Below, one piece after another: positions 1 to 64,000 of a stretch of DNA of 64,000 bases. The stretch is from an uncultured Chloroflexia bacterium (GTDB lineage: Bacteria; Chloroflexota; Dehalococcoidia; GIF9; UBA5629): positions 737,375-801,374 of the forward strand of contig CAWGAF010000002.1 in assembly GCA_963820495.1 (NCBI GenBank), written 5' to 3'. The position numbers were made by a program, and so were the translations under genes. The notes beneath the pieces are model-generated. The model made no database searches and was not told the DNA's origin. It saw only the letters and a program-made list of their open reading frames with translations. Each line of letters starts with the position of its first letter. Position 1 is the first letter of the stretch.

Positions 1-1420
1 TCAATATGGCCTTATAAGCGTCATAATGAGTAATATATCCAGTTAAACAGGATCCGATTGGTCTCTCAATGCTACCAAGCCTCTTAGCTTTCTGTTCTGG
101 AGTTAAAAACTCAGAGCCTTCGCAATCATTAAGGTAAGTAGGAGGAAACGGATATACGACATTACCACCGGGCTTGTCAAAGTTACCCGTTAAGGCGTAC
201 ATTACTTGGATAGCACGGTTTGTCTGGGCAGCATTTGTGTTCTGCTCGATTCCAGTAAATGTAATAAAGGCCGAAGGTTTGAGAGTAGCCATCCAGATTG
301 CTGCCTGCTCTATATCCTTTGCCGGAACCCAGGTTATCTTCTCAGCCACTTTGGGGTCATATTTGGCAGCACGCTCCGCCAGCAGTTGTAATACGGTCTT
401 GCAGATTATCTCCTTACCTCCAGTTGTCTTTAATGTATAGGTGCCCATAAGGGCGGGTATTACGTTGGTTTGGTTATAACTTACTGTTGCAGAATTGTAT
501 ATGGCTGGATTTATGGTTAGTTCATCCCATATGACATACTTATTAGGATCGCCTTTTGCAGAAATGTCTCGCTCAGTAAGTAAATTTCCATTATCGGTTC
601 TTACCAGAAGCGGTCCGTTTGTCCAGTCTCTCACGAATTCCTTGTCATATAGTCCTCTGCTGAGCATCACATGGATCATGCTCATGGCAATTGCTCCATC
701 GGTTCCCGGTCGCACTATCATATGCATATCGGCATTATCGGCAACTTGTGTGCGCCTGGGATCAAGAGCTATGATTTTGGTGCCTATTCTCTTCTTGGCA
801 TCCATCATTCGATGATAAACTTCATTCTCAACTTCAGCGATGTTATAACCGACAACCATAAGACAGGCACAATTCTCAAATTGAGGTTGCCAGGGTGCAA
901 CCATTTTGAGGTCACCCCATGGAGGTAATTCAAAAGGAACGCCAAAGGTATGGGCCGATAGGACGTCTCGGCAAAACCCGCATGAAGTGGCACCTGTCTC
1001 AGCCCGGTTCGGCGTACCTAAACAATAAGCAAACCTGTGCATAAAAGGGAAATTACCTTGTAAACCACCAGCAACTGGAGCCACTGCCAGTAATAAGATT
1101 GATTCAGCACCATATTTTTCCTTGATTTCACTCAGGCGCTTGGCTGTTGTATCCAGAGCTTCATCCCAGGAGATTCTTACCCAGCCTGGGTCGGGAGAGT
1201 CCTTGGGTTTCGTCCTCTTGAGTGGATAATTGAGCCGGTCAGGATGATATACCAGCTCTGGCCCGGCTAGGCCTTTTTCACATAGATGACCACTGTTAAC
1301 ATGGTCAGTGTCTGCTTTTACCTTTGAGAATACGCCAAACGACTTTTCACAAATAACTGGATGTAAAAGTCCACACATTGAACATAAAGTCCGTATTTCC
1401 TGTTCCTTTTTTGATGACAT
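1..1420 (-). CDS. Molybdopterin (bis-MGD, MopB family) oxidoreductase catalytic subunit; N-terminal part only, the C-terminus lies beyond the window start
   Basis: Absent from the ORF track because it runs off the edge. Manual minus-strand translation from the ATG at 1420 (GGAGG at 1429-1434, complement) gives MSSKKEQEIRTLCSMCGLLHPVIC...NSGHLCEKGLAG...YHPDRLNYPLKR...ISWDEALD...IRPGTDGA. This shows the N-terminal Cys cluster and typical MopB signatures. No twin-arginine signal. Confidence 0.8.
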   Translation of the reverse strand, partial: MSSKKEQEIRTLCSMCGLLHPVICEKSFGVFSKVKADTDHVNSGHLCEKGLAGPELVYHPDRLNYPLKRTKPKDSPDPGWVRISWDEALDTTAKRLSEIKEKYGAESILLLAVAPVAGGLQGNFPFMHRFAYCLGTPNRAETGATSCGFCRDVLSAHTFGVPFELPPWGDLKMVAPWQPQFENCACLMVVGYNIAEVENEVYHRMMDAKKRIGTKIIALDPRRTQVADNADMHMIVRPGTDGAIAMSMIHVMLSRGLYDKEFVRDWTNGPLLVRTDNGNLLTERDISAKGDPNKYVIWDELTINPAIYNSATVSYNQTNVIPALMGTYTLKTTGGKEIICKTVLQLLAERAAKYDPKVAEKITWVPAKDIEQAAIWMATLKPSAFITFTGIEQNTNAAQTNRAIQVMYALTGNFDKPGGNVVYPFPPTYLNDCEGSEFLTPEQKAKRLGSIERPIGSCLTGYITHYDAYKAIL

Positions 1421-1493
1421 AAATAGATACCTCCTTCAGTTGACTTTTCAATAACGAAAACTACTACTTTCTATAATTCATAGAATATTGTGT

Positions 1494-2423
1494 TTATCGT
1501 AGACCTTTTCCGATAACCCACTGTGGGTGCTTTTTATGCAATGTATAAAGTGGCGTGTCTCGGCCGATTTTTTCACTTGGCAAAAGCCTCCTAAACCTCC
1601 CTTTTGCCTCTGCCTCATCTAGGGGCGGCTCCAAAACTTGCGGGTAAATCTTTTTCATCTTCTCTGCAGTCTCTTTAACCCAGTCCTCGATATCTATTGC
1701 GCCCGTGGGACAAATCAGAGCGCAATACATGCATTTTATACAGGGTTTGGCAATGACAGGTGGATCGACAGATAGGTCAATGCCATCCATCGGGCAATTA
1801 TCCATACAGAGCCGGCATTTAGGATAGATACACTTTTCCTTATGGAAGTAAAACATCTTTTTGAATCTCTCGTCGATTTCATCGAATCCAAATCCTCCAG
1901 GTATTGGTGGAGCTGGTTCAGGTGGTGGGGGAATGAGACTGGTCTCGCCAGCGGATATCTTACGACTACGCTCTACCATTTCTCTACCGAATTCCTCTGC
2001 TTCCTTCAGGTCAACTTGATCGGGATGCCCAGCAGTGGGATAAGGATGGGGCATAAATAATAAAATACAATCTCCATACCAGTCACGCCAACCTATTACT
2101 GTTAACCCTTTTTGTTGCATTCTTGGTACCACGCTTGGATAAAGAAGAATTGCCTTGGTGCCATGGGTGGCAAAATAGAATGCATGCTTCCCACCGACAA
2201 ATTTCATGTCGCTTATGAACGCTCTGACATTACCGGGCTCTCCCCAAGCAATTACCGAGCTGCCCAGACCGATTAAGTCATATTGGTATAAGCGCCGCGG
2301 GTTTACGTCTTTAAGCTTGGCGATATCACAATGACCTGCTGCTTGTTTCATGCCTTTCTGAATTGCCTTGGCGACTTTCTCCGTGTTACCTGTTTGCGAG
2401 AAGTAAATAACGATGCATTTCAT
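1494..2423 (-). CDS. Flavodoxin-like domain fused to a 2x[4Fe-4S] ferredoxin domain (paralog 1)
   Basis: N-terminus MKCIVIYFSQTGNTEKVAKAI is a flavodoxin FMN-loop signature. C-terminus has CIYPKCRLCMDNCP and CIKCMYCALICPTGA cluster motifs. Confidence 0.8.
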   Translation of the reverse strand: MKCIVIYFSQTGNTEKVAKAIQKGMKQAAGHCDIAKLKDVNPRRLYQYDLIGLGSSVIAWGEPGNVRAFISDMKFVGGKHAFYFATHGTKAILLYPSVVPRMQQKGLTVIGWRDWYGDCILLFMPHPYPTAGHPDQVDLKEAEEFGREMVERSRKISAGETSLIPPPPEPAPPIPGGFGFDEIDERFKKMFYFHKEKCIYPKCRLCMDNCPMDGIDLSVDPPVIAKPCIKCMYCALICPTGAIDIEDWVKETAEKMKKIYPQVLEPPLDEAEAKGRFRRLLPSEKIGRDTPLYTLHKKHPQWVIGKGLR

Positions 2424-2490
2424 AGTAGCTTATTTCCTTTCAAGTCGTATCAAAATCTTATTGGGCTATGGATTAACGCCTATCATTTGT

Positions 2491-3429
2491 TTATTTGGAT
2501 GTTTGTAATCCCTTTCCGATAACCCAGCGCGGGTGCTTATTATATTTCTTATAGAGGGGAGTGCTATAATCGATTTTCTCTATTGGCACAATCCTTCTGA
2601 AGCGCCCTTCTGCTTCAGCCTCAGCCAAAGCTGGCACAAAAACGTTTGGGACTGTCTCACGGATCTGCGGCGTCGCATATTCAAGCCAGTCATCAATATC
2701 AAGGGCGCCTGTGGGGCAAATAAACATACAAAAACAGCACTTTATGCAAGGATTTAAAAGAACAGGTGGTTTGACGGATAGATCAATACCATCCATGGGG
2801 CAATTATCCATGCATAGTCTACATTTGGGATAGATACATAATTCCTCATGGAATTTCAGCATAGATCTGAATTTACTGTCAACTTCATCGTATACTTCCT
2901 TTTTGGGTATAGGTGCTGCTGCTGGTGGTGTGGGAGGAATGAGTTTGGTCTCACCAGCGGATATTTTACGACTGCGCTCTACCATTTCTCTACCGAATTC
3001 CTCTGCTTCCTTCAAATCAATTTCATCGGGATGTCCAGCAGTGGGATAAGGAGAGGGCATAAACATTAAGGTGCAATTGGCGAACCAGCTACGCCAACCT
3101 ATTACAGTTAGACCCTTTTTTTGTAACTTGGGAATTATACTGGGGAAAAGATGCTCTGGCTTGGTCCCATGGGTGGCGAAGTAGAAAAGGTGCTTTCTCC
3201 CGACAAATTTCATATCGCTTATAAAAGCCCTGACATTGCCGGGCTCTGCCCAGGCAATTACCGAGCTGCCTAAACCAATTAAATCATATTGGTATAAGCG
3301 CCGTGGGTTTACGTCTTTAAGCTTGGCGATATCGCAATGGCCTGCTGCTTTCTTGACACCTTTCTGAATCGCCTTGGCCATTTTCTCTGTGTTACCCGTT
3401 TGGGAGAAGTAAATTACGATACACTTCAT
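2491..3429 (-). CDS. Flavodoxin-like domain fused to a 2x[4Fe-4S] ferredoxin domain (paralog 2, tandem duplicate)
   Basis: Same architecture as 1494..2423. By eye, the first 80 residues differ at 5 positions, and the C-terminal third is more diverged. Confidence 0.8.
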   Translation of the reverse strand: MKCIVIYFSQTGNTEKMAKAIQKGVKKAAGHCDIAKLKDVNPRRLYQYDLIGLGSSVIAWAEPGNVRAFISDMKFVGRKHLFYFATHGTKPEHLFPSIIPKLQKKGLTVIGWRSWFANCTLMFMPSPYPTAGHPDEIDLKEAEEFGREMVERSRKISAGETKLIPPTPPAAAPIPKKEVYDEVDSKFRSMLKFHEELCIYPKCRLCMDNCPMDGIDLSVKPPVLLNPCIKCCFCMFICPTGALDIDDWLEYATPQIRETVPNVFVPALAEAEAEGRFRRIVPIEKIDYSTPLYKKYNKHPRWVIGKGLQTSK

Positions 3430-3598
3430 AGCAGATTATCTCCTTTTTAATATTATCTAAAAGTCTTCCTTACCTGCAGATTAACTGCTGACCATTGTAT
3501 GATACGCTAAATATCCTTATTTTTATCTTGTCTGTTATAAGCTATCACCTCCTTATAAGTCTGAGTTTAAACGGATTCTGGTCTAACTATGGCTAGTC

Positions 3599-4339
3599 TC
3601 AGCCAATACCCAGACTGTCAAAGGCTTTTTTATCGAATTCTGGACCTTTATCAGTAAATGATATAGGAACCCATGGCATTTCCTTTAAGTTTTGCGTAAT
3701 GATAGGGAGCCAATCAAAGGGAATTGATATCAGTTGATGACCTTCCGGAAACGCTTTTCTCGCTTTCATGCCCCAGCCGAGTCCAGTAGTTATGTAATTT
3801 ACCTCTCCGGTTTTGTACGGGTAAACATAGAGCCAAGCACAGCCTAGCACGTTAGTCATTTTACTGGTCAATATTTTCCCGGTTGTATAGCTCAATGCTC
3901 TCAGCATTATTTCTGTCTGGCTGGTCTTGTCAGTAAAAACTATAAAAAGGTCCGGGTCAAATGATAATTTGTTCAAGGGAGAGAAAGCTACATAGTTAAC
4001 GGTATCTTTCTCCAGCCTCGGTAAAACATCATAGACTCTTCTGTTAGCACGCGCATCCTTAAAGCATTGTAAATTAACGCCAAGTTGTCCGCTTTTAATA
4101 ATTGGTGGCAAGTCGCATCCACCAAGTACATATCTTGCTGGTTCACAAGCTTGGTTTTCTAAATCGGCGTAAAAAGGAGATGCTCTTTGTTGAGTTTCCC
4201 TAATCATTTCGCAAAAACCTACATTTTTGTCCAATCTCTTAATCTTTCCTGGTTTGGCGAATAGGAACTTAACACCTACGGGCGGATTCTCAAAATTGAA
4301 TTTGTCGAATATGGATAAATCTAATGTAAGCGGATTCAT
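3599..4339 (-). CDS. DUF169-like protein (COG2043 type), function unknown
   Basis: 246 aa. N-terminal ...FENPPVGVKFLF... and the overall size resemble DUF169 as I remember it. Assigned from memory, not from a search. Confidence 0.5.
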   Translation of the reverse strand: MNPLTLDLSIFDKFNFENPPVGVKFLFAKPGKIKRLDKNVGFCEMIRETQQRASPFYADLENQACEPARYVLGGCDLPPIIKSGQLGVNLQCFKDARANRRVYDVLPRLEKDTVNYVAFSPLNKLSFDPDLFIVFTDKTSQTEIMLRALSYTTGKILTSKMTNVLGCAWLYVYPYKTGEVNYITTGLGWGMKARKAFPEGHQLISIPFDWLPIITQNLKEMPWVPISFTDKGPEFDKKAFDSLGIG

Positions 4340-4570
4340 AGCTCTCTCCTCTTAGTTTCATATCGTGCTAACCTGACCCCAGAAATTGGCCGACTTTTAG
4401 TTGATATTTTCGGCATAACACCGTAGCTATAACTTATACCTTAGGGTTTGTATTTCTCAAGCATTCGTCTCTATAAACCGTATTTTGGGGTAAAGTCAAT
4501 CATACCTTTGCACTTTCCTGTTTTATCTCATCAAGCTAAATTCGACTTCAAACCAGTATATTGCTTTGCA

Positions 4571-4605
4571 TTTGGGATGTCTTGATACAATCAAGACATC
4601 CCAAA
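4571..4605. terminator. Perfect 15-bp stem / 5-nt loop hairpin downstream of the SBP gene (terminator or mRNA stabiliser)
   Basis: tttgggatgtcttga-tacaa-tcaagacatcccaaa. There is no strong U-run on either strand. Confidence 0.4.
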
Positions 4606-4657
4606 TAATCATCTTAGAAAAGGAGCAAAAGTGTTAATATTTCATCAATGCTATGTT

Positions 4658-5878
4658 TTATGGTAACCACACATCACCCCACTTAATAAACTCTAATTCA
4701 CCATTCATAAATCGGCTTACGGGAGCAGGTTTGAATATCATGTGGTTGCTCCCAAAAGTCTTGGCACCTCCCAGTTTTGCTATTCCGCACGAAGTTTCAA
4801 TGGTTGACATGTTTTCTAGGGCATCCTTTACATCGGTAGGGTCAAGGCTTTGTGCTTTTTCCATGGCTTGCGCCAGCTCCCACAATGGATCCCAGGCCTC
4901 TGGCGCATCTGCATCACATGGATCAGTATGAGATTTTCCCCAGCGTGTTACAATTTCCTTTATCATAGGGGTAGCATCTGGTCCATATACATCACAAACA
5001 TTGTAAATGAAATCGGTTAAAAGGTCTTTAGCTACCATTTTTTGAAGTAAATGTGGATCGCCACCGACTGGACAAAACATGGGACCTATATAGCCTAACT
5101 GCCGACCCTGTTTTATACAATTAGCGGTATTATCAGGCAAATTTAAACCAATGTCCACCGCATCCGGATTCTGACTTATAATTTTGGTCCATTCAGGAAA
5201 AAACTCGCTTGCTTCCCAAGGGTGAACCTGTGGTTCCAGCATTGTAAGTCCACGCGCTTTAGCTATATTCTGTGATACCTCGGCCGCAGCACGTGCTCCA
5301 GTTTCATCGTTTATAATCTGGCCTATCGTTTTAACGCCGGGATATTTCTCGAGCAGCGTTTCGTAAACAATAGGCGTAGGTCCAGCATGGTTATACATGG
5401 ATGTGAAAGTGTAGGGCTCATTTGAACTAACAACGTCAGTTCTAGTTGAGATATATAGAACCTTGTTTTTTTCAGTGACAGACGATACTGCATGAGCTTG
5501 CACGGGTATCACACACCCAATAATGAATTTTACATTTTCTTCATAAACGAGTCTGGTGGCAGCGTCTACAGCCCCAGGAGGGGTCATCTTGCTATCCTCA
5601 TCAACCAATTCAATCTTATATTGCTCCCCTTTAATCGTGATCCCGCCTTTCTCATTAAGCCAGTCGGCACATAATTGAGTAACGTCTCTTTCCATTAGTT
5701 GATGTTGAGAACCTGGGCCAGTGAGTCCGTAAATGATTCCAACCTTTAAAGTTTTAGCCTGTGGCGTTGGAGCTGGAGCTGGTGTTGGTGTTGGTCCTGG
5801 TGCTTGTTGGGCACAGCCGCCAAGAACCAGGGCTGATACTAATACAACCATCATTAGGATAATAAATAACTTCTTCAA
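4658..5878 (-). CDS. Liv/Leu-Ile-Val-type ABC substrate-binding lipoprotein (orphan SBP)
   Basis: Signal peptide with lipobox LVLGGC, a PTPTPAPAPTP linker, then a type-I periplasmic-binding-fold-like sequence. Confidence 0.8.
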   Translation of the reverse strand: MKKLFIILMMVVLVSALVLGGCAQQAPGPTPTPAPAPTPQAKTLKVGIIYGLTGPGSQHQLMERDVTQLCADWLNEKGGITIKGEQYKIELVDEDSKMTPPGAVDAATRLVYEENVKFIIGCVIPVQAHAVSSVTEKNKVLYISTRTDVVSSNEPYTFTSMYNHAGPTPIVYETLLEKYPGVKTIGQIINDETGARAAAEVSQNIAKARGLTMLEPQVHPWEASEFFPEWTKIISQNPDAVDIGLNLPDNTANCIKQGRQLGYIGPMFCPVGGDPHLLQKMVAKDLLTDFIYNVCDVYGPDATPMIKEIVTRWGKSHTDPCDADAPEAWDPLWELAQAMEKAQSLDPTDVKDALENMSTIETSCGIAKLGGAKTFGSNHMIFKPAPVSRFMNGELEFIKWGDVWLP

Positions 5879-6155
5879 AGTTTACCCCCCTTACTAATTT
5901 TGCTCTATTCAAATAGAATTTTAATTCGTTGTTGTCAACATCTTTACATAATGTATGCTTACCTCCTTTACATAGTATAGACTTTATGATTTTAAAAATC
6001 TACGCTTTTGGCTTTAAAAAGATAATAAGCCAATCTTCTTTAGGGTGGTTTCACCAGAAGCTTCCTCTCGCTCAAGTGGCCACAGACAAACCACAGGTCA
6101 CGGCCCTCTGCCATTCTACGTGCAATTGGCGGAATTATAGCAATCTAACTTTATC

Positions 6156-6184
6156 TTGTCAATAATATTAATTTTACATATAAT
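6156..6184 (+). promoter_or_regulatory. Candidate sigma70-type promoter for the MarR gene
   Basis: TTGTCA (6156-6161), 17-nt spacer, TATAAT (6179-6184). Confidence 0.35.
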
Positions 6185-6271
6185 ATATTATCATTTGTTA
6201 CCTTTTTACTTGTTTTTTATTTTTAAAGTGATGTTTATTAAAATATACTGTAAAAGAGGTTTGGCATAAGA

Positions 6272-6832
6272 ATGGCTAGAGCCGGAAGATACGATAAGAG
6301 GATGTACTCTTTGAGTAAGCGTCTTAGAGTTCAGGCGAAAAATATAAGGATTGATAACTTTTTCTCATTCCTTTATACCGCAGATATGGTTTTCAATTAT
6401 ATAGACTACGAGTTGCGACAGACTGGATTAAATCGGACTCAAATGGCTATTTTGTCTATCCTGGTACTCAATGGGGGTACAATGACACCGACTGAATTGA
6501 GCAGCAAGGTACTGCGGTCAAAACACGCCACTACTAAGGCCGTAGACAGCCTTGAGAAACTGGGCCTGACGAAAAGTGAGAAGATAAACCTAAACTCAAA
6601 AGTAAAGGGGGATCGTAGGCTTAGAAAGGTTAGCATAACAGAAAAAGGGTTAGAGCTTTTGGAAACCTCTATGCCTGCTAGGCATCGTTTTGGCTCTTCG
6701 CTTATGTGTTGTTTGGATAGACAAGAAGCTAATACATTTAAGACTATTTTAAGTCGACTCAGAAAACACATAGCCGATCTTGAGAATTCTGTAAGCCCAA
6801 GTAAAAGTAGTATTCGCACTACTTCCCATTAA
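6272..6832 (+). CDS. MarR-family winged-helix transcriptional regulator
   Basis: LNRTQMAILSILVLNGGTMTPTELSSKVLRSKHATTKAVDSLEKLGL... is a MarR wHTH pattern. The start codon is uncertain because the N-terminus is long. Confidence 0.75.
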   Translation: MARAGRYDKRMYSLSKRLRVQAKNIRIDNFFSFLYTADMVFNYIDYELRQTGLNRTQMAILSILVLNGGTMTPTELSSKVLRSKHATTKAVDSLEKLGLTKSEKINLNSKVKGDRRLRKVSITEKGLELLETSMPARHRFGSSLMCCLDRQEANTFKTILSRLRKHIADLENSVSPSKSSIRTTSH

Positions 6833-7094
6833 GAGAAGCTGACGCCCAACTTAGTAAACTGGCTGAAGATAAAAAGAAGAAGTGGGGTATTAGTGCTCAA
6901 TCCATGGTCGTCTCCTATGTGCTGCATGAAGGAATGTCAGTAATAAGTCAAAGGACCCCACCAGAAACATAGAAGTGCTTAAAAGAAATTGAGCTTGGAA
7001 GTTAAAAAATAAATCTCTCCAGTCTGAATTGAATTATCGTCGGAACAATGATAACATGAGCAGCGGTATTTTCTAGACTGGGGTAGGTTTTAGG

Positions 7095-7907
7095 ATGACC
7101 AGCGATAATGGTGTGAAGATACGAATCGAAAATCTCTCACTCTCCTTTGGTGGCGTTGAAGCTCTTAAAGAGGTCAGTGTTGATGTAAAGGACAATGAAA
7201 TTTTAGCCATCATTGGGCCGAACGGTGCTGGTAAGACCTGTGTACTTAACTGTATCAATGGCTTTTACAAACCACAAAAAGGCGAGATATATTTTGAGGG
7301 TAAGAGAATTACCCGGATGCGTCCAGATAAAATTGCCCGTATTGGCATATCCAGAACTTTCCAGAATATAGAACTGTATTCTGGACTAAGCACTCTGGAC
7401 AATATTATGGCTGCCAGACATGTCCTTATGAAGCAGAATGTTTTAAGCTCTGCTCTGTATTTTGGTTGGGCACATAAAGAAGAAATTCAGCACCGTAAAA
7501 CAGTTGAGGATATTATTGATTTTCTGGAAATAGAGACCATCAGGAAAAAGGTAGTTGGCGCATTGCCTTATGGTATGCGTAAGAGGGTGGAGTTGGGAAG
7601 AGCTCTGGCACGTGAACCTAAGGTTTTGTTACTGGATGAACCGATGGCTGGGATGAATCTGGAGGAAAAAGAAGATATCGCCAGATTCATCATTGATATA
7701 TTTGAAGGACAGGGAGCTACTTATCCGGATACGCCGGCTCTAAGCCAGGGGGTAAGTTGTATTGTCCTTATTGAGCACGATATGGGTGTAGTGATGGATG
7801 TAGCGGATAGGATTGTGGTTCTTGACTTTGGTCGTAAAATTGCTGAGGGTACTCCTGCGGAAATTCGAACAAACCCTGAGGTTATTTCAGCTTATCTAGG
7901 GGCATGA
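7095..7907 (+). CDS. livG: Branched-chain-amino-acid-type ABC transporter ATP-binding protein (LivG-like)
   Basis: Walker A GPNGAGKT, LivG-type insertion, LLLDEPMAGM, C-terminal NPEVISAYLG. Confidence 0.88.
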   Translation: MTSDNGVKIRIENLSLSFGGVEALKEVSVDVKDNEILAIIGPNGAGKTCVLNCINGFYKPQKGEIYFEGKRITRMRPDKIARIGISRTFQNIELYSGLSTLDNIMAARHVLMKQNVLSSALYFGWAHKEEIQHRKTVEDIIDFLEIETIRKKVVGALPYGMRKRVELGRALAREPKVLLLDEPMAGMNLEEKEDIARFIIDIFEGQGATYPDTPALSQGVSCIVLIEHDMGVVMDVADRIVVLDFGRKIAEGTPAEIRTNPEVISAYLGA

Positions 7908-7948
7908 GTGTGTTATAGCAGGGTTGTATTACACACTGGGCTATCTAG

Positions 7949-8740
7949 TTATAGCCACCTTTTCCGTCTCTTATAATGTTTTACTGAACGGTAGCTCTTT
8001 TTGGAGCCCACTGCGGATAGTCCCATATAAAATTCTTTAACATCTTCATTATTCTTTAAAAAATCGGCACTACCATCAAGGACGACTCTGCCATTTTCCA
8101 TAACATATCCGTAGTGTGCAATGCTAAGCGCAATTCTGACGTTTTGCTCTACCAGTAAAACCGATGTGTGTTTCTCGGTATTGAATTTTTTTATAATATC
8201 GTATATTTCCTCAACCAGCATTGGCGCTAAGCCCAGCGAAGGTTCATCGAGCATCATCAGCTTTGGTGCAGCCATCATGGCACGACCTATTACCAGCATT
8301 TGTTGTTCACCACCGGAAAGGTATCCGGCAATATTATTTCTGAGGCCCTTGAGACGAGGGAAGTAAGTATAAACCATGCTCATGTCTTCTTTGCTGGCGT
8401 TGTGGTCAGCCCGATTGTGAGCTCCAACTAGTAAATTCTCTTCTGCAGTTAGATGTCCGAAAACTCTTCGTCCTTCCAGTGCTTGAATAATACCCAACTT
8501 GCCAATCTCTTCAGCACTCTTTTTATCTATTCTTTCGCCATTCCATTCAATGCTGCCATCAGTTACCTCTCCTTCTTCAACATGGAGAAGACCAGAAATT
8601 GCCTTGAGTACGGTGCTTTTACCAGCGCCGTTAGCACCGAGTAAAGCAATAATGAAGCCATCCTCTACATTTAGAGAAACTCCATGCAAGACTCGTATAA
8701 CATTGAGATAAGTAACCTCTATGTTATTTAGTTTGAGCAT
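7949..8740 (-). CDS. livF: Branched-chain-amino-acid-type ABC transporter ATP-binding protein (LivF-like) with a basic C-terminal tail
   Basis: GANGAGKST, LSGGEQQML, MMLDEPSLGLAP. Extra C-terminal tail ...KHYKRRKRWL. Confidence 0.88.
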   Translation of the reverse strand: MLKLNNIEVTYLNVIRVLHGVSLNVEDGFIIALLGANGAGKSTVLKAISGLLHVEEGEVTDGSIEWNGERIDKKSAEEIGKLGIIQALEGRRVFGHLTAEENLLVGAHNRADHNASKEDMSMVYTYFPRLKGLRNNIAGYLSGGEQQMLVIGRAMMAAPKLMMLDEPSLGLAPMLVEEIYDIIKKFNTEKHTSVLLVEQNVRIALSIAHYGYVMENGRVVLDGSADFLKNNEDVKEFYMGLSAVGSKKSYRSVKHYKRRKRWL

Positions 8741-8756
8741 ATTTGATTACCCTCGT

Positions 8757-8782
8757 AAGGGCTCCGCGGTCGCGGAGCCCTT
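8757..8782 (-). promoter_or_regulatory. GC-rich intra-operon hairpin between the SBP and livF genes
   Basis: aagggctccgcg-gt-cgcggagccctt, a near-perfect palindrome with no U-run. This is typical of hairpins that stabilise the SBP transcript or attenuate readthrough. Confidence 0.5.
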
Positions 8783-8793
8783 ATTGGCTCTCT

Positions 8794-10065
8794 CTATTTG
8801 CCAAACCAGTCGAATTCTTCGTACTTGACGAGTGGCGCTTCAATCCAGTCAGTTATCGGAGTGATTGTCCCTTTTTTGATCTGGAATACTCGGAGCATCT
8901 TCGACAATCTATTATCGCCAGGCGTGTAACTTACGGGACCGTGAAGACCACCAACATCATAGCCATTTAGCTTCTGGATACCCTTGGTCTCAATAGCCTG
9001 CCATGATTCTACATTACCTTTGGCAAGCACATCATAGCTGACGTTCTTTAAGGCTGTCCTCAAAATCTCGGCCATGATCAAACTCTGTGCCCACGAAGTA
9101 ATGTAGTCCATGTTGCCATAGTCTTTAGGATGCAGCTTCTGGCAATATTCTGTCATTTTAGCCATGCCGGGAACATTATCTCCCCAATTCACTGTTGGGA
9201 ATACACCGTAGACACCCTCAACAATATCGGAACCAGCGATATCAACGAGTGCCTTGGTTATACCGGCATGACCCAACCCGATGGTTATGCCAGGATACAG
9301 GCCCAGTTCAGAAGCGTTCTTGATGATGACAGCAGTAGGTGCTGGTGTACTGGAAATATACAGGGCATCGGGGTTCATAGACTTAATTCGGGTCAGGGAT
9401 TCCATCTCGGATATAGTGTCAGCCTTATGCTCCTCAACAGCAATGATCTCAATGCCCAGTTTGTCAGCAGCAGCCTTAGCTGCGTCCCTGGCTCCGTAGC
9501 CCGTGGTGTTGTTGAGCAGGTGCAAGGCCATCTTTGGTTTTCCAGGCCCCTTCCAGATATTTTTCATATAGTAGTTGGCAAAAGCTGTCCAGTCATCACC
9601 GTAATCAGTCATCTGACCATAAATGTGCTGCGGTGGTCGGTGTAATGTGGGAGCATTGAATGCAACTAGTCCAGGGAACTCAGCGCGGTTAGCAATTTCC
9701 TTACAAGCCGTCATCATTGCAGACGAGGCAGTACCGAACATTAGGCAACCTTCGTCCATGAATCTCTTGACGAGGGTAACCATCTTGGCGGCATCGTAGC
9801 CATCGTCAAACCACAAAACATCAATAGTATATCCCTCAACACCACCAAGTTCTTCATTGATATATTTAATAGCATCGAGATTGGCATGTCCCATCGGAGA
9901 TCCTTTCTCAGCAGCTTTTCCAGTTGAAGGTGTAGTTATGCCTATCTTCAGCGTCTGTCCTTGTTTTGGTGTGGGAGCTGTAGCACAGCCGGTAATAATA
10001 GGCAGCGCTATTAGTACTAGTACTAAACACATAATTAAAGGCAATATCGATATTTTTTTAATCAT
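8794..10065 (-). CDS. Liv-type ABC substrate-binding lipoprotein
   Basis: Signal peptide with lipobox PIITGC. Sits in the operon between the permeases and the ATPase. Confidence 0.82.
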   Translation of the reverse strand: MIKKISILPLIMCLVLVLIALPIITGCATAPTPKQGQTLKIGITTPSTGKAAEKGSPMGHANLDAIKYINEELGGVEGYTIDVLWFDDGYDAAKMVTLVKRFMDEGCLMFGTASSAMMTACKEIANRAEFPGLVAFNAPTLHRPPQHIYGQMTDYGDDWTAFANYYMKNIWKGPGKPKMALHLLNNTTGYGARDAAKAAADKLGIEIIAVEEHKADTISEMESLTRIKSMNPDALYISSTPAPTAVIIKNASELGLYPGITIGLGHAGITKALVDIAGSDIVEGVYGVFPTVNWGDNVPGMAKMTEYCQKLHPKDYGNMDYITSWAQSLIMAEILRTALKNVSYDVLAKGNVESWQAIETKGIQKLNGYDVGGLHGPVSYTPGDNRLSKMLRVFQIKKGTITPITDWIEAPLVKYEEFDWFGK

Positions 10066-10141
10066 TTAAACCCTCCTGAAATTTTTATTTTACATTCGAG
10101 TTGTTCATGCACTACTACATCAGTAAATACCTCCTGTCCAG

Positions 10142-11194
10142 TTAATATGAAAATGGCCATAAGCGATAAGCAGACTTAAACAGCCCCCAGCGGTGAGCAA
10201 GTCCCCTGGGTTCAAGTACCAGGAAAAGGACGATTACCAGTCCAAATATCATTGGGGTGACACCAGTAGCAAACCCGGCAGGCATCATAGTAAAGGTTGA
10301 CTCCAGGTAAGGTACTAACTGCACAGTTAATACCTGCTGAATAATGCGGATAAAGATAACCCCGAGTATAGGACCCAGAGCGGTACCAAGCCCACCAATT
10401 ATTATCATCCCGATATACAATATTGACTCAGTCAAGCTGAATTGCTCGGTATTCATAAAGCCAATCCAGTGGGCGAGCAAAGCACCTGCTATCCCGGCTA
10501 GGAAACAGCCAATGAAGAAGGCAAGTAACTTATAGTAAAGGAGGTTAATACCCATTACCTCAGCAGCCAGGTCGTTATCACGTATAGCAATAAAGGCTCT
10601 ACCTATCCTTGTCCTTGCCAAATTCTTGGCAAAGAAAATGCATAGAACGGCGATAGCCATGATAAGGTAAAATTGGCTCGTCTCGCTTCTGAATTCGAAA
10701 CCGGCAATAGAGGCATAGGGCACTTTTAGGCCAACAAACCCACCCGTTATTTCCCAGTGATTAATAACCCAGATGATGATAAACTGGGCGGCAATGGTGG
10801 TAATTGCTAGATAGAACCCCTTTACTCGCACTGAGGGAATACCAAAGATAAGCCCGACGATTCCTGCAACAATCCCAGCGCAGATTAATCCTACTAGGAA
10901 CGGAAGTTCCAGTTTACCAGTTAGAATAGCAGTGGTATAGGCGCCCACAGCGATAAAACCAGCATGCCCAATAGATAATTGACCGCAATATCCGACTAAA
11001 ATATTTAAACCAATTGCAGCGACAAGAGTAATGCCAATCAAATTGGCGACGCCTAACCAGTAATTTCCTAGGTATAGTGGTAGGGTAAAGAGGATTAGTA
11101 ACAGGACGATAAACATTGCCCAATGGGTTTTGGTTCGTAGAATAGCCATATCTTGGGCATAGGTAACGTTGCGTGTTCCACAGGGCAAATTCAT
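10142..11194 (-). CDS. livM: Branched-chain-type ABC permease (LivM-like)
   Basis: Polytopic membrane protein with GQLSIGHAGF motif. Confidence 0.88.
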   Translation of the reverse strand: MNLPCGTRNVTYAQDMAILRTKTHWAMFIVLLLILFTLPLYLGNYWLGVANLIGITLVAAIGLNILVGYCGQLSIGHAGFIAVGAYTTAILTGKLELPFLVGLICAGIVAGIVGLIFGIPSVRVKGFYLAITTIAAQFIIIWVINHWEITGGFVGLKVPYASIAGFEFRSETSQFYLIMAIAVLCIFFAKNLARTRIGRAFIAIRDNDLAAEVMGINLLYYKLLAFFIGCFLAGIAGALLAHWIGFMNTEQFSLTESILYIGMIIIGGLGTALGPILGVIFIRIIQQVLTVQLVPYLESTFTMMPAGFATGVTPMIFGLVIVLFLVLEPRGLAHRWGLFKSAYRLWPFSY

Positions 11195-11198
11195 TTGT

Positions 11199-12083
11199 CT
11201 ATATCCTCTCTATACGGACCTCTCCAAATAGGCCGTATGGCTTGATAATCATAACGATTATTATGATTATGAATGGTATTATATCTTTGACTCCAGCCCA
11301 CATTAATGGAGTGAGATAGCCCCCGCCGATACTCTCGGAAAGGCCTATTATTGGTCCAGCTACCATAGCACCGATAAAGGAGTCCAAACCACCTAGTATC
11401 ACTACTGAGAAAGCCTTAAGTCCGGTATCAACAAGACCGTAGGTTATACCACCGATGCTAGAGATTAGAACACCACCAATAGCAGCGACCACACAGGCGA
11501 ACATCCACGACCGTGAAAATACTCTGGTAACCGGGATACCACAGGCTTGGACAGCCATCTGGTCGTCGGCAGTCGCCCTCATGGCAATACCCATCTTATG
11601 GTATCGAAAGAACAGGGTTAAAAGCGCAAATACGACCAAACAGATACCGACTACCCAGATATATTCCTGAGAAACTACAGCGGGTCCTATGTTGATGACC
11701 TCTCTGGGGAAGAGGCGTGGCAGTGCATCCACGCTCCAGGGCCAGATGAAGGTTACTATACCCTCAATAAAATAGCCTATACCCAGTGTTACCGTAATTA
11801 GAGCTAGAATGGGCTGAGCGATTAGAGGACGCAGTGCAAATCTCTCAATTGCCCATCCTAGGAACAGAGCAAAAATAATGGTTATCGGAAAACCTAGCCA
11901 GAATGGAAACTTAGCTTGAACCAGCATTGCGTAGGTAAACCAAGAAGAGATCAGTACTACCTGGCCTAAAGCCAAGTTGGCCACGCCACTTGATTTCCAG
12001 ACCAGAACGAAACCAAGGGCAATCAGGGCATAAACCATCCCTACAGCAATGCCTGTAATTGTATATTGAAGTAATTCAGCCAA
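11199..12083 (-). CDS. livH: Branched-chain-type ABC permease (LivH-like)
   Basis: Polytopic membrane protein, ...SGVANLALGQ..., typical LivH length. Confidence 0.88.
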   Translation of the reverse strand: MAELLQYTITGIAVGMVYALIALGFVLVWKSSGVANLALGQVVLISSWFTYAMLVQAKFPFWLGFPITIIFALFLGWAIERFALRPLIAQPILALITVTLGIGYFIEGIVTFIWPWSVDALPRLFPREVINIGPAVVSQEYIWVVGICLVVFALLTLFFRYHKMGIAMRATADDQMAVQACGIPVTRVFSRSWMFACVVAAIGGVLISSIGGITYGLVDTGLKAFSVVILGGLDSFIGAMVAGPIIGLSESIGGGYLTPLMWAGVKDIIPFIIIIIVMIIKPYGLFGEVRIERI

Positions 12084-12094
12084 CTGTTTCTACC

Positions 12095-13996
12095 TCATTT
12101 ATTATTAATACTTCTAATTTTAATAGCGGTAGCTACTACTCCTTTTCTGCCGTCTCTGTAAGTTACTGGTGCCTCTACTGTCACACTTTCTTTGTTGTTG
12201 TACATGGCACCTAACAGGTCTTTATACCGCTGTTCCATAAATTCCCTTCTAATCTTTCTGGTTCTGGTGAGTTCTGCTTCATCAGGGTCGAATTCCTTAT
12301 GCAGCAAAACGAATTTGCTCACCCTGGCTGCTTCCGGCAGGTAGCTGTTAACTCGAGCAAGGTCTTTCTGCACTAAGTTGGCGACCTCTTCTTTTTGGGA
12401 CAGGTCAACGAAAGTGGTGAAAGGTATATGATTATGTTCAGCCCACTTACTCACCACGGCAAAGTCTATATTTACTATAGCTGAGACATATTCTCTATGT
12501 TTTCCACCGATTACCATAGCATCTTTTATGTAGGGGCTAAATCTAAGTCTGCCTTCGATATATTGGGGAGCGTATTTAGTACCTGATGCCAGCTCTCCCA
12601 TGTGTTCCAGACGGTCCATGAATATTAGATGTCCAAGATCATTTATATTGACGGCGTCACCTGTATGACACCATCCATTTATGAGAACACCCTTTGTTTT
12701 TTCTGGGTCTTTATAGTACTCGGTGAAAGTACAATCGCTTTTAACCAACAACTCTCCATTATCGGCTACTCTTACTTCTGTGCCAAGTGCGGGACGTCCT
12801 ACGCTTTGAAAGTCGACCTCTCCTTTGCTGTGCGAAGAGATGAAACCAGCCTCGGTACTGGCATAACTTTGCCTTAGTTCGATGCCAATAGCGTGGATTA
12901 GCCTGAAAGTATCCAAACTTAGCACTGAGCTTCCGGTTACGGCAAATCTAGCTTCACTCAGCCCCAGTTTGTCTTTTAGTGGTCTAAATAGAAGTGCATT
13001 TCCAACTCCATGAAGCGTTTGCCAGAATAAGCTTGGTTTTTGGTTCTCAAATTTCATATCAGCAATTCTATAGCCTACGGGCATAAACAGGTGGTAGAAG
13101 AAACGTTTAAGCAGATGGGCATCGGTAATTTTTACTTGAATCTCGCTGACCAAACCTTCCCATTGGCGGGGCCCATATATTACAAAATTGGGTCCGACCT
13201 CCCTTGTGTCTTCAGCTATTGTTTCCGGCTCCTCGGCGAAATTCAGCCTTGCACCTGTAAGCAGGTGAGGAATGCTGGCGAAAAAGCTGTCGCCCACCCA
13301 TGCCGCAGGGAAATTGGAAACCAAATCATCGTCTTCATTTAGAGGGTAACGACTGACAAATCCCTTGGCTGTGTTTATCAGTGCCCTATGGGTGAGCGTG
13401 GCCCCCTTGGGTAGTCCAGTGGTTCCAGAGGTATAGTAAATAAAGGCAGGGTCATCTCCTCTGCCTTTTTCTAGGTTTTCCTCAAATAGGTCCGGATATG
13501 CTTCTTCGTATTCTCTTCCCCGCTCTATTACGTCAGTGAAGCTGATAAGTGTAGGATCATCATAGTTCTTGAGTCCTTTGGGATCCCAGTATATAACTTT
13601 ATTTAATGAATGCAACTCATTTTTTATTTCTAGAAATTTGTCAGCTTGTTCTTGGTCGTTAACTAAAGCGAATTTGGCACCTGAGTGTTCAGCAATGTAT
13701 TTCACTTCTGAGGGAATAGAGTCGACGAAGATGCCGGTGACAATACCACCTGCTGCTTGAGTAGCGAATTCCCCCCAGAACCATTCGGGTTCATTATCGC
13801 CAATAATGCAGACTACGTCCTTTAGTTTAATCCCCAGACTTATCAGTCCGAGTGAGAAATATTTTACCTTTTCATAATAATCCTGCCAGCTGTATCTCTG
13901 CCAGATGCCACGGTTTTTCACACACATGGCGACTTTCGCCCCCCACTTTCCGTAGTTGCTCTTGATAATCTGCGGAATTGTCTCGCTATCTCTCAT
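12095..13996 (-). CDS. AMP-forming acyl-CoA ligase (long-chain/aromatic acid-CoA ligase family)
   Basis: AMP-binding motif YTSGTTGLPKGA. 633 aa. First gene of the Liv-type operon. Confidence 0.85.
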   Translation of the reverse strand: MRDSETIPQIIKSNYGKWGAKVAMCVKNRGIWQRYSWQDYYEKVKYFSLGLISLGIKLKDVVCIIGDNEPEWFWGEFATQAAGGIVTGIFVDSIPSEVKYIAEHSGAKFALVNDQEQADKFLEIKNELHSLNKVIYWDPKGLKNYDDPTLISFTDVIERGREYEEAYPDLFEENLEKGRGDDPAFIYYTSGTTGLPKGATLTHRALINTAKGFVSRYPLNEDDDLVSNFPAAWVGDSFFASIPHLLTGARLNFAEEPETIAEDTREVGPNFVIYGPRQWEGLVSEIQVKITDAHLLKRFFYHLFMPVGYRIADMKFENQKPSLFWQTLHGVGNALLFRPLKDKLGLSEARFAVTGSSVLSLDTFRLIHAIGIELRQSYASTEAGFISSHSKGEVDFQSVGRPALGTEVRVADNGELLVKSDCTFTEYYKDPEKTKGVLINGWCHTGDAVNINDLGHLIFMDRLEHMGELASGTKYAPQYIEGRLRFSPYIKDAMVIGGKHREYVSAIVNIDFAVVSKWAEHNHIPFTTFVDLSQKEEVANLVQKDLARVNSYLPEAARVSKFVLLHKEFDPDEAELTRTRKIRREFMEQRYKDLLGAMYNNKESVTVEAPVTYRDGRKGVVATAIKIRSINNK

Positions 13997-14065
13997 ACTA
14001 TACCTATCTCTGTTGGAATGTGCGATCTAAACTACCTTTACTTAGACTTCTTATATATGTTTGGG

Positions 14066-14099
14066 TACAAAAAAACCCTCCTGCCTGGGAGGGTTTTTT
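14066..14099. terminator. Bidirectional rho-independent terminator
   Basis: aaaaaaaCCCTCC-tgcctg-GGAGGGtttttt, between the thioesterase and acyl-CoA ligase genes. Confidence 0.6.
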
Positions 14100-14293
14100 C
14101 CTTTTATGTCCTGCTAATTTTTCTTTACTCGCTCGATGTTCTCCCAGGCCTGCAAGCAGGCATGCTAAACATGAAAAAGAAAAAGAAGCTAAAATTGCTG
14201 CTGGCCTGGAATTGTGTTTCGAGTCTCATGTGGAATGATGGTAGCACAACTATAAATGCATGTCAATTATCGAATACGGATGAATTTAATGCT

Positions 14294-14713
14294 CTATACT
14301 TTTGGAATGGTGGTGCCTGTGGCTTTGGCTATAAGTTTACCATCTTGGTTTGTTACTACCATTTCGGAGATACAAGCTCGTCTGCCACTTTTAATTACCT
14401 TGCACTCTGCGGTGAGTTCGTCATCTATGTTGGCACTGGCAATAAAGTGAATGTTAAATTGGGAAGCTAAATTGGGGGTGATTACTGTATTTGAAGCATA
14501 GGCGAAGGCTTCATCGGTCAATGCCATTATGATGCCACCAAAAACCAGTCCATTGAAATTAAGATATTCGGGACTTAGCTTCATGGTTACTTTGGCATAG
14601 CCCTCAGATAATTCCACCAATCTCATTTTTAGAAAAGAAGCGATGGGCTCACTATCTGCTTTTACTTTCAGAGCTGACACATTATTCGAAAAACTGTTTT
14701 CTGTTACTGACAT
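14294..14713 (-). CDS. PaaI/hotdog-fold thioesterase
   Basis: 139 aa. ...LNFNGLVFGGIIMALTDEAF... is a PaaI-type motif. Confidence 0.7.
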   Translation of the reverse strand: MSVTENSFSNNVSALKVKADSEPIASFLKMRLVELSEGYAKVTMKLSPEYLNFNGLVFGGIIMALTDEAFAYASNTVITPNLASQFNIHFIASANIDDELTAECKVIKSGRRACISEMVVTNQDGKLIAKATGTTIPKV

Positions 14714-14769
14714 TCTAATTTGGGTTTCCTTATATTATTGATTGACCTGTTCGTTGTAGTTTAAGGCAA

Positions 14770-15957
14770 TTAACATAGATTATGTTTCTGTGCGGCTTTT
14801 TTAAATCCAGTCAAAGAGCCTTCTATTACTCTGTCTTCGACACAATAAGCAATACGAAAATAACCAGGTGTTCCGAAGCTTCGGCCAGGAACTACTAGCA
14901 CATTGTACTCCTGCAATTCTCTAACGAAGGCCATGGCATCTTCGAGTGGAGATTTAGGAAACATGTAAAATGTGCCCTGCGGTTTCACTATAGAATAACC
15001 CATCTCGGTAAGATTGTTATATAAAAAGTCCCTCTTCTTTTTGTATTCAGCTATGGATACGGTCACATTTTGCAGGTTGCGTATGATGTGTTGCATTAAA
15101 GCGGGAGCATTTACGAAGCCCAGAACCCTATTGCAGTGGATAAAGCCTGCCATTAGCTCGTCATGTTGAGCGCATTTAGGATGCACCGCAATATGACCGA
15201 TCCGTTCTCCAGGCAGTGCCAGATCTTTAGAGTGAGAGTAGGCAACTATGCTTTGTAGGTAATGGTGAAAAACATACGGATATTTTAATTCGTCATATAT
15301 AAGCTTGTTATAGGCTTCGTCACTGACTAAGTAAATGTGTGTTGATAATTGTCTCTCTTTTTTGCTGAGCAATTTGCTCAGTTGGTTGACAAAATCCTTG
15401 CTGTATACAACACCAGTAGGATTGTTAGGGGAATTTATTATTACTGCTTTTGTTTTTGAGGTAATGGTATTTTCGAGGACATCGAGTTTTGGTATAAACT
15501 TTTCATCCGTTGGTACAACTTTAGCCACTCCGCCATGATTGTCAATATAATTATCAAACTCTGGGAAATAAGGTGCAAATAAAATAACCTCTTCATGCGG
15601 GTTTAGTATTGTCTTTAGTATTACATTAATAGCTCCGGCGGCACCGCAAGTCATGATGATGTCACTCATGGTAAATTTCATTCCTGTTTCTAGTGAAAGT
15701 TGTGCTGCTACAGCTGTTCTGGTTTCTGGATAACCGGCGTTTTCCATATATCTATGCATTCCTGGTACGGGGTTATCTGCTAGTCTTTTTAATTCTGCTT
15801 TAAAATCAGGTGGGGGTTCTATTATAGGATTACCTATCGAAAGATCAAAAACATTCTCCTCTCCGTATTGCTTTTTCAGAATATTCCCTTCTTCACCCAT
15901 CCTCCTTATCCATGATCCCTCGATCATACGTCTCTGGACGTTATCAGAGATTGACAT
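14770..15957 (-). CDS. PLP-dependent aminotransferase, class I/II (AspC family)
   Basis: NSPNNPTG, the SHSKDLALPGERIG lysine motif, ~395 aa. Confidence 0.85.
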   Translation of the reverse strand: MSISDNVQRRMIEGSWIRRMGEEGNILKKQYGEENVFDLSIGNPIIEPPPDFKAELKRLADNPVPGMHRYMENAGYPETRTAVAAQLSLETGMKFTMSDIIMTCGAAGAINVILKTILNPHEEVILFAPYFPEFDNYIDNHGGVAKVVPTDEKFIPKLDVLENTITSKTKAVIINSPNNPTGVVYSKDFVNQLSKLLSKKERQLSTHIYLVSDEAYNKLIYDELKYPYVFHHYLQSIVAYSHSKDLALPGERIGHIAVHPKCAQHDELMAGFIHCNRVLGFVNAPALMQHIIRNLQNVTVSIAEYKKKRDFLYNNLTEMGYSIVKPQGTFYMFPKSPLEDAMAFVRELQEYNVLVVPGRSFGTPGYFRIAYCVEDRVIEGSLTGFKKAAQKHNLC

Positions 15958-16142
15958 TAGAAACCTCCTCTTGTACCTGTGGAGCAGACAAGTGGATTTT
16001 AGGTGTCGTTTCTGAATTGTACATGTCTAGATAATGCATCTTGAAACTTGAAATAATGACGAGTAATCATAATATCTCGTTTGGCATTTCGTCAAGTTGT
16101 TATGCTGTTGGGATATTCACTGGAATAAAAGGAGTAGAAACG

Positions 16143-16172
16143 CAGAGCGGCGATTTTGTATTCGCCGCTCTG
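16143..16172 (-). terminator. Hairpin terminator downstream of ftsZ
   Basis: cagagcggcga-loop-tcgccgctctg (11-bp stem), followed on the minus strand by a weak U-rich tract. Confidence 0.5.
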
Positions 16173-16209
16173 TTGAAAGGAGGAGACAGGAGGTTAACTC
16201 GGTTTGATA

Positions 16210-17310
16210 TTATCTAGGGACTTTGGGTATGCTTGACATTTGAGCTGAAGGATAATTAGATGAACGCCGCATAAAGGATGGTACATCCAGGCTACCTTCA
16301 TCAGCAGCTCCTCTAAGTAATCGACGTAGCTCAAGTTCTGTGGGTGCTCCAGCACCGTATTGAGCGGTAAAACCGGTGGCAATAATTGTTATTTGGAGTT
16401 CGCCTTCCATCTGTGAGTCAAAGACCACTCCGAATATAATGTTAGCTTCGGGGTCAACCGATTGAGCGATGATATCAGCAGCCTCGTTGCACTCAAATAA
16501 CGTTAGATCATTACCACCAGTGACATTGAATAGTACACCTTTTGCTCCTCCTATTGAAACGTCAAGCATCGGGCTGGCAAGAGCAGCTTTAGCTGCATCC
16601 ATGGCTCGATTTTGGCCCTTACCTCGTCCGACCGACATCCAGGCTGGACCAGCGCCTTTCATTATTGATCTGATATCGGCAAAGTCTAAGTTGATAAGTC
16701 CGGGAACTGTGACCACTTCTGCGATAGCTCGAACTCCAAGTCTGAGTACATCATCGGCTAATTTAAAGGCGTTATCTACTGTCGTTTTAGCATCGCAGAG
16801 CTCAAGCATGCGGTCATTGGGAATGATAACCAGTGTATCGACCTTATCAACGAGTTTGAGAATTCCTTCTTCAGCTACTCTGGAACGCCGGGCACCTTCG
16901 AATGAAAATGGTTTGGTTACGATAGCGATAGTAAGCGCTCCAGATTGTTTTGAAACCTCGGCGATAACGGGTATACCACCAGTACCACTACCACCACCCA
17001 TACCAGCGGTGATAAAGACCATGTCAGCGCCAGCAACTACTTCTTGAACTGCTTGGCGGCTCTCCTCCGCAGCTTTAGAACCAACGCTTGGGTCGCCGCC
17101 AGCGCCTAAACCTCTTGTTAGTTTTTCACCTAGTTGGATACGTATGGGAACTTCAGCCATTGCTAGTGCTTGGGCATCGGTATTCATTGCAATGAACTCG
17201 ACACCCTTGATACTCTCTCGTACCATCCGAGTGATAGCGTTGGAACCGCCACCGCCAATACCAATTGCCTTGATTCGCGCGGGCGATGTAGAAAAAGTTG
17301 ACTTTGCCAC
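16210..17310 (-). CDS. ftsZ: Cell division GTPase FtsZ
   Basis: GGGTGTG/GGGSGTG tubulin signature, NTDAQAL, and the C-terminal FtsA-binding peptide LDVPSFMRR. Confidence 0.97.
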   Translation of the reverse strand: MAKSTFSTSPARIKAIGIGGGGSNAITRMVRESIKGVEFIAMNTDAQALAMAEVPIRIQLGEKLTRGLGAGGDPSVGSKAAEESRQAVQEVVAGADMVFITAGMGGGSGTGGIPVIAEVSKQSGALTIAIVTKPFSFEGARRSRVAEEGILKLVDKVDTLVIIPNDRMLELCDAKTTVDNAFKLADDVLRLGVRAIAEVVTVPGLINLDFADIRSIMKGAGPAWMSVGRGKGQNRAMDAAKAALASPMLDVSIGGAKGVLFNVTGGNDLTLFECNEAADIIAQSVDPEANIIFGVVFDSQMEGELQITIIATGFTAQYGAGAPTELELRRLLRGAADEGSLDVPSFMRRSSNYPSAQMSSIPKVPR

Positions 17311-17341
17311 TTATTTCCTCCTTTTATTTATTATTTTTTAT

Positions 17342-18562
17342 TTAAACTCCAAAGAACTTTTTCAGTAATGTCATGAAACCACCAAAAGAACCACTTTTTT
17401 TGCTAGCTTCCCAAGCCGGTTTTCCTTGATTCCTGACTCCCCAGAGTAGCAACCCAACTCCGGTAGCTTGAGCAGGATCATGTAGAATGTCTGTAATGCC
17501 ATAGACACCCATTGGTTGTCCTATTCTACACGGGATTCGTAATGTGGCACGTGCTAAGGCCTCAATTCCAACCAATTTAGCACCGCCGCCACTGAGTACT
17601 AATCCTGCAGGAGCCAAAGAATTATAATTCGAGTCAGGCATTTCCAACAGAATAAGCCTTAGTAGTTCTTCTATACGATCCTGAATAATTTTACAAAGGT
17701 CACGGTAAGATACACTATGGCCGTTCTCGATGTTGAGAGTAGAGTCCTCACTCTTAGTTATCAAGTCTGGGGAAACGTTGCCGTATTTCTTCTTCATAGC
17801 TTCAGCAATATCGAAGGGCAAGCCCAATCCGATTGAAAGGTCACTGGTAACCTGATAACCAGCCACTGGAACAATTGAGGTATGGTAAATGCTGCCATCT
17901 TTGAAAACGGCTATATCGGTTGTACCTCCGCCAATGTCGGCCAAAATAACTCCTAATTCTTTCTCTTCTGTTGTTAACACAGATTCACCACTGGCCAGAG
18001 GTTCCAAGATAAGGTCTGCGATCTCAATCCCAACGCTTCGTATACATTTAACCAGGTTTTGTACTGAGGCGATAGCAGCTGTGATTACATGTGTTTCTAC
18101 ATCCAACCTGAAACCATGCATACCAACAGGGTTTTTAATTCTCTCCTGGTTATCGAGGTTATAATGTCGTGGGATGGCGTGGAGTATTTTTCTGTCATCG
18201 GGGATATTGACGTGCTGAGCAGAATCTAGCACTCTCTTAAGGTCGTCAGATCTTACTAGGCGGTCATTGCGCGGTATTGCTACTACGCCGTGACTATTAG
18301 TGGAGTGTATATGTCTGCCAGTAACTCCGACAAAGGCAGATTCCACTCGGACACCGCTGGCTTGCTCCGCCCTCTTTATGGACTCCGCAATTGTGTCCTT
18401 GGCTTCATCCACATTGACTACCATGCCTTTATGCAAGCCACGTGAGGGGACAAAGCCAACCCCCAGCACCTGTATGCCACCTCCAGAGTCTAGAGTGGCG
18501 ACTATGGTGCAAATTTTTGTGGTACCTACATCAATCGCTGTAATAATCTTCTTCATAAGCAA
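17342..18562 (-). CDS. ftsA: Cell division protein FtsA
   Basis: Actin-fold motifs IDVGTTK and DIGGGTTDIAVF. Lies immediately upstream of ftsZ. Confidence 0.93.
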   Translation of the reverse strand: MLMKKIITAIDVGTTKICTIVATLDSGGGIQVLGVGFVPSRGLHKGMVVNVDEAKDTIAESIKRAEQASGVRVESAFVGVTGRHIHSTNSHGVVAIPRNDRLVRSDDLKRVLDSAQHVNIPDDRKILHAIPRHYNLDNQERIKNPVGMHGFRLDVETHVITAAIASVQNLVKCIRSVGIEIADLILEPLASGESVLTTEEKELGVILADIGGGTTDIAVFKDGSIYHTSIVPVAGYQVTSDLSIGLGLPFDIAEAMKKKYGNVSPDLITKSEDSTLNIENGHSVSYRDLCKIIQDRIEELLRLILLEMPDSNYNSLAPAGLVLSGGGAKLVGIEALARATLRIPCRIGQPMGVYGITDILHDPAQATGVGLLLWGVRNQGKPAWEASKKSGSFGGFMTLLKKFFGV

Positions 18563-18628
18563 CCTCCTTTTTCAGGTATTAGTTTATAAATTAGTTTGAC
18601 CTCCTTAGTTAATTCTAAGAATTTATTA

Positions 18629-19567
18629 TTACAATCTTTCAGACACTCGAAGCTTTGCACTGCGGCTTCGTGGATTTATTTCTATTTCACTCGGTGATGG
18701 TGTGATAACTTTCTTGGATATAATTTTGAAACTAGGCGCATGACCACAATTACATACTGGAGTTTGCGGTGGGCAAAGACATGCCATTGTTTCGCGTTTC
18801 ATAAATTGTTTTACTATACGGTCTTCCAGAGAATGATAACTGATGACTACTAATCTACCTCGGCGGTTAAGGCATTTTATGGTTTGTTTAAGCGCAGTTT
18901 CTAAATTCTCCAGTTCATGATTTACAGCAATGCGCAAAGCCAGAAATGTTTTTGTCGCCGGATGGATTTTGTGTTGCCTATCGTAACCCACAGTTTGTTC
19001 TATCATGTTAGCTAAGTCAACCGTACTAATTACAGGTCGGTTCTTGACAATTAGTCTGGCTATTTGCCGACTGCGGCGCTCCTCGCCGTATTCATATATT
19101 AGTTGGGCTAGCCTATCTTCCGGGAGTATATTAATAAGATCAGTTGCAGTTAGAACCTGTTTGGGGCTAACACGCATATCAGGTTGTGCATCTTGCTGAA
19201 AGCTAAAGCCTCGCTCGGCATCCTCAAGTTGAGCGGACGAGATACCGAGATCGAATAGAATACCATCTACCGGCAGGAAGTCGTTTTCTCGGCAGACGTT
19301 TTCAAGGTTAGTGAAATTATCGTTTACTAGTACAATAGCTCCTGAATATTGTGCCAATTTTGTTCTCGCAATACTAATAGCCTCGGGGTCAGCGTCGATG
19401 CCTAAAAGTTGTCCAGTAGGATAACTCTTTTCTAGAATGGCACGTGTATGACCGCCAAGACCTAAAGTGCAGTCGACATAGCGTTTTCCAGGCTTTATCT
19501 GTAACGCTTCGATAACCTCGTTTAAAAGAACTGGCGTGTGAGTTGGTAGTGGCATAGTCAAAGTCAT
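18629..19567 (-). CDS. rsmH: 16S rRNA (cytosine1402-N4)-methyltransferase RsmH/MraW
   Basis: HTPVLLNEV..., DCTLGLGGH, FDLGISS, SYHSLEDR. Confidence 0.93.
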   Translation of the reverse strand: MTLTMPLPTHTPVLLNEVIEALQIKPGKRYVDCTLGLGGHTRAILEKSYPTGQLLGIDADPEAISIARTKLAQYSGAIVLVNDNFTNLENVCRENDFLPVDGILFDLGISSAQLEDAERGFSFQQDAQPDMRVSPKQVLTATDLINILPEDRLAQLIYEYGEERRSRQIARLIVKNRPVISTVDLANMIEQTVGYDRQHKIHPATKTFLALRIAVNHELENLETALKQTIKCLNRRGRLVVISYHSLEDRIVKQFMKRETMACLCPPQTPVCNCGHAPSFKIISKKVITPSPSEIEINPRSRSAKLRVSERL

Positions 19568-19992
19568 TGCTGGCCCTCAAGGCTTTCTATTATTTGCCAA
19601 GCTTGTTCTGTAGCCTCAATTCTCTCTTTATTCCACAATTCAGGGCTCCATAGCTCTATACACTTGTTGGCGCCGACTATAATTGCGGCATCTTCTATTT
19701 GTGCGTAGCTACGCAGTGAATGAGGTAAAGCTATTCTTCCCTGTCCATCTAGTGGAAGGTCGAAAGCACTACCAAAAGTAAATCTATTTAGCTTTCTCAT
19801 TTTGCTTTTGGCTACTGTTTGGTTAGCCAACGTATCGGCTAATTTTTTAAATTCCTCTGGTTTATATGCAACAATGCATGGTTCGGGACCACGCGTTAGT
19901 ACCAGTCCGTTAATAAATTCCTGCCGGAACTTTGGTGGTAAAGGTAGTCTGCCTTTGCTATCGACCTTATATTCGTATTCGCCTAGAAGCAT
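19564..19992 (-). CDS. mraZ: Transcriptional regulator MraZ
   Basis: MLLGEYEYKVDSKGRLPLP with a second DGQGRIALP repeat. Overlaps rsmH by 4 bp. Confidence 0.93.
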   Translation of the reverse strand: MLLGEYEYKVDSKGRLPLPPKFRQEFINGLVLTRGPEPCIVAYKPEEFKKLADTLANQTVAKSKMRKLNRFTFGSAFDLPLDGQGRIALPHSLRSYAQIEDAAIIVGANKCIELWSPELWNKERIEATEQAWQIIESLEGQQ

Positions 19993-20011
19993 TTCTCGTT
20001 TGGGCTGGGGG

Positions 20012-20377
20012 TTAGTACGGTATAGCCACTCCTTCCAATTGATGTTCTAAGACTTTTAGTTGGTTCCAATCCATTTGGGAGATTTCTTCAAAGAATTCCT
20101 TGACATCCCAGTCACCACTCAAGGAATAGGTAATAAGGTCATTGTTATTATGTTGTTCAAGGAGAATGTTCTTTGTGACCAATGAGGATATTGCTTCTCT
20201 CAAGTTGAATTTTGCAGTATCCAGAGCGCTGGCAATTGTGTACAGGCTTAGTTTTGCATGGGGATGTCTTGCCCAGAAGATAATTAATCGTAGTTCCAGC
20301 TTGGTGAAATCTTTCTCTTTAAGAAAGCTGAACATTTTGCTATTTTCTACTCTATATTGAATACAACTGACAGCCAT
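20012..20377 (-). CDS. Small winged-helix-like protein of unknown function, first ORF of the mraZ transcription unit
   Basis: Strong RBS GGGAGG 7 nt upstream of the ATG at 20377. An HTH-like segment LSLYTIASALDTAKFNLREAISSLVTKNIL. 19-bp gap to mraZ. Confidence 0.55.
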   Translation of the reverse strand: MAVSCIQYRVENSKMFSFLKEKDFTKLELRLIIFWARHPHAKLSLYTIASALDTAKFNLREAISSLVTKNILLEQHNNNDLITYSLSGDWDVKEFFEEISQMDWNQLKVLEHQLEGVAIPY

Positions 20378-20394
20378 TTTTTCCTCCCATTATT

Positions 20395-20419
20395 TACCAC
20401 TTTCTACCATTTCTTACCA
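20395..20419 (-). promoter_or_regulatory. Three direct TGGTA repeats with exact 10-bp phasing (MraZ-box-like operator) overlapping a candidate promoter
   Basis: The minus strand reads aTGGTAagaaaTGGTAgaaagTGGTAa. The plus-strand TACCA copies start at 20395, 20405 and 20415. A TTGACA lies upstream (complement of 20444-20449). Confidence 0.45.
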
Positions 20420-20662
20420 TAATAAAACACATTTTCTCACCTTTGTCAATACCTTTTAGAGAAATTCAATCGAAATTTTTAAAATTTTTTTGCCTAATAA
20501 AAATCAGTGTTTAATAAAATTACAACATATAGCGGCTCTGCCGGGATTAACCTATATATTTTGTGTTTTTGATTAAATGCGATTATTTTGGCGATTAGTA
20601 CTAAAGTCAGTTGGCTTTTTATTATGTTTGGTGCCGTGCTTTTGGTGTGATAAAATATACGA

Positions 20663-21169
20663 GTGTTTTTTGCTGGTGTACTTACTATAAGTGATAAAGG
20701 GTGGCGTGGAGAACGTGTTGATGAAAGTGGGCATGTTGCCCAGCAATGCATCAAGCGATTAGCTGATTTTGAAATAAATAAATATGAGATCGTACCTGAC
20801 GATAGGGAGGTTATTTCAACTAAACTCAAGGAATGGGCAGATAGTGTCGGACTTGATCTTATTATCACAAGTGGTGGTACGGGGTTGGCCCCTAGGGATG
20901 TTACTCCGGAAGCAACCATGGCGGTAATTGACCGACTTGTTCCTGGTTTGATAGAAGCTATGAGGATGGAAACTAGGAAGAATGCACCTACTTCAGTGCT
21001 AAGCCGGGCTGTAGCTGGCAGTAGGGGCAAGTGTTTGATTATTAATCTTCCTGGCAGCCCTGCTGGGGTGAGGGAATGCCTCGAGGTTGTTTTGCCAGTA
21101 ATACCCCATGCTCTAGAAATTCTTGCTGGCAAAATATTTGAGGGCACTCATTATAGTGGAGATAGATAA
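20663..21169 (+). CDS. mogA: Molybdopterin adenylyltransferase MogA/MoaB family
   Basis: ISDKG...TSGGTGLAPRDVTPEAT... Starts with GTG. Confidence 0.85.
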   Translation: MFFAGVLTISDKGWRGERVDESGHVAQQCIKRLADFEINKYEIVPDDREVISTKLKEWADSVGLDLIITSGGTGLAPRDVTPEATMAVIDRLVPGLIEAMRMETRKNAPTSVLSRAVAGSRGKCLIINLPGSPAGVRECLEVVLPVIPHALEILAGKIFEGTHYSGDR

Positions 21170-21910
21170 GTGCGCATAGATATTATGACCATATTTCCGC
21201 AGATGTTTGATAGTTTGTTTAATTATAGTATTGTTGGGCGAGCTAGAGAGCGTGGTTTGCTTGATGTAAGGCTTCATGATATTAGGACATATACTCATGA
21301 CAAGCATCATATTGTTGATGATTATCCTTTTGGAGGTGGACCTGGAATGATGCTTAAGCCTGAGCCGATTTTTGAGGCAGTTGAAGCTGTTACTAAGGAT
21401 TCCGGCGTAGCTATTAGTCCAACAATTTTGCTCAGTCCCCAGGGTAGACTCTTCAATCAAAAAATTGCTCAAGAATTAGCAGGTTATGAACATTTTATTC
21501 TTATCTGTGGTCGTTATGAGGGCGTTGATGAAAGGGTGGCGGAGCATTTGGCTAGTGATGAGATCAGTGTTGGTGATTATGTACTTAGTGGGGGCGAAGT
21601 AGCGTCTATGGTTGTAGTAGATTGTGTCGTTAGGTTATTGCCTGGTGCAGTCGGATCTGAGGAATCGGTAGCCAGAGATTCACATATGGATGGGCTTTTA
21701 GAATATCCTCAGTATACTCGACCTGCGGAATATCGTAATTGGATAGTGCCAGCAGTGTTGCTTTCTGGTAACCACAATCAGATTGCTCGTTGGCGTCGCC
21801 AGCAGAGCTTGTTGCGTACTGCAAAACGGCGGCCAGACCTTTTAGAAAAGGCTGTACTTTCGGAAGAAGATAAAGCACTTTTGAATCAAGAGGAGCTTTA
21901 TAAAAATTAA
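21170..21910 (+). CDS. trmD: tRNA (guanine37-N1)-methyltransferase TrmD
   Basis: [13 protein letters not shown]..., [29 protein letters not shown]. Confidence 0.93.
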
Positions 21911-21935
21911 CTATATGGAAGGAATATAACTAAAA

Positions 21936-22370
21936 ATGAATGTCGATTCTGTGTATCAAATTAAACCGAACCCTAATATACCTATACTAAATCCTGGCGA
22001 TACTGTAAAGGTAAATTTTAAGATCAAGGAAGCGGCGAGGGAGCGTATGCAGACTTTCCCCGGGCTAGTTATTAAGGTGAGGCACGGTAGTGGTGGTGGC
22101 AGCTTTACTATAAGAAAGGTTACCTCTGGAATTGGTGTAGAGCATACTTTTCCATTTGCCTCTCCTTTACTAGATAAGGTAGAGGTGGTGAGGCATGGAA
22201 AAGTACGCCGTGCTAAGCTTTATTACATCCGGCGGTTAAGTGCTAGGGAAGCTCGTCTCAAGGAAAGAAGAGAGAGATTGGAAGAGGAAAGCATTGCTTC
22301 TGAAATTACTACTCCAGAAATCCAAGAAACACCAGAAACTCAAGTGGCTAAAGCAACCGAAGAAGCCTGA
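21936..22370 (+). CDS. rplS: 50S ribosomal protein L19 with an acidic C-terminal extension
   Basis: GDTVKV...FEGVVI-like core, RRAKLYYIR, followed by about 35 extra Glu/Thr-rich residues. Confidence 0.92.
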   Translation: MNVDSVYQIKPNPNIPILNPGDTVKVNFKIKEAARERMQTFPGLVIKVRHGSGGGSFTIRKVTSGIGVEHTFPFASPLLDKVEVVRHGKVRRAKLYYIRRLSAREARLKERRERLEEESIASEITTPEIQETPETQVAKATEEA

Positions 22371-24805
22371 TGAAGTATGCTGAGGTGGCGGTAAATTCAC
22401 CTGTCGCTCGGCGACATAGTTTTTGTTATTCTGTACCAGCCCACTTAACTGTCTCTGTTGGCCAAGCTGTTTGGGTACCTTTTGGTTCCAAAGCGCTTCA
22501 AGGCATTGTTGTTAAGGTTAGTCCTGTTCCTTCTGTTGAGGTTACCAAGGAGATAATCAGTCTAATTTCATCCCGTCCTCTATTGTCTCCGGCTCAAGTT
22601 GGACTTGCCTTGTGGCTAAGTGAATACTACCTTGCACCTCTCTTTGATGCTGTAGCCTTGATGTTGCCTCCAGGTTTTGAGCGACGAATGGTCACTTTAT
22701 TGCAGCTTTCACCAAATTCCATAGATTTGACTCAGCTCACTCCGGAGCAGAGAAAGGTAGTTAAGTTCGTTGAAGATAGAGGCAAAGTTAAGTTAAAGGA
22801 GTTGGAAAATATATTTGGGAAGAAGAAAACAGAACAGATAACCAGACAGCTAGCGCGGTTTCATCTGCTGGTTAAAACTGAACAGTTGGAAGAAGTCAGG
22901 GTAAAACCTAAGCTGGCACGCTATTTGAAACTTGAAATTGATAGAGATCGAATAGAGAAAGAGATTGGTCAGCTCAAAGAAGCCAGGGCATATATACAAG
23001 CAGCAGCAGTTGAGTTTTTAGCAAATCATGCTCAACCCATTTCTTTAGTGGAGCTAAGAAAAAATGTTGCTTGTCAGGGATCCGTAATTAAGACATTAAG
23101 AAATCGTGGTTTGATTTCGGTAATAGATACTCAAGTTAGACGTGACCCTTTAGCTAATCTCCAGATCACCAATGCGTTACCTCCAAAGCTTACCACATCT
23201 CAGGAAATTGTCTGGCAGACTATTTGTAAGAGCCTGCTTTCAGGCGATAGCAAGAATCAACCACATGTTTTTCTACTTGCAGGTGTTACTGGAAGCGGTA
23301 AAACCGAGGTCTATTTGCGAGCTTTAGCAGATGTTGTTTCCCATGGGAGGAAAGGTATCTGCCTGGTACCTGAAATTGCGTTGACTCCTCAGACAATAGA
23401 ACGTTTTGCCTCGCGTTTCCCAGGCCGTGTAGCAGTATTCCATAGTGGTCTATCTTTAGGCGAACAATTTGATGAATGGCATCGAATACAAAATGGTAAC
23501 TGTGATGTGGTTATTGGCCCCAGAAGCGCTCTCTTTGTGCCGCAACCAGAGCTGGGGCTGATTGTTATTGATGAAGAACATGAGTGGACATATAAGCAAG
23601 CAGATAAATCGCCTCGTTACCATGCTAGGGAAGTAGCTATAAAGTTGGCCGAGTTTAGTGGTGCAACGGTTATTCTAGGTAGTGCTACGCCTGATGTGGA
23701 GACTTTTTACCGAGCGCAGCAGGGCATATATCAACTTGTTGAACTTAAGGAGCGCATTACACCTCGTGGTATCTCGCCATTGCCAGAAGTCGAAGTTGTA
23801 GATACACGTAACGAGTTAAAAGCTGGTAATAGGAGTCTATTCAGCCGCTCTTTATCCAAAGCAATGGCTGAAGCATTAGCACGTGATGAGCAGGTGATCC
23901 TATTTCTTAATCGGCGTGGTACAGCCAACTTTATTCAATGTCAGGTTTGTGGTTATGTATTTGGTTGTCCACGTTGCCTGGTAGCTCTCACTTATCATTC
24001 AGCAGAGGAAAAACTATTTTGTCATCACTGTAATTATTCTTGCTTTTTGCCTCGAATTTGCTCTAAGTGTTTAAGTCCACGGCTCAAATATTTTGGAATT
24101 GGCACGCAGAAAGTAGAAGAGGAAACCAGGCGTCTTTTCCCGTGTGCAAGGACTCTTCGCTGGGACAAGGATGTTACTGCGAGGCGACGAGCTCATGAGG
24201 AGATATTAGCTAAATTCAAGGCACATGATGCCGATGTGCTGATTGGTACTCAAATGATAGCCAAAGGATTGGACTTACCCCAGGTCACCCTAGCTGGAGT
24301 GATTAGTGCGGATACAGGTTTAAATCTCCCCGATTTCCGAGCTGGTGAACGTACTTTTCAACTCATTTGTCAGGTAGCTGGTAGAGCTGGGCGTGGCTTA
24401 GCAGCTGGGAGAGCAATTGTTCAGACGTACTGTCCTGATCATTATTCAGTAGCGGCAGCATCAAGGCAGGATTATCTAGATTTTTATAATCATGAAATAA
24501 GTTATCGGCGTCAGTTCGGTTATCCGCCGTTTAGCCATTTGGCCCGTCTCGCCTTCAGTCATACTAACTTTGCTATCTGTAGGCGCCAAGCCGAGGAAAT
24601 GTACCATTTGCTTGATACCGAAAAGAATAGAAGAGGCATGGTTGATTTAAGGCTTATTGGACCTACCCCGAGCTATATTCCAAGAATTCGAGGACATTAT
24701 CAATGGCAGATTTTACTTTGTGGGACTGCTTTATCTGAATTTTTAGCTAATGTAAATTTTTCTCAAGGCTGGACTGTAGACGTAGATCCAGTCAGTGTGA
24801 TTTAA
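22370..24805 (+). CDS. priA: Primosomal protein N' (PriA helicase)
   Basis: Walker A GVTGSGKTEVY, DEEH box, Cys-rich Zn insert CQVCG...CPRC...CHHC...CSKC. The ATG overlaps the rplS stop codon (TGATG). Confidence 0.93.
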   Translation: MKYAEVAVNSPVARRHSFCYSVPAHLTVSVGQAVWVPFGSKALQGIVVKVSPVPSVEVTKEIISLISSRPLLSPAQVGLALWLSEYYLAPLFDAVALMLPPGFERRMVTLLQLSPNSIDLTQLTPEQRKVVKFVEDRGKVKLKELENIFGKKKTEQITRQLARFHLLVKTEQLEEVRVKPKLARYLKLEIDRDRIEKEIGQLKEARAYIQAAAVEFLANHAQPISLVELRKNVACQGSVIKTLRNRGLISVIDTQVRRDPLANLQITNALPPKLTTSQEIVWQTICKSLLSGDSKNQPHVFLLAGVTGSGKTEVYLRALADVVSHGRKGICLVPEIALTPQTIERFASRFPGRVAVFHSGLSLGEQFDEWHRIQNGNCDVVIGPRSALFVPQPELGLIVIDEEHEWTYKQADKSPRYHAREVAIKLAEFSGATVILGSATPDVETFYRAQQGIYQLVELKERITPRGISPLPEVEVVDTRNELKAGNRSLFSRSLSKAMAEALARDEQVILFLNRRGTANFIQCQVCGYVFGCPRCLVALTYHSAEEKLFCHHCNYSCFLPRICSKCLSPRLKYFGIGTQKVEEETRRLFPCARTLRWDKDVTARRRAHEEILAKFKAHDADVLIGTQMIAKGLDLPQVTLAGVISADTGLNLPDFRAGERTFQLICQVAGRAGRGLAAGRAIVQTYCPDHYSVAAASRQDYLDFYNHEISYRRQFGYPPFSHLARLAFSHTNFAICRRQAEEMYHLLDTEKNRRGMVDLRLIGPTPSYIPRIRGHYQWQILLCGTALSEFLANVNFSQGWTVDVDPVSVI

Positions 24806-24815
24806 TGTAAAGCCG

Positions 24816-25310
24816 ATGGCAGTGTTAACTCTTTGTTCTAGACATGATCCTGTGCTAAGGCGAAAAGCCAAAAAGGTAACTAACATAGATGGTTCGATTC
24901 AGCGGCTTATTGATAATATGATAGATACCATGAGGGCGGTATCTGGTGTTGGCTTAGCAGCACCGCAGGTAGGTGTATCGCTGCGAATAGCTGTCATAGA
25001 GATACCGGATGATGATGTTATTGTATTGATTAATCCAGAGATAATTAAGAGGGGTGGTGAGCGTTTATTAAGCGAAGCGTGTCTCAGTGTTCCTGGTTAC
25101 TATGGGGAGATCATGAGGTCGGTTTGGGTTAAGGTTAAAACGCAGGATAGACACGGGAGGACTACTCGATTGAGGGGAGAAGGACTTCTGGCTCAAGTAC
25201 TGGAGCATGAGATAGACCATCTTAACGGTATATTATATGCTGATCATCTAGAAAGCCCCAACAAGTTACACAAAGTAACGACGGAGGGGGAAAAACAAGA
25301 AGGGCTTTGA
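24816..25310 (+). CDS. def: Peptide deformylase
   Basis: GVGLAAPQ, EACLSVPG and HEIDHL motifs. Confidence 0.93.
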   Translation: MAVLTLCSRHDPVLRRKAKKVTNIDGSIQRLIDNMIDTMRAVSGVGLAAPQVGVSLRIAVIEIPDDDVIVLINPEIIKRGGERLLSEACLSVPGYYGEIMRSVWVKVKTQDRHGRTTRLRGEGLLAQVLEHEIDHLNGILYADHLESPNKLHKVTTEGEKQEGL

Positions 25311-25367
25311 TACTAGATTTTAATATTCCTATTGTATATAATATTTATCCCTTGCCTTGCCCTTTTA

Positions 25368-27110
25368 TCACTTCCAGTCCATTTCGACGACGAATTTTCC
25401 GCTTAAATTCTCCAGTGCTACTGGGTAGAACCCTGCAGCATCTTTGGTAATATTGAATATCACCTTTTGGCTTCTACCAGGTGCCAGTTCTATTTCTTCG
25501 ATGCCTTCAGCTATGCCTTTTACTCTTAATACTACGCTATAGTTACCAGCAGCCTCGCCGGTATTGGTTACAATGGCACTAATGGTTATAGGTTCTCCCT
25601 GTTTAACTCTTTCGGGAGATATACTAAGGTTACTAATAGCAAAAGCAGCCGGCAGCCTATGTATGACTGTGAACATGCCGCGTTGGCCGTCTACTTCTAC
25701 ATAGTAATCACCTGGAACATCTTTGATTACGGTGAAAAGTGCTGTCTGGCTGGCGCCAGGATTGAGAGTTAATTCGGATATATTTTCTACTACACCTCCG
25801 ATTCGTAATACCATGCTATATTGTGATGTTGTTGCACTGTTGTTTGTTACTACGGCAGAAATATTTATTGAGTCTCCTTCTTTCACGTGCTGAGGTGTGA
25901 TGGTAAGATTACCTATAGTGAACTGTGGAATAGTTCTGCCTTGGGGCATGCCGAAAGTAGGAGATATGGGTTGAGTTTGCGGTGCAAAAGCTGGCGGCAT
26001 TCCCGGTTGTTCTGGTCTTGGTGTTTGCAGCGGGTATGGAGGTCTTTGTTGAGGTGGCATCTGTTGGGCTTGTCCCGGATATTGTGGCATCACTTGTTGA
26101 GGCATTTGTTGTGGTTGTCCTGGATATGATGGTATTTGCTGCGAACCGAATTGTTGAGGTGGCATCTGTTGGGCTTGTCCCGGATATTGTGGCATCACTT
26201 GTTGAGGCATTTGTTGTGGTTGTCCTGGATATGATGGCGTTTGTTGTGAACCGAATTGTTGGGGTGGCATCTGTTGCATCTGTGTTGGTTGTACTGATAT
26301 CGGTTGAACCCTTGATGGTAATTGCGGTGCCCGTGCTGCCCCTCTAGCTTTAGCTGCTAATTTTGCTCTCTTTCTCTTGGGTGAGACAAGGGACATGACG
26401 ACTATTAGTATAATAATCAAAGCTATAACACCAATAACTCCCCATACCAGGGGTGGAAATGAAGACAAAAAGGATGCTTTTACAGTAAATGAGCCGGTCT
26501 TCGGTCCTACTTCGACCATGTAGTTGCCTGCTTCGCTTTCGACAACTGTGAAACTGACTGTAGTGCTTTCTCCAGCTTCCAAGTCAATAGGTTTCTTATC
26601 TGCCATTTTCCCATTTATAAATAATTTCAGAGAGTCGTAAGTAAGCGGCTGATCTGTTGACTTATTCTGTGCGGTGACACTGATAATCACTTCTTTGCCC
26701 GGACCAACCTCGAGGGGGTCAATGAGCAGATTTTTAACTTCAAGTCCCGCAGGTGCTATGCTGAATGAACTTTTTAGGTCCTCTATGGAAACATTATATT
26801 CGCCGGCTTCACTTTTGGTTACAGGAAAGATTAAGTTCTCCTCTGTTCCAGCTTCCAGGGTTATGTCTTTGGTAGTTTCGGTAATATCATTTATCTTTAG
26901 TTCTGCTTTGTAGGTGCCATCTTCGGTACCCGTATTAGTTACCTTAACACTTACAGTGATGCTTGCCGCTCCATTTTCTGCGGTAATAAAATTCGGACTG
27001 ATGTTGAGGTCACTTACTTTGAATTGAGCTTGAGCACTGGCTAAAGAAGGAGAAGCTAGTACCAAAGCAATCATTAGAGTTACTGACATCAGCCAGAGTA
27101 CTTTTTTCAT
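25368..27110 (-). CDS. Bitopic envelope protein: signal peptide, two CARDB/Ig-like domains, TM helix, Pro/Gln-rich repeats, two more CARDB/Ig-like domains
   Basis: Signal ...SPSLASAQA. Four ~90-aa modules of the form xLxISPxxVxxGxxxxISxxVTNTG...Y. TM segment VWGVIGVIALIIILIVVMSLV followed by KRKRAKLAAKARG. A 35-aa PQ repeat occurs twice. Confidence 0.7.
   Translation of the reverse strand: MKKVLWLMSVTLMIALVLASPSLASAQAQFKVSDLNISPNFITAENGAASITVSVKVTNTGTEDGTYKAELKINDITETTKDITLEAGTEENLIFPVTKSEAGEYNVSIEDLKSSFSIAPAGLEVKNLLIDPLEVGPGKEVIISVTAQNKSTDQPLTYDSLKLFINGKMADKKPIDLEAGESTTVSFTVVESEAGNYMVEVGPKTGSFTVKASFLSSFPPLVWGVIGVIALIIILIVVMSLVSPKRKRAKLAAKARGAARAPQLPSRVQPISVQPTQMQQMPPQQFGSQQTPSYPGQPQQMPQQVMPQYPGQAQQMPPQQFGSQQIPSYPGQPQQMPQQVMPQYPGQAQQMPPQQRPPYPLQTPRPEQPGMPPAFAPQTQPISPTFGMPQGRTIPQFTIGNLTITPQHVKEGDSINISAVVTNNSATTSQYSMVLRIGGVVENISELTLNPGASQTALFTVIKDVPGDYYVEVDGQRGMFTVIHRLPAAFAISNLSISPERVKQGEPITISAIVTNTGEAAGNYSVVLRVKGIAEGIEEIELAPGRSQKVIFNITKDAAGFYPVALENLSGKFVVEMDWK
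26051..26285. repeat. Coding tandem repeat, 105-bp unit, about 2.2 copies
   Basis: Units 26051-26155 and 26156-26260 differ at 4 positions by eye, and a partial third unit follows. Encodes MPPQQFGSQQxPSYPGQPQQMPQQVMPQYPGQAQQ. Confidence 0.85.
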
Positions 27111-27210
27111 TAGTGCCTCCCGAATAACTACATTTAGATATTCTAAAACGATATGCCTTTATACTCTACGCTAAAATCGATTGTAAATCAATAGCTGTGT
27201 TGATTTTTAC

Positions 27211-29640
27211 TTAGTTCCTTTTTACCCACAGCCTGCTACCATCGGTAATAAATTCAATTGTACCATTCTCTGAAGTAAGAAAGACTTGTTCCCTTCCCAA
27301 TTTTTGACTCAGTCTTGCTAATACTTCGGGGTGAGGTTGACCGAAATTATTGTTGCTACCTACCGAAATCGCTGCTGCTTTTGGGGCAGCTACTGCTAGC
27401 AGCTGTGGGGATGTGGATGTTTGACTGCCGTGATGAGCTACCTTTAATACTGTGCTTTTGAGATTAGCTCGTTGGGAAATAAGATACCATTCAGTCTCCT
27501 CATTTATATCAGCAGTGAACAAAAAGCTCACTGCGTTGTAGTTACAGCGTAGCACCATTCCATTGCTGTTGATATTATCAGAGGTGTCTTTAATAAAAGC
27601 TTTTGGTGGGTGGAGTACTTCAATGGTTATATTGTTGCCCAAGGATATTTCTTGCCCCGCACGCACTGTGCTATATTTGGTTTTCTTTTCCTGAATTAAC
27701 ATCAGCCATTGATTATATATGAATGAATTGTAGGACAGTCCTGATTCAATAATCTGTTTCACTTCGTAGTGCTGGAGTATCTCTGCCAGACCAGTAACGT
27801 GGTCAGCCTGTGGTTGAGTTAATATCATCAGGTCTATTGTCCTGTTCCAGAATGGCAGCTTTTTGCTGAGCTCGAGATTTATCGCTTGGGGACTGGGGCC
27901 GCCATCGATGAGGATATTCTGGCGGCTTGGCGTTTGAATCAGTATGGAATCTCCTTGCCCGACGTTAAGTATGCTAACGTGGAGTTTGTCGTCTGGTATA
28001 TTCAGAACGGCTGCCCAGACGAGGATAGCAGCGATTAGAACCGGGAGAATACTCCATTTCTTTGCTATGTGGGGAATTGATTCTGAGACATTGCTGGTAT
28101 AATGGCCTATTTTAGTAGTTAGCGAGGAGAAAAAATGAGTAAATTGGGTTCGGCGGTTGATAACTATTAGGACTAATATCAATAGAATGTAGTAACACCA
28201 TACTTGCCAGGTAGTGATGCTATCTAACTTAATTGATGAGAATGGCAGAGCATCGAAAATTTGGACTATCACTATTAAATAACTGAGGAATAGCCAGGCT
28301 ACCCAGCCTATAATCTGAGCAGCTAAAGGGACTAAGAGTCCAGTCACACCAACTATGGCAGTGGTTATAATAATGCCTGGAAGTGCGGGTAAAGAGAAGA
28401 AGTTGGCTGGCAGAGCGACGAGGGAAACTACACCAAAATGGTAGGCAATTACTGGCAAGGTAGCCAGAATGGCGGCTAAAGTCACTGCAATACTATCAGC
28501 GACAAAGGCATATAAAGAGGCTGTGGTTCTTATTGGAGTAGTGGTTGAGGTAGTTATTCCTTTTCTGCTTAGCGCTTGAAAATGTGGAAATATAAAGATG
28601 AGCCCTGCCATAGCCAGATAACTTAGCTGGAAACTGGCGTCCCATAGAATCTGAGGTTCGATTCCCACCATCACTGCTGCGGCGAAAGTCAGGGCAGTTG
28701 AAGCACTCTTCTGTCTGCCCAGAAGTTCGGCTAAAAGGAACATGCTGCCCATTATGGCACCACGGACCACCGGGGGACGTACTCCAGTGAGTACAGCATA
28801 TAACCAGATGATTACAAAGGCTAGCCAGATATAAACGGAATAACGTCTTCCGAAAAACCAGATTCCAGCGCTGAGGAGCATACCTATGATGATGGTGAGA
28901 TTCATTCCCGAGATAGCTAGCTGATGGGCTGTCCCTGTTCTGGAGAAAGCTTGCATTATGGAATAAGGGATATCACCTCTTATGCCGAGCAAAAAGCCCT
29001 GTGCCAGCGAACTCTGTGGTTCAGGCAAAGCTCTGGATAGGCTTTGTGAGAGGTCGTTTCTTAATGAGTAAATAAAAGCCAAGGCTTTAAACCCCTTATC
29101 TCTTTCCATAATTTCTATTTTGGGATAATACATAACAGAGTAAATACCTTGATGAGCTAAGTAACCTTTATAGTCAAAGTCATCGAATTTTGGGGGCGTT
29201 CCCAGGCTGCCATTTATTTTTAGTATATCTCCATAATGATATCCGGAATATCTGGGCACTCTTATAATAGCCTTCCCTGAAATTTGTTTTGTTTCGCTGC
29301 CTGTTATCATCTTGTTTGCTGAGAATTGGAAAATTAAAGCTTTATCTCTGGCTTCTGGCTCAGTGGTTATTATTCCCTCGATTTCAGACTTCCCCTGGTC
29401 ATTGTAGAACTGTAAATTTTGCTCATCTATCTTAGGTAGGCTCGATTGGAAGTATAAATTGCCGCCAATGAAGACAAATAAGCACAGGCTGGTTAGCAGC
29501 AATGTTGTTTTGTATTTGTATAGAAAAGGAACGGCCAATAGGGGCAGAGTGCCTAGGGCAATGGCCCATATCGGTAAACCAAGTTTTGAGCCAATATAAA
29601 TACCGACTACCCAGGATATACTGAGATACATAAGTGCCAT
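27211..29640 (-). CDS. comEC: DNA internalisation-related competence protein ComEC/Rec2 with a C-terminal metallo-beta-lactamase domain
   Basis: 809-aa polytopic membrane protein. The C-terminus has VGQGDSILI...LTQPQADHVTG...VAHHGS. Confidence 0.9.
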   Translation of the reverse strand: MALMYLSISWVVGIYIGSKLGLPIWAIALGTLPLLAVPFLYKYKTTLLLTSLCLFVFIGGNLYFQSSLPKIDEQNLQFYNDQGKSEIEGIITTEPEARDKALIFQFSANKMITGSETKQISGKAIIRVPRYSGYHYGDILKINGSLGTPPKFDDFDYKGYLAHQGIYSVMYYPKIEIMERDKGFKALAFIYSLRNDLSQSLSRALPEPQSSLAQGFLLGIRGDIPYSIMQAFSRTGTAHQLAISGMNLTIIIGMLLSAGIWFFGRRYSVYIWLAFVIIWLYAVLTGVRPPVVRGAIMGSMFLLAELLGRQKSASTALTFAAAVMVGIEPQILWDASFQLSYLAMAGLIFIFPHFQALSRKGITTSTTTPIRTTASLYAFVADSIAVTLAAILATLPVIAYHFGVVSLVALPANFFSLPALPGIIITTAIVGVTGLLVPLAAQIIGWVAWLFLSYLIVIVQIFDALPFSSIKLDSITTWQVWCYYILLILVLIVINRRTQFTHFFSSLTTKIGHYTSNVSESIPHIAKKWSILPVLIAAILVWAAVLNIPDDKLHVSILNVGQGDSILIQTPSRQNILIDGGPSPQAINLELSKKLPFWNRTIDLMILTQPQADHVTGLAEILQHYEVKQIIESGLSYNSFIYNQWLMLIQEKKTKYSTVRAGQEISLGNNITIEVLHPPKAFIKDTSDNINSNGMVLRCNYNAVSFLFTADINEETEWYLISQRANLKSTVLKVAHHGSQTSTSPQLLAVAAPKAAAISVGSNNNFGQPHPEVLARLSQKLGREQVFLTSENGTIEFITDGSRLWVKRN

Positions 29641-29646
29641 GAGGCT

Positions 29647-30165
29647 TTAGTCCTCCACCGTGATAAAGTCCCTAATGTTATCTAAGGTAGACTTACTGAT
29701 ACCGCTAACCTTAAGCAGGTCATTAATACTGCGAAAGGGTCCATATTCATTGCGATAATCAACGATTGCTTGAGCTTTGCCTTGGCCGATTCCAGGTAAG
29801 GCATCGAGCAACCATGTATCAGCTCGATTCAAGTTTATCTTTTGTGCCTTTTGTTGTGAGCTAATTTCATTCTTTTGTTGAACATGTATTTTGAGCTGGC
29901 TTATATCGGCGTCAGCCAGAGGACCGGCAGCCTGGATAAGACCATTTATAGAATCATCTTCTTTAGCAGTGTAGAAACCAGGATTTGCTACTGCTCCGTC
30001 TATATAGATTTCCAAGTGGTAATCGGGAGGCTTAATTGAATTCAGGGTAATCTCCGTAGCGTGTTGGCTACTTAGTTTTATAGCCATTATTATTCCACCT
30101 GAAATAAGACATAGCAGCAGGAAAGCAATGATAGCTACCCAGTATCTATCGAAGTTACTTGACAT
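29647..30165 (-). CDS. comEA: ComEA-family DNA-binding protein (SLBB domain plus helix-hairpin-helix)
   Basis: N-terminal TM helix. C-terminal INLNRADTWLLDALPGIGQGKAQAIVDYR...LLKVSGIS. Confidence 0.85.
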   Translation of the reverse strand: MSSNFDRYWVAIIAFLLLCLISGGIIMAIKLSSQHATEITLNSIKPPDYHLEIYIDGAVANPGFYTAKEDDSINGLIQAAGPLADADISQLKIHVQQKNEISSQQKAQKINLNRADTWLLDALPGIGQGKAQAIVDYRNEYGPFRSINDLLKVSGISKSTLDNIRDFITVED

Positions 30166-30229
30166 AATAATCTCCTTATCTCAATATTTATATATTATTT
30201 TGGGAGATAGTGGTAGAATTTTAGCATAT

Positions 30230-30685
30230 ATGGAGAACTCGAAGACTATAACTGTCAATCGCAAAGCCTATCACGATTATCATATTTTAGAAAGTCTTGA
30301 AGCTGGCATTGCCCTCAAGGGTACCGAAATAAAATCAATTAGAGAGGGGAGGGTGAATATTCGTGATGCCTATGCCAAGCCAGAGCGTGGTGAATTATGG
30401 CTATTGAATGCTCATATAGCTAGCTATCAGGCTGGTAGCCATTTTAATCATGATCCAGGTCGAGCGCGCAAACTTCTATTGCATCGCAACCAGATTGATT
30501 ATCTTTCGGGTTTGGTAAGCAGAAAAGGTTTGACCTTAGTTCCCTTGAAGTTGTATATTAAAAAAGGAGTTGCTAAATTGGAGGTGGGTGTGGCTCGGGG
30601 CAAGCGAGCCTACGATAAGCGTGAGGCTATAGCTCGCCGAGAGACGGAAAGAGAGATTGAGCGGTCTTTAAAGAGGAGGGGTTGA
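30230..30685 (+). CDS. smpB: SsrA-binding protein SmpB
   Basis: ...NRKAYHDYHILE...GTEIKS...LLLHR. I prefer the internal ATG at 30230 because the 30128 start would overlap comEA. Confidence 0.92.
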   Translation: MENSKTITVNRKAYHDYHILESLEAGIALKGTEIKSIREGRVNIRDAYAKPERGELWLLNAHIASYQAGSHFNHDPGRARKLLLHRNQIDYLSGLVSRKGLTLVPLKLYIKKGVAKLEVGVARGKRAYDKREAIARRETEREIERSLKRRG

Positions 30686-30709
30686 AGAGCACTTTAACAG
30701 TTTGAAACT

Positions 30710-31060
30710 GGGGGCGCGTGGATTCGACAGGGACAGGCCTACAGAATTGCAGGTCGAGGCGCCATCTACCTCGTAAATAAGGTGGCAAAAGACAACTGCC
30801 AACGAAGCGGTTCCGGTTGCAGCCTAAATAAGGCTGTACATCCAACCTGACCCCTGCTCCGATGGGTTGGGATTGGGTGATGAAAAATCGGGGTGCGCCA
30901 ATCCTGACGTCGATAAGGATAGGCTAAGAACCTTCGACTGGTCTGGCTATACTTCGTCAGCAGAGGCTGGTCAGACAAGAAAAAAGAGCTGACTAAACTT
31001 GTAGGAAATTCTGGCAACCTTCTCGTGGACGGGGAGTTCAACCCTCCCCCGCCTCCACCA
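30710..31060 (+). ncRNA. ssrA: tmRNA (SsrA)
   Basis: The 5' GGGGGCGCGUGGAUUCGACAGGG pairs with the 3' ...GGACGGGGAGUUCAACCCUCCCCCGCCUCCACCA, giving an acceptor stem with a G3:U70 pair. An internal tag ORF GCC AAC GAA GCG GTT CCG GTT GCA GCC TAA (30798-30827) lies directly downstream of smpB. Confidence 0.93.
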
Positions 31061-31069
31061 ATAAATTTT

Positions 31070-31104
31070 GAAGCTGCGGTCTATTAGACTAGCAGCTTTT
31101 TTAT
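31070..31104 (+). terminator. Rho-independent terminator after ssrA
   Basis: aagctgc...gcagcttttttat. Confidence 0.6.
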
Positions 31105-31207
31105 ATGTATAGTGAGGTTAAGTAAACTCTTGGTGATAATTATTTCCTATTATCAGATTGTAGTAGAACATCGACCACGAATGTTAATTAATCGTTCAAC
31201 GTCTTCT

Positions 31208-31921
31208 TTACCCAGCAGCCTGGTAATTTTTGGGCTTTTTATTGGACTTCTTTGTTTTCGATCTTAATTTACATTCCGCTATTTCCAGGAACCAGTGACC
31301 ATCCCTTAATATTTTGTTAGCTTCTATGATTTCTATACTCTTTTGGAATAGAGGTCCATTTATAACCAGGGTATGATATTCGCCAGCTTCACCACAGGGC
31401 GTGATGTTCTCCAATTTGGCTAAATCTTTTACAAAATCTTGGTCAAGCTTACGCCCCAGCCATTTTTTGTCCAGCAGGTCAGCTCTGGTTGCAATTACCA
31501 CAGCCTCAAAACCTAAATTGATGAAGTCTTTTATTATCTTCTTCTGGTTCTCTCCCCAAATAGGTAAATATGGTTTAATACCAACATCAGCACACACTCT
31601 TTCAATCCATTGCCGGTGTTCCTCAAAATCAATATCACCAAAAATACCTGCTGATACCCCCTCTTTTTTTAAGGAAGAAATCGTGCTTTTGAACTCAGCC
31701 TCGTAGTTGGTACTTGTTGTACGCCGTTGAACTAATGGAATTCCTATAGCCTGTGCCTGCATCTGAAGCCATTGAGCGGATATCCCATGGCTACGCGACA
31801 GCTTGCCATCCTCGTTTACCATATTGACCAGAAATTGAATCGCCAGTCCGTTGATAACCGCATGGTGATATGCCAAGCAGCAATCTTTACCACCACTCCA
31901 AGAAACGAAAGCCTGCTCCAT
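31208..31921 (-). CDS. DUF71/COG2102 PP-loop ATPase (Dph6/MJ0570-like adenine-nucleotide alpha-hydrolase)
   Basis: N-terminal SWSGGKDC PP-loop-like motif plus ...GEAGEYHTLV. 43 bp downstream of the btuD-like gene on the same strand. Confidence 0.72.
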   Translation of the reverse strand: MEQAFVSWSGGKDCCLAYHHAVINGLAIQFLVNMVNEDGKLSRSHGISAQWLQMQAQAIGIPLVQRRTTSTNYEAEFKSTISSLKKEGVSAGIFGDIDFEEHRQWIERVCADVGIKPYLPIWGENQKKIIKDFINLGFEAVVIATRADLLDKKWLGRKLDQDFVKDLAKLENITPCGEAGEYHTLVINGPLFQKSIEIIEANKILRDGHWFLEIAECKLRSKTKKSNKKPKNYQAAG

Positions 31922-31963
31922 AGTACTAGCCTCCTTTTATTATTAGCAGAATTTTCATAGCTG

Positions 31964-32785
31964 CTAGACTATATCTCTTTCCATTACCTTTCCTGGATTA
32001 TATGATTTACTGCCTTTTACCAGGACAGTGGGACGACCATTAATGGGGTGTGAGTAGACGCAGTCATTAACTCCATAGACTTCCTTTATGTTCTGGGAGG
32101 TGATCACTTCACCGGGTGTTCCCTGGGCATAAATATGCCCATCTTTTATTAACACCAATCGTGCGCAATACTGTGAAGCAAGATTGAGGTCATGAAGAGC
32201 AGCCAGAATAGTTAAGTTATTCTCCACGCATAGGTTATTAAACAAGTCCAGTATTTCGATCTGACGGCCGATATCAAGATTAGCTGTTGGCTCATCTAGC
32301 AGAATTGCCTTTGTCTCCTGAGCCAGGACTCTGGCAACAACGACACATTGTATTTCACCACCAGAAAGCTCACCCACCAGCCGTCTAGCGAGATGTTGAA
32401 TCTTGGTCTTCTCCATAGCCCGCCAGGCAATATCCAGTTCTTTTATGCCTTCGTGCTGGAAAAGACCAAGATGAGGATTTCTGCCCATGAGCACTGCCTC
32501 AAATGCAGTAAATGTACTGGGTAGAAGTGGTATCTGGGGAACAACACCAAGTTGGCGAGCCAGTTCCTGCCTTGGTATGCAGGTGATATCCTTTTTGTCC
32601 AGGAGTATCTTGCCTTGGTATGGCGATATAACACGACTAAGCGCACGAATAATAGTGGACTTACCGCAGCCATTCGGTCCAATAAGTCCCACTATCTCGC
32701 CAGGAATCACCTTAAAAGAGATATCTTTTAGTACTTCCTTGCGTGAGTACCCAAGCCAGACATTCTGCATTTCTATTGTAGTCAT
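31964..32785 (-). CDS. Corrinoid/siderophore-type ABC transporter ATP-binding protein (BtuD/FepC family)
   Basis: GPNGCGKST, LSGGEIQ, ILLDEPTANLD. Confidence 0.85.
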   Translation of the reverse strand: MTTIEMQNVWLGYSRKEVLKDISFKVIPGEIVGLIGPNGCGKSTIIRALSRVISPYQGKILLDKKDITCIPRQELARQLGVVPQIPLLPSTFTAFEAVLMGRNPHLGLFQHEGIKELDIAWRAMEKTKIQHLARRLVGELSGGEIQCVVVARVLAQETKAILLDEPTANLDIGRQIEILDLFNNLCVENNLTILAALHDLNLASQYCARLVLIKDGHIYAQGTPGEVITSQNIKEVYGVNDCVYSHPINGRPTVLVKGSKSYNPGKVMERDIV

Positions 32786-32792
32786 TTTGATC

Positions 32793-33872
32793 TCAGAAAA
32801 GTATCCTTTTTCGGCGACGCAGCAAGTAAAGGAAGAAAGGTGCGCCGCAGATGGCGGTGATTACTCCAATCGGTATCTCCGATGGCGCTAGAGCGGTGCG
32901 TGCTATAAGGTCAGCCACAATTAGAAAAATAGCGCCAGTGAGGATAGACAGTGGTAATAGGAAACGGTGGTCAGCCCCCCAAATAAGCCGAACTGCGTGC
33001 GGAACAATGATGCCTACAAAACCAATGGTACCAACAAACGAAACGGCGGCTGCCGTTATTAAAGTAGCTGCGATAAGAAGAATTAGCTTCAGCCTCTCAA
33101 CATTTATACCCAATTGCTGGGCCTGCTCTTCGTCAAGTTGCATTACATTAAGATGGCGACTATAAAGTAAGATGACTATTGTACCTATCAATACATACGG
33201 GATAACGATCTTTACATCTACCCACTGGCTTGAGGCGAAGCTGCCCATTAGCCAGAAGATAATGCCATGTATATTTTCACCGCTGGAAATTATGAGGTAT
33301 GAAACTATGGAACCCAGAAGTGCTCCGAGGGCTACACCGGCAAGAATGAGGGTGGTAACAGGTACGGTTTTGTCTACTCGTGCCAGGGCATAGACAATGG
33401 CGGTACTGACCAAGGCTCCGCCGAATGCAAAGAGAGGAACGATCCCGACGCCCATGATATGCCACTCAATCGGGAGTAAAAAGCCAATGATGGCCCCCAG
33501 CGATGCTCCCTGGGCTACACCAATTAGGTAGGGGTCAGCGAGTGGATTACGAAAGAGCCCTTGGTAAGTAGCTCCGGCTGTTGCTAATGAGGCGCCGACA
33601 ACCCCAGCTAGGATTACCCTGGGTAGGCGTATATCAAGGATGATGGTCTCTATGCTGCTTGGCCAGACAGGAACAAAGTTAAATAATGGCAGCTTGGAAG
33701 CCAGAATACGGCCTATGGTCGATAGTGGAATTTCAACGCTGCCAATGGTCGTAGCTAAAACAGCTACTACGACAAGCAAAACCGAAAGTCCCACGATAGC
33801 ATATATTCTGCCATGCCACCGAACGAGATGGATTGGTGTTGACTGGCTAGGTGAAACTGGCTTGGAAACCAC
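32793..33872 (-). CDS. FecCD/BtuC-family ABC permease
   Basis: Polytopic membrane protein with RLPRVILAGVVGASLATAG...ADPYLIG motifs. First gene after the B12 riboswitch. Confidence 0.85.
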   Translation of the reverse strand: MVSKPVSPSQSTPIHLVRWHGRIYAIVGLSVLLVVVAVLATTIGSVEIPLSTIGRILASKLPLFNFVPVWPSSIETIILDIRLPRVILAGVVGASLATAGATYQGLFRNPLADPYLIGVAQGASLGAIIGFLLPIEWHIMGVGIVPLFAFGGALVSTAIVYALARVDKTVPVTTLILAGVALGALLGSIVSYLIISSGENIHGIIFWLMGSFASSQWVDVKIVIPYVLIGTIVILLYSRHLNVMQLDEEQAQQLGINVERLKLILLIAATLITAAAVSFVGTIGFVGIIVPHAVRLIWGADHRFLLPLSILTGAIFLIVADLIARTALAPSEIPIGVITAICGAPFFLYLLRRRKRILF

Positions 33873-33920
33873 GTTAAATAACCCTCAAGACTTTAAATTG
33901 TAATTCTTCTTTTCTATACG

Positions 33921-34115
33921 CAAAACAAAATACCCCTTGCTAAGCAGGACAAGGGGGATTTTATTACAAATAATAAATCCCACCCCCTTAATCCGCGGAG
34001 GCAGACTCAAAATAGTTGGGTTGGCGTTCTGACTGTTACAGCAGGCGGTACTGCGCTGGACTTCCACCAGCTTGCTTTCCATTTAAGCCATCAGTTAACT
34101 GACAGCACCCTATGT
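33921..34115 (-). promoter_or_regulatory. Cobalamin riboswitch with a terminator/antiterminator expression platform
   Basis: The minus-strand RNA contains ...GCUGGUGGAAGUCCAGCGCAGUACCGCCUGCUGUAACAGUCAGAA...GAGUCUGCC..., which is the conserved GGUGxAAxUCC / CCGCxxCUGUAA core. It is followed by the hairpin CCCCUUGuccugcuuagCAAGGGG plus UAUUUUGUUUUG. An upstream AAGGGGG can pair with the 5' terminator arm. Confidence 0.8.
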
Positions 34116-34173
34116 TGATATATTCAATTAGCAATAGTATATCTGCAACCATTGAATTTGTCTACAAATGAGA

Positions 34174-34202
34174 TTGATACAATCTAAGCTCCATGCTATA
34201 AT
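34174..34202 (+). promoter_or_regulatory. Extended -10 promoter for tRNA-Gln
   Basis: TTGATA (34174-34179), 17-nt spacer, TATAAT (34197-34202), preceded by TGc. The tRNA begins 10 nt downstream. Confidence 0.45.
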
Positions 34203-34211
34203 CCAGGGCAA

Positions 34212-34285
34212 TGGGGATTAGTCTAGCGGTAGGACAGCGGACTCTGGATCCGTGAGGCCAGGTTCGAATCCTGGATCCCCAGCCA
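34212..34285 (+). tRNA. tRNA-Gln (anticodon CUG)
   Basis: Hand-folded. Acceptor UGGGGAU/AUCCCCA (U1:A72 as in bacterial tRNA-Gln), anticodon stem GCGGA/UCCGU, loop CU-CUG-GA, T-arm CCAGG-UUCGAAU-CCUGG, CCA encoded. Confidence 0.9.
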
Positions 34286-34500
34286 GCTCAGGTAATATCA
34301 TCGCCATGATTTAGTTTCAATATTATTGCAGACTTTATCTTCTATTTTTCAACAGATTCAATTTCTGTAAAAGTAAGGCAATTAAATTACCTTAATGTCG
34401 TATTACCATATGCAAAGTGAATAGCTTCGCTTTCGATTACAAGCCTATTTTCATCCATGCTATAATGGGTATGGAAATTTAAATTGGGTAAGGCAAACAA

Positions 34501-34722
34501 ATGAAATATACGGTTATCATTGAAAAAGGCAATGAATCGGGGTATGTAGCTTATGCCCCTGCTTTAAAGGGATGTGTTTCCCAGGGAAAGACAAGGTCAG
34601 AAGCCATTAGCAACATCAAGGAAGCAATGGAAGTCTACATCGGGGCTCTTCTTGAAGACGGACTTCCTGTTCCAACTGAAGTTGGTAAAGATACAGTGGA
34701 GCTAGAGGTTGCTATCAAATGA
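34501..34722 (+). CDS. hicB: HicB-family antitoxin (short, UPF0150 type)
   Basis: MKYTVIIEKGNESGYVAYAPALKGCVSQGKTRSEAISNIKEAMEVYI... is the classic HicB N-domain pattern. Confidence 0.85.
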   Translation: MKYTVIIEKGNESGYVAYAPALKGCVSQGKTRSEAISNIKEAMEVYIGALLEDGLPVPTEVGKDTVELEVAIK

Positions 34723-34946
34723 GCAAACTACCTCGTGACCTGTCCGGTACAGAGGTAGTTAAAGCATTGAAGAAAGCAGGTTTTTATTTTAAACGTCAAA
34801 AAGGAAGCCATATTGTATTACGTCGAGATAATCCTTTTGCTCAAGTCGTAGTCCCCGACCATAAAAGCGTTGACACGGGAACCTTAGCTAATATACTCGA
34901 TGGTGCTGGCATTTCAGTCGAGGAATTTATCAAACTTACCAAGTAG
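34719..34946 (+). CDS. hicA: HicA-family mRNA interferase toxin
   Basis: ...GTEVVKALKKAGFYFKRQKGSHIVL... is the YcfA/HicA motif with the GSH histidine. Overlaps hicB by 4 bp. Confidence 0.85.
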   Translation: MSKLPRDLSGTEVVKALKKAGFYFKRQKGSHIVLRRDNPFAQVVVPDHKSVDTGTLANILDGAGISVEEFIKLTK

Positions 34947-34982
34947 CTCGCGTAATTTTGTAGCCAGTTCTGGCTGTAAAAA

Positions 34983-35011
34983 GTTCGATATAAGTTCTGA
35001 TCCCCAGCCAG
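34983..35011 (+). repeat. Degenerate direct copy of the tRNA-Gln 3' end (candidate attR)
   Basis: GATCCCCAGCCAG (34999-35011) is identical to tRNA positions 34274-34286. The upstream GTTCGA echoes the T-loop. Confidence 0.6.
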
Positions 35012-35074
35012 TACAAAATTAAACAAGCTTCTAGAACTGACAGAGCCCTCGAAATCCACGGTGTTATTCAGGGC

Positions 35075-36193
35075 TTAATTTGTAGCCCTGGTTACGAACA
35101 ATATTTCCTTCTGGTCACTGAGGAGCTTTTCGGTGCTGATATTGGTTGCAACCGATATGGCTTGTTTATAGCATATCTCACGACATAGATTACACCCGGT
35201 ACAATGTGATAATCCAAAGGTGATAGTAATTTTCCCATCGTCTTCTGTCTTTTTCAGAGCGCCGGTAGGGCAGAAATAAGCACACATGCCACAGCCAGTA
35301 CAATCGCCATCTAATTTTAGTTGCCAGAAAGGTAAGTTTTCTGCGTTCAAAGAAGGAAAAGCAGGTTTCCCCAATTTTCTTATGGACTCCAGAAGTAATG
35401 TCCGTTTTCTAGGCAGATAAAAGGGTAGCCCGGATTTTCTTATATCTACTTTACTATTGTCGCTGTTTCTTTCAACGATGCTACCTGCAGCTAGTATAGC
35501 TGCCCTTTTAGTTCCTCGTGTCATAGCTTTAAAAAAGTCACGCCGTGTGTACTGCTCACTGGGTAAATCCAGTGAAGAACCAGGTGCTGCATTGCCTTTA
35601 TTAATTCCCCATCCAGGTATATCCGTGGAGAATAAAAGCTTTTCCCGTATATCGAAAATACTCAGTATTTTATTGGCGGTGGCTATGGTCTGATGGATAA
35701 TATCCTCTGCTTTGAATTCGCAATCATGGCAGAGACCATTAACCAGCCATACCGACTTAGCGCCGAGTGAAACGCAACCCACCAGTAGAGACTCATCGAT
35801 TCTGCCTAAACAGGGGACTATTAAGATGTTACCTGTTTGTACACTGCTGGGGTCAGCTTTATGCTGGTGTTTGGAACAAACAAAAGCTATCTGGTCGGAG
35901 CTTTTAAGACCCGCAGCAGCTCGTGACAGCAGGAAATCATTGCTGGGGTTATTTGCCTCGAAGACGCCGTTGGGGCATACATTGGCGCAGATGCCACAGC
36001 CAGTGCATTTATCTACATCAATATCCAGAGATTCATCCCAGCTTATAGCTCCTGTGGGGCAATAGTTGGTGCAAAGCTGGCATTTTGATAGCTGGTGTCT
36101 GAATCTGGAGCATTGCATCGGGTTGACATGAAGGTTTTTGCTATCCAATGCCTCCAGTGCTTTTAGTAATAACTCGGCTCCGAACATAGCCAT
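35075..36193 (-). CDS. Polyferredoxin-like protein with four 4Fe-4S motifs and an internal RRDFFK segment
   Basis: CQLCTNYCPTGA, CTGCGICANVCPNG, CTGCGMCAYFCPTGA, CTGCNLCREIC. A mid-protein YTRRDFFKAMTRGTKRAAILAAG resembles a Tat signal. Confidence 0.7.
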   Translation of the reverse strand: MAMFGAELLLKALEALDSKNLHVNPMQCSRFRHQLSKCQLCTNYCPTGAISWDESLDIDVDKCTGCGICANVCPNGVFEANNPSNDFLLSRAAAGLKSSDQIAFVCSKHQHKADPSSVQTGNILIVPCLGRIDESLLVGCVSLGAKSVWLVNGLCHDCEFKAEDIIHQTIATANKILSIFDIREKLLFSTDIPGWGINKGNAAPGSSLDLPSEQYTRRDFFKAMTRGTKRAAILAAGSIVERNSDNSKVDIRKSGLPFYLPRKRTLLLESIRKLGKPAFPSLNAENLPFWQLKLDGDCTGCGMCAYFCPTGALKKTEDDGKITITFGLSHCTGCNLCREICYKQAISVATNISTEKLLSDQKEILFVTRATN

Positions 36194-36348
36194 CTCTATA
36201 TGATTACAAATACATTATACTGGACTGATTGTCAACCCCTCGCCTTTATTTAAATGAGCATCGCCATTTAAACTCTGGTGGTCTTGACATAAACTTCTTG
36301 CTTTGATATAGTACGATTGTTCTATTAGTTTGAGATACTGGTAAAAAG

Positions 36349-37536
36349 ATGGAAGTTTTAGATAAGCTAGAAATACTAACGGCTGCTGCCGAATTCGATA
36401 TTTGTGGCTACGATGGTACCCGTCGCCATAATAGCTCTCCATTACGCTTTATACATCGAGTAGCCGTGCCTGGTAAAAAACCGGTGTGTCTTTTTAAGGT
36501 CCTTATGACCAATGATTGCACTAATGACTGTATTTATTGTGTCAATCAAATTGGTCGCGATATTCCTCGTAGCTTCTTCCGCCCCGAAGAACTGGCCAGG
36601 ATATTCATGGAGCTTCATACCAGGAGACTGGCGCAGGGTTTATTTCTTAGTTCTGGAATTGCTGGGAATGCTTCACGAACTATGGAGGCTATGATAGACA
36701 CTGTAACCATTCTGCGTCGCCGCTATGAATTTGAGGGATACGTTCATCTTAAAATCTTGCCTGGTGCCTCGCTTGACTGCGTGGAACAAGCTTGCAAGCT
36801 GGCTAACCGGGTCTCGGTAAATATGGAAGCTCCAACAGCGAAACATCTGGCTAAACTAAGCTTTAAAAAGAATTTGCATCGAGACATAGTAGAACGCATG
36901 CGCTGGGTGAAGAAAATTGCTCAGGCTAATGAAAGATTGTTGCCATCTGGTCAAACAACTCAATTTGTGATTGGAGCAGCCGACGAGACGGATAGAGATA
37001 TTTTGAATACTATCAGGGCTTTATACCAGGAAATGGAACTGAGAAGAGCCTATTTTAGTGCCTTTCAACCGATAAAGAGGTCACAGTCAGAAGGGCTACT
37101 GCCGGCTTCACCAATGCGAGCACATCGCCTCTATCAAGCAGATTGGCTTATCAGAGTCTATGGTTTTCCGTTGCCAGAGGTAGAATTAGCTCTAGGCAAA
37201 GGAGATAATTTTACTTTAACCAAAGACCCCAAGTTTGTCATCGCTCAGAAACAGCCCTGGCTCTTTCCAGTGGATATAAATAAGGCTAGTTATAATGAGC
37301 TTCTTCGCGTGCCTGGCATTGGTCCCATATCAGGCAGAAGAATAATCGAGACTCGCCAGGAGCACACTATCTTTTCTTTAGAGCAACTGAAAAAGATGGG
37401 TGTTGTTACCAAAAGGGCGGAGCACTTTGTTTGGATTCAGGGCATGCCTGTTTTAGAAAAACAGATATCATTCTTGCCACAATTAGAAGGGGATTTACCT
37501 CAGCGGGTATTTTCTTTAGCCGGAGTTCTGGAATAG
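36349..37536 (+). CDS. Putative DNA modification/repair radical SAM protein (TIGR03916-like) with a C-terminal helix-hairpin-helix
   Basis: N-terminal LEILTAAAEFDICG, radical SAM CTNDCIYC, C-terminal ELLRVPGIGPISGRRIIETR. Confidence 0.8.
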   Translation: MEVLDKLEILTAAAEFDICGYDGTRRHNSSPLRFIHRVAVPGKKPVCLFKVLMTNDCTNDCIYCVNQIGRDIPRSFFRPEELARIFMELHTRRLAQGLFLSSGIAGNASRTMEAMIDTVTILRRRYEFEGYVHLKILPGASLDCVEQACKLANRVSVNMEAPTAKHLAKLSFKKNLHRDIVERMRWVKKIAQANERLLPSGQTTQFVIGAADETDRDILNTIRALYQEMELRRAYFSAFQPIKRSQSEGLLPASPMRAHRLYQADWLIRVYGFPLPEVELALGKGDNFTLTKDPKFVIAQKQPWLFPVDINKASYNELLRVPGIGPISGRRIIETRQEHTIFSLEQLKKMGVVTKRAEHFVWIQGMPVLEKQISFLPQLEGDLPQRVFSLAGVLE

Positions 37537-37591
37537 TGTGCCATGTCTGGTGGAGTTGGGGTATCAATAAGTAGAACTTTCGAGGTGTCGT

Positions 37592-38206
37592 TCACGATTT
37601 GGTAATAGATTCTAGCTCATCTATTCTATTTTTATGTATAATTCTTAGTTCGTTCAGATGGTTCAAAAGTGCAGTTGTATCACCGTGTTGGCTGACCTTA
37701 AATGACCATATATTCTTTGTAGCTGCCCCACATATTTCGTTAAACATTTCCTGCAGCTCTTTTAACATCCGCTTGCTTTCGCCATACAAAACAGGTTTGC
37801 GACTCGCCACTTGACATGTATCCCAGTGAGCCGCTTTCGTGTTCCTGCGATGATCTATTGCTGTAAGTATTGCCCTGTGCTGCTTCAAACGTTTACGTAG
37901 CGAATGAACGTCTACTCCTGGAGCTAGGTTTGGATTAGTATCCAGCATCTTGAAAACCTTGTGGAAACTTGGAGACCTGCGGTCATTGCTTACGACATTG
38001 CAAACCTTGATGGAAAATTGGTCGAAGAGAGCTTTTCTAGTGGGTTGGAAGAACCCCTTGTATCGGTTTATTACATCCACGACCCGTGCGGTAGGCCAAA
38101 TTTGTTCCAAGGCATCGAAGTATGTGGATGCATCGAGGAGTTGTTTTCTAAGTTCTTCTAGAAGAGACCTGAATTCTTTCGTTTGAATTTTATCATCTAT
38201 GTTCAC
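37592..38206 (-). CDS. Hypothetical protein, HEPN-like (AbiU2-type) candidate
   Basis: All-helical 204-aa protein with RRNTKAAHWD (an Rx5H, HEPN-type motif). Lies immediately downstream of tRNA-Leu on the same strand. The family call is tentative. Confidence 0.4.
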   Translation of the reverse strand: MNIDDKIQTKEFRSLLEELRKQLLDASTYFDALEQIWPTARVVDVINRYKGFFQPTRKALFDQFSIKVCNVVSNDRRSPSFHKVFKMLDTNPNLAPGVDVHSLRKRLKQHRAILTAIDHRRNTKAAHWDTCQVASRKPVLYGESKRMLKELQEMFNEICGAATKNIWSFKVSQHGDTTALLNHLNELRIIHKNRIDELESITKS

Positions 38207-38237
38207 ATTTATCTCTTCAGAGTTCTTAAGTCAGAAG

Positions 38238-38319
38238 TGGGGAAGAGGGGACTCGAACCCCTACGCCTTGCGGCACATGATCCTAAGTCATGCTCGTCTG
38301 CCAATTCCGACACTCCCCC
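38238..38319 (-). tRNA. tRNA-Leu (anticodon UAG), CCA not encoded
   Basis: The minus strand reads GGGGGAGUGUCGGAAUUGGCAGACGAGCAUGACUUAGGAUCAUGUGCCGCAAGGCGUAGGGGUUCGAGUCCCCUCUUCCCCA. It has a long variable arm and a D-arm matching the tRNA-Leu pattern. Confidence 0.88.
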
Positions 38320-38500
38320 AATGGAAAAGTGTTAACTATTTTAACATTTTGAACAGGGTTTTGCTTAATTTGCTTAACATTCATATAAAAACTACTTAGT
38401 GTCAAGATCCCCTTGGCATACATACTGTCTTTGTCGCTTGATGAATATTTTACTTGGCTTTGGCTAGGTGTATAATGCACAAAAGACACTAAGAGATTGG

Positions 38501-39106
38501 ATGAGTAAAAAGGATATCTTGTTAAAAGAATATGAGATTTGTCAGCAAGAAGCTGATGCGAGTGCTGCTAACTACTGGACTTTTGCAGGTATATATGTAG
38601 GAATCAATACGGCACTATTAGGAGCTATTGCAGCAGGAATCGTTGCAAGTGATAAGGTCGATTCAAAGTTATTCTATCCGCCAGTTTGGCTCTTCGCTTG
38701 TGCCGTATTTGCTTTCCACTATTTTGTACTTGCTTGGCTTAAGAGAGTTACGCATCTTATTGGCTTTATTAACGCCAGGATGCGCATTATAGAAACCAAA
38801 CTAGGAATGAAAAAGGGTCGGTATATACATGGTCTAGATTATTGGGAGAAAACAAATATCCAATTGCGACGGGAGATTGCTACAACATGGGAAGACTTAT
38901 CCGAAGAGGAAATAAGCGATGTTGAGGAAGCTATAGAAAAGGGACTTAAAGATAAGATACCCAAGAAATATCAACCCAAAAAGATTGGGAGTAAAATAAT
39001 CCCCTTGTTTTTTTGGATAATACCTGCAGTTTGGATTTTAATAGTGTTAGGCACTGTTTATCTTTTCCTATCGAAGTTTGTTTTCACTTTTTTACCCCAA
39101 TGGTGA
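38501..39106 (+). CDS. Hypothetical membrane protein (helical N-terminus, two adjacent TM helices, charged cytoplasmic segment, C-terminal TM)
   Basis: ORF 38468..39106. I prefer the ATG at 38501 because 38471-38476 is TATAAT. TM segments are WTFAGIYVGINTALLGAIAAGIV, VWLFACAVFAFHYFVLAWL and IIPLFFWIIPAVWILIVLGTVYLFL. Confidence 0.6.
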   Translation: MSKKDILLKEYEICQQEADASAANYWTFAGIYVGINTALLGAIAAGIVASDKVDSKLFYPPVWLFACAVFAFHYFVLAWLKRVTHLIGFINARMRIIETKLGMKKGRYIHGLDYWEKTNIQLRREIATTWEDLSEEEISDVEEAIEKGLKDKIPKKYQPKKIGSKIIPLFFWIIPAVWILIVLGTVYLFLSKFVFTFLPQW

Positions 39107-39292
39107 TTTATAAAACTTCATACTATCCTGAAAAGTAACTGACCACGGACTAAATCCGAAATTTCATTCAATCACTCTCTAACCCCCCAGGGCTTTTATG
39201 GCAACATCACTTGGAGGACATACCCCCGTAGACTGACTAACAGGTATTCCCCTTGGCTATGGATGGGCGTATAATAACCTAAGGCTTGATTT

Positions 39293-40057
39293 ATGACGAG
39301 GGGTAGAGAGATGATTATGAGGCTGCTAGCTTTGTTGATTATTCCACTATTATGCATGGCTTCACTAGCATGTGACACATCACCAGATACAGCCGACTGG
39401 AAAACATATAGAAATAATGCTTTGGGATTTTTAGTTGATTACCCTAAAACATGGGAAATCAAAGAGGACTACCAGGATGACATCAAGTCATTAATGTTTT
39501 ACGAGCCATCAGGTTTAGGTGTATTTTTAATATATTATATGCCATTCGCATCTTCTGTTGAAGAAGAATTTGCCAAAGATGTCAAAGCGAAACAAAAGAC
39601 TTTTGTTGATTTTGAACTAAAAGGCATTAATTACAACATTGATTCTTGGGATTTGTATTACCAATATGAATTCAAATATAGAGACTCCGGTGTCGAGGTT
39701 TTGGGTGATTGTTATCATAAGTCAATGCCTAACTGCTACTACATGATTGATTGCTTTGGCTCAAAAAAGGCGTTTTATTCTTTGCCTTTTGAGAAAGTGA
39801 TATCGTCATTTTCACTCATTAACAAACTATCAACACCCCAAACCCCGAATGAGTCACAGCCAACATCATTTAAAACATATAAAAATAATTCGATGGGTTA
39901 TGCTATAGACTATCCCTCAGATTGGTCAGTAGACGAGAAAGAGGGTGAAAAGGGAATCTTACAGATTTGGCCCCCTGAACCTCTTATTGGTCATGTCGCG
40001 ATTTATACTAATGAGGATTGGAATGTTCCGATGCAAGTAATGACCCCACCCCCATAA
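39293..40057 (+). pseudogene. 5' fragment of a two-domain lipoprotein gene interrupted by an IS element (native sequence ends at 40040)
   Basis: Lipobox LCMASLAC. Repeated module WKTYRNNALGFLVDYPKTWE / FKTYKNNSMGYAIDYPSDWS. The last residues and the stop codon are supplied by the IS terminal repeat. Confidence 0.8.
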
Positions 40058-40116
40058 ACTAGGAAAGGTATAATTAGAGTCTTCCGGTGTTAAGAAGATA
40101 AAAAGGAGGACTTAAC

Positions 40117-40383
40117 ATGACCCGTAAAAGGTACACGGAAGAACAGATCATCAACGTTCTGAAGGAAGCAGAAGCTGGGGCAAAGGTGGGAGATCTCTGT
40201 CGCAGGTACGGTATGAGCAATGCCAGCTTCTACCACTGGAAAACTAAATACGCCGGACTGACCGTAAGCGAACTCAAGCGGCTGAAGGCGCTTGAAGATG
40301 AGAACAGACGCCTCAAGCAGATAGTGGCTGATCAGGCCCTGGATAACAGAGTTCTTAAGGAACTACTGTCAAAAAACTTTTAA
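40117..40383 (+). CDS. IS3-family transposase OrfA (HTH)
   Basis: MTRKRYTEEQIINVLKEAEAG..VGDLCRRYGMSNASFYHWKTKY plus a leucine zipper. Confidence 0.9.
   Translation: MTRKRYTEEQIINVLKEAEAGAKVGDLCRRYGMSNASFYHWKTKYAGLTVSELKRLKALEDENRRLKQIVADQALDNRVLKELLSKNF
40371..40377 (+). promoter_or_regulatory. Programmed -1 ribosomal frameshift slippery heptamer A AAA AAC
   Basis: Located at the end of orfA. orfB lies in the -1 frame (orfA frame 1, orfB frame 0). Confidence 0.65.
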
Positions 40384-41222
40384 TGCCCAGGGACAAACGC
40401 CAGGCAGCGAAATACACTGTGGAAAGCCTTGGGCAGAGTGCAAACAGAGCCTGCCGGCTAGTGAGTATCTGGAGAGCTACCTATGATTATAAGGCTGTTA
40501 AACGTGGAGGTGATTTACTCCGCTCGCGATTACGCGAGCTGGCAGAACAGAGAAGACGTTTTGGTTGTGCCAGATTGCATGCCATACTCAAAAGGGAAGG
40601 ACTGGTAGTCAATCACAAGAAAACCGAGCGGATCTACAGTGAAGAAGGCCTATCATTGAGATTAAAGAAACGCAAGAAAAAGGTAGCCATGATCAGAGTT
40701 ACGTTGCCAGAACCACAGCATGCTAACCAGCGTTGGTCCATGGATTTTGTTTCAGATAGTACCTGCACAGGACGCAGATTCAGAGCACTGGTCATCGTCG
40801 ATGATTTTTCCAGAGAATGCCCGGCAATCGAGGTTGATACCTCACTCGGAGGAGTGAGAGTAGTAAATGTGCTGCAGCGATTGGCGGAAACCAGAGGACT
40901 ACCTGAGGTGATTACCACAGATAACGGTCCAGAGTTCACTGGAAAGGCTGTGGACGAGTGGGCTTATAGGAATGGAGTGAAGCTCAACTTCATACGCCCT
41001 GGGAAGCCTGTGGAAAATGCCTATGCCGAGAGTTTTATCGGTAGGTTACGTGATGAGTGTTTGAACGAGAACTGGTTTGTCACTTTGAAAGATGCACGCG
41101 AGACTATCGAAGCCTGGAGAATAGACTACAACGAAAGCAGGCCGCATAGTTCGTTGCAATACTTAAGCCCAATGGAGTATGCTAAAAACGCTGAGAAAAC
41201 TCTAATTACTAGTTTCCTATAA
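40383..41222 (+). CDS. IS3-family transposase OrfB (DDE integrase core)
   Basis: ...WSMDFV..., TDNGPEF, and the YNESRPHSSL retroviral-integrase-type core. Confidence 0.9.
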   Translation: MPRDKRQAAKYTVESLGQSANRACRLVSIWRATYDYKAVKRGGDLLRSRLRELAEQRRRFGCARLHAILKREGLVVNHKKTERIYSEEGLSLRLKKRKKKVAMIRVTLPEPQHANQRWSMDFVSDSTCTGRRFRALVIVDDFSRECPAIEVDTSLGGVRVVNVLQRLAETRGLPEVITTDNGPEFTGKAVDEWAYRNGVKLNFIRPGKPVENAYAESFIGRLRDECLNENWFVTLKDARETIEAWRIDYNESRPHSSLQYLSPMEYAKNAEKTLITSFL

Positions 41223-41241
41223 AATGGGGTAGGGTCAGTAA

Positions 41242-41501
41242 CCGTACAGAATGATATTAAATTTATGTCGGAAAACTATAGTAACGTGGAGATTATTGAT
41301 AATAAAAGAATGTCAGGTGATTGGGATTGGTATATTTCGTATAATTACCGCGTTTCAGATTATACCACTAGTTTTATTCGAGAAACTTATATTCGCATTT
41401 ACAACTCAAACCTATATATAGTTACATTTGATGGTGAAAAAGAATATTATCCAAAATTCAACTTCGACAAAATAATCTCTACATTCAGATTCATTGAATA
41501 A
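41242..41501 (+). pseudogene. 3' fragment of the IS-interrupted lipoprotein gene
   Basis: Joining 40040 to 41242 restores one frame, ...NEDWNVPMQV-TVQNDIKFMSENYSNVEIIDNK...FNFDKIISTFRFIE. This parallels the end of domain 1 (FEKVISSFSLIN). Confidence 0.8.
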
Positions 41502-41750
41502 ACAGAGCGAATGTCGATATTATACTCAACTATTGACCTTCTTATAATGCTCCAGACAATCCTCAAAGGTGATACTTCTTGTTATATCTTAAAACTAAAC
41601 CTTTAATGCTTTTGTTGCTCAAGACGTTAAGCCGCAGGTGTGTTCTGTATAACTATTTACAGATTGATCCTAATTTCCCCAGGCGGTTGATATATTGTAG
41701 AATGTTCCTAATTCTTTAATCGATACAGGAGTAAAGAGGGAGGGAATAAA

Positions 41751-42122
41751 GTGAAGACATGGAAGCCAACAGTTGCTGGTATTCTGGCTATAGTCGCTGG
41801 TGCTGGAGGGGTTATTGTATGGACTCTGATCATTTTGGGCGTATTCATATTCCTTATTGCTTCTAGTACATCAGGAGGGATGAATCTGCCGATATTGCAC
41901 TCAAAATTGATACCGGTTTGGGTTGCCCTTTTGGCGATACCATTTATGGCGCTGTCGATTTTGGCTATCGTAGGTGGTGTTTTTGCTCTTCACAGGAGGA
42001 TTTGGGGATTAGCACTGGCGGGTTCGATTGGTGCGCTGTTTTGCTCAACAGTTCTTGGGGTCGTGGCAATTATATTTACAGTACTATCAAAGGACGAATT
42101 CGAGCAATCGAAGACTCAATAA
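41751..42122 (+). CDS. Small four-TM membrane protein, unknown function
   Basis: GTG start preceded by GAGGGAGGG. The hydrophobicity pattern fits four TM helices. Confidence 0.6.
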   Translation: MKTWKPTVAGILAIVAGAGGVIVWTLIILGVFIFLIASSTSGGMNLPILHSKLIPVWVALLAIPFMALSILAIVGGVFALHRRIWGLALAGSIGALFCSTVLGVVAIIFTVLSKDEFEQSKTQ

Positions 42123-42220
42123 AGTAAACAGACACTTTTTGGGTAATTCGCTCTTCTAAAGTTCTACAGACAGACTTCCTGGATGGGGTTTGGCTAACAC
42201 TTAATCTATCGCAGACTAGC

Positions 42221-42250
42221 TTGACACCTGTTAATAGCAGAAGTTATACT
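42221..42250 (+). promoter_or_regulatory. Candidate promoter for tRNA-Ile
   Basis: TTGACA (42221-42226), 18-nt spacer, TATACT (42245-42250). The tRNA starts at 42260. Confidence 0.5.
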
Positions 42251-42259
42251 TTTCGGCGC

Positions 42260-42336
42260 GGGCCATTAGCTCAGTTGGTTAGAGCACGGTCCTGATAAGA
42301 CCGGGGTCTGTGGTTCGAATCCACAATGGCCCACCA
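42260..42336 (+). tRNA. tRNA-Ile (anticodon GAU), stand-alone and not in an rRNA operon
   Basis: GGGCCAUUAGCUCAGUUGGUUAGAGCACGGUCCUGAUAAGACCGGGGUCUGUGGUUCGAAUCCACAAUGGCCCACCA. Confidence 0.92.
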
Positions 42337-42342
42337 TACTGC

Positions 42343-42370
42343 GTAGGAGACAAAACTCCTACTCTTTTCT
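42343..42370 (+). terminator. Terminator hairpin after tRNA-Ile
   Basis: gtaggag-acaaaa-ctcctac followed by tcttttct. Confidence 0.6.
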
Positions 42371-42371
42371 G

Positions 42372-42803
42372 CTAAAACTTAATCCTCGGTATCTGCTCTT
42401 CCTTCATGTTGTTAGCCATTGTCCAGAAGTAGGCTTCACCAGAATGTACGCGCATTACGGCTAGCAGTGGGTCATCTGGTCCCTTTATGCCCATTCCTGT
42501 TAAAAATGGCCTGTCGGTGAGGACCTTATTTTTGTGGGTGCTATCATTGATAAATTCAACTTTGCCAGTGACTCTCAGCACTGTTCCCAAGTCTGGACCT
42601 GGGTCATAAAAGCAAATCGCTACTTTATTATTTGCCTTCAGTTGTTTGCAGACTGACTTTGTAGACTCTGTCTGGAAATAGAAGCCTTTATCATCTGCAA
42701 ACCACATTTGAAGGACTCTGACATCAGGTTGATTACCTTGCGCAGTAGCAATGTGACAGACTGGGTGTTCATTAGCAAATTTGATACAATCCTGGAAATT
42801 CAT
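42372..42803 (-). CDS. Pyridoxamine 5'-phosphate oxidase-family (FMN-binding split-barrel) protein
   Basis: MNFQDCIKFANEHPVCHIATAQGNQPDVRVLQMWF...FYFQT... I prefer the internal ATG at 42803 over the non-ATG start at 42863. Confidence 0.65.
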   Translation of the reverse strand: MNFQDCIKFANEHPVCHIATAQGNQPDVRVLQMWFADDKGFYFQTESTKSVCKQLKANNKVAICFYDPGPDLGTVLRVTGKVEFINDSTHKNKVLTDRPFLTGMGIKGPDDPLLAVMRVHSGEAYFWTMANNMKEEQIPRIKF

Positions 42804-42863
42804 AGCTTGTTCCTTTCTAAGTATTAGTTGCGAAATTTTAATGCTTGATGTTACTGCTGTCAA

Positions 42864-42991
42864 CTCAGTGTAATTTAGAGATTAATGAAAAATATCCTGT
42901 TCAACCCCCTTTATCCCCCAGTCTTGGGGGATTTGGGAATCCGGGGGACTCCCCCAGACCCTCGGCCCCGACTCGTCGGGGCACCACTGAG
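42864..42991. other. GC-rich element with three consecutive G5/C5 hairpins, bracketed by a 7-bp inverted repeat
   Basis: CCCCCAgtctTGGGGG (42915-42930), GGGGGactCCCCC (42943-42955), CCCCGActcgTCGGGG (42966-42981), flanked by CTCAGTG (42864-42870) and CACTGAG (42985-42991). Confidence 0.5.
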
Positions 42992-43032
42992 CAATTCAGA
43001 GCGGTAGCTTAAACAGTTGAATCCATTCTCAG

Positions 43033-43779
43033 CTATAGTTCAAGCAGTTTTCTTTCTTCTGCCGATAGACTTTTCCTAAAGCTCTTGAGTTTTGTTTCGC
43101 CTTTCTTAGTTACAAAAGCTTTCCCATTCTGGATTTCGAGATAGCGCATGAGCTCAAGCTCTTCGACCAAACATTGAACTAGTATCGGTGATAGCGGAGG
43201 GGATATCTCGTCTCTTTGCTTTTTAGGAAATTCGTTCAATATCTTAGCTACATTTATTCCTGGTTTTGGTAAAACCTTGCTCAATATAGCCATCTGCCTT
43301 CTAAAAAAGGTTGTATCATAGCCTTTTTCAGATAAGTCAAATGCCTCGAGTTTCAAGACCACGGCGGTCCTAAAGTCTGGACAAATTACGGTAATATCTT
43401 TGGCGACAGTTCTTTCCTTATGCGGTGGCCACTTCCAAGCATTTGGAGGTAGCAGATGTGACATATGGTAAGGAGGATCAACGATTGTTTTCATGACGTT
43501 TCTAAATCCAATCCCATCATATTTTTTCTGGCTGGAATCACGCACGCAGAGAGAATCATACCAGAAGGGGAAATAATAGTAAGGCTCTACATACCTGGGC
43601 CCAGCGGCACGGAGTGCATCAACCTTTGGGGTGAGCAGAGGCCATATGCTGGCACACAATCTTCCGATATATTTTTCTCCATCCCAAATGATTTCGTCGC
43701 CGATTTTCTGCCCGAAGTGACAGGGATACTTGGTTTCGTCTCCCAGGAAAGCAATGACGGTTCCTTTAACTTGAAACAT
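43033..43779 (-). CDS. Hypothetical protein: TIGR04076-like Cys-containing N-terminal region with a large insert, fused to a C-terminal winged-helix-like domain
   Basis: KGTVIAFLGDETKYPCHFGQKIGDEIIWDG...GRLCASIWPLL...ITVICPD... recalls the TIGR04076 pattern. C-terminal ...LVEELELMRYLEIQNGKAFVTKKGE. Divergent from the Mo-enzyme operon. Confidence 0.4.
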   Translation of the reverse strand: MFQVKGTVIAFLGDETKYPCHFGQKIGDEIIWDGEKYIGRLCASIWPLLTPKVDALRAAGPRYVEPYYYFPFWYDSLCVRDSSQKKYDGIGFRNVMKTIVDPPYHMSHLLPPNAWKWPPHKERTVAKDITVICPDFRTAVVLKLEAFDLSEKGYDTTFFRRQMAILSKVLPKPGINVAKILNEFPKKQRDEISPPLSPILVQCLVEELELMRYLEIQNGKAFVTKKGETKLKSFRKSLSAEERKLLEL

Positions 43780-44166
43780 GTATAAATCCCTCCTTTATTA
43801 TTGATTGAAGCACTTTCGATGCTAAATCTAGAGACAGAAGTTTTATCTGCTATGTATATTGTAGTATAAATATCACAATATGAAACTACAAATCACTATT
43901 GACAACAATTAAATTTTACGGTAGACTTCGAAAAACTACATATATTATTATATCAAACAGCTTTATAGCATGTGATACCTGGTTATTAACTTGATTTTAG
44001 CTCTGTTGTTGCCCCGATTAAAGGATAAGATACAGTAATTATCGGGGGTGGTTAATAAAAATAGAAGGATAACAAAAGGGGAGGTATATGTGAAATTAAT
44101 AATGCGTTGTTTGAAGTAAGATTTGCTTATTTAGGTTCCAGTAAATGTGCAGGAAGGAGTTGATTT

Positions 44167-46677
44167 ATGGCGGAACAAGTTTTTATGAATGCTACAATTG
44201 TCGGCCCGGTTTTAGTATATGTAAAAGACGGCAAGATAGTCAGAATGCGACCATTGGTGGTTGACGAAGGTGATTTGAAGCCATGGACAATCGATGCCAA
44301 TGGCAAAAGGTACTCTCCTCCAGCGAAGCTTAAGGTCGGGTCTTGTGCTATGGCGGCTAGAACACAAATCTATACCGATGACAGGATCCTGTATCCGATG
44401 AAGAGAATCGGCTTTGACCCAAAAGGTGATAGGCATCCTGAAACAAGGGGCAAGGCTGGTTATGAGCGGATAAACTGGGACGAGGCGCTGGATATAATCA
44501 TTAGTGAGATGAAGAGAATCAGAGAGGCATATGGCCCATCAGCCATTGGCGCACTGGATCAAGACCATCATAATTGGGGCATTGTTGGATATAGATTCGG
44601 ACCGTATTTTAGATTCTTCAACACCATTGGATTTACCGAAGTCCTACACAACCCCGATAGCTGGGAAGGTTGGCATTGGGGTGCTCCCCATGCATACGGC
44701 TTCTGGTGGAGATTGGGTATGCCGGAACAGTTCGACCTTCTGGAAGAAACTTTGAAATATTCTGATATGATAGTTTATTGGGCGGTTGATCCTGATTATA
44801 TACGCGCAGCATATAACGGCCAGGAATCAGCAATCTGGTTCCAGTGGCTTAAGGATTCAGGCAAAAAACAAATATTTATTGATCCCTTTTGTAACTATAC
44901 TGCTTCAATCATAGCTGACAAATGGATAGCGCCGAGGCCGGGCACTGATGTTGCCCTGGCTTTGGGAATAGCCTATGTCTGGATAAAAGAGAACACGTAT
45001 GATAAGGACTATATTGCTAAGCGTACTATTGGGTTCGACGAATTTAAAGCGTATGTTCTAGGTAAAGAGGATGGAGTACCCAAGACACCGAAATGGGCTG
45101 AGGAGGTAAGTGGTGTTCCATCACGAGTCATAGAGGCTCTGGCCCAGGAATGGGCTTCGAAGAGAACCATGATTATGGGTGCTGGAATGGGGGGTGCCTG
45201 CAGGACAGCCTATGCGCATGAATGGGCAAGAATAGTGGTATTGCTTCAAGCGATGCAGGGGCTAGGCAAGCCCGGGGTTAATTTATGGGGTAATGCCGAT
45301 GGAGCTCCTGCCAATTATAATGTTTTCTTCCCGGCATACGCTGATCTCGATGGTATGATGAGTTTCAGCCGAGCAGCCAAGAAAAAGGCTATTAATCCCG
45401 TTGAGCAGCGTCTATACAGGTTACTTCTGGCTGATTCCATCTTGAACCCGCCGGTTAAGTGGATGGGTGAAGGATTCTGCGGGCAGCAGTTGGAACAGCA
45501 ATTTAAGAAGTTTGTTTATCCTATGCCGGGATGCTCGGAAATAAAGATGTTTTACCGCTATGGTGGTGCTTCCATGGGAACTATGACCGAGGGGAACAAG
45601 ATAGCGAAAATGTACCAGAGCCCCAAGCTCGATTTTGTGGTTAATCAGGACTGTTGGTGGTGTACTGAAACTAAGTTTGCTGATATTGTTTTGCCGGCAT
45701 GCACCAATCTGGAGCGCAATGATATAGCGGAATTTGGGGAGGCTGGTGGATATCTCAAGTGGGGTGTCACTGGCTCTAATTACCGAGTCATCGTATATCA
45801 GAGGAAGTGCATTGAGCGACTGGGAGAGTCTAAATCAGATTACTGGATTTTTTCTCAACTGGCAAAGGGGTTGGGAGTTTGGGAAGACTTTTCCGATGGA
45901 GGTAAGTCAGAAGATGACTGGATTAAGGCTTACTTCGAAATATCTGACCTGCCAAAGTATATTTCCTGGGAAGAGTTCGAGAAGAAGGGTTACTATGTGG
46001 TGCCTCTTCCAGAACCCTATGAGTTTAAGCCTGCTTTTCGCTGGTATTACGAGGGTAGAACATGCGATACTTTTGATACGCTTAACCCCAAGTTGGGCAC
46101 TGATAAAGCTCATGAGCTGGGCACCTACAGCGGCAAAATAGAATTCGCCTCTGAAGACCTTAAGCAACACACCCCTGATGATAAGGAAAGGCCACCGGTT
46201 CCTCACTACATTCCAAGCTGGGAAGGGCATAGTTCTGAACTTGCCAAGAAATATCCTCTGCAAATGATATCGCCGCATCCCAGATATTCTTTCCATAGCC
46301 ATTTTGACAAAGAGGGTTCCTGGGTTAATGATATTCCTGCTCACCGCCAACTTAAAAATGGGTATTACTATTGGTCGGTGCGCATCCATCCACAAGATGC
46401 TGAAGCACGAGGTATTAAAGAAGGAGATGTCGTCAGGCTTTACAATGACCGCGGGGTAGTCCTTGGGGCCGCACTGGTTACGGAACGTATAAGACCTGGA
46501 GTAATTCACAGCTACTGCTCCAGCGGGAAATATGATCCTGCGGAGCCGGGTAAGCCCTATACTATGGATAGAGGTGGTTGTGTGAACCTGCTCACTTCTG
46601 ACCGGCTCATGTCTAAGAATGTGCCGGGTATGGCACCAAATTCATGTCTCATCGAAATTGAAAAGTGGGAGGCATAA
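44167..46677 (+). CDS. Pyrogallol-phloroglucinol transhydroxylase-like bis-MGD molybdoenzyme, large subunit (alpha1)
   Basis: 836 aa. No N-terminal Fe-S Cys motif and no Tat signal. ...VYVKDGKIVRMRP..., HHNWG and NPDSWEGWHWG match my recollection of P. acidigallici AthL. Confidence 0.75.
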   Translation: MAEQVFMNATIVGPVLVYVKDGKIVRMRPLVVDEGDLKPWTIDANGKRYSPPAKLKVGSCAMAARTQIYTDDRILYPMKRIGFDPKGDRHPETRGKAGYERINWDEALDIIISEMKRIREAYGPSAIGALDQDHHNWGIVGYRFGPYFRFFNTIGFTEVLHNPDSWEGWHWGAPHAYGFWWRLGMPEQFDLLEETLKYSDMIVYWAVDPDYIRAAYNGQESAIWFQWLKDSGKKQIFIDPFCNYTASIIADKWIAPRPGTDVALALGIAYVWIKENTYDKDYIAKRTIGFDEFKAYVLGKEDGVPKTPKWAEEVSGVPSRVIEALAQEWASKRTMIMGAGMGGACRTAYAHEWARIVVLLQAMQGLGKPGVNLWGNADGAPANYNVFFPAYADLDGMMSFSRAAKKKAINPVEQRLYRLLLADSILNPPVKWMGEGFCGQQLEQQFKKFVYPMPGCSEIKMFYRYGGASMGTMTEGNKIAKMYQSPKLDFVVNQDCWWCTETKFADIVLPACTNLERNDIAEFGEAGGYLKWGVTGSNYRVIVYQRKCIERLGESKSDYWIFSQLAKGLGVWEDFSDGGKSEDDWIKAYFEISDLPKYISWEEFEKKGYYVVPLPEPYEFKPAFRWYYEGRTCDTFDTLNPKLGTDKAHELGTYSGKIEFASEDLKQHTPDDKERPPVPHYIPSWEGHSSELAKKYPLQMISPHPRYSFHSHFDKEGSWVNDIPAHRQLKNGYYYWSVRIHPQDAEARGIKEGDVVRLYNDRGVVLGAALVTERIRPGVIHSYCSSGKYDPAEPGKPYTMDRGGCVNLLTSDRLMSKNVPGMAPNSCLIEIEKWEA

Positions 46678-46681
46678 TCAA

Positions 46682-47521
46682 ATGGCAAGATATGGCTTAT
46701 TGATTGACATGAACAGATGCAATGGCTGCTACGGCTGTTTTTTGGCCTGTAGAGACGAATTCTGTGGCAATGATTATCCACCTTATTCTGCGGCACAGCC
46801 TTACTCAGGGCATTTCTGGATGCGCATTGTTGAGCGTGAACGTGGTGCTTTCCCAAAGGTTAAGATGGCCTACATCCGTATACCCTGTATGCAGTGTGAC
46901 GACCCTATGTGCGTTAAGCAAGCACAGGACAATGCCGTTTACAAACGCCAGGATGGAATCGTCATTATCGACCCCGTAAAAGCTAAAGGGCATAAGGAAA
47001 TACTTTCGTCGTGTCCCTACCGGGTTATCTACTGGAATGAGGAGTTACAACTGCCTCAAAAATGCACTTTTTGTGCTCACTTACTGGACCAGGGGTGGAA
47101 GGAGCCGAGATGCGTTGAGTTTTGTCCCACCAATGCTCTGATTTTTGGTGACCTTGATAATCCTAACAGTGAGATTTCACAGAGGCTAGCCAGTGAAAAG
47201 GCTGAGCCCCTTCGTTCTGAGTTTGGAATGAAGGAGAAGGTGCTGTATCTTAACATGCCCAGGCGATTTATTGCTGGAAGTGTGGTCTTTGGCGATACTG
47301 ATAAATGTGCCGAAAATGTAACGGTGAACCTGATTGGTGATAGTGAACAGAAAACAACTAAAACCAACAATTATGGCGATTTTGAATTTGAAGGTCTTCC
47401 TAAAGATAAGGACTACACTGTGCAGATTAAGCATCGGGGTTATAAGACTAAAGAGCTAAAAACACGCACTAAAATCGACGTTTATCTGGGGGATATATTA
47501 CTGTCGAAAACTGCCAGCTAA
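46682..47521 (+). CDS. Transhydroxylase-like small subunit (beta1): Fe-S domain plus C-terminal CarboxypepD_reg/Ig-like beta-barrel
   Basis: MARYGLLIDMNRCNGCYGCFLAC, CMQCDDPMC, CTFCAHLL...PRCVEFCP. C-terminal ...NYGDFEFEGLPKDKDYTVQI. The ATG at 46682 lies 4 nt after the alpha1 stop. Confidence 0.8.
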   Translation: MARYGLLIDMNRCNGCYGCFLACRDEFCGNDYPPYSAAQPYSGHFWMRIVERERGAFPKVKMAYIRIPCMQCDDPMCVKQAQDNAVYKRQDGIVIIDPVKAKGHKEILSSCPYRVIYWNEELQLPQKCTFCAHLLDQGWKEPRCVEFCPTNALIFGDLDNPNSEISQRLASEKAEPLRSEFGMKEKVLYLNMPRRFIAGSVVFGDTDKCAENVTVNLIGDSEQKTTKTNNYGDFEFEGLPKDKDYTVQIKHRGYKTKELKTRTKIDVYLGDILLSKTAS

Positions 47522-47595
47522 ATCCAAACTTGCTATGTAGCATTTATAAGAGGTGACAGTGGCGGGAGCACCTATTTCAGTAAAGAGGAGATATA

Positions 47596-50121
47596 ATGTT
47601 CGAACAAATTTTGACCCAATGTACTTCGGGTGGGGCTGTCTGGGTACACGTTAAGGATGGGGTGATAACACGGATCCGACCTATAGTCTTTGATGATACA
47701 GACGCACCATCATGGACCATTGACGCAAGGGGAAGACAGTTTACACCCCCTAGGAAAACCTCACTAATGCCGTATATTGTAGCTGAAAGAGCCCGTATTT
47801 ATTCTGAGAACAGGATCAAATATCCTTACAAAAGGGTAGATTTTAGTCCAAAAGGCAAGAGAAATCCCGAGAATAGGGGGAAGTCTGGCTATGAGCGGAT
47901 AAGCTGGGGTGAAGCACTGGATATCGTCGCTGGCGAGATGAAAAGGATTAGGGAGACCTATGGACCAGCTGCCATTACCGCCAGCACGGGGTCTCACCAC
48001 AACTGGGGTTTGTTATTTTATAAGATGGGTCCTTTTGGCAGGTTTTTTAACATGCTTGGTTATACAATGTTACTTGACAACCCTGATAGCTGGGAAGGCT
48101 GGCACTGGGGTGCCATGCATACCTGGGGCTATCACTGGAAATTAGGCATAACCGATAATTTCGATATACTGGACGATGCCTTGAAAAATACCGATCAAGT
48201 AATCATGTGGTCGGTCGATCCTAATACTACCACAGGTTATCCTGGCCAAGACTCTATCATCTGGCGTATCTGGCTAAGGGAGCTTGGCATCAAATTGATA
48301 TTTATCGATCCCTGGTGCAACTTTACCGCCAGCATGCTGGGTGACAAGTGGCTAGCACCGCGTCCTGGCACTGACGCAGCACTGGCAGAAGCTATTGCCT
48401 ATGTGTGGATCAAAGAAGGAACTTATGATAAATGGTTCGTGGAAAATCGTACTGTAGGATTCGATGAGTTTAAAAAACATATTCTCGGTGAGGATGATGG
48501 GGCTCCTCGGACTCCAGGATGGGCAGCAGAGATAACAGGTATTCCCACACGTGATATCACAGCGCTTGCCAGAGAATGGGCAGCAAAGCGGACTATGCTG
48601 GGTTGTGGTGCTATGTTAGGAGTCGCGGGAGCATGTCGGGCTGCTTATGCTACTGAATGGGCAAGGCTTATGGTGCTACTTATCTCAATGCAAGGCTTAG
48701 GCAAGCCCGGCGTCAATATCTGGGGTGGTGCCGCGATGGGTGCACCTTTGGATTTCACCTCGTTCCAGTTTCCAGGATATTCCTCTGCAGGATGGGATGC
48801 ATTTGGACTGGTGGCTAAAAAATCAGCTTTTCCTGAGGGGAACAAGGTTACTCAGAAAGTTTACCGCTTACTCCTTCCCGAGTCTATCTTGAACCCACCA
48901 GTTACCTGGACAGGCGAAGGTTTCTGTGGGCAGTTTCTAGACCAGCAGTTTATACAATATACCTACCCGGAGCCCGGCAGCCCTGAGATTAAGATGCTTT
49001 ACCGCCATGGTGGTTCTTACATCTCCACCATGACTGAAACAGGCAGGTATGCAAAAATGTACCAGAGTCCCAAAATTGAATTCGTAGCCAATCAGGATTG
49101 TCACTGGCAGAGCGAGACGTGCTTCGCCGATATTATATTGCCAGCCAGCACCAATTTCGAACAGAGCGATATATCAGAAATGTCTGCCGCTGGAGGCTAT
49201 GCTGTCAACAAGAGCGGCGCCAACCACCGAGTCATTGTCTACCAGAAAAAGTGCATCGAACCTTTATGGGAATCGAAGCCAGATTGGGACATATACTGTG
49301 AACTTGCCAAGCGGCTAGGTTTTCTTAATGAGTACACCGAAGGGAACTCACGAGAAGATTGGATCAAAAAATTGTTTCATGCCACCTCGCTACCAAAACA
49401 TGTTACTTATGATGATTTTAAGAAAAAAGGATACTTTATCGTCCCCTCCCATTTGGGAGATTACAAGCGTACCGTTTCCAACCGCTGGTTCTATGAAGGT
49501 CGTCCCTGCGAGGTGCCGGACCCTGTGAATCCCTTGATCGGAACTGATAAAGCAGATAAGCTGGCTACCTACAGCGGTAAGATAGAATTTGTATCACAAA
49601 GCCTGCTCAAGCATTTCCCAGATGATAAAGAGAGGCCGCCGATGCCGCGTTATATCCCCAGTTGGGAAGGACATACTACCGAGTTGGCAAAAAAATATCC
49701 GCTTCAACTCATCTCAAGTCATGTGCGCTTTTCCTTTCATACACAGCATGATAATAAGATCCCCTGGCTTGACGAAATTCCAGTACATCGTATAAAAAAG
49801 GATGGGTATGCCTGGTGGCCGATGCGCATACATCTATCTGATGCTGAGCCCCGTGGCATTAGGCATGGAGATATTGTCAAGCTTTATAATGACCGTGGTG
49901 CCGTGCTGGGTATCGCCCAGATTACCGAGCGTGTCAGACCAGGAGTAATCCACTCCTATCAGGCTGGAGCCAAATATGACCCCATCGAGTTGGGCAAACC
50001 AGACAGCATAGATAAAGGGGGATGTGTCAACATACTGACCCCTTCACGGATGGTATCAAAGCACGCTTCAGGAATGGCTAATAACTCTTGTCTGGTAGAA
50101 ATATGTAAGTGGGAGGTATAA
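47596..50121 (+). CDS. Transhydroxylase-like bis-MGD molybdoenzyme, large subunit (alpha2)
   Basis: 841 aa. Aligns with alpha1 end to end by eye: GGAVWVHVKDGVITRIRP, APSWTIDARGRQFTPPRKTS, SHHNWG, NPDSWEGWHWG. Confidence 0.78.
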   Translation: MFEQILTQCTSGGAVWVHVKDGVITRIRPIVFDDTDAPSWTIDARGRQFTPPRKTSLMPYIVAERARIYSENRIKYPYKRVDFSPKGKRNPENRGKSGYERISWGEALDIVAGEMKRIRETYGPAAITASTGSHHNWGLLFYKMGPFGRFFNMLGYTMLLDNPDSWEGWHWGAMHTWGYHWKLGITDNFDILDDALKNTDQVIMWSVDPNTTTGYPGQDSIIWRIWLRELGIKLIFIDPWCNFTASMLGDKWLAPRPGTDAALAEAIAYVWIKEGTYDKWFVENRTVGFDEFKKHILGEDDGAPRTPGWAAEITGIPTRDITALAREWAAKRTMLGCGAMLGVAGACRAAYATEWARLMVLLISMQGLGKPGVNIWGGAAMGAPLDFTSFQFPGYSSAGWDAFGLVAKKSAFPEGNKVTQKVYRLLLPESILNPPVTWTGEGFCGQFLDQQFIQYTYPEPGSPEIKMLYRHGGSYISTMTETGRYAKMYQSPKIEFVANQDCHWQSETCFADIILPASTNFEQSDISEMSAAGGYAVNKSGANHRVIVYQKKCIEPLWESKPDWDIYCELAKRLGFLNEYTEGNSREDWIKKLFHATSLPKHVTYDDFKKKGYFIVPSHLGDYKRTVSNRWFYEGRPCEVPDPVNPLIGTDKADKLATYSGKIEFVSQSLLKHFPDDKERPPMPRYIPSWEGHTTELAKKYPLQLISSHVRFSFHTQHDNKIPWLDEIPVHRIKKDGYAWWPMRIHLSDAEPRGIRHGDIVKLYNDRGAVLGIAQITERVRPGVIHSYQAGAKYDPIELGKPDSIDKGGCVNILTPSRMVSKHASGMANNSCLVEICKWEV

Positions 50122-50125
50122 CAAA

Positions 50126-50956
50126 ATGGCTAGATATGGAATGGTAATAGACGCCACCAAGTGTAGTGGCTGCTACAACTGCTTTTTAGCCTGCAAGGAT
50201 GAGCATTGTGGACACGATTATCCTGGTTATGCCGCAGCACAGCCCATGACAGGACATTTCTGGATGAACCTGTTCGAAAAAGAGAGGGGGCAGTATCCTA
50301 AAGTAAAGATAGCTTATACTCCAGTGCCCTGCATGCATTGCCAGGAGGCAACCTGCATAAAAGTGGCAGAGAACGGAGCTGTGTATCGTCGACCCGATGG
50401 GATTGTCATCATCGACCCAGTGAAGGCAAAAGGACAGAAGCAATTAGTATCCTCCTGTCCTTACCGTGTCATTTACTGGAATGAGGAGAAGAATCTCCCT
50501 CAAAAATGCACACTCTGTGCTCACCTGCTTGACGATGGCTGGAAGGAACCACGTTGCGTAGAGCTCTGTCCTACAGGAGCTCTTGCTTTTGGTGACCTGG
50601 ATGATCCTAAAAGCGAGATAGCCAAACTTGTTGCTTCTGGCAAGACTGAGATACTACATCCCGAATACGGGCTTAAGGAAAGCATTACCTATATTGGCAT
50701 ACCCAAGAAGTTTATTGCCGGTACTGTGGCATACGGTGATACCGACGAATGCGCGGGAAATGCCACGGCTACACTGATAGGTAATAATGGGAAGCAGACG
50801 ACTAAGCCCAGCAACTTCGGTGATTTTGAGTTTGAGGGTTTAGACGATAATTTGGAGTATACCATAAAAATCGAGGCTCCAAAATACAAAGCCCGAGAGT
50901 TCCAGGTAAAAACCCAAAAGGATATTTATCTAGGGTTAATAATGCTGGAGAAGTAA
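50126..50956 (+). CDS. Transhydroxylase-like small Fe-S subunit (beta2)
   Basis: MARYGMVIDATKCSGCYNCFLAC..., with the same cluster motifs and C-terminal beta-barrel as beta1. Confidence 0.8.
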   Translation: MARYGMVIDATKCSGCYNCFLACKDEHCGHDYPGYAAAQPMTGHFWMNLFEKERGQYPKVKIAYTPVPCMHCQEATCIKVAENGAVYRRPDGIVIIDPVKAKGQKQLVSSCPYRVIYWNEEKNLPQKCTLCAHLLDDGWKEPRCVELCPTGALAFGDLDDPKSEIAKLVASGKTEILHPEYGLKESITYIGIPKKFIAGTVAYGDTDECAGNATATLIGNNGKQTTKPSNFGDFEFEGLDDNLEYTIKIEAPKYKAREFQVKTQKDIYLGLIMLEK

Positions 50957-51095
50957 GCCAAATACCCAAGATTCAGGATAGCAAAACCAGTGATAAATCA
51001 TAGGTCAAAGGTCTTAGTTATTCTATATTTTCTCCAACCAAAGCATTAAATTATAGACCAACAGCTGGAGCATAACTTCTAAATTAGTATAAGAG

Positions 51096-53771
51096 CTATA
51101 AAATTTGTTTATCACTTGCTAAAACTCGCTCCAGGCGCAAGCCAGCATCTGCTTTGTAAGGCTTCTTGAATGCTTCGGGATACTTCTTTCTCAGTTCGTA
51201 TAGATTTACTCCTTCAACCTCGACAAGGAAGCTGCTTACAACCATTCCCGTGGCATTCTTGGAAGTTCTGTTATGTGGAGTAATGGTATTAATGGCTCCT
51301 CCTCTATCGAGCTCTCCTGGAACTATGGGGTCATAGCGGGCACCGTGATCGATGTAGACTACTCCGGGCATTATTCTCTCAGTTACGAAGGCACCTCCTA
51401 AGACAGCTCCTCTTTCGTTGTATATCTTAACCACGTCTCCACTTTCAATACCTCTTGCTGCAGCATCTGAGGGATTAATCCATAGAGGCTCATAGTTGTA
51501 TCCATCTGGTCCTTTGACTTTACAAGTAGGTATTTCTCTCGTCCAGGTTATATCATCGTGATTGGCATGAACTCTCCATCTGCCGTGGTTTGACATAATA
51601 AGTAAAGGATATTTCTTAGCTCTTTTACTGGAGAGCCTCTCATCGTGACTCTCTCCTTTTTCAATCCAGTGAGGGACAGGAGGTCTTTCTTTATCATCAG
51701 GGAAATGCTTGGCTAGATTCTGGGCGAAGAACTCTATCTTACCGGACGGGGTCTTTAAAGGATGATTTTCCGGGTCCTCGTAGAAGTCAGTCATTCCAGG
51801 CTTGCGCTTCTTCCATTCTGGGTCGGTGGGCACAACCCAGTAGCCCTTTTTTTCAAGTTCTTCGTAGGTAATCATATCCTTTACCCCTGAAGCTTCAAAG
51901 CCATGTCTTATCAATTCCTCAACAGTCTTACCACCCGTGTATTCTTTCAGTAATCCCAATTTTTCGGCTATCATGCAGACTATTTCGTAGTCGCTCCTGG
52001 ACTCTCCTAAGGGTTCAATGCATTGTCTTTGACGTAAAATAGTGTAAAATTGCCCGCCCATGTGATCTGCTAATATATCCTCCTCCTCAAACTTGGTGTT
52101 AACTGGCAGGACAATATCGGCGAATTGACAATCGTTTTCCAACCAGGGGTGCTGGGCGAGGATAAATTCTATCTTCGGGCTTCTAAGCGCCTTAATGTAG
52201 GAGTTGCTGTGATTCCAGCAGGTTATCCAGCAAGGTGTATCAGTCCATATCATATGTATTTCGGGGCAGCCCTCTGCTGGGTATGTGTATTTAGTGAATT
52301 GATCTTCGACCGGCGCATCTAATAATGTGGTACCATACCAGCTAATTGGCGCATTGAGGATGGCTTCGTGAATAAGGTCCTTAGGAATAAATTGTTTCAC
52401 CTTTTTTACATCTGATGAGAACAGACCTCCGGTATAAGCAGGTACGACGATTGGAAGTATTTTGCCTACGGGCATAGGATTTGTTGACTTTTTTTCAAAA
52501 ATACCCCATTCAATCATTTTGACCTGGTGAACTCCCGGCTTGCCTAATCCCTGCATTGCTAAGAGCAAAACCTCTAACCTGCCAGGCTCGGTAGAATACG
52601 GACTCCTGATGCCAGGGCCACCATTGCCATGTGCTATGCTTGTTCTCTTGGATGCCCATTCCTTGGCAAGCGCTTTAATTGTTGTCTCTGGTATAGCTGT
52701 TTTCGCAGCAGCCCATTTGGGTGTCTTGGGAATGCCATCCTCTTTTCCCAGGACATATTCCTCAAACTTTTCGAAGCCAAAAGTATGTGTGGCTACATAC
52801 TCTTTATCATAAGTTCCTTCGGTAATCCAGACATAAGCTATGGCTAGCTGCAAGGCAGCGTCGGTGTTTGGCCTAATAGGGACCCACTTATCGGCATGGA
52901 CTGCGGCTCCGTAGTTAAAATCTGGGCAGATATAAATGCATTTTATGCCGAGCTCACTAAGCCAGTAGCACACTCGGCTTGCCATTTGCCCATCAAATCC
53001 CCAGGGAGTTGTTTCTGGGTCGCAGCCCCAAAATAAAACCATCTCGGTATTTTCGGCAATGTCAGGCATTATGTTATTTCCGTAACCTGCGTCTGCCGTC
53101 TGGTTCTTTACAAGTTCCTTGTCTCCATAACCTGCAGATGCTGCCTGCTGACCTACTGGTTCCATACCCCAGACATGCTTTGCGCCCCAATACCAGCCCT
53201 CCCAGCTATCTGGATTTCTGGTCTGTAAGGTGTAACCGCCTAGCAGGTTGAGAAGTTTCCTTTGACAACCATGGGGTCCATGAACAGTCTTTGTTTCACC
53301 ATGTCCATCCGACTGGGCAAGTATGGTGTATGATGACCCATATTCTTTTATTAGCCTTTTAATCTCGCCTGTGATTATTTCTAAGGCTTCATCCCAAGAG
53401 ATTCTGATGTATTTACTCTTTCCCCTGTTTTCCACATTCCTATCACCCTTGGGATTCCAGTCAATCCGTTTCAGAGGGTAGAGGATTCGGTTAGGGGAGT
53501 AGACGCGCTTTTTATAGGCTAGACTGTACGGAGCTATTAAGGACTTCATGGTTGGTTCGAGGACTTTTCCACGGGCTTCCATTTTCCAGGGGTTGAAATC
53601 TTCGGGTTTGTATTTCCAGTCATAGTGCAGTGGTCTGATTCTGACTAATTTACCATTTCTAACATCAGCCACTGAGGCATTTGCGTCGGAAAAGTGACCT
53701 ATGAATCCAATCCCGATTGGTAATGATTTTTCCTCACCGGGTCCTATTCCAGTTTTATTGTCTTTTACCAT
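51096..53771 (-). CDS. Divergent transhydroxylase-like bis-MGD molybdoenzyme large subunit (alpha3), with no adjacent beta gene
   Basis: 891 aa. NGKLVRIRP..., NPDSWEGWYWG, an N-terminal extension and an internal insert. No Fe-S Cys motif and no Tat signal. Confidence 0.72.
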   Translation of the reverse strand: MVKDNKTGIGPGEEKSLPIGIGFIGHFSDANASVADVRNGKLVRIRPLHYDWKYKPEDFNPWKMEARGKVLEPTMKSLIAPYSLAYKKRVYSPNRILYPLKRIDWNPKGDRNVENRGKSKYIRISWDEALEIITGEIKRLIKEYGSSYTILAQSDGHGETKTVHGPHGCQRKLLNLLGGYTLQTRNPDSWEGWYWGAKHVWGMEPVGQQAASAGYGDKELVKNQTADAGYGNNIMPDIAENTEMVLFWGCDPETTPWGFDGQMASRVCYWLSELGIKCIYICPDFNYGAAVHADKWVPIRPNTDAALQLAIAYVWITEGTYDKEYVATHTFGFEKFEEYVLGKEDGIPKTPKWAAAKTAIPETTIKALAKEWASKRTSIAHGNGGPGIRSPYSTEPGRLEVLLLAMQGLGKPGVHQVKMIEWGIFEKKSTNPMPVGKILPIVVPAYTGGLFSSDVKKVKQFIPKDLIHEAILNAPISWYGTTLLDAPVEDQFTKYTYPAEGCPEIHMIWTDTPCWITCWNHSNSYIKALRSPKIEFILAQHPWLENDCQFADIVLPVNTKFEEEDILADHMGGQFYTILRQRQCIEPLGESRSDYEIVCMIAEKLGLLKEYTGGKTVEELIRHGFEASGVKDMITYEELEKKGYWVVPTDPEWKKRKPGMTDFYEDPENHPLKTPSGKIEFFAQNLAKHFPDDKERPPVPHWIEKGESHDERLSSKRAKKYPLLIMSNHGRWRVHANHDDITWTREIPTCKVKGPDGYNYEPLWINPSDAAARGIESGDVVKIYNERGAVLGGAFVTERIMPGVVYIDHGARYDPIVPGELDRGGAINTITPHNRTSKNATGMVVSSFLVEVEGVNLYELRKKYPEAFKKPYKADAGLRLERVLASDKQIL

Positions 53772-53815
53772 ATTATTCCCCCTTCGTTACGATATATAAC
53801 ATCAAAATACTATTT

Positions 53816-55282
53816 TTAAAAGCATAGTTTTCCTGGATTCATAATGTTATTAGGGTCGAAAATTTTCTTTACTTTTCTTAAGGCAATAGTGGTTTCAGCG
53901 TCTCTCCGATAAGCCATATCTGCCCAATGTGAGTAGGGTCGAGAGAAAAATGCTCCTCCGGTTGATAAGGCGTTGGAAGCTGCCTCAGATAATTTTTCAA
54001 TTTTATCTTTTTCGACTGGATTATTGGGATCAAAGAATAAATTAAACTCGCAATGGAAGTTAACACCCTGTACTATTGGCTGGATGTAAACCCCTATGTT
54101 CGAAAGTGGGTAGTCGAACTTCTCTGCAATACTATTCATGATACTTACAAGCTCCGAGAGTTTATCGTAAACGGTGATGAAAAATATATCATAGCATGAG
54201 CCCTTATCTCGGAGTTTCCAATAGGGCTCTTCTGATGGTTTGTGTAATGTCTCCAGTATTTTACTTGCTGAGGCTTTGCCGATGGCTTTTAGTGGTTTGA
54301 TTTTTAGAGACTTGGCTATGTCTGTCATAGCCTTTGTTTGGTAATTTACTTTCTCCTCGGGGAAGTATTTGGGACCAGTTATAGTAAAGAAAAGTATCCA
54401 AGGAGGCAAGGTATCCTTTATGCTTTTGTATTTTTGTGGCCATTCCTTAGCAATTATGCGAGCTAGATTGGAGTTATTCAGCACCAAGCAGTCATCAACC
54501 AACCTGCGCCTTATTAACCAGTAGATAAATTCTAACAGGTCATCAAGCTTTGAAGAACCGACCAAGAAAGGTTCCTCAATGCTTGGGGCTCGTTCACATC
54601 TTACTGTTGCCCAGACGACTATGCCCATGGTTCCCTGGGCACCTTGAATAAGTCTGTAGAAATCAGCCTGTATTGGTCCTGCTGCCTCGTTTTGTGCCGC
54701 GCCAGTTTCCCACTGTTCCTTCAGAGAGCCTGGTCCGGCTGCTGAGCCAGTTCTGAACATGTCACCGCTGCCATAAATCACCTCGGTGCAGGCTAGTGGG
54801 TCGGCTATGTCCCAATGGTATCTGGGCATGATTACTGGTTCTCTTTCAAGCAAGCTGCCTACCACTGATTTTGAAGTGCGTGGAAGCAATGGTAGGTTAA
54901 GCCTTAATCCTTCTTTTCCTACTGCCGATATCAACTCGCTAAATGTGACGCCAGGCTCAACCATTACTATCCGGTGCGCAGTATCAATCCTCACGATTTT
55001 ATTCATTCTACTGAGGTCTACTATAACAGTTCCGCCGGTGCTGGGAACAGTATCACCGCGAAAGTGGGGTGAACCTGAGCTTACTGGCACAAGAGGCGTG
55101 AGTGTCTCATTTGCCCAATTAATCAACTTTTGCACCTCATCAGCATTACCGGGCTTTACTACACACCTGGGCATTATGGTATGAACAAAACTTTCGTCTT
55201 CGGAATATTTAGCAAGATCCTCTGGTGCATCGGAGACATTGTCTGCGCCAACGATTTCTATCAAATCCTTTTTTTTAAACAT
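53816..55282 (-). CDS. FAD-binding (PCMH-type) oxidoreductase, GlcD/FAD-linked oxidase family
   Basis: The N-terminus resembles an FAD_binding_4 domain. The C-terminus has the signature KKIFDPNNIMNPGK. Confidence 0.75.
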   Translation of the reverse strand: MFKKKDLIEIVGADNVSDAPEDLAKYSEDESFVHTIMPRCVVKPGNADEVQKLINWANETLTPLVPVSSGSPHFRGDTVPSTGGTVIVDLSRMNKIVRIDTAHRIVMVEPGVTFSELISAVGKEGLRLNLPLLPRTSKSVVGSLLEREPVIMPRYHWDIADPLACTEVIYGSGDMFRTGSAAGPGSLKEQWETGAAQNEAAGPIQADFYRLIQGAQGTMGIVVWATVRCERAPSIEEPFLVGSSKLDDLLEFIYWLIRRRLVDDCLVLNNSNLARIIAKEWPQKYKSIKDTLPPWILFFTITGPKYFPEEKVNYQTKAMTDIAKSLKIKPLKAIGKASASKILETLHKPSEEPYWKLRDKGSCYDIFFITVYDKLSELVSIMNSIAEKFDYPLSNIGVYIQPIVQGVNFHCEFNLFFDPNNPVEKDKIEKLSEAASNALSTGGAFFSRPYSHWADMAYRRDAETTIALRKVKKIFDPNNIMNPGKLCF

Positions 55283-55334
55283 TTTTCACCTCACATTTGA
55301 TTGTGTGCAATTATTAAATGTACGTTTAGCCTGT

Positions 55335-56900
55335 TTATTCTTTTGCCGAGATGTACATAGCAGCCTCAGAGACCCCGTTCGGATCAAATGCCTTCTTAAA
55401 CTTGCGGAGCCATAAATGGTAGTTGCATAGATGTGGCCCCCACTTATCATGTCCCCTATCGCCCCATACGGTAACTGGAGCCGTATAGTGTTTCTCTATA
55501 GCAAGGTTTTCGCACTTGTCCGTATATTCCATTAATGCTCTCCATCCTTCACCTGTGGGGTGAATCTGCACAAGTTGTTCAGCATGCCCAGTATGCCCAT
55601 GTTCGTAAACCGTGGCAAAAATGCATTCTGGGCCTTCATCGCTGCGTATTACCCCTTTTTGTTGATATTCCTTCTTAAATTCCAAGCAATCCAGCATCAT
55701 CTTTGCAGAGGTTGGCAATAGAGCTGAGTCACCTATTGCGCCTAAAAATCTTCCCGAAGCCCGGAATACCTCTCTTACGGGTGCAGTAACCTTGGTGATA
55801 GTCCACATGTATTCTCTTTTAATAGCATCTTTTTCAAAATAACCTAGGAATTCTCCACCGATTTCTGACATAATCTGAGCCAGTACCTTCTCTTTATAAT
55901 TGAATTCTGAATCGCTACTGCTGGATATGATGACCAAAAAGCCAGGTTTCCCTTTGGATTCCTCCCGTAGCTTTGAAAGAAGCTCAGCAGACTCATCAGC
56001 GTTACCTGACAAACCCTCGCTTATCATTGGCCAAGAGAAAATAGTTAGCAGCATCGCGATCTCGCTCTCAGAAATTTTCATTGCTGCCTCAATTAATTTT
56101 TGCCACGAGGGAAATATGGGGCAATGGATGTTGTGGTTCTTCGGTAATTCTTTTAATCTATAGTACGGCGATGAACCTTCTATTTCTGGCTGTGGCGGCC
56201 CGTTCCAGTGATAGATCTTGGTCGCTGCTTTGGTATATATGCCCAATCCGCCCATCACTGTTTGAGGCCCCCTCAAGATACCCCTTAGAGAAGGCCCAGG
56301 TCCATCACCACAGAACCACCCAAGCCCAGAGCCCAGGGTGCCAAGCTTAAGAATCGTGCCGTCGGGCAGAACCCACTCCACAGCTAAAACATTTCTATCA
56401 TTAACGCTGGTGGTAAGCCCACTATGTCCTGTTCCCTGATGTGCTGTAATGGGTAAGGCGCAGGTATTGGAACCGGCGCAAACAATATTGATATTAAAGC
56501 CTCTTTTCATTGTTTCACCCTGGAGCTGGGCGCAAGTAACATAAGGCTCTACTACAGCATACATGCTTTTTTCGTTAATCTCTATAATTCGGTTCATTCT
56601 CCGCATATCTATATGAATGGCATTCTCGTCGAGGCCAAGCGCGCTATAGAATCCCCAGCCATTGGTGATTGCCTTATATCTGACTTGATATTTATTGCAT
56701 ATCTTTACTATTGCCCGAATTTCCTCTGTTTTTTGTGGTAGAAGTATTGCCCCGGACCTGGGCAAAAAAGGTGTATTAGTGAATAATTCAGCGCCCCACT
56801 GGAAAGCATACGCATCCAGTATTGCCGGTTCCTCGGTAATGTATTCAGTTCCTACCACATCCTCCAGGGCATTAAAAGCATCTCTGTTCTTCAAAGCCAT
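55335..56900 (-). CDS. FAD-binding (PCMH/VAO-type) oxidoreductase, divergent subfamily
   Basis: ...AILLPQKTEEIRAIVKICNKY...ITNGWGF...VVEPYVT... Has a paralog at 63043..>64000. Confidence 0.7.
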   Translation of the reverse strand: MALKNRDAFNALEDVVGTEYITEEPAILDAYAFQWGAELFTNTPFLPRSGAILLPQKTEEIRAIVKICNKYQVRYKAITNGWGFYSALGLDENAIHIDMRRMNRIIEINEKSMYAVVEPYVTCAQLQGETMKRGFNINIVCAGSNTCALPITAHQGTGHSGLTTSVNDRNVLAVEWVLPDGTILKLGTLGSGLGWFCGDGPGPSLRGILRGPQTVMGGLGIYTKAATKIYHWNGPPQPEIEGSSPYYRLKELPKNHNIHCPIFPSWQKLIEAAMKISESEIAMLLTIFSWPMISEGLSGNADESAELLSKLREESKGKPGFLVIISSSSDSEFNYKEKVLAQIMSEIGGEFLGYFEKDAIKREYMWTITKVTAPVREVFRASGRFLGAIGDSALLPTSAKMMLDCLEFKKEYQQKGVIRSDEGPECIFATVYEHGHTGHAEQLVQIHPTGEGWRALMEYTDKCENLAIEKHYTAPVTVWGDRGHDKWGPHLCNYHLWLRKFKKAFDPNGVSEAAMYISAKE

Positions 56901-56916
56901 TTCTAAAGTCCTCCTT

Positions 56917-58203
56917 CTATTTCTGCGTTGATTCTTCTAAGAGTTCTACAACATCGAGAACCTTAAGATTATCCCCACCCAGTTCTTTAGCAGCGTCCTT
57001 AAAGCTCCTGACACACCACGGACAGGCAGTAACCAGCGCTTCAGCGCCAGTGTCCTTAGCTTCTTTCAGTCTCTCTATAGCAGTCCACATATTGAAATCA
57101 GGATAAGCGTCTACTACTCCTCCACCAGCACCACAGCACCACGTGTATTCTTTGATCCTAGACATCTCAATAAACTTTAATTCTGGAATGCTTTTGAGTA
57201 TATTCCTCGGTGGTTCGTAAATTCCATGGGTGCCCCGTCTGAATATCTTTTTAGGTTCGTGTAGAGTACGCCAGTTTGGCTCCATCTTTATCGTGCCTTG
57301 CCAGTGTATCCATGGTTCTCCTAGCCTACCTAGGTGACAGGGGTCATGATAGGTGACCTTTGTTTTTACTGCCTTGATGGGCTTTAGTTTACCTTCTTTT
57401 ATCAGGCGGTCGAGGTATTCAGTTATATGCAATACTTCCACATCGCCCTTCATGCCAATTTTATCATACAGTACCTTGAAGGCGTGATAGCAATCAGAAC
57501 AGCTTGTCACCACTGTTTTAACTCCGGCTGTTCTCAGCATTTCAATATTGTTTTCGGCATACTTGGTCAACTCGCCCAGATAGCCTAAATCATAAGCCCG
57601 ACCTCCACAGCAAGTTTCGTCTTTTCCTGCAATACCAAAATTAACACCAGCCTTTGTTAAGAGATTTACTGCACCTCTAACGGCCGGCCATAGTTCGCTG
57701 TCAAAGCTATAACGGCAGCCAGCATGATAATAGACGTCGACTTTATCCTCTGTGATATGCTTTAAATCGATTCCCTCAGCCCATTTCCCTCGCTCCGCTT
57801 TGGGTTTTTGTAGCATATTATCTTCTTTCCTCAGTCCATCAATAACGGTCATGTGAATGGGGTGCAGCTGACCATCTTCAACACATTTAACTCTAAATTC
57901 ATATAATGGTTGTAAAACTTCTATATCCATACCGTATTTACAGGAGATATCACAGGCGCCACACATCTGGCATTGATAAATCATGTCCAGTAATTTATCA
58001 CTGTATTCGATCCTACCATCGGTCATTGAGAGAGCTGTAATCATTCTTCCACCACCTGCATATGCATGAAATAAGTATCTGCTTATACTCGGACAAGAAT
58101 TGGAATATTTTTGCCCGCTTATTCTATACTGTGGTATGAATTTGCAGTTTGAACATCGAGTACATTGGGTCATATATTCTCGATAATCCTTAAGCATTGG
58201 CAC
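56917..58203 (-). CDS. (Fe-S)-binding protein, GlcF/HdrD-like, with two 4Fe-4S motifs and two CCG domains
   Basis: CTRCSNCKFIP...CPS, CQMCGACDISC, ...ETCCGG..., ...TWCCGAGGG... Confidence 0.8.
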   Translation of the reverse strand: MPMLKDYREYMTQCTRCSNCKFIPQYRISGQKYSNSCPSISRYLFHAYAGGGRMITALSMTDGRIEYSDKLLDMIYQCQMCGACDISCKYGMDIEVLQPLYEFRVKCVEDGQLHPIHMTVIDGLRKEDNMLQKPKAERGKWAEGIDLKHITEDKVDVYYHAGCRYSFDSELWPAVRGAVNLLTKAGVNFGIAGKDETCCGGRAYDLGYLGELTKYAENNIEMLRTAGVKTVVTSCSDCYHAFKVLYDKIGMKGDVEVLHITEYLDRLIKEGKLKPIKAVKTKVTYHDPCHLGRLGEPWIHWQGTIKMEPNWRTLHEPKKIFRRGTHGIYEPPRNILKSIPELKFIEMSRIKEYTWCCGAGGGVVDAYPDFNMWTAIERLKEAKDTGAEALVTACPWCVRSFKDAAKELGGDNLKVLDVVELLEESTQK

Positions 58204-58223
58204 ACCTCCTTATAATTTGCTTT

Positions 58224-59015
58224 TTATATTAGTCCTGATTCCTTGAGTTTTAGAGCCAAATTCTCACCCATTTCCTCGCCGGTTTTACCTTCCACAAACT
58301 CACACCTCATTTCTTTTTTGGGTATAAATAGGCTTAGAAGTCTACTCTTTGCCGTTTTGGGAAGCTGAATATCAAGACTTTCAGTATTCCATACCGTAAT
58401 CGGCTTTTTTTGAGCCGCAACCATCTCCTGTATAGTTGCAGACCTTAGCTCACCCACTTCATTACTTACTGTAACTAAAACAGGCGAAGACGTTTCTACT
58501 ACTTCATAGCCGTCTGGCACTATCCGTTGAACTCTAACCTTGTTATCACTATGTACTTCTATTGCACGGGCTATAGTAATGCTGCTAATTCCTAATATCT
58601 CCGCGATACCTGAACCTACAACACCAGCATTTGAGTCTGCGGCTTCTCTGCCAGCAAGAATTAAGTCATATTTGCCTATCTTTTTAATGGCAGCAGCAAG
58701 TATAGAAGCAGTGGAATAACTATCGAGGTCTACTAAAACATTATCCTCAACTAAAATCAGCTCATCGGCACCAACTGCTAAGGACTTTCTCAATACCGCA
58801 CGGGACAAATTTCGCCCTATGGTTAGCACACTTATTTTGCCCTCGTGAGCTGCTTTGATACGAATGGCTGCTTCTAGAGCGTTTTCATCAAAAGGGCTTA
58901 TGACCGGTGGCACACCTGTAAGTATGATATGTCTACCTTCGTTATCTACCTTGTAAACCGAAGTCGGTGCCTCTGGGTCTGGTACTTGCTTCAGACAAAC
59001 AACGATATTTATCAT
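58224..59015 (-). CDS. Electron transfer flavoprotein beta-subunit-like protein (EtfB), with no EtfA gene nearby
   Basis: MINIVVCLKQVPDPE...PFDENALEAA...DLILAGREAADSNAG. I prefer the ATG at 59015 over the TTG at 59021. Confidence 0.8.
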   Translation of the reverse strand: MINIVVCLKQVPDPEAPTSVYKVDNEGRHIILTGVPPVISPFDENALEAAIRIKAAHEGKISVLTIGRNLSRAVLRKSLAVGADELILVEDNVLVDLDSYSTASILAAAIKKIGKYDLILAGREAADSNAGVVGSGIAEILGISSITIARAIEVHSDNKVRVQRIVPDGYEVVETSSPVLVTVSNEVGELRSATIQEMVAAQKKPITVWNTESLDIQLPKTAKSRLLSLFIPKKEMRCEFVEGKTGEEMGENLALKLKESGLI

Positions 59016-59484
59016 TATCAACTATTCCTTCCCGGGCAACAGGTTCTTTTACGGAAACAAGTCCTAAAGTATCAATAATTTTCGTTATAAATTCTCACTG
59101 TTTTTCACTGATGTTGAACAAGGTTACTTGCGACCTGTTCCGAAACACATTTTTGTGCTTACCTGCCTACTTTTTTTATCCAGAACCTGACATCTACGGA
59201 GCAATTGTCTTAGTACAAGTCTTGTTCTTATATATCATTCAACCCTGGCATGAAACTGTAGGCCAGAGGCAGGGTTATATTCCCTTCGGAATGTTTTGGG
59301 GTATTTCTTTCTCAGTTTGCATCAATACTCTCTCGACTAGACCAGTTTAAATGTTCTGTAGAATAGTCTGGCCTTTTGTGCAGGAGAACGCTCGTTCCTT
59401 CTTTATTTCTCAAATTGCAATGGTGAGAAATTTCTAATTTCAAATTAAGCTGAGGATTAGCTGATATATGTTAAATTATGTTTC

Positions 59485-60192
59485 CTATCCGCCCAGAAAT
59501 GATTCGCGCACAATCTGGTTATCCATTAATTCTTTTGTTTTACCTTCAAGAGTAATTTGGCCCACTGTTAGTACATAGAGAAGTTCGGTGACACTGAAAG
59601 CTAGTCCAGCATTTTGCTCTACAAGTAGAACACTGATTCCATCTTTGTTTATTGCTCCAATTACATCGACTAGACTTTGAACTACTAATGGAGCTAGTCC
59701 TAAAGACGGTTCATCCATAAGAAGCAGCTTTGGTTTAGCCATCAGGCCTCTACCAATTGCTAACATCTGCTGCTCACCACCGCTTAAAGTACTAGCACGT
59801 TGATTGTGTCTTTGACCTAGTATTGGGAAAAGCTGCAGGATTCTGTCCAGATCCTTCTTTATGCCGTCTTTATCTTTCCTTAAATAGGAACCTGTTTTAA
59901 TATTCTGCATAACACTCATGTAAGGGAAAAGCCTTCGATGTTCTGGGACATGGACAATGCCCATCCTCACGATTTCGTGAGTTGCCATGCTATCTATCTT
60001 CTTATTTTGGAACCAGATTTCGCCAGCACTTATTGGCACTAGTCCAGACACAGCTCTCATGATAGTACTTTTACCAGCTCCGTTAGCGCCGATAAGGCCT
60101 GTTACTGATCCATCAGGAACATCTATATTGATACCCTTTATCGCTTCAGCTTTGCCGTAGTGAACCTTTACATTTTTAAGACTAAGCAGCAT
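59485..60192 (-). CDS. livF: Liv-type ABC transporter ATP-binding protein (LivF-like)
   Basis: GANGAGKST, LSGGEQQML, LLMDEPSLGLAP. Confidence 0.88.
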   Translation of the reverse strand: MLLSLKNVKVHYGKAEAIKGINIDVPDGSVTGLIGANGAGKSTIMRAVSGLVPISAGEIWFQNKKIDSMATHEIVRMGIVHVPEHRRLFPYMSVMQNIKTGSYLRKDKDGIKKDLDRILQLFPILGQRHNQRASTLSGGEQQMLAIGRGLMAKPKLLLMDEPSLGLAPLVVQSLVDVIGAINKDGISVLLVEQNAGLAFSVTELLYVLTVGQITLEGKTKELMDNQIVRESFLGG

Positions 60193-60946
60193 GTTTTTCG
60201 ACTCCGAGGTAAGCCTGTATTACTTCCTTGTTTTGTTGCATCTCAGCAGGTGTTCCTCTAGCGATCTCCGTACCGAAGTTAAGCACCAATATTCTATCAC
60301 ATACGTTCATGACTGCTCTCATGTTATGCTCGATCAGTATGACAGATGTACCTCGAGATCTAATTTTACCAATTAGCTCAAGAGCCATATCGATCTCCGT
60401 AGGATTCATACCTGCGCAAGGCTCATCAAGCAACAATATTCTGGGGTCAGCAGCTAGAGCTATGGCAACACCAAGCATCTTCTGGTGTCCATGAGCTAAG
60501 TTGCGAGCAAGTTCATCTTTCCTGTCATCCAATCCTACGAATTGCAGGATATTTGTTGCGTAATCCCAGGTGCTCTTAAATTTCGTACGATATCTAGAGG
60601 TGTTAAATAGTGATTCCCAGAAGCCGATTCTGGAGTGTAAACGAGATGCAACCGCTACATTCTGCAGGACGGTAAATTCATGGAATATCCGGTCTAGCTG
60701 GAAAGTACGGGCTACTCCAAGCTCAGCTATACTATGTGGTCCTTTGCCGGTAATATCTTCACCTTCAAATATTACCTCCCCACTTGTTGGTTTAAGGAAA
60801 CCTGTTATTAAATTGAAAAGGGTAGTTTTCCCTGAACCGTTGGGGCCGATTACGCCAACTATCTCGTTTGCATCGACACTCAAATTAATATTATTGACGG
60901 CTCGCAGGCCCCTAAAGTGCTTGGTTATCCCTTTGGTTTCAAGCAT
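60182..60946 (-). CDS. livG: Liv-type ABC transporter ATP-binding protein (LivG-like)
   Basis: GPNGSGKTT, LLLDEPCAGMNP, NKEVIQAYLG. Confidence 0.88.
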   Translation of the reverse strand: MLETKGITKHFRGLRAVNNINLSVDANEIVGVIGPNGSGKTTLFNLITGFLKPTSGEVIFEGEDITGKGPHSIAELGVARTFQLDRIFHEFTVLQNVAVASRLHSRIGFWESLFNTSRYRTKFKSTWDYATNILQFVGLDDRKDELARNLAHGHQKMLGVAIALAADPRILLLDEPCAGMNPTEIDMALELIGKIRSRGTSVILIEHNMRAVMNVCDRILVLNFGTEIARGTPAEMQQNKEVIQAYLGVEKHAA

Positions 60947-61922
60947 TTTCAGCCTTTCTCCTGTAAATCTTTCTTATTTGGGCTTTAACCACATCGGGCA
61001 AAGTTACAAGACCGCCTCGAAGTAAGAAGATCACGATAAACAATACTGCTACAAAAACAAATGGCTGGTATTCCTTTACTACACGGAATGCCTCAGGAAC
61101 AATTGTTAAAACAATAGCTCCAATAATGGCACCAGCGAATCTCTTTCCTCCTCCTACTATCACATATACCATAATATAGAGGCTAGGAAAAAGCCCAAAT
61201 GTGTCAGGAGTCAGAACGGCGTTATAATGAGCATAGAAACTCCCAGCTAAACCTGCGAAAAAGCAACCTATACAAAAAATAATCGCTTTATGGTTAGCAA
61301 TATTAGTACCTATACTGGCGGCTAGTGATTCATCTTGGGCGATGGATTTGAAGGTCATACCGATATAGGAGCGTTCGATGCCATAAAGAAACAGAATCGT
61401 AATTAATGCTAGGATCAGGACAAAATAACTATACGGGAGCTTGGTAATGAATTCAATGGTTATAAGACCAGGGATAGAGATAGTGTCTAGAGGAGGGATG
61501 CCCATTAGCCCAGAGGTGCCTTCGGTCATTCCTCTCCACTCTGTGAAGACCAGGGAAATAAGCTCACCGAAAAATAAAGTGAGCATGGCGAGATATACTG
61601 TCCTAACTCTGGTTATAGGGAATGCGATAATTGCCGCTACAGCCATGGCTACTATTGCACCTAATATTAAAGCGCCATAAACGGGCACGCCAAACTTCAT
61701 TGCAAGTACAGCAGATGTATAAGCTCCTATGCTCATGAAACCTGCATGGCCGAGAGAAATCTGGCCTGTGGTAGTTATGGCACGGAGACTTATTGCCAAT
61801 ATAACGTTGATTCCGCAAAGGATAAAGACATGTAAGTAATATTCACTGCTAGTAAGAAATATGGGTATTAGAAAAATGACTATTACCAGGGCAACGTAGC
61901 TTAATATCTTACCTAATTTCAT
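60939..61922 (-). CDS. livM: Liv-type ABC permease (LivM-like)
   Basis: GQISLGHAGF. Polytopic membrane protein. Confidence 0.86.
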   Translation of the reverse strand: MKLGKILSYVALVIVIFLIPIFLTSSEYYLHVFILCGINVILAISLRAITTTGQISLGHAGFMSIGAYTSAVLAMKFGVPVYGALILGAIVAMAVAAIIAFPITRVRTVYLAMLTLFFGELISLVFTEWRGMTEGTSGLMGIPPLDTISIPGLITIEFITKLPYSYFVLILALITILFLYGIERSYIGMTFKSIAQDESLAASIGTNIANHKAIIFCIGCFFAGLAGSFYAHYNAVLTPDTFGLFPSLYIMVYVIVGGGKRFAGAIIGAIVLTIVPEAFRVVKEYQPFVFVAVLFIVIFLLRGGLVTLPDVVKAQIRKIYRRKAENA

Positions 61923-61967
61923 AGTCTGCGCTTTGCTTGGTTTTTAAATATAACTGCCTCGACTATT

Positions 61968-62822
61968 TTAGTCGTAGCCAAGAAGTCCTCTTGGCCTGAT
62001 AATCAGTATAATTATAATAAGAGCAAAACCAATTATGTAAGCAATTGTGGTGCTGGCAAAAATGGGGACGACACCGTCTATCAGACCTATTATTATCCCG
62101 CCGACAACGGCACCTGGAATACTCCCTAACCCTCCTAGGATTATTACGGCGATTCCCTTTTCCATTGCGAACCCGCCCATTGCCGGCTCTATTTGGAATA
62201 TGGCACCCATTAGTGCACCTGCTATAGCAGCCAAGGCACAACCTATAGCCATAGCGATTGCCGAAATACGGTTAACGTTTATTCCTTGTAAGGCTGCTCC
62301 ATCTAGGTCTTGGGCAATAGCAACCATTGCTTGGCCTGTTTTTGTCGTTCGAATGAAGATAAATAAAATAACCGTCAAAATAATACCAACCCACACGGCT
62401 AGCATCCTTTCCCAAGGAAGTCTAATTCCCCCCATGGTCATAATACCAGGAAGAAATTCAGGGATGTATTTTTCCTGAGTACCAAAAAAAACTGTAGCTA
62501 TGGTTTGGAGGAGCAAAATGAGGCCGATAGCAACAATGATGCTGTTTTCTATATCCCCACGGAATCGACGAAAGAAAAACCTCTCAAGAGCTATACCTAC
62601 CAGTCCTAAGGCGATTGCAGATATCACAAAGGCTGCCAAAATAGGTAAACCGAATCCGACGCATATGAAATACGCGACGTAAGCACCGAGCATATATATC
62701 TCGCCATGCGCGAACTGAACAACACGCATAAGGCTAAAAACAAGGCTTAATCCTAGGGCGACAAGCACATAAATAAAGCCCATCATTATTCCATTAGCTA
62801 TACTCTGTATTATGCCTTCCAT
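61968..62822 (-). CDS. livH: Liv-type ABC permease (LivH-like)
   Basis: ...VVQFAHGEIYMLGAY... Polytopic membrane protein. Confidence 0.86.
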   Translation of the reverse strand: MEGIIQSIANGIMMGFIYVLVALGLSLVFSLMRVVQFAHGEIYMLGAYVAYFICVGFGLPILAAFVISAIALGLVGIALERFFFRRFRGDIENSIIVAIGLILLLQTIATVFFGTQEKYIPEFLPGIMTMGGIRLPWERMLAVWVGIILTVILFIFIRTTKTGQAMVAIAQDLDGAALQGINVNRISAIAMAIGCALAAIAGALMGAIFQIEPAMGGFAMEKGIAVIILGGLGSIPGAVVGGIIIGLIDGVVPIFASTTIAYIIGFALIIIILIIRPRGLLGYD

Positions 62823-63042
62823 GCTCTATGCTACTCCATAAATATTTTCTAGTTTGTGCCTGATAACCTGTTACAAATTTTCTCAGTTGCCCGTTTGCTA
62901 CATAGCCTGATTTATTATCGTATCAGGCAGTGAATAATACCTCATTTCATATTGCTACGCAAGCACCCTGTATCTCGCTCATGATATTCAGTAAACACAA
63001 AATACTACTCTACGCATTATTATACTTTAGGTGTAAAAGTTA

Positions 63043-64000
63043 TTATTTTGCTGATATATAGTTGGAAGATTCTGATGCCCCTTTGGGGTCAAACGTTTTC
63101 TTAATCCTCCTTAGCAACAAATGATAATTGCATATATGAGGTCCGAACATATCATGCAGTGCATCACCGAACACATGATGGGGCAATCCAAAGTGTCCTT
63201 TTATGGCTGTTTGATTAGCTCTGTTGACAAATTCTCCAAGGCCACTCATTGTCTCGGGGCTAGGAGAATATCGGAGTAGTACTTCAGAATGTCCGAAATG
63301 CCCGTGTTCAAGTGAAGTGAGAAATGGAATAGTGCTGTCGGCATATACTAAGTCCCGTTTTATTAATGATGCTTTAGCTTCGATAGAATCTTGAATGAAA
63401 TTGTCCTGAACAGAATATGCATCAGTACCAAAAACCTCTCCGCCAAAAGCTCCAGTAGCTCGCAAGGTTTCTCTAATGGAGGCGGTGATTCTTATGCAAC
63501 GCCACAGGAAACCAGCCTCTATTTGGGGATCCTCAAGCACTTTCAGCGATTTACCCTTGGTTTCGTCTAAGATTTGCTGAAGCACCCGTTTTTTATAGTC
63601 GAAATCATTGGGAGAGTTACCGGCTACTACAAGGAAAAAGCTTGGCCCCGTCTCCCATTTGCTGAATTGCTTCCAGTATTTAACATCCTCCTCATTACTT
63701 GTGGCCATATTTGCTGCTATCATTCCAGTATTAAAACCCATTAATACAAATCCTATTTCGCTTTCACCAATTTTTTTAACGGCTTCGCCCCTTTTCTTTT
63801 CTGACGGGAAAGAGAGGAATCGTGCCATAAAGCCCGGCGGTATAAGGCTTGGGAAATAATGCGGTGATACTCCTTCAATTGGAAATGTCGAAGGCCCTGG
63901 CCAATGGTATACCTTTGTTGCTGCTTTGGTATATACTCCTAGCCCTCCCAATGGCACTACATTACCCCTGATTACACCTCTTAATGATGGACCCGGTCCA
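63043..64000 (-). CDS. FAD-binding (PCMH/VAO-type) oxidoreductase paralog; C-terminal part only, the N-terminus lies beyond the window end
   Basis: The frame stays open to 64000 (manual read GPGPSLRGVIRGNVVPLGGLGVYTKAATKVYHW...) and aligns with GPGPSLRGILRGPQTVMGGLGIYTKAATKIYHW of 55335..56900. Confidence 0.75.
   Translation of the reverse strand, partial: GPGPSLRGVIRGNVVPLGGLGVYTKAATKVYHWPGPSTFPIEGVSPHYFPSLIPPGFMARFLSFPSEKKRGEAVKKIGESEIGFVLMGFNTGMIAANMATSNEEDVKYWKQFSKWETGPSFFLVVAGNSPNDFDYKKRVLQQILDETKGKSLKVLEDPQIEAGFLWRCIRITASIRETLRATGAFGGEVFGTDAYSVQDNFIQDSIEAKASLIKRDLVYADSTIPFLTSLEHGHFGHSEVLLRYSPSPETMSGLGEFVNRANQTAIKGHFGLPHHVFGDALHDMFGPHICNYHLLLRRIKKTFDPKGASESSNYISAK

Follow-up and report, generated by a model that had tools for sequence, protein, structure and literature searches.

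We analyzed a 64-kb window (the whole stretch of DNA under study) of a 1.34-Mb contig from an uncultured Dehalococcoidales bacterium, in which five minus-strand open reading frames are present at 51096-59015. The features of this region are as follows:

44167..50956, plus strand: two canonical pairs of transhydroxylase type, alpha1-beta1 and alpha2-beta2, which run convergently toward alpha3 (Pfam)
51096..53771, minus strand: alpha3, 891-aa bis-MGD Mo subunit of the pyrogallol-transhydroxylase (AthL) family, divergent "alpha3-like" subfamily (Pfam, PDB match, alignment)
53816..55282, minus strand: FAD_D, 488-aa VAO/PCMH-type flavoprotein (Pfam, family profile)
55335..56900, minus strand: FAD_E, 521-aa second VAO/PCMH-type flavoprotein (Pfam, family profile)
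56917..58203, minus strand: HdrD/GlcF/TfrB-like CCG Fe-S protein (Pfam, Cys motifs in the translation)
58224..59015, minus strand: orphan EtfB, full-length, 263 aa from ATG 59015 (Pfam ETF)
59022..59484, minus strand: 463-bp intergenic region 5' of EtfB, the one long gap between genes of the minus-strand series
59485..62822, minus strand: ABC importer of the LivF-LivG-LivM-LivH type, in the same orientation as the five genes and upstream of them (Pfam ABC_tran x2, BPD_transp_2 x2)
63043..64000, minus strand: second FAD_E-like paralogue, C-terminal part, running off the window end (tblastn)

From EtfB to alpha3, the five co-oriented genes are separated by 20, 16, 52, and 44 bp, in agreement with the 16-52 bp spacing given in the initial annotation, and its domain assignments, including "PCMH/VAO-type" for the flavoproteins, likewise held. 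Each of the five genes is preceded by a Shine-Dalgarno sequence, and no terminator-like hairpin was found in any junction of the unit, including that at 53772-53815. Judged from the sequence, the five genes are probably transcribed as one operon, with 59022..59484, which matches no Rfam family, likely acting as its promoter or regulatory region. We preferred ATG 59015 over TTG 59021 as the EtfB start because 263 aa better fits the length of homologues; for the CCG protein, ATG 58197 is the probable start. Since none of the five proteins has TM segments and alpha3 has no Tat motif, all five are expected to be cytoplasmic. We refer below to CCG, FAD_E, and FAD_D as the trio, and to the trio with EtfB as the quartet. 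The partial ORF at 63043..64000 had no Pfam match, although by tblastn its product matched FAD_E-type genes over their C-terminal half in L099 (73%) and L088 (81%), two of the compared loci; in both, the matching gene directly precedes a CCG gene. A second trio is thus to be expected beyond position 64000.

The nearest known systems for alpha3 are AthL/BthL of Pelobacter acidigallici (PDB 4v4c) and the resorcinol hydroxylase RhLS. alpha3 matched PF00384 Molybdopterin (94.9 bits), PF01568 Molydop_binding (69.8 bits), and PF21423 AhtL-like_1st (37.2 bits; cutoff 27), and it matched PDB 4v4c_A at 4.5e-135. It resembles AthL in its bis-MGD fold, in its cytoplasmic location, and in an AthL-type N-terminal domain without the FS0 cluster, as Pfam gave no match to Molybdop_Fe4S4 and there is no N-terminal Cys cluster. 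The motif NPDSWEGW(H/Y)WG, described earlier as common to alpha1-3, is present in all three, with Y in alpha3 and H in alpha1 and alpha2. Furthermore, the Mo-ligand and catalytic residues are in place, whereas the initial annotation had named a lack of active-site residues as counting against its proposal: His144, Asp174, and Ser175 are conserved in alignments to both 4v4c_A and alpha1; Ser175 is reportedly the Mo ligand and Asp174 and His144 are said to be catalytic. In the same window, alpha2-beta2 is a close orthologue of AthL/BthL (2e-261 for alpha2 against AthL, full length). In contrast, alpha3 is 37% identical to AthL and falls in a separate subfamily, distinguished by extensions at both termini, two deletions, and seven conserved Cys residues that are specific to this subfamily. 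Tyr152 and Arg153 of AthL align to Gly and Pro in alpha3, and the residue at Tyr404 differs across the clade (Y, F, Y, C, and G in five members, in a region where the alignment is one column off). These altered pocket positions suggest that alpha3 may act on a different substrate or catalyze a different reaction.

A second difference from AthL/BthL is that alpha3 has no adjacent beta gene and lies instead in a predicted operon with flavoproteins. The beta1 and beta2 proteins carry Fer4_11 and CarboxypepD_reg domains (Pfam); no beta gene (3x[4Fe-4S] plus a CarboxypepD_reg-like domain) occurs in alpha3's own operon. In an unbootstrapped NJ tree, alpha3 falls in a clade of Chloroflexota proteins, none of them encoded beside a beta gene, which supports the beta-less state as a clade feature and not a local accident. 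We considered that alpha3 might nevertheless rely in trans on beta1, on beta2, or on the product of a beta gene at another site, a reading that mainly concerns the label "beta-less", is compatible with the two-enzyme explanation given below, and in our judgment is possible but somewhat doubtful. beta2 (50126-50956, plus strand) ends only 140 bp from the alpha3 stop, convergent on the opposite strand, and L088 keeps a beta2 orthologue (77%) in the same convergent position downstream. Moreover, a beta gene lies 3.3 kb downstream in L024, and Dehalococcoidales clusters often hold more alphas than betas (e.g., five and two in L005). However, in L007, L009, and L013 the 10 kb to each side contain no beta, and alpha3 shares only 42-44% identity with alpha1 and alpha2, such that a compatible interface would have to have persisted. 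The claim that alpha3 is beta-less stands for its transcription unit and its clade, but has to be qualified for its surroundings by the nearby beta2 gene.

Both flavoproteins gave their best profile matches within the p-cresol methylhydroxylase (PCMH)/vanillyl-alcohol oxidase (VAO) subfamily of VAO flavoenzymes. FAD_D has FAD_binding_4 and FAD-oxidase_C domains (Pfam). Its family profile gave 1e-35 for phenol-oxidizing VAO-type enzymes (8s7n-type) and, along the full length, 1e-33 for PCMH, compared to a weaker 1e-23 for LctD/D-LDH; it is likely the catalytic subunit. FAD_E has only FAD_binding_4, its C-terminal half being unrecognized by Pfam, and its best profile matches were 7pbg, 8s7n, and PCMH (4e-29 for 7pbg to 3e-26 for PCMH). 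The PCMH of Geobacter metallireducens has two isoforms, alpha and alpha'; the two paralogous large flavoprotein subunits here resemble that alpha-alpha' arrangement, but the cytochrome c subunit is replaced by an HdrD-like Fe-S protein together with an orphan EtfB, and Pfam found no cytochrome gene in the cluster. VAO enzymes bind phenolate through a Tyr/Tyr/Arg triad. In FAD_D this triad aligns to Arg75/Ser447/Arg448, which makes a classical 4-alkylphenol substrate doubtful, and the cap domains are barely alignable with those of VAO/PCMH. The His-His pair of 8s7n, which we take to be the position of the VAO-type covalent-FAD histidine, is matched in the alignment by an invariant His of FAD_D.

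The CCG protein combines an N-terminal 2x[4Fe-4S] ferredoxin domain with two CCG domains (Pfam Fer4_8 and CCG x2), and its Cys motifs are readable in the translation. No NCBIfam equivalog model scored above cutoff, the best being TfrB at 160 bits against a cutoff of 385. A flavoprotein, a second FAD_binding_4 protein, and a Fer4_8/2xCCG subunit are also the constituents of GlcDEF and of D-lactate dehydrogenase/CCG systems, including the fused YdiJ-type. We rejected a GlcD identity, as TIGR00387 gave 67.6 (FAD_D) and 53.6 bits, far below the cutoff of 567.9, and we rejected GlcDEF glycolate oxidase, as FAD_E is a full-size 521 aa and not a short GlcE (~350 aa). Also unlike GlcDEF, the nearest relatives of these proteins are VAO/PCMH and not 2-hydroxyacid dehydrogenases.

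EtfB matched Pfam ETF at 8e-34, and its nearest solved structures are CarD (4e-43) and the EtfB of A. fermentans (3e-32), both bifurcating-type; it is 50% identical to the EtfA-paired EtfB of L081. We compared the module with LctBCD/EtfAB, CarCDE, Bcd-EtfAB, and membrane CCG proteins of the EtfAB:quinone oxidoreductase type. EtfB shares with these ETF-dependent complexes its bifurcating-type lineage, closest to CarD, but stands alone beside the trio, here as in four other lineages, with neither EtfA nor a membrane partner. No EtfA was found within the window (Pfam on all ORFs of at least 150 aa; tblastn), although one may lie elsewhere on the 1.34-Mb contig, and the EtfB-only arrangement, noted at the outset, is conserved in other loci. 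We know of no characterized enzyme with an EtfB-only subunit.

Across more than 20 compared loci, we found only two internal gene orders of the trio, as expected of a complex; thus, we regard the trio as a fixed unit. In four independent settings (the window, L097, L099-L101, and L102/L103), an orphan EtfB directly precedes the trio, such that EtfB (without EtfA)-CCG-FAD-FAD is a conserved module that occurs with or without Mo genes. L103, for example, has an orphan EtfB and trio but neither EtfA nor a Mo gene, and no Mo gene lies near the trio or quartet in L084, L085, L090-L093, L102, and L103. Elsewhere, the trio or quartet stands on its own beside TRAP transporters, or is accompanied by EtfAB together with a five-TM CCG Fe-S protein, and relatives of the trio in Actinomycetota adjoin EtfB-EtfA and such a five-TM protein. 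These occurrences indicate that the trio or quartet is autonomous and ETF-linked. Distant trios adjoin TRAP transporters and a GlcG/HbpS-like gene.

The trio and transhydroxylase-like genes are neighbors far more often than expected by chance. At least six different gene orders were seen, spread over Dehalococcoidales, Chloroflexia, and Actinomycetota, and they include the following:

CCG-FAD_E-FAD_D-alpha3: L088, the closest orthologous cluster, from which EtfB is absent
Liv-alpha3-EtfB-CCG: L097
alpha-FAD_D-CCG-FAD_E-CCG-FAD_E-FAD_D: L095/96
CoAT-FAD_D-CCG-FAD_E-alpha: L024
CoAT-FAD_D-CCG-FAD_E-AbfD-FeADH-hydrolase-alpha-UbiX: L007, L009, L013
beta-EtfB-CCG-FAD_E-FAD_D, with beta present: L099, L101
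trio-beta-alpha, or trio near alpha-beta: L081-L083

In a small and partly redundant sample drawn from fragmented MAGs and metagenome contigs, a transhydroxylase-family gene was present in seven of the 12 trio-centered loci (binomial P = 5e-5, assuming a 10% background), and in the Mo-centered sample the trio occurred in no clade other than that of alpha3 (Fisher P = 3e-4). The nearest orthologues of alpha3 (88% and 82% identity) adjoin the same flavo/Fe-S genes, so the pattern that the initial annotation had named as counting against its proposal, in which orthologues are always paired with beta and never with this set, is not what we found.

This linkage bears on whether the quartet might simply be a lactate-, glycolate-, or other 2-hydroxyacid-type dehydrogenase of general carbon and electron metabolism, located beside alpha3 merely because catabolic genes cluster. 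The 1795 homologues of FAD_E are named in their sources only as "glycolate oxidase" (JGI) or "FAD-binding oxidoreductase", the setting of the distant trios would suit such a role, and the LctD-EtfAB lactate dehydrogenases (PDB 7qh2 matches) provide a precedent for a FAD_binding_4 enzyme that works with ETF. Nevertheless, we consider this explanation improbable, given that VAO/PCMH matches exceed those of LctD, D-LDH, and GlcD by 10-12 orders of magnitude for both flavoprotein profiles, that the GlcD and GlcE comparisons failed as described, and that adjacency to transhydroxylase genes recurs in so many arrangements across three taxa.

A closer relationship would be a dedicated redox partnership, in which the HdrD-like subunit docks on alpha3 and electrons flow between the VAO-type flavins (with EtfB) and Mo, coupling water-dependent flavoprotein oxidation to reductive dehydroxylation at Mo, or the reverse, in a stable or transient Mo-flavo-Fe/S complex of all five proteins. 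Six members of the alpha3 clade, which lacks adjacent beta genes, are in operons with the trio, and no more than ~50 bp separates the Mo gene from the trio in the window, L088, and L095/96 (~280 bp in L024). In addition, the five proteins are soluble, the 2x[4Fe-4S] ferredoxin domain of the CCG protein could take the role of beta, and the FAD_D-alpha3 junction has no terminator. However, the same type of trio accompanies alpha-beta pairs (L081-L083, L099, L101), and thus the trio is no substitute for beta. Moreover, the Mo-free trios and quartets, L089 (whose FAD_E and FAD_D are 84% and 78% identical but are followed by no alpha3), the variable position of the Mo gene, the optional EtfB, and 25 other beta-less alpha3-like genes without flavo/Fe-S neighbors all argue against such a partnership, which we consider unlikely. 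AthL reportedly lacks the FS0 cluster, and the transhydroxylase reaction is said to proceed with no net transfer of electrons, so an enzyme that has lost beta would not necessarily require another partner. Thus, the initial proposal that the flavo/Fe-S proteins replace beta as the electron partner of alpha3 in one complex is weakened or not supported by these comparisons.

We also considered a still less likely arrangement, in which the five proteins would form a closed electron loop for the redox-neutral rearrangement of phenolic hydroxyls. The VAO/PCMH-type flavoproteins would add a hydroxyl from water in a two-electron oxidation, the electrons would pass via the HdrD-like subunit to the beta-less Mo subunit, which would remove or relocate another hydroxyl in a two-electron reduction, and the EtfB flavin would act as a gate or as an NAD(H)/ferredoxin tap. 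Such a split transhydroxylase would need neither the tetrahydroxybenzene co-substrate of the Pelobacter enzyme nor a respiratory chain. If true, it would constitute a new Mo-flavo-Fe/S enzyme class and would be the first enzyme to contain an EtfB-only subunit.

The patterns fit linkage at the level of a pathway better than an obligate complex. Since the pairing recurs in other anaerobes, alpha3 and the quartet probably serve one phenolic-degradation pathway, and we give about an even chance to the following reading: the operon is catabolic, and its two enzymes, a four-subunit dehydrogenase that is autonomous and a transhydroxylase-type enzyme without beta, both act in that pathway. The first enzyme would be a soluble dehydrogenase in which the two paralogous flavoproteins hold FAD and bind the substrate, the HdrD-like subunit contributes 2x[4Fe-4S] and two CCG clusters, and the orphan EtfB probably provides a further flavin/nucleotide site as an electron exit or entry. 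The second, cytoplasmic alpha3, would work without a dedicated beta subunit and probably hydroxylates, dehydroxylates, or relocates an aromatic-ring hydroxyl, while the upstream Liv-type importer probably imports the substrate. As first suggested, the combination of alpha3 with EtfB-CCG-FAD-FAD appears to be undescribed, in that we found no description of it in the literature searched.

Depending on the genome, the Mo gene lies upstream, downstream, or three genes away from the trio, and cluster neighbors include UbiD/UbiX, CoA-transferase, OYE-type reductases, and MarR/TetR regulators; such neighbors, together with the variable Mo placement and optional EtfB, are typical of catabolic clusters. 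We note, against a purely metabolic link, that the quartet has no membrane anchor and no obvious acceptor in cis other than alpha3, and that the tight co-orientation, with only 44 bp between FAD_D and alpha3, would fit a complex as well.

The five open reading frames of the minus-strand unit at 51096-59015 were confirmed exactly as the initial annotation had placed them, and Pfam assigned to all five proteins the domain types proposed there. With the neighboring genes, the features are:

51096-59015 (-): the five-gene unit, genes 1 to 5 as follows
gene 1 (-): EtfB, an ETF-beta protein (PF01012)
gene 2 (-): CCG protein, with Fer4_8 and two CCG domains
gene 3 (-): FAD_E, 521 aa, FAD_binding_4 only
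gene 4 (-): FAD_D, 488 aa, FAD_binding_4 and FAD-oxidase_C
gene 5 (-): alpha3, 891 aa, a transhydroxylase-type Mo subunit with Molybdopterin, Molydop_binding and an AthL-like first domain
47596-50956 (+): alpha2-beta2, Mo subunit and 3x[4Fe-4S] subunit, convergent with alpha3; alpha2 is a close AthL orthologue (2e-261 over its full length)
alpha1-beta1 (+): also convergent with alpha3
59485-62822 (-): LivFGMH-type ABC importer, co-oriented with the five genes and upstream of them
63043-64000 (-): another FAD_E-type paralogue, C-terminal half only (ORF 63043-63957), no Pfam match, running off the window end

The spacers between the five genes are 20, 16, 52 and 44 bp, with a good Shine-Dalgarno sequence before each gene. 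No terminator-like hairpin was found in the gene junctions, including that at 53772-53815, where a terminator would have counted against a single unit, and counts of both terminator and promoter signals were at the level of shuffled sequence. TM segments are absent from all five proteins and a twin-arginine (Tat) motif is absent from alpha3, so that the whole set should be cytoplasmic; export of alpha3, which would exclude a complex, was rejected on the same grounds. We found no EtfA in the window (as distinct from the whole genome) with Pfam on all larger ORFs or with tblastn, and the best tblastn match to a hidden or degraded copy, including in the 463-bp gap, had only E = 0.09. Rfam gave no match upstream of the operon, either to a Moco riboswitch or to any other, and all five proteins scored below the cutoff of every NCBIfam model.

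Alpha3 matches AthL, the large subunit of the Pelobacter acidigallici pyrogallol-phloroglucinol transhydroxylase, at 4.5e-135. Its identity in a joint alignment is 37% with AthL, 42-44% with alpha1 and alpha2, and 88% and 82% with its orthologues in L088 and L097 (L numbers denote homologous loci from public genomes and metagenome contigs). A lack of active-site residues had been named as grounds for doubting alpha3, but His144, Asp174 and Ser175 (of NPDSWEGW) are all present in the alignment. The residue roles, with Ser175 as the Mo ligand, are those reportedly assigned in the 2004 AthL structure paper by Messerschmidt. Gly and Pro replace Tyr152 and Arg153, and position Tyr404 is variable within the clade; judged from these alignments, the substrate pocket of alpha3 appears to differ from that of the transhydroxylase.

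Together with about 100 relatives in public genomes (53-86% identity), alpha3 makes up a subfamily of its own, here called "alpha3-like". Compared with AthL-type proteins, and considering only those members in the joint alignment, the subfamily has an N-terminal extension of about 22 aa (absent in L024), a C-terminal extension of about 35 aa, and two deletions. Seven cysteines (250, 268, 282, 514, 518, which is invariant, 548 and 750 in alpha3 numbering) recur throughout the subfamily but not in AthL, alpha1 or alpha2; they could point to an additional site for a metal or for redox activity, or to a different chemistry. We considered that a private cysteine set might replace the clusters of beta in beta-less alphas, and rejected this: since the extra cysteines are shared with members that have beta, they do not explain its loss.

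The initial annotation had described alpha3 as having no beta gene beside it, which held up and proved to run through its whole clade. We placed beta, trio (CCG protein, FAD_E and FAD_D) and ETF genes by tblastn on 90 fetched loci, later extended to 101; these maps depend on tblastn thresholds, and the loci come from MAGs and from metagenome contigs that are often short. In a neighbor-joining tree of 109 alpha sequences (without support values, and leaving out DbhL and RhL, the resorcinol hydroxylase subunit), alpha3 groups with L088, L001-L004 and L016, none of which has an adjacent beta, and thus the beta-less state is an inherited feature of the clade. The sister group consists of L024, L008, L034, L007, L009 and L013, and no beta was found within 10 kb on either side in L007, L009 and L013. 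Outside the clade, beta lies immediately downstream of 41 of the 86 alpha3-like genes and 25 have no beta; beta-less alphas are common there too, mostly without special neighbors. In the window, the end of beta2 is just 140 bp from the alpha3 stop because the two alpha-beta pairs converge on alpha3, and beta2 belongs to the other, opposite-strand operon; the beta-less call concerns this neighborhood, other regions of the genome may hold beta genes, and alpha3 may make use of beta1 or beta2 in trans. In a cultured relative, Sporomusa acidovorans, an alpha3-like alpha occurs as an alpha-beta pair, with a sigma-54 activator as the sole neighborhood hint.

The flavoproteins resemble phenol oxidizers. 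FAD_E has about 1800 homologues, the best automatic name among them being "glycolate oxidase", and a metagenome scan with it returned three loci only. However, family profiles of both proteins best match phenol-oxidizing VAO/PCMH enzymes (FAD_D, 1e-35, with the PCMH alignment spanning its full length; FAD_E, 4e-29), with LctD, D-LDH and glycolate oxidase trailing in both (1e-23 to 1e-16). The classical VAO phenolate triad is Tyr/Tyr/Arg. Since the corresponding positions in FAD_D read Arg75/Ser447/Arg448 in the profile alignment, the substrate is probably not a simple 4-alkylphenol. The structure PDB 8s7n comes from a study on flavoenzymes that oxidize phenolic compounds (PMC7617285). In translation, the CCG protein shows a pair of Cys motifs of the ferredoxin type, and both of its CCG motifs are intact. 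EtfB is full length, closest to bifurcating-type EtfBs such as CarD (4e-43), and 50% identical to the EtfA-paired EtfB of L081.

The gene orders around the trio (E, FAD_E; D, FAD_D) are as follows:

L088: CCG-E-D-alpha3, a cluster without EtfB
L097: LivHMGF-alpha3-EtfB-CCG
L095/96: alpha-D-CCG-E-CCG-E-D
L024 (Chloroflexia): CoA-transferase-D-CCG-E-alpha
L007, L009, L013, one strand: CoA-transferase-D-CCG-E, AbfD-like, Fe-ADH, hydrolase, alpha (UbiX next in L007 and L013)
L007, L009, L013, opposite strand: second trio, aldehyde dehydrogenase, UbiD
L099, L101: beta-EtfB-CCG-E-D
L081-L083 (Actinomycetota): TetR-regulated trio, with one or two alpha-beta pairs at a distance of 0.1-3 kb
L084, no Mo gene in flanks: AFOR, TRAP transporter, GlcG-like gene
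L085, no Mo gene in flanks: TRAP transporter
L089, no Mo gene in flanks: FAD_E (84% identical) and FAD_D (78%), then other genes
L090, no Mo gene in flanks: SDR-EtfA-EtfB-trio
L091-L093, no Mo gene in flanks: convergent EtfAB, CCG Fe-S protein, FAD_binding_2 protein
L102/L103, no Mo gene in flanks; in L103, a divergent TRAP permease upstream and no Mo gene downstream

At every locus examined the trio has the order CCG-E-D or D-CCG-E and no other; by gene order, it is a fixed unit. An EtfB without EtfA lies immediately before the trio in four independent contexts, namely the window, L097 (EtfB 81% identical to the window copy), L099-L101 (67%) and L102/L103 (63%), and thus EtfB-CCG-FAD-FAD is, on comparative grounds, a conserved module. 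The trio recurs beside transhydroxylase-family genes in many arrangements, and the alpha3 orthologues of L088 and L097 themselves adjoin flavo/Fe-S genes rather than being invariably paired with beta. By a rough statistical estimate, linkage exceeds chance: a transhydroxylase-family gene was present in 7 of 12 distinct trio-centered loci (P = 5e-5 at a background of 10%, which is an assumption), while in the Mo-centered sample the trio occurred only in alpha3's clade (Fisher P = 3e-4; 0.02 with three related genomes collapsed). These neighborhoods establish, at the level of gene order, a real and recurrent functional link between the flavo/Fe-S module and transhydroxylase-type enzymes; a chance neighborhood with a lactate- or glycolate-type dehydrogenase, of the kind that the automatic name of FAD_E evokes, is unlikely.

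The initial annotation had proposed a Mo-flavoprotein redox complex; its linkage recurs, but the one-complex reading fares less well. The pattern is as would be expected for two enzymes in one pathway, rather than subunits of one complex, because the trio is rigid while the Mo gene shifts position around it, because EtfB is optional, because the trio accompanies alpha-only and alpha-beta forms alike, and because trio and Mo enzyme each frequently occur without the other. The neighbors are typical of anaerobic aromatic catabolism (UbiD/UbiX decarboxylase, CoA-transferase, 4-hydroxybutyryl-CoA-dehydratase-like and OYE-type reductase genes); regulators of the MarR, TetR and sigma-54 types are present as well, as are importers of the Liv or TRAP type. 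From gene order and neighbors we therefore favor, at roughly even credence, a catabolic operon in which the quartet (EtfB plus the trio) would be an autonomous soluble four-subunit VAO-type dehydrogenase and alpha3 a beta-less transhydroxylase-type enzyme acting on the same family of phenolic substrates. Coupling of alpha3 to the quartet in a redox complex seems rather unlikely given the variable gene position, the optional EtfB, the often separate partners and the company of alpha-beta forms, but several features speak for it: the window quartet has no membrane anchor, alpha3 is its only acceptor in cis, the compartment is the same for all five proteins, and the tightest trio-alpha adjacency falls in the beta-less clade. 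A non-respiring fermenter would also be well served by a closed loop in which electrons pass between a water-dependent hydroxylation at the flavin and a dehydroxylation at Mo.

In L081 (1878-5732), L083 (1201-5045) and L091 (14574-18163), EtfA and EtfB (order EtfB-EtfA in L081 and L083, EtfA-EtfB in L091) followed by a 670-aa Fer4 and CCG protein adjoin the trio; about five TM helices are predicted in the L081 copy. L082 has a truncated EtfB at the locus edge with no more ETF visible. The set in L081, L083 and L091 resembles EtfAB:quinone oxidoreductase systems, and the comparison points to ETF as the usual electron outlet of the trio. We also noted that the cluster of about 22 kb in L007, L009 and L013 (Dehalococcoidales MAGs), with two trios and one beta-less alpha3-like gene, includes an AbfD/HpaB-like protein, an Fe-alcohol dehydrogenase and an alpha/beta-hydrolase; its predicted products suggest a route from hydroxybenzoate to succinic semialdehyde or 4-hydroxybutyrate.

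Each component of the five-gene unit falls, by domain content, in a known superfamily, but alpha3 has no adjacent BthL (the transhydroxylase small subunit), the flavoproteins do not qualify as GlcD/GlcE and have neither the VAO phenolate triad nor the PCMH cytochrome, and the ETF has no alpha subunit. To our knowledge, the Pelobacter enzyme and resorcinol hydroxylase are the only characterized members of the transhydroxylase family. Such genes, including multiple "pyrogallol hydroxytransferase" genes, have repeatedly been recorded in Dehalococcoidia and subsurface anaerobes as markers of polyphenol degradation, with no mention of a flavo/Fe-S link (PMC3971608, PMC4959651). Our literature search on transhydroxylase in combination with ETF or glycolate oxidase brought up no relevant work, and the initial annotation likewise knew of no characterized enzyme of this kind. 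In the literature searched, the gene association, which is conserved, is undescribed, as is the EtfB-only flavo/Fe-S module. The analysis newly defines a large, divergent alpha3-like subfamily with a beta-less clade inside it and, linked to that subfamily, a widespread unnamed module of orphan EtfB, HdrD-like Fe-S protein and two VAO-type flavoproteins. If redox-coupled, the system would be without precedent among enzymes in having EtfB alone as its ETF subunit, and would explain water-dependent (de)hydroxylation of plant and humic phenolics by non-respiring fermenters; if the two are pathway partners only, the cluster still points to an uncharacterized route by which phenolic carbon is used anaerobically in sediments and aquifers.

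In L088 an orthologue of the 63043-64000 fragment lies immediately before the CCG gene, and L095/96 carry two trios in tandem; by analogy, the DNA just past position 64000 probably holds a further trio and may hold a further alpha as well. From the full-length orthology of alpha2-beta2 to AthL/BthL, the genome probably also encodes a genuine pyrogallol-phloroglucinol enzyme besides the divergent alpha3. As listed, beta1 starts 59 bp inside the end of alpha1 (46619-46677), and the true start is probably farther downstream. Ahead of alpha1, 42372-43779 (-) encodes a flavoprotein of the PNPOx-like type and contains a 248-aa ORF with a weak TIGR04076 match; in L057, a homologue of this ORF (33%) adjoins an alpha3-like gene. 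In the stretch just before the transhydroxylase cluster, tRNA genes at 38238-38319 (-) and 42260-42333 (+) flank an IS3-type transposase pair (40117-41222); this stretch, whose GC content is no different, may be the edge of an acquired catabolic island. At 4658-13996, a MarR regulator and a 633-aa AMP-forming ligase accompany another ABC system of the Liv type, which has two Peripla_BP_6 binding proteins; the set looks suited to aromatic-acid uptake and CoA activation. Close by, 1494-4339 encodes a DUF169 protein and a pair of flavodoxin-ferredoxin fusions. The source is a contig of 1.34 Mb with Dehalococcoidales MAGs as its nearest relatives, and SmpB (30128-30685, +) directly followed by the tmRNA gene (30710-31060, +; 154.6 bits), an ordinary housekeeping pair, confirms that the region is chromosomal.
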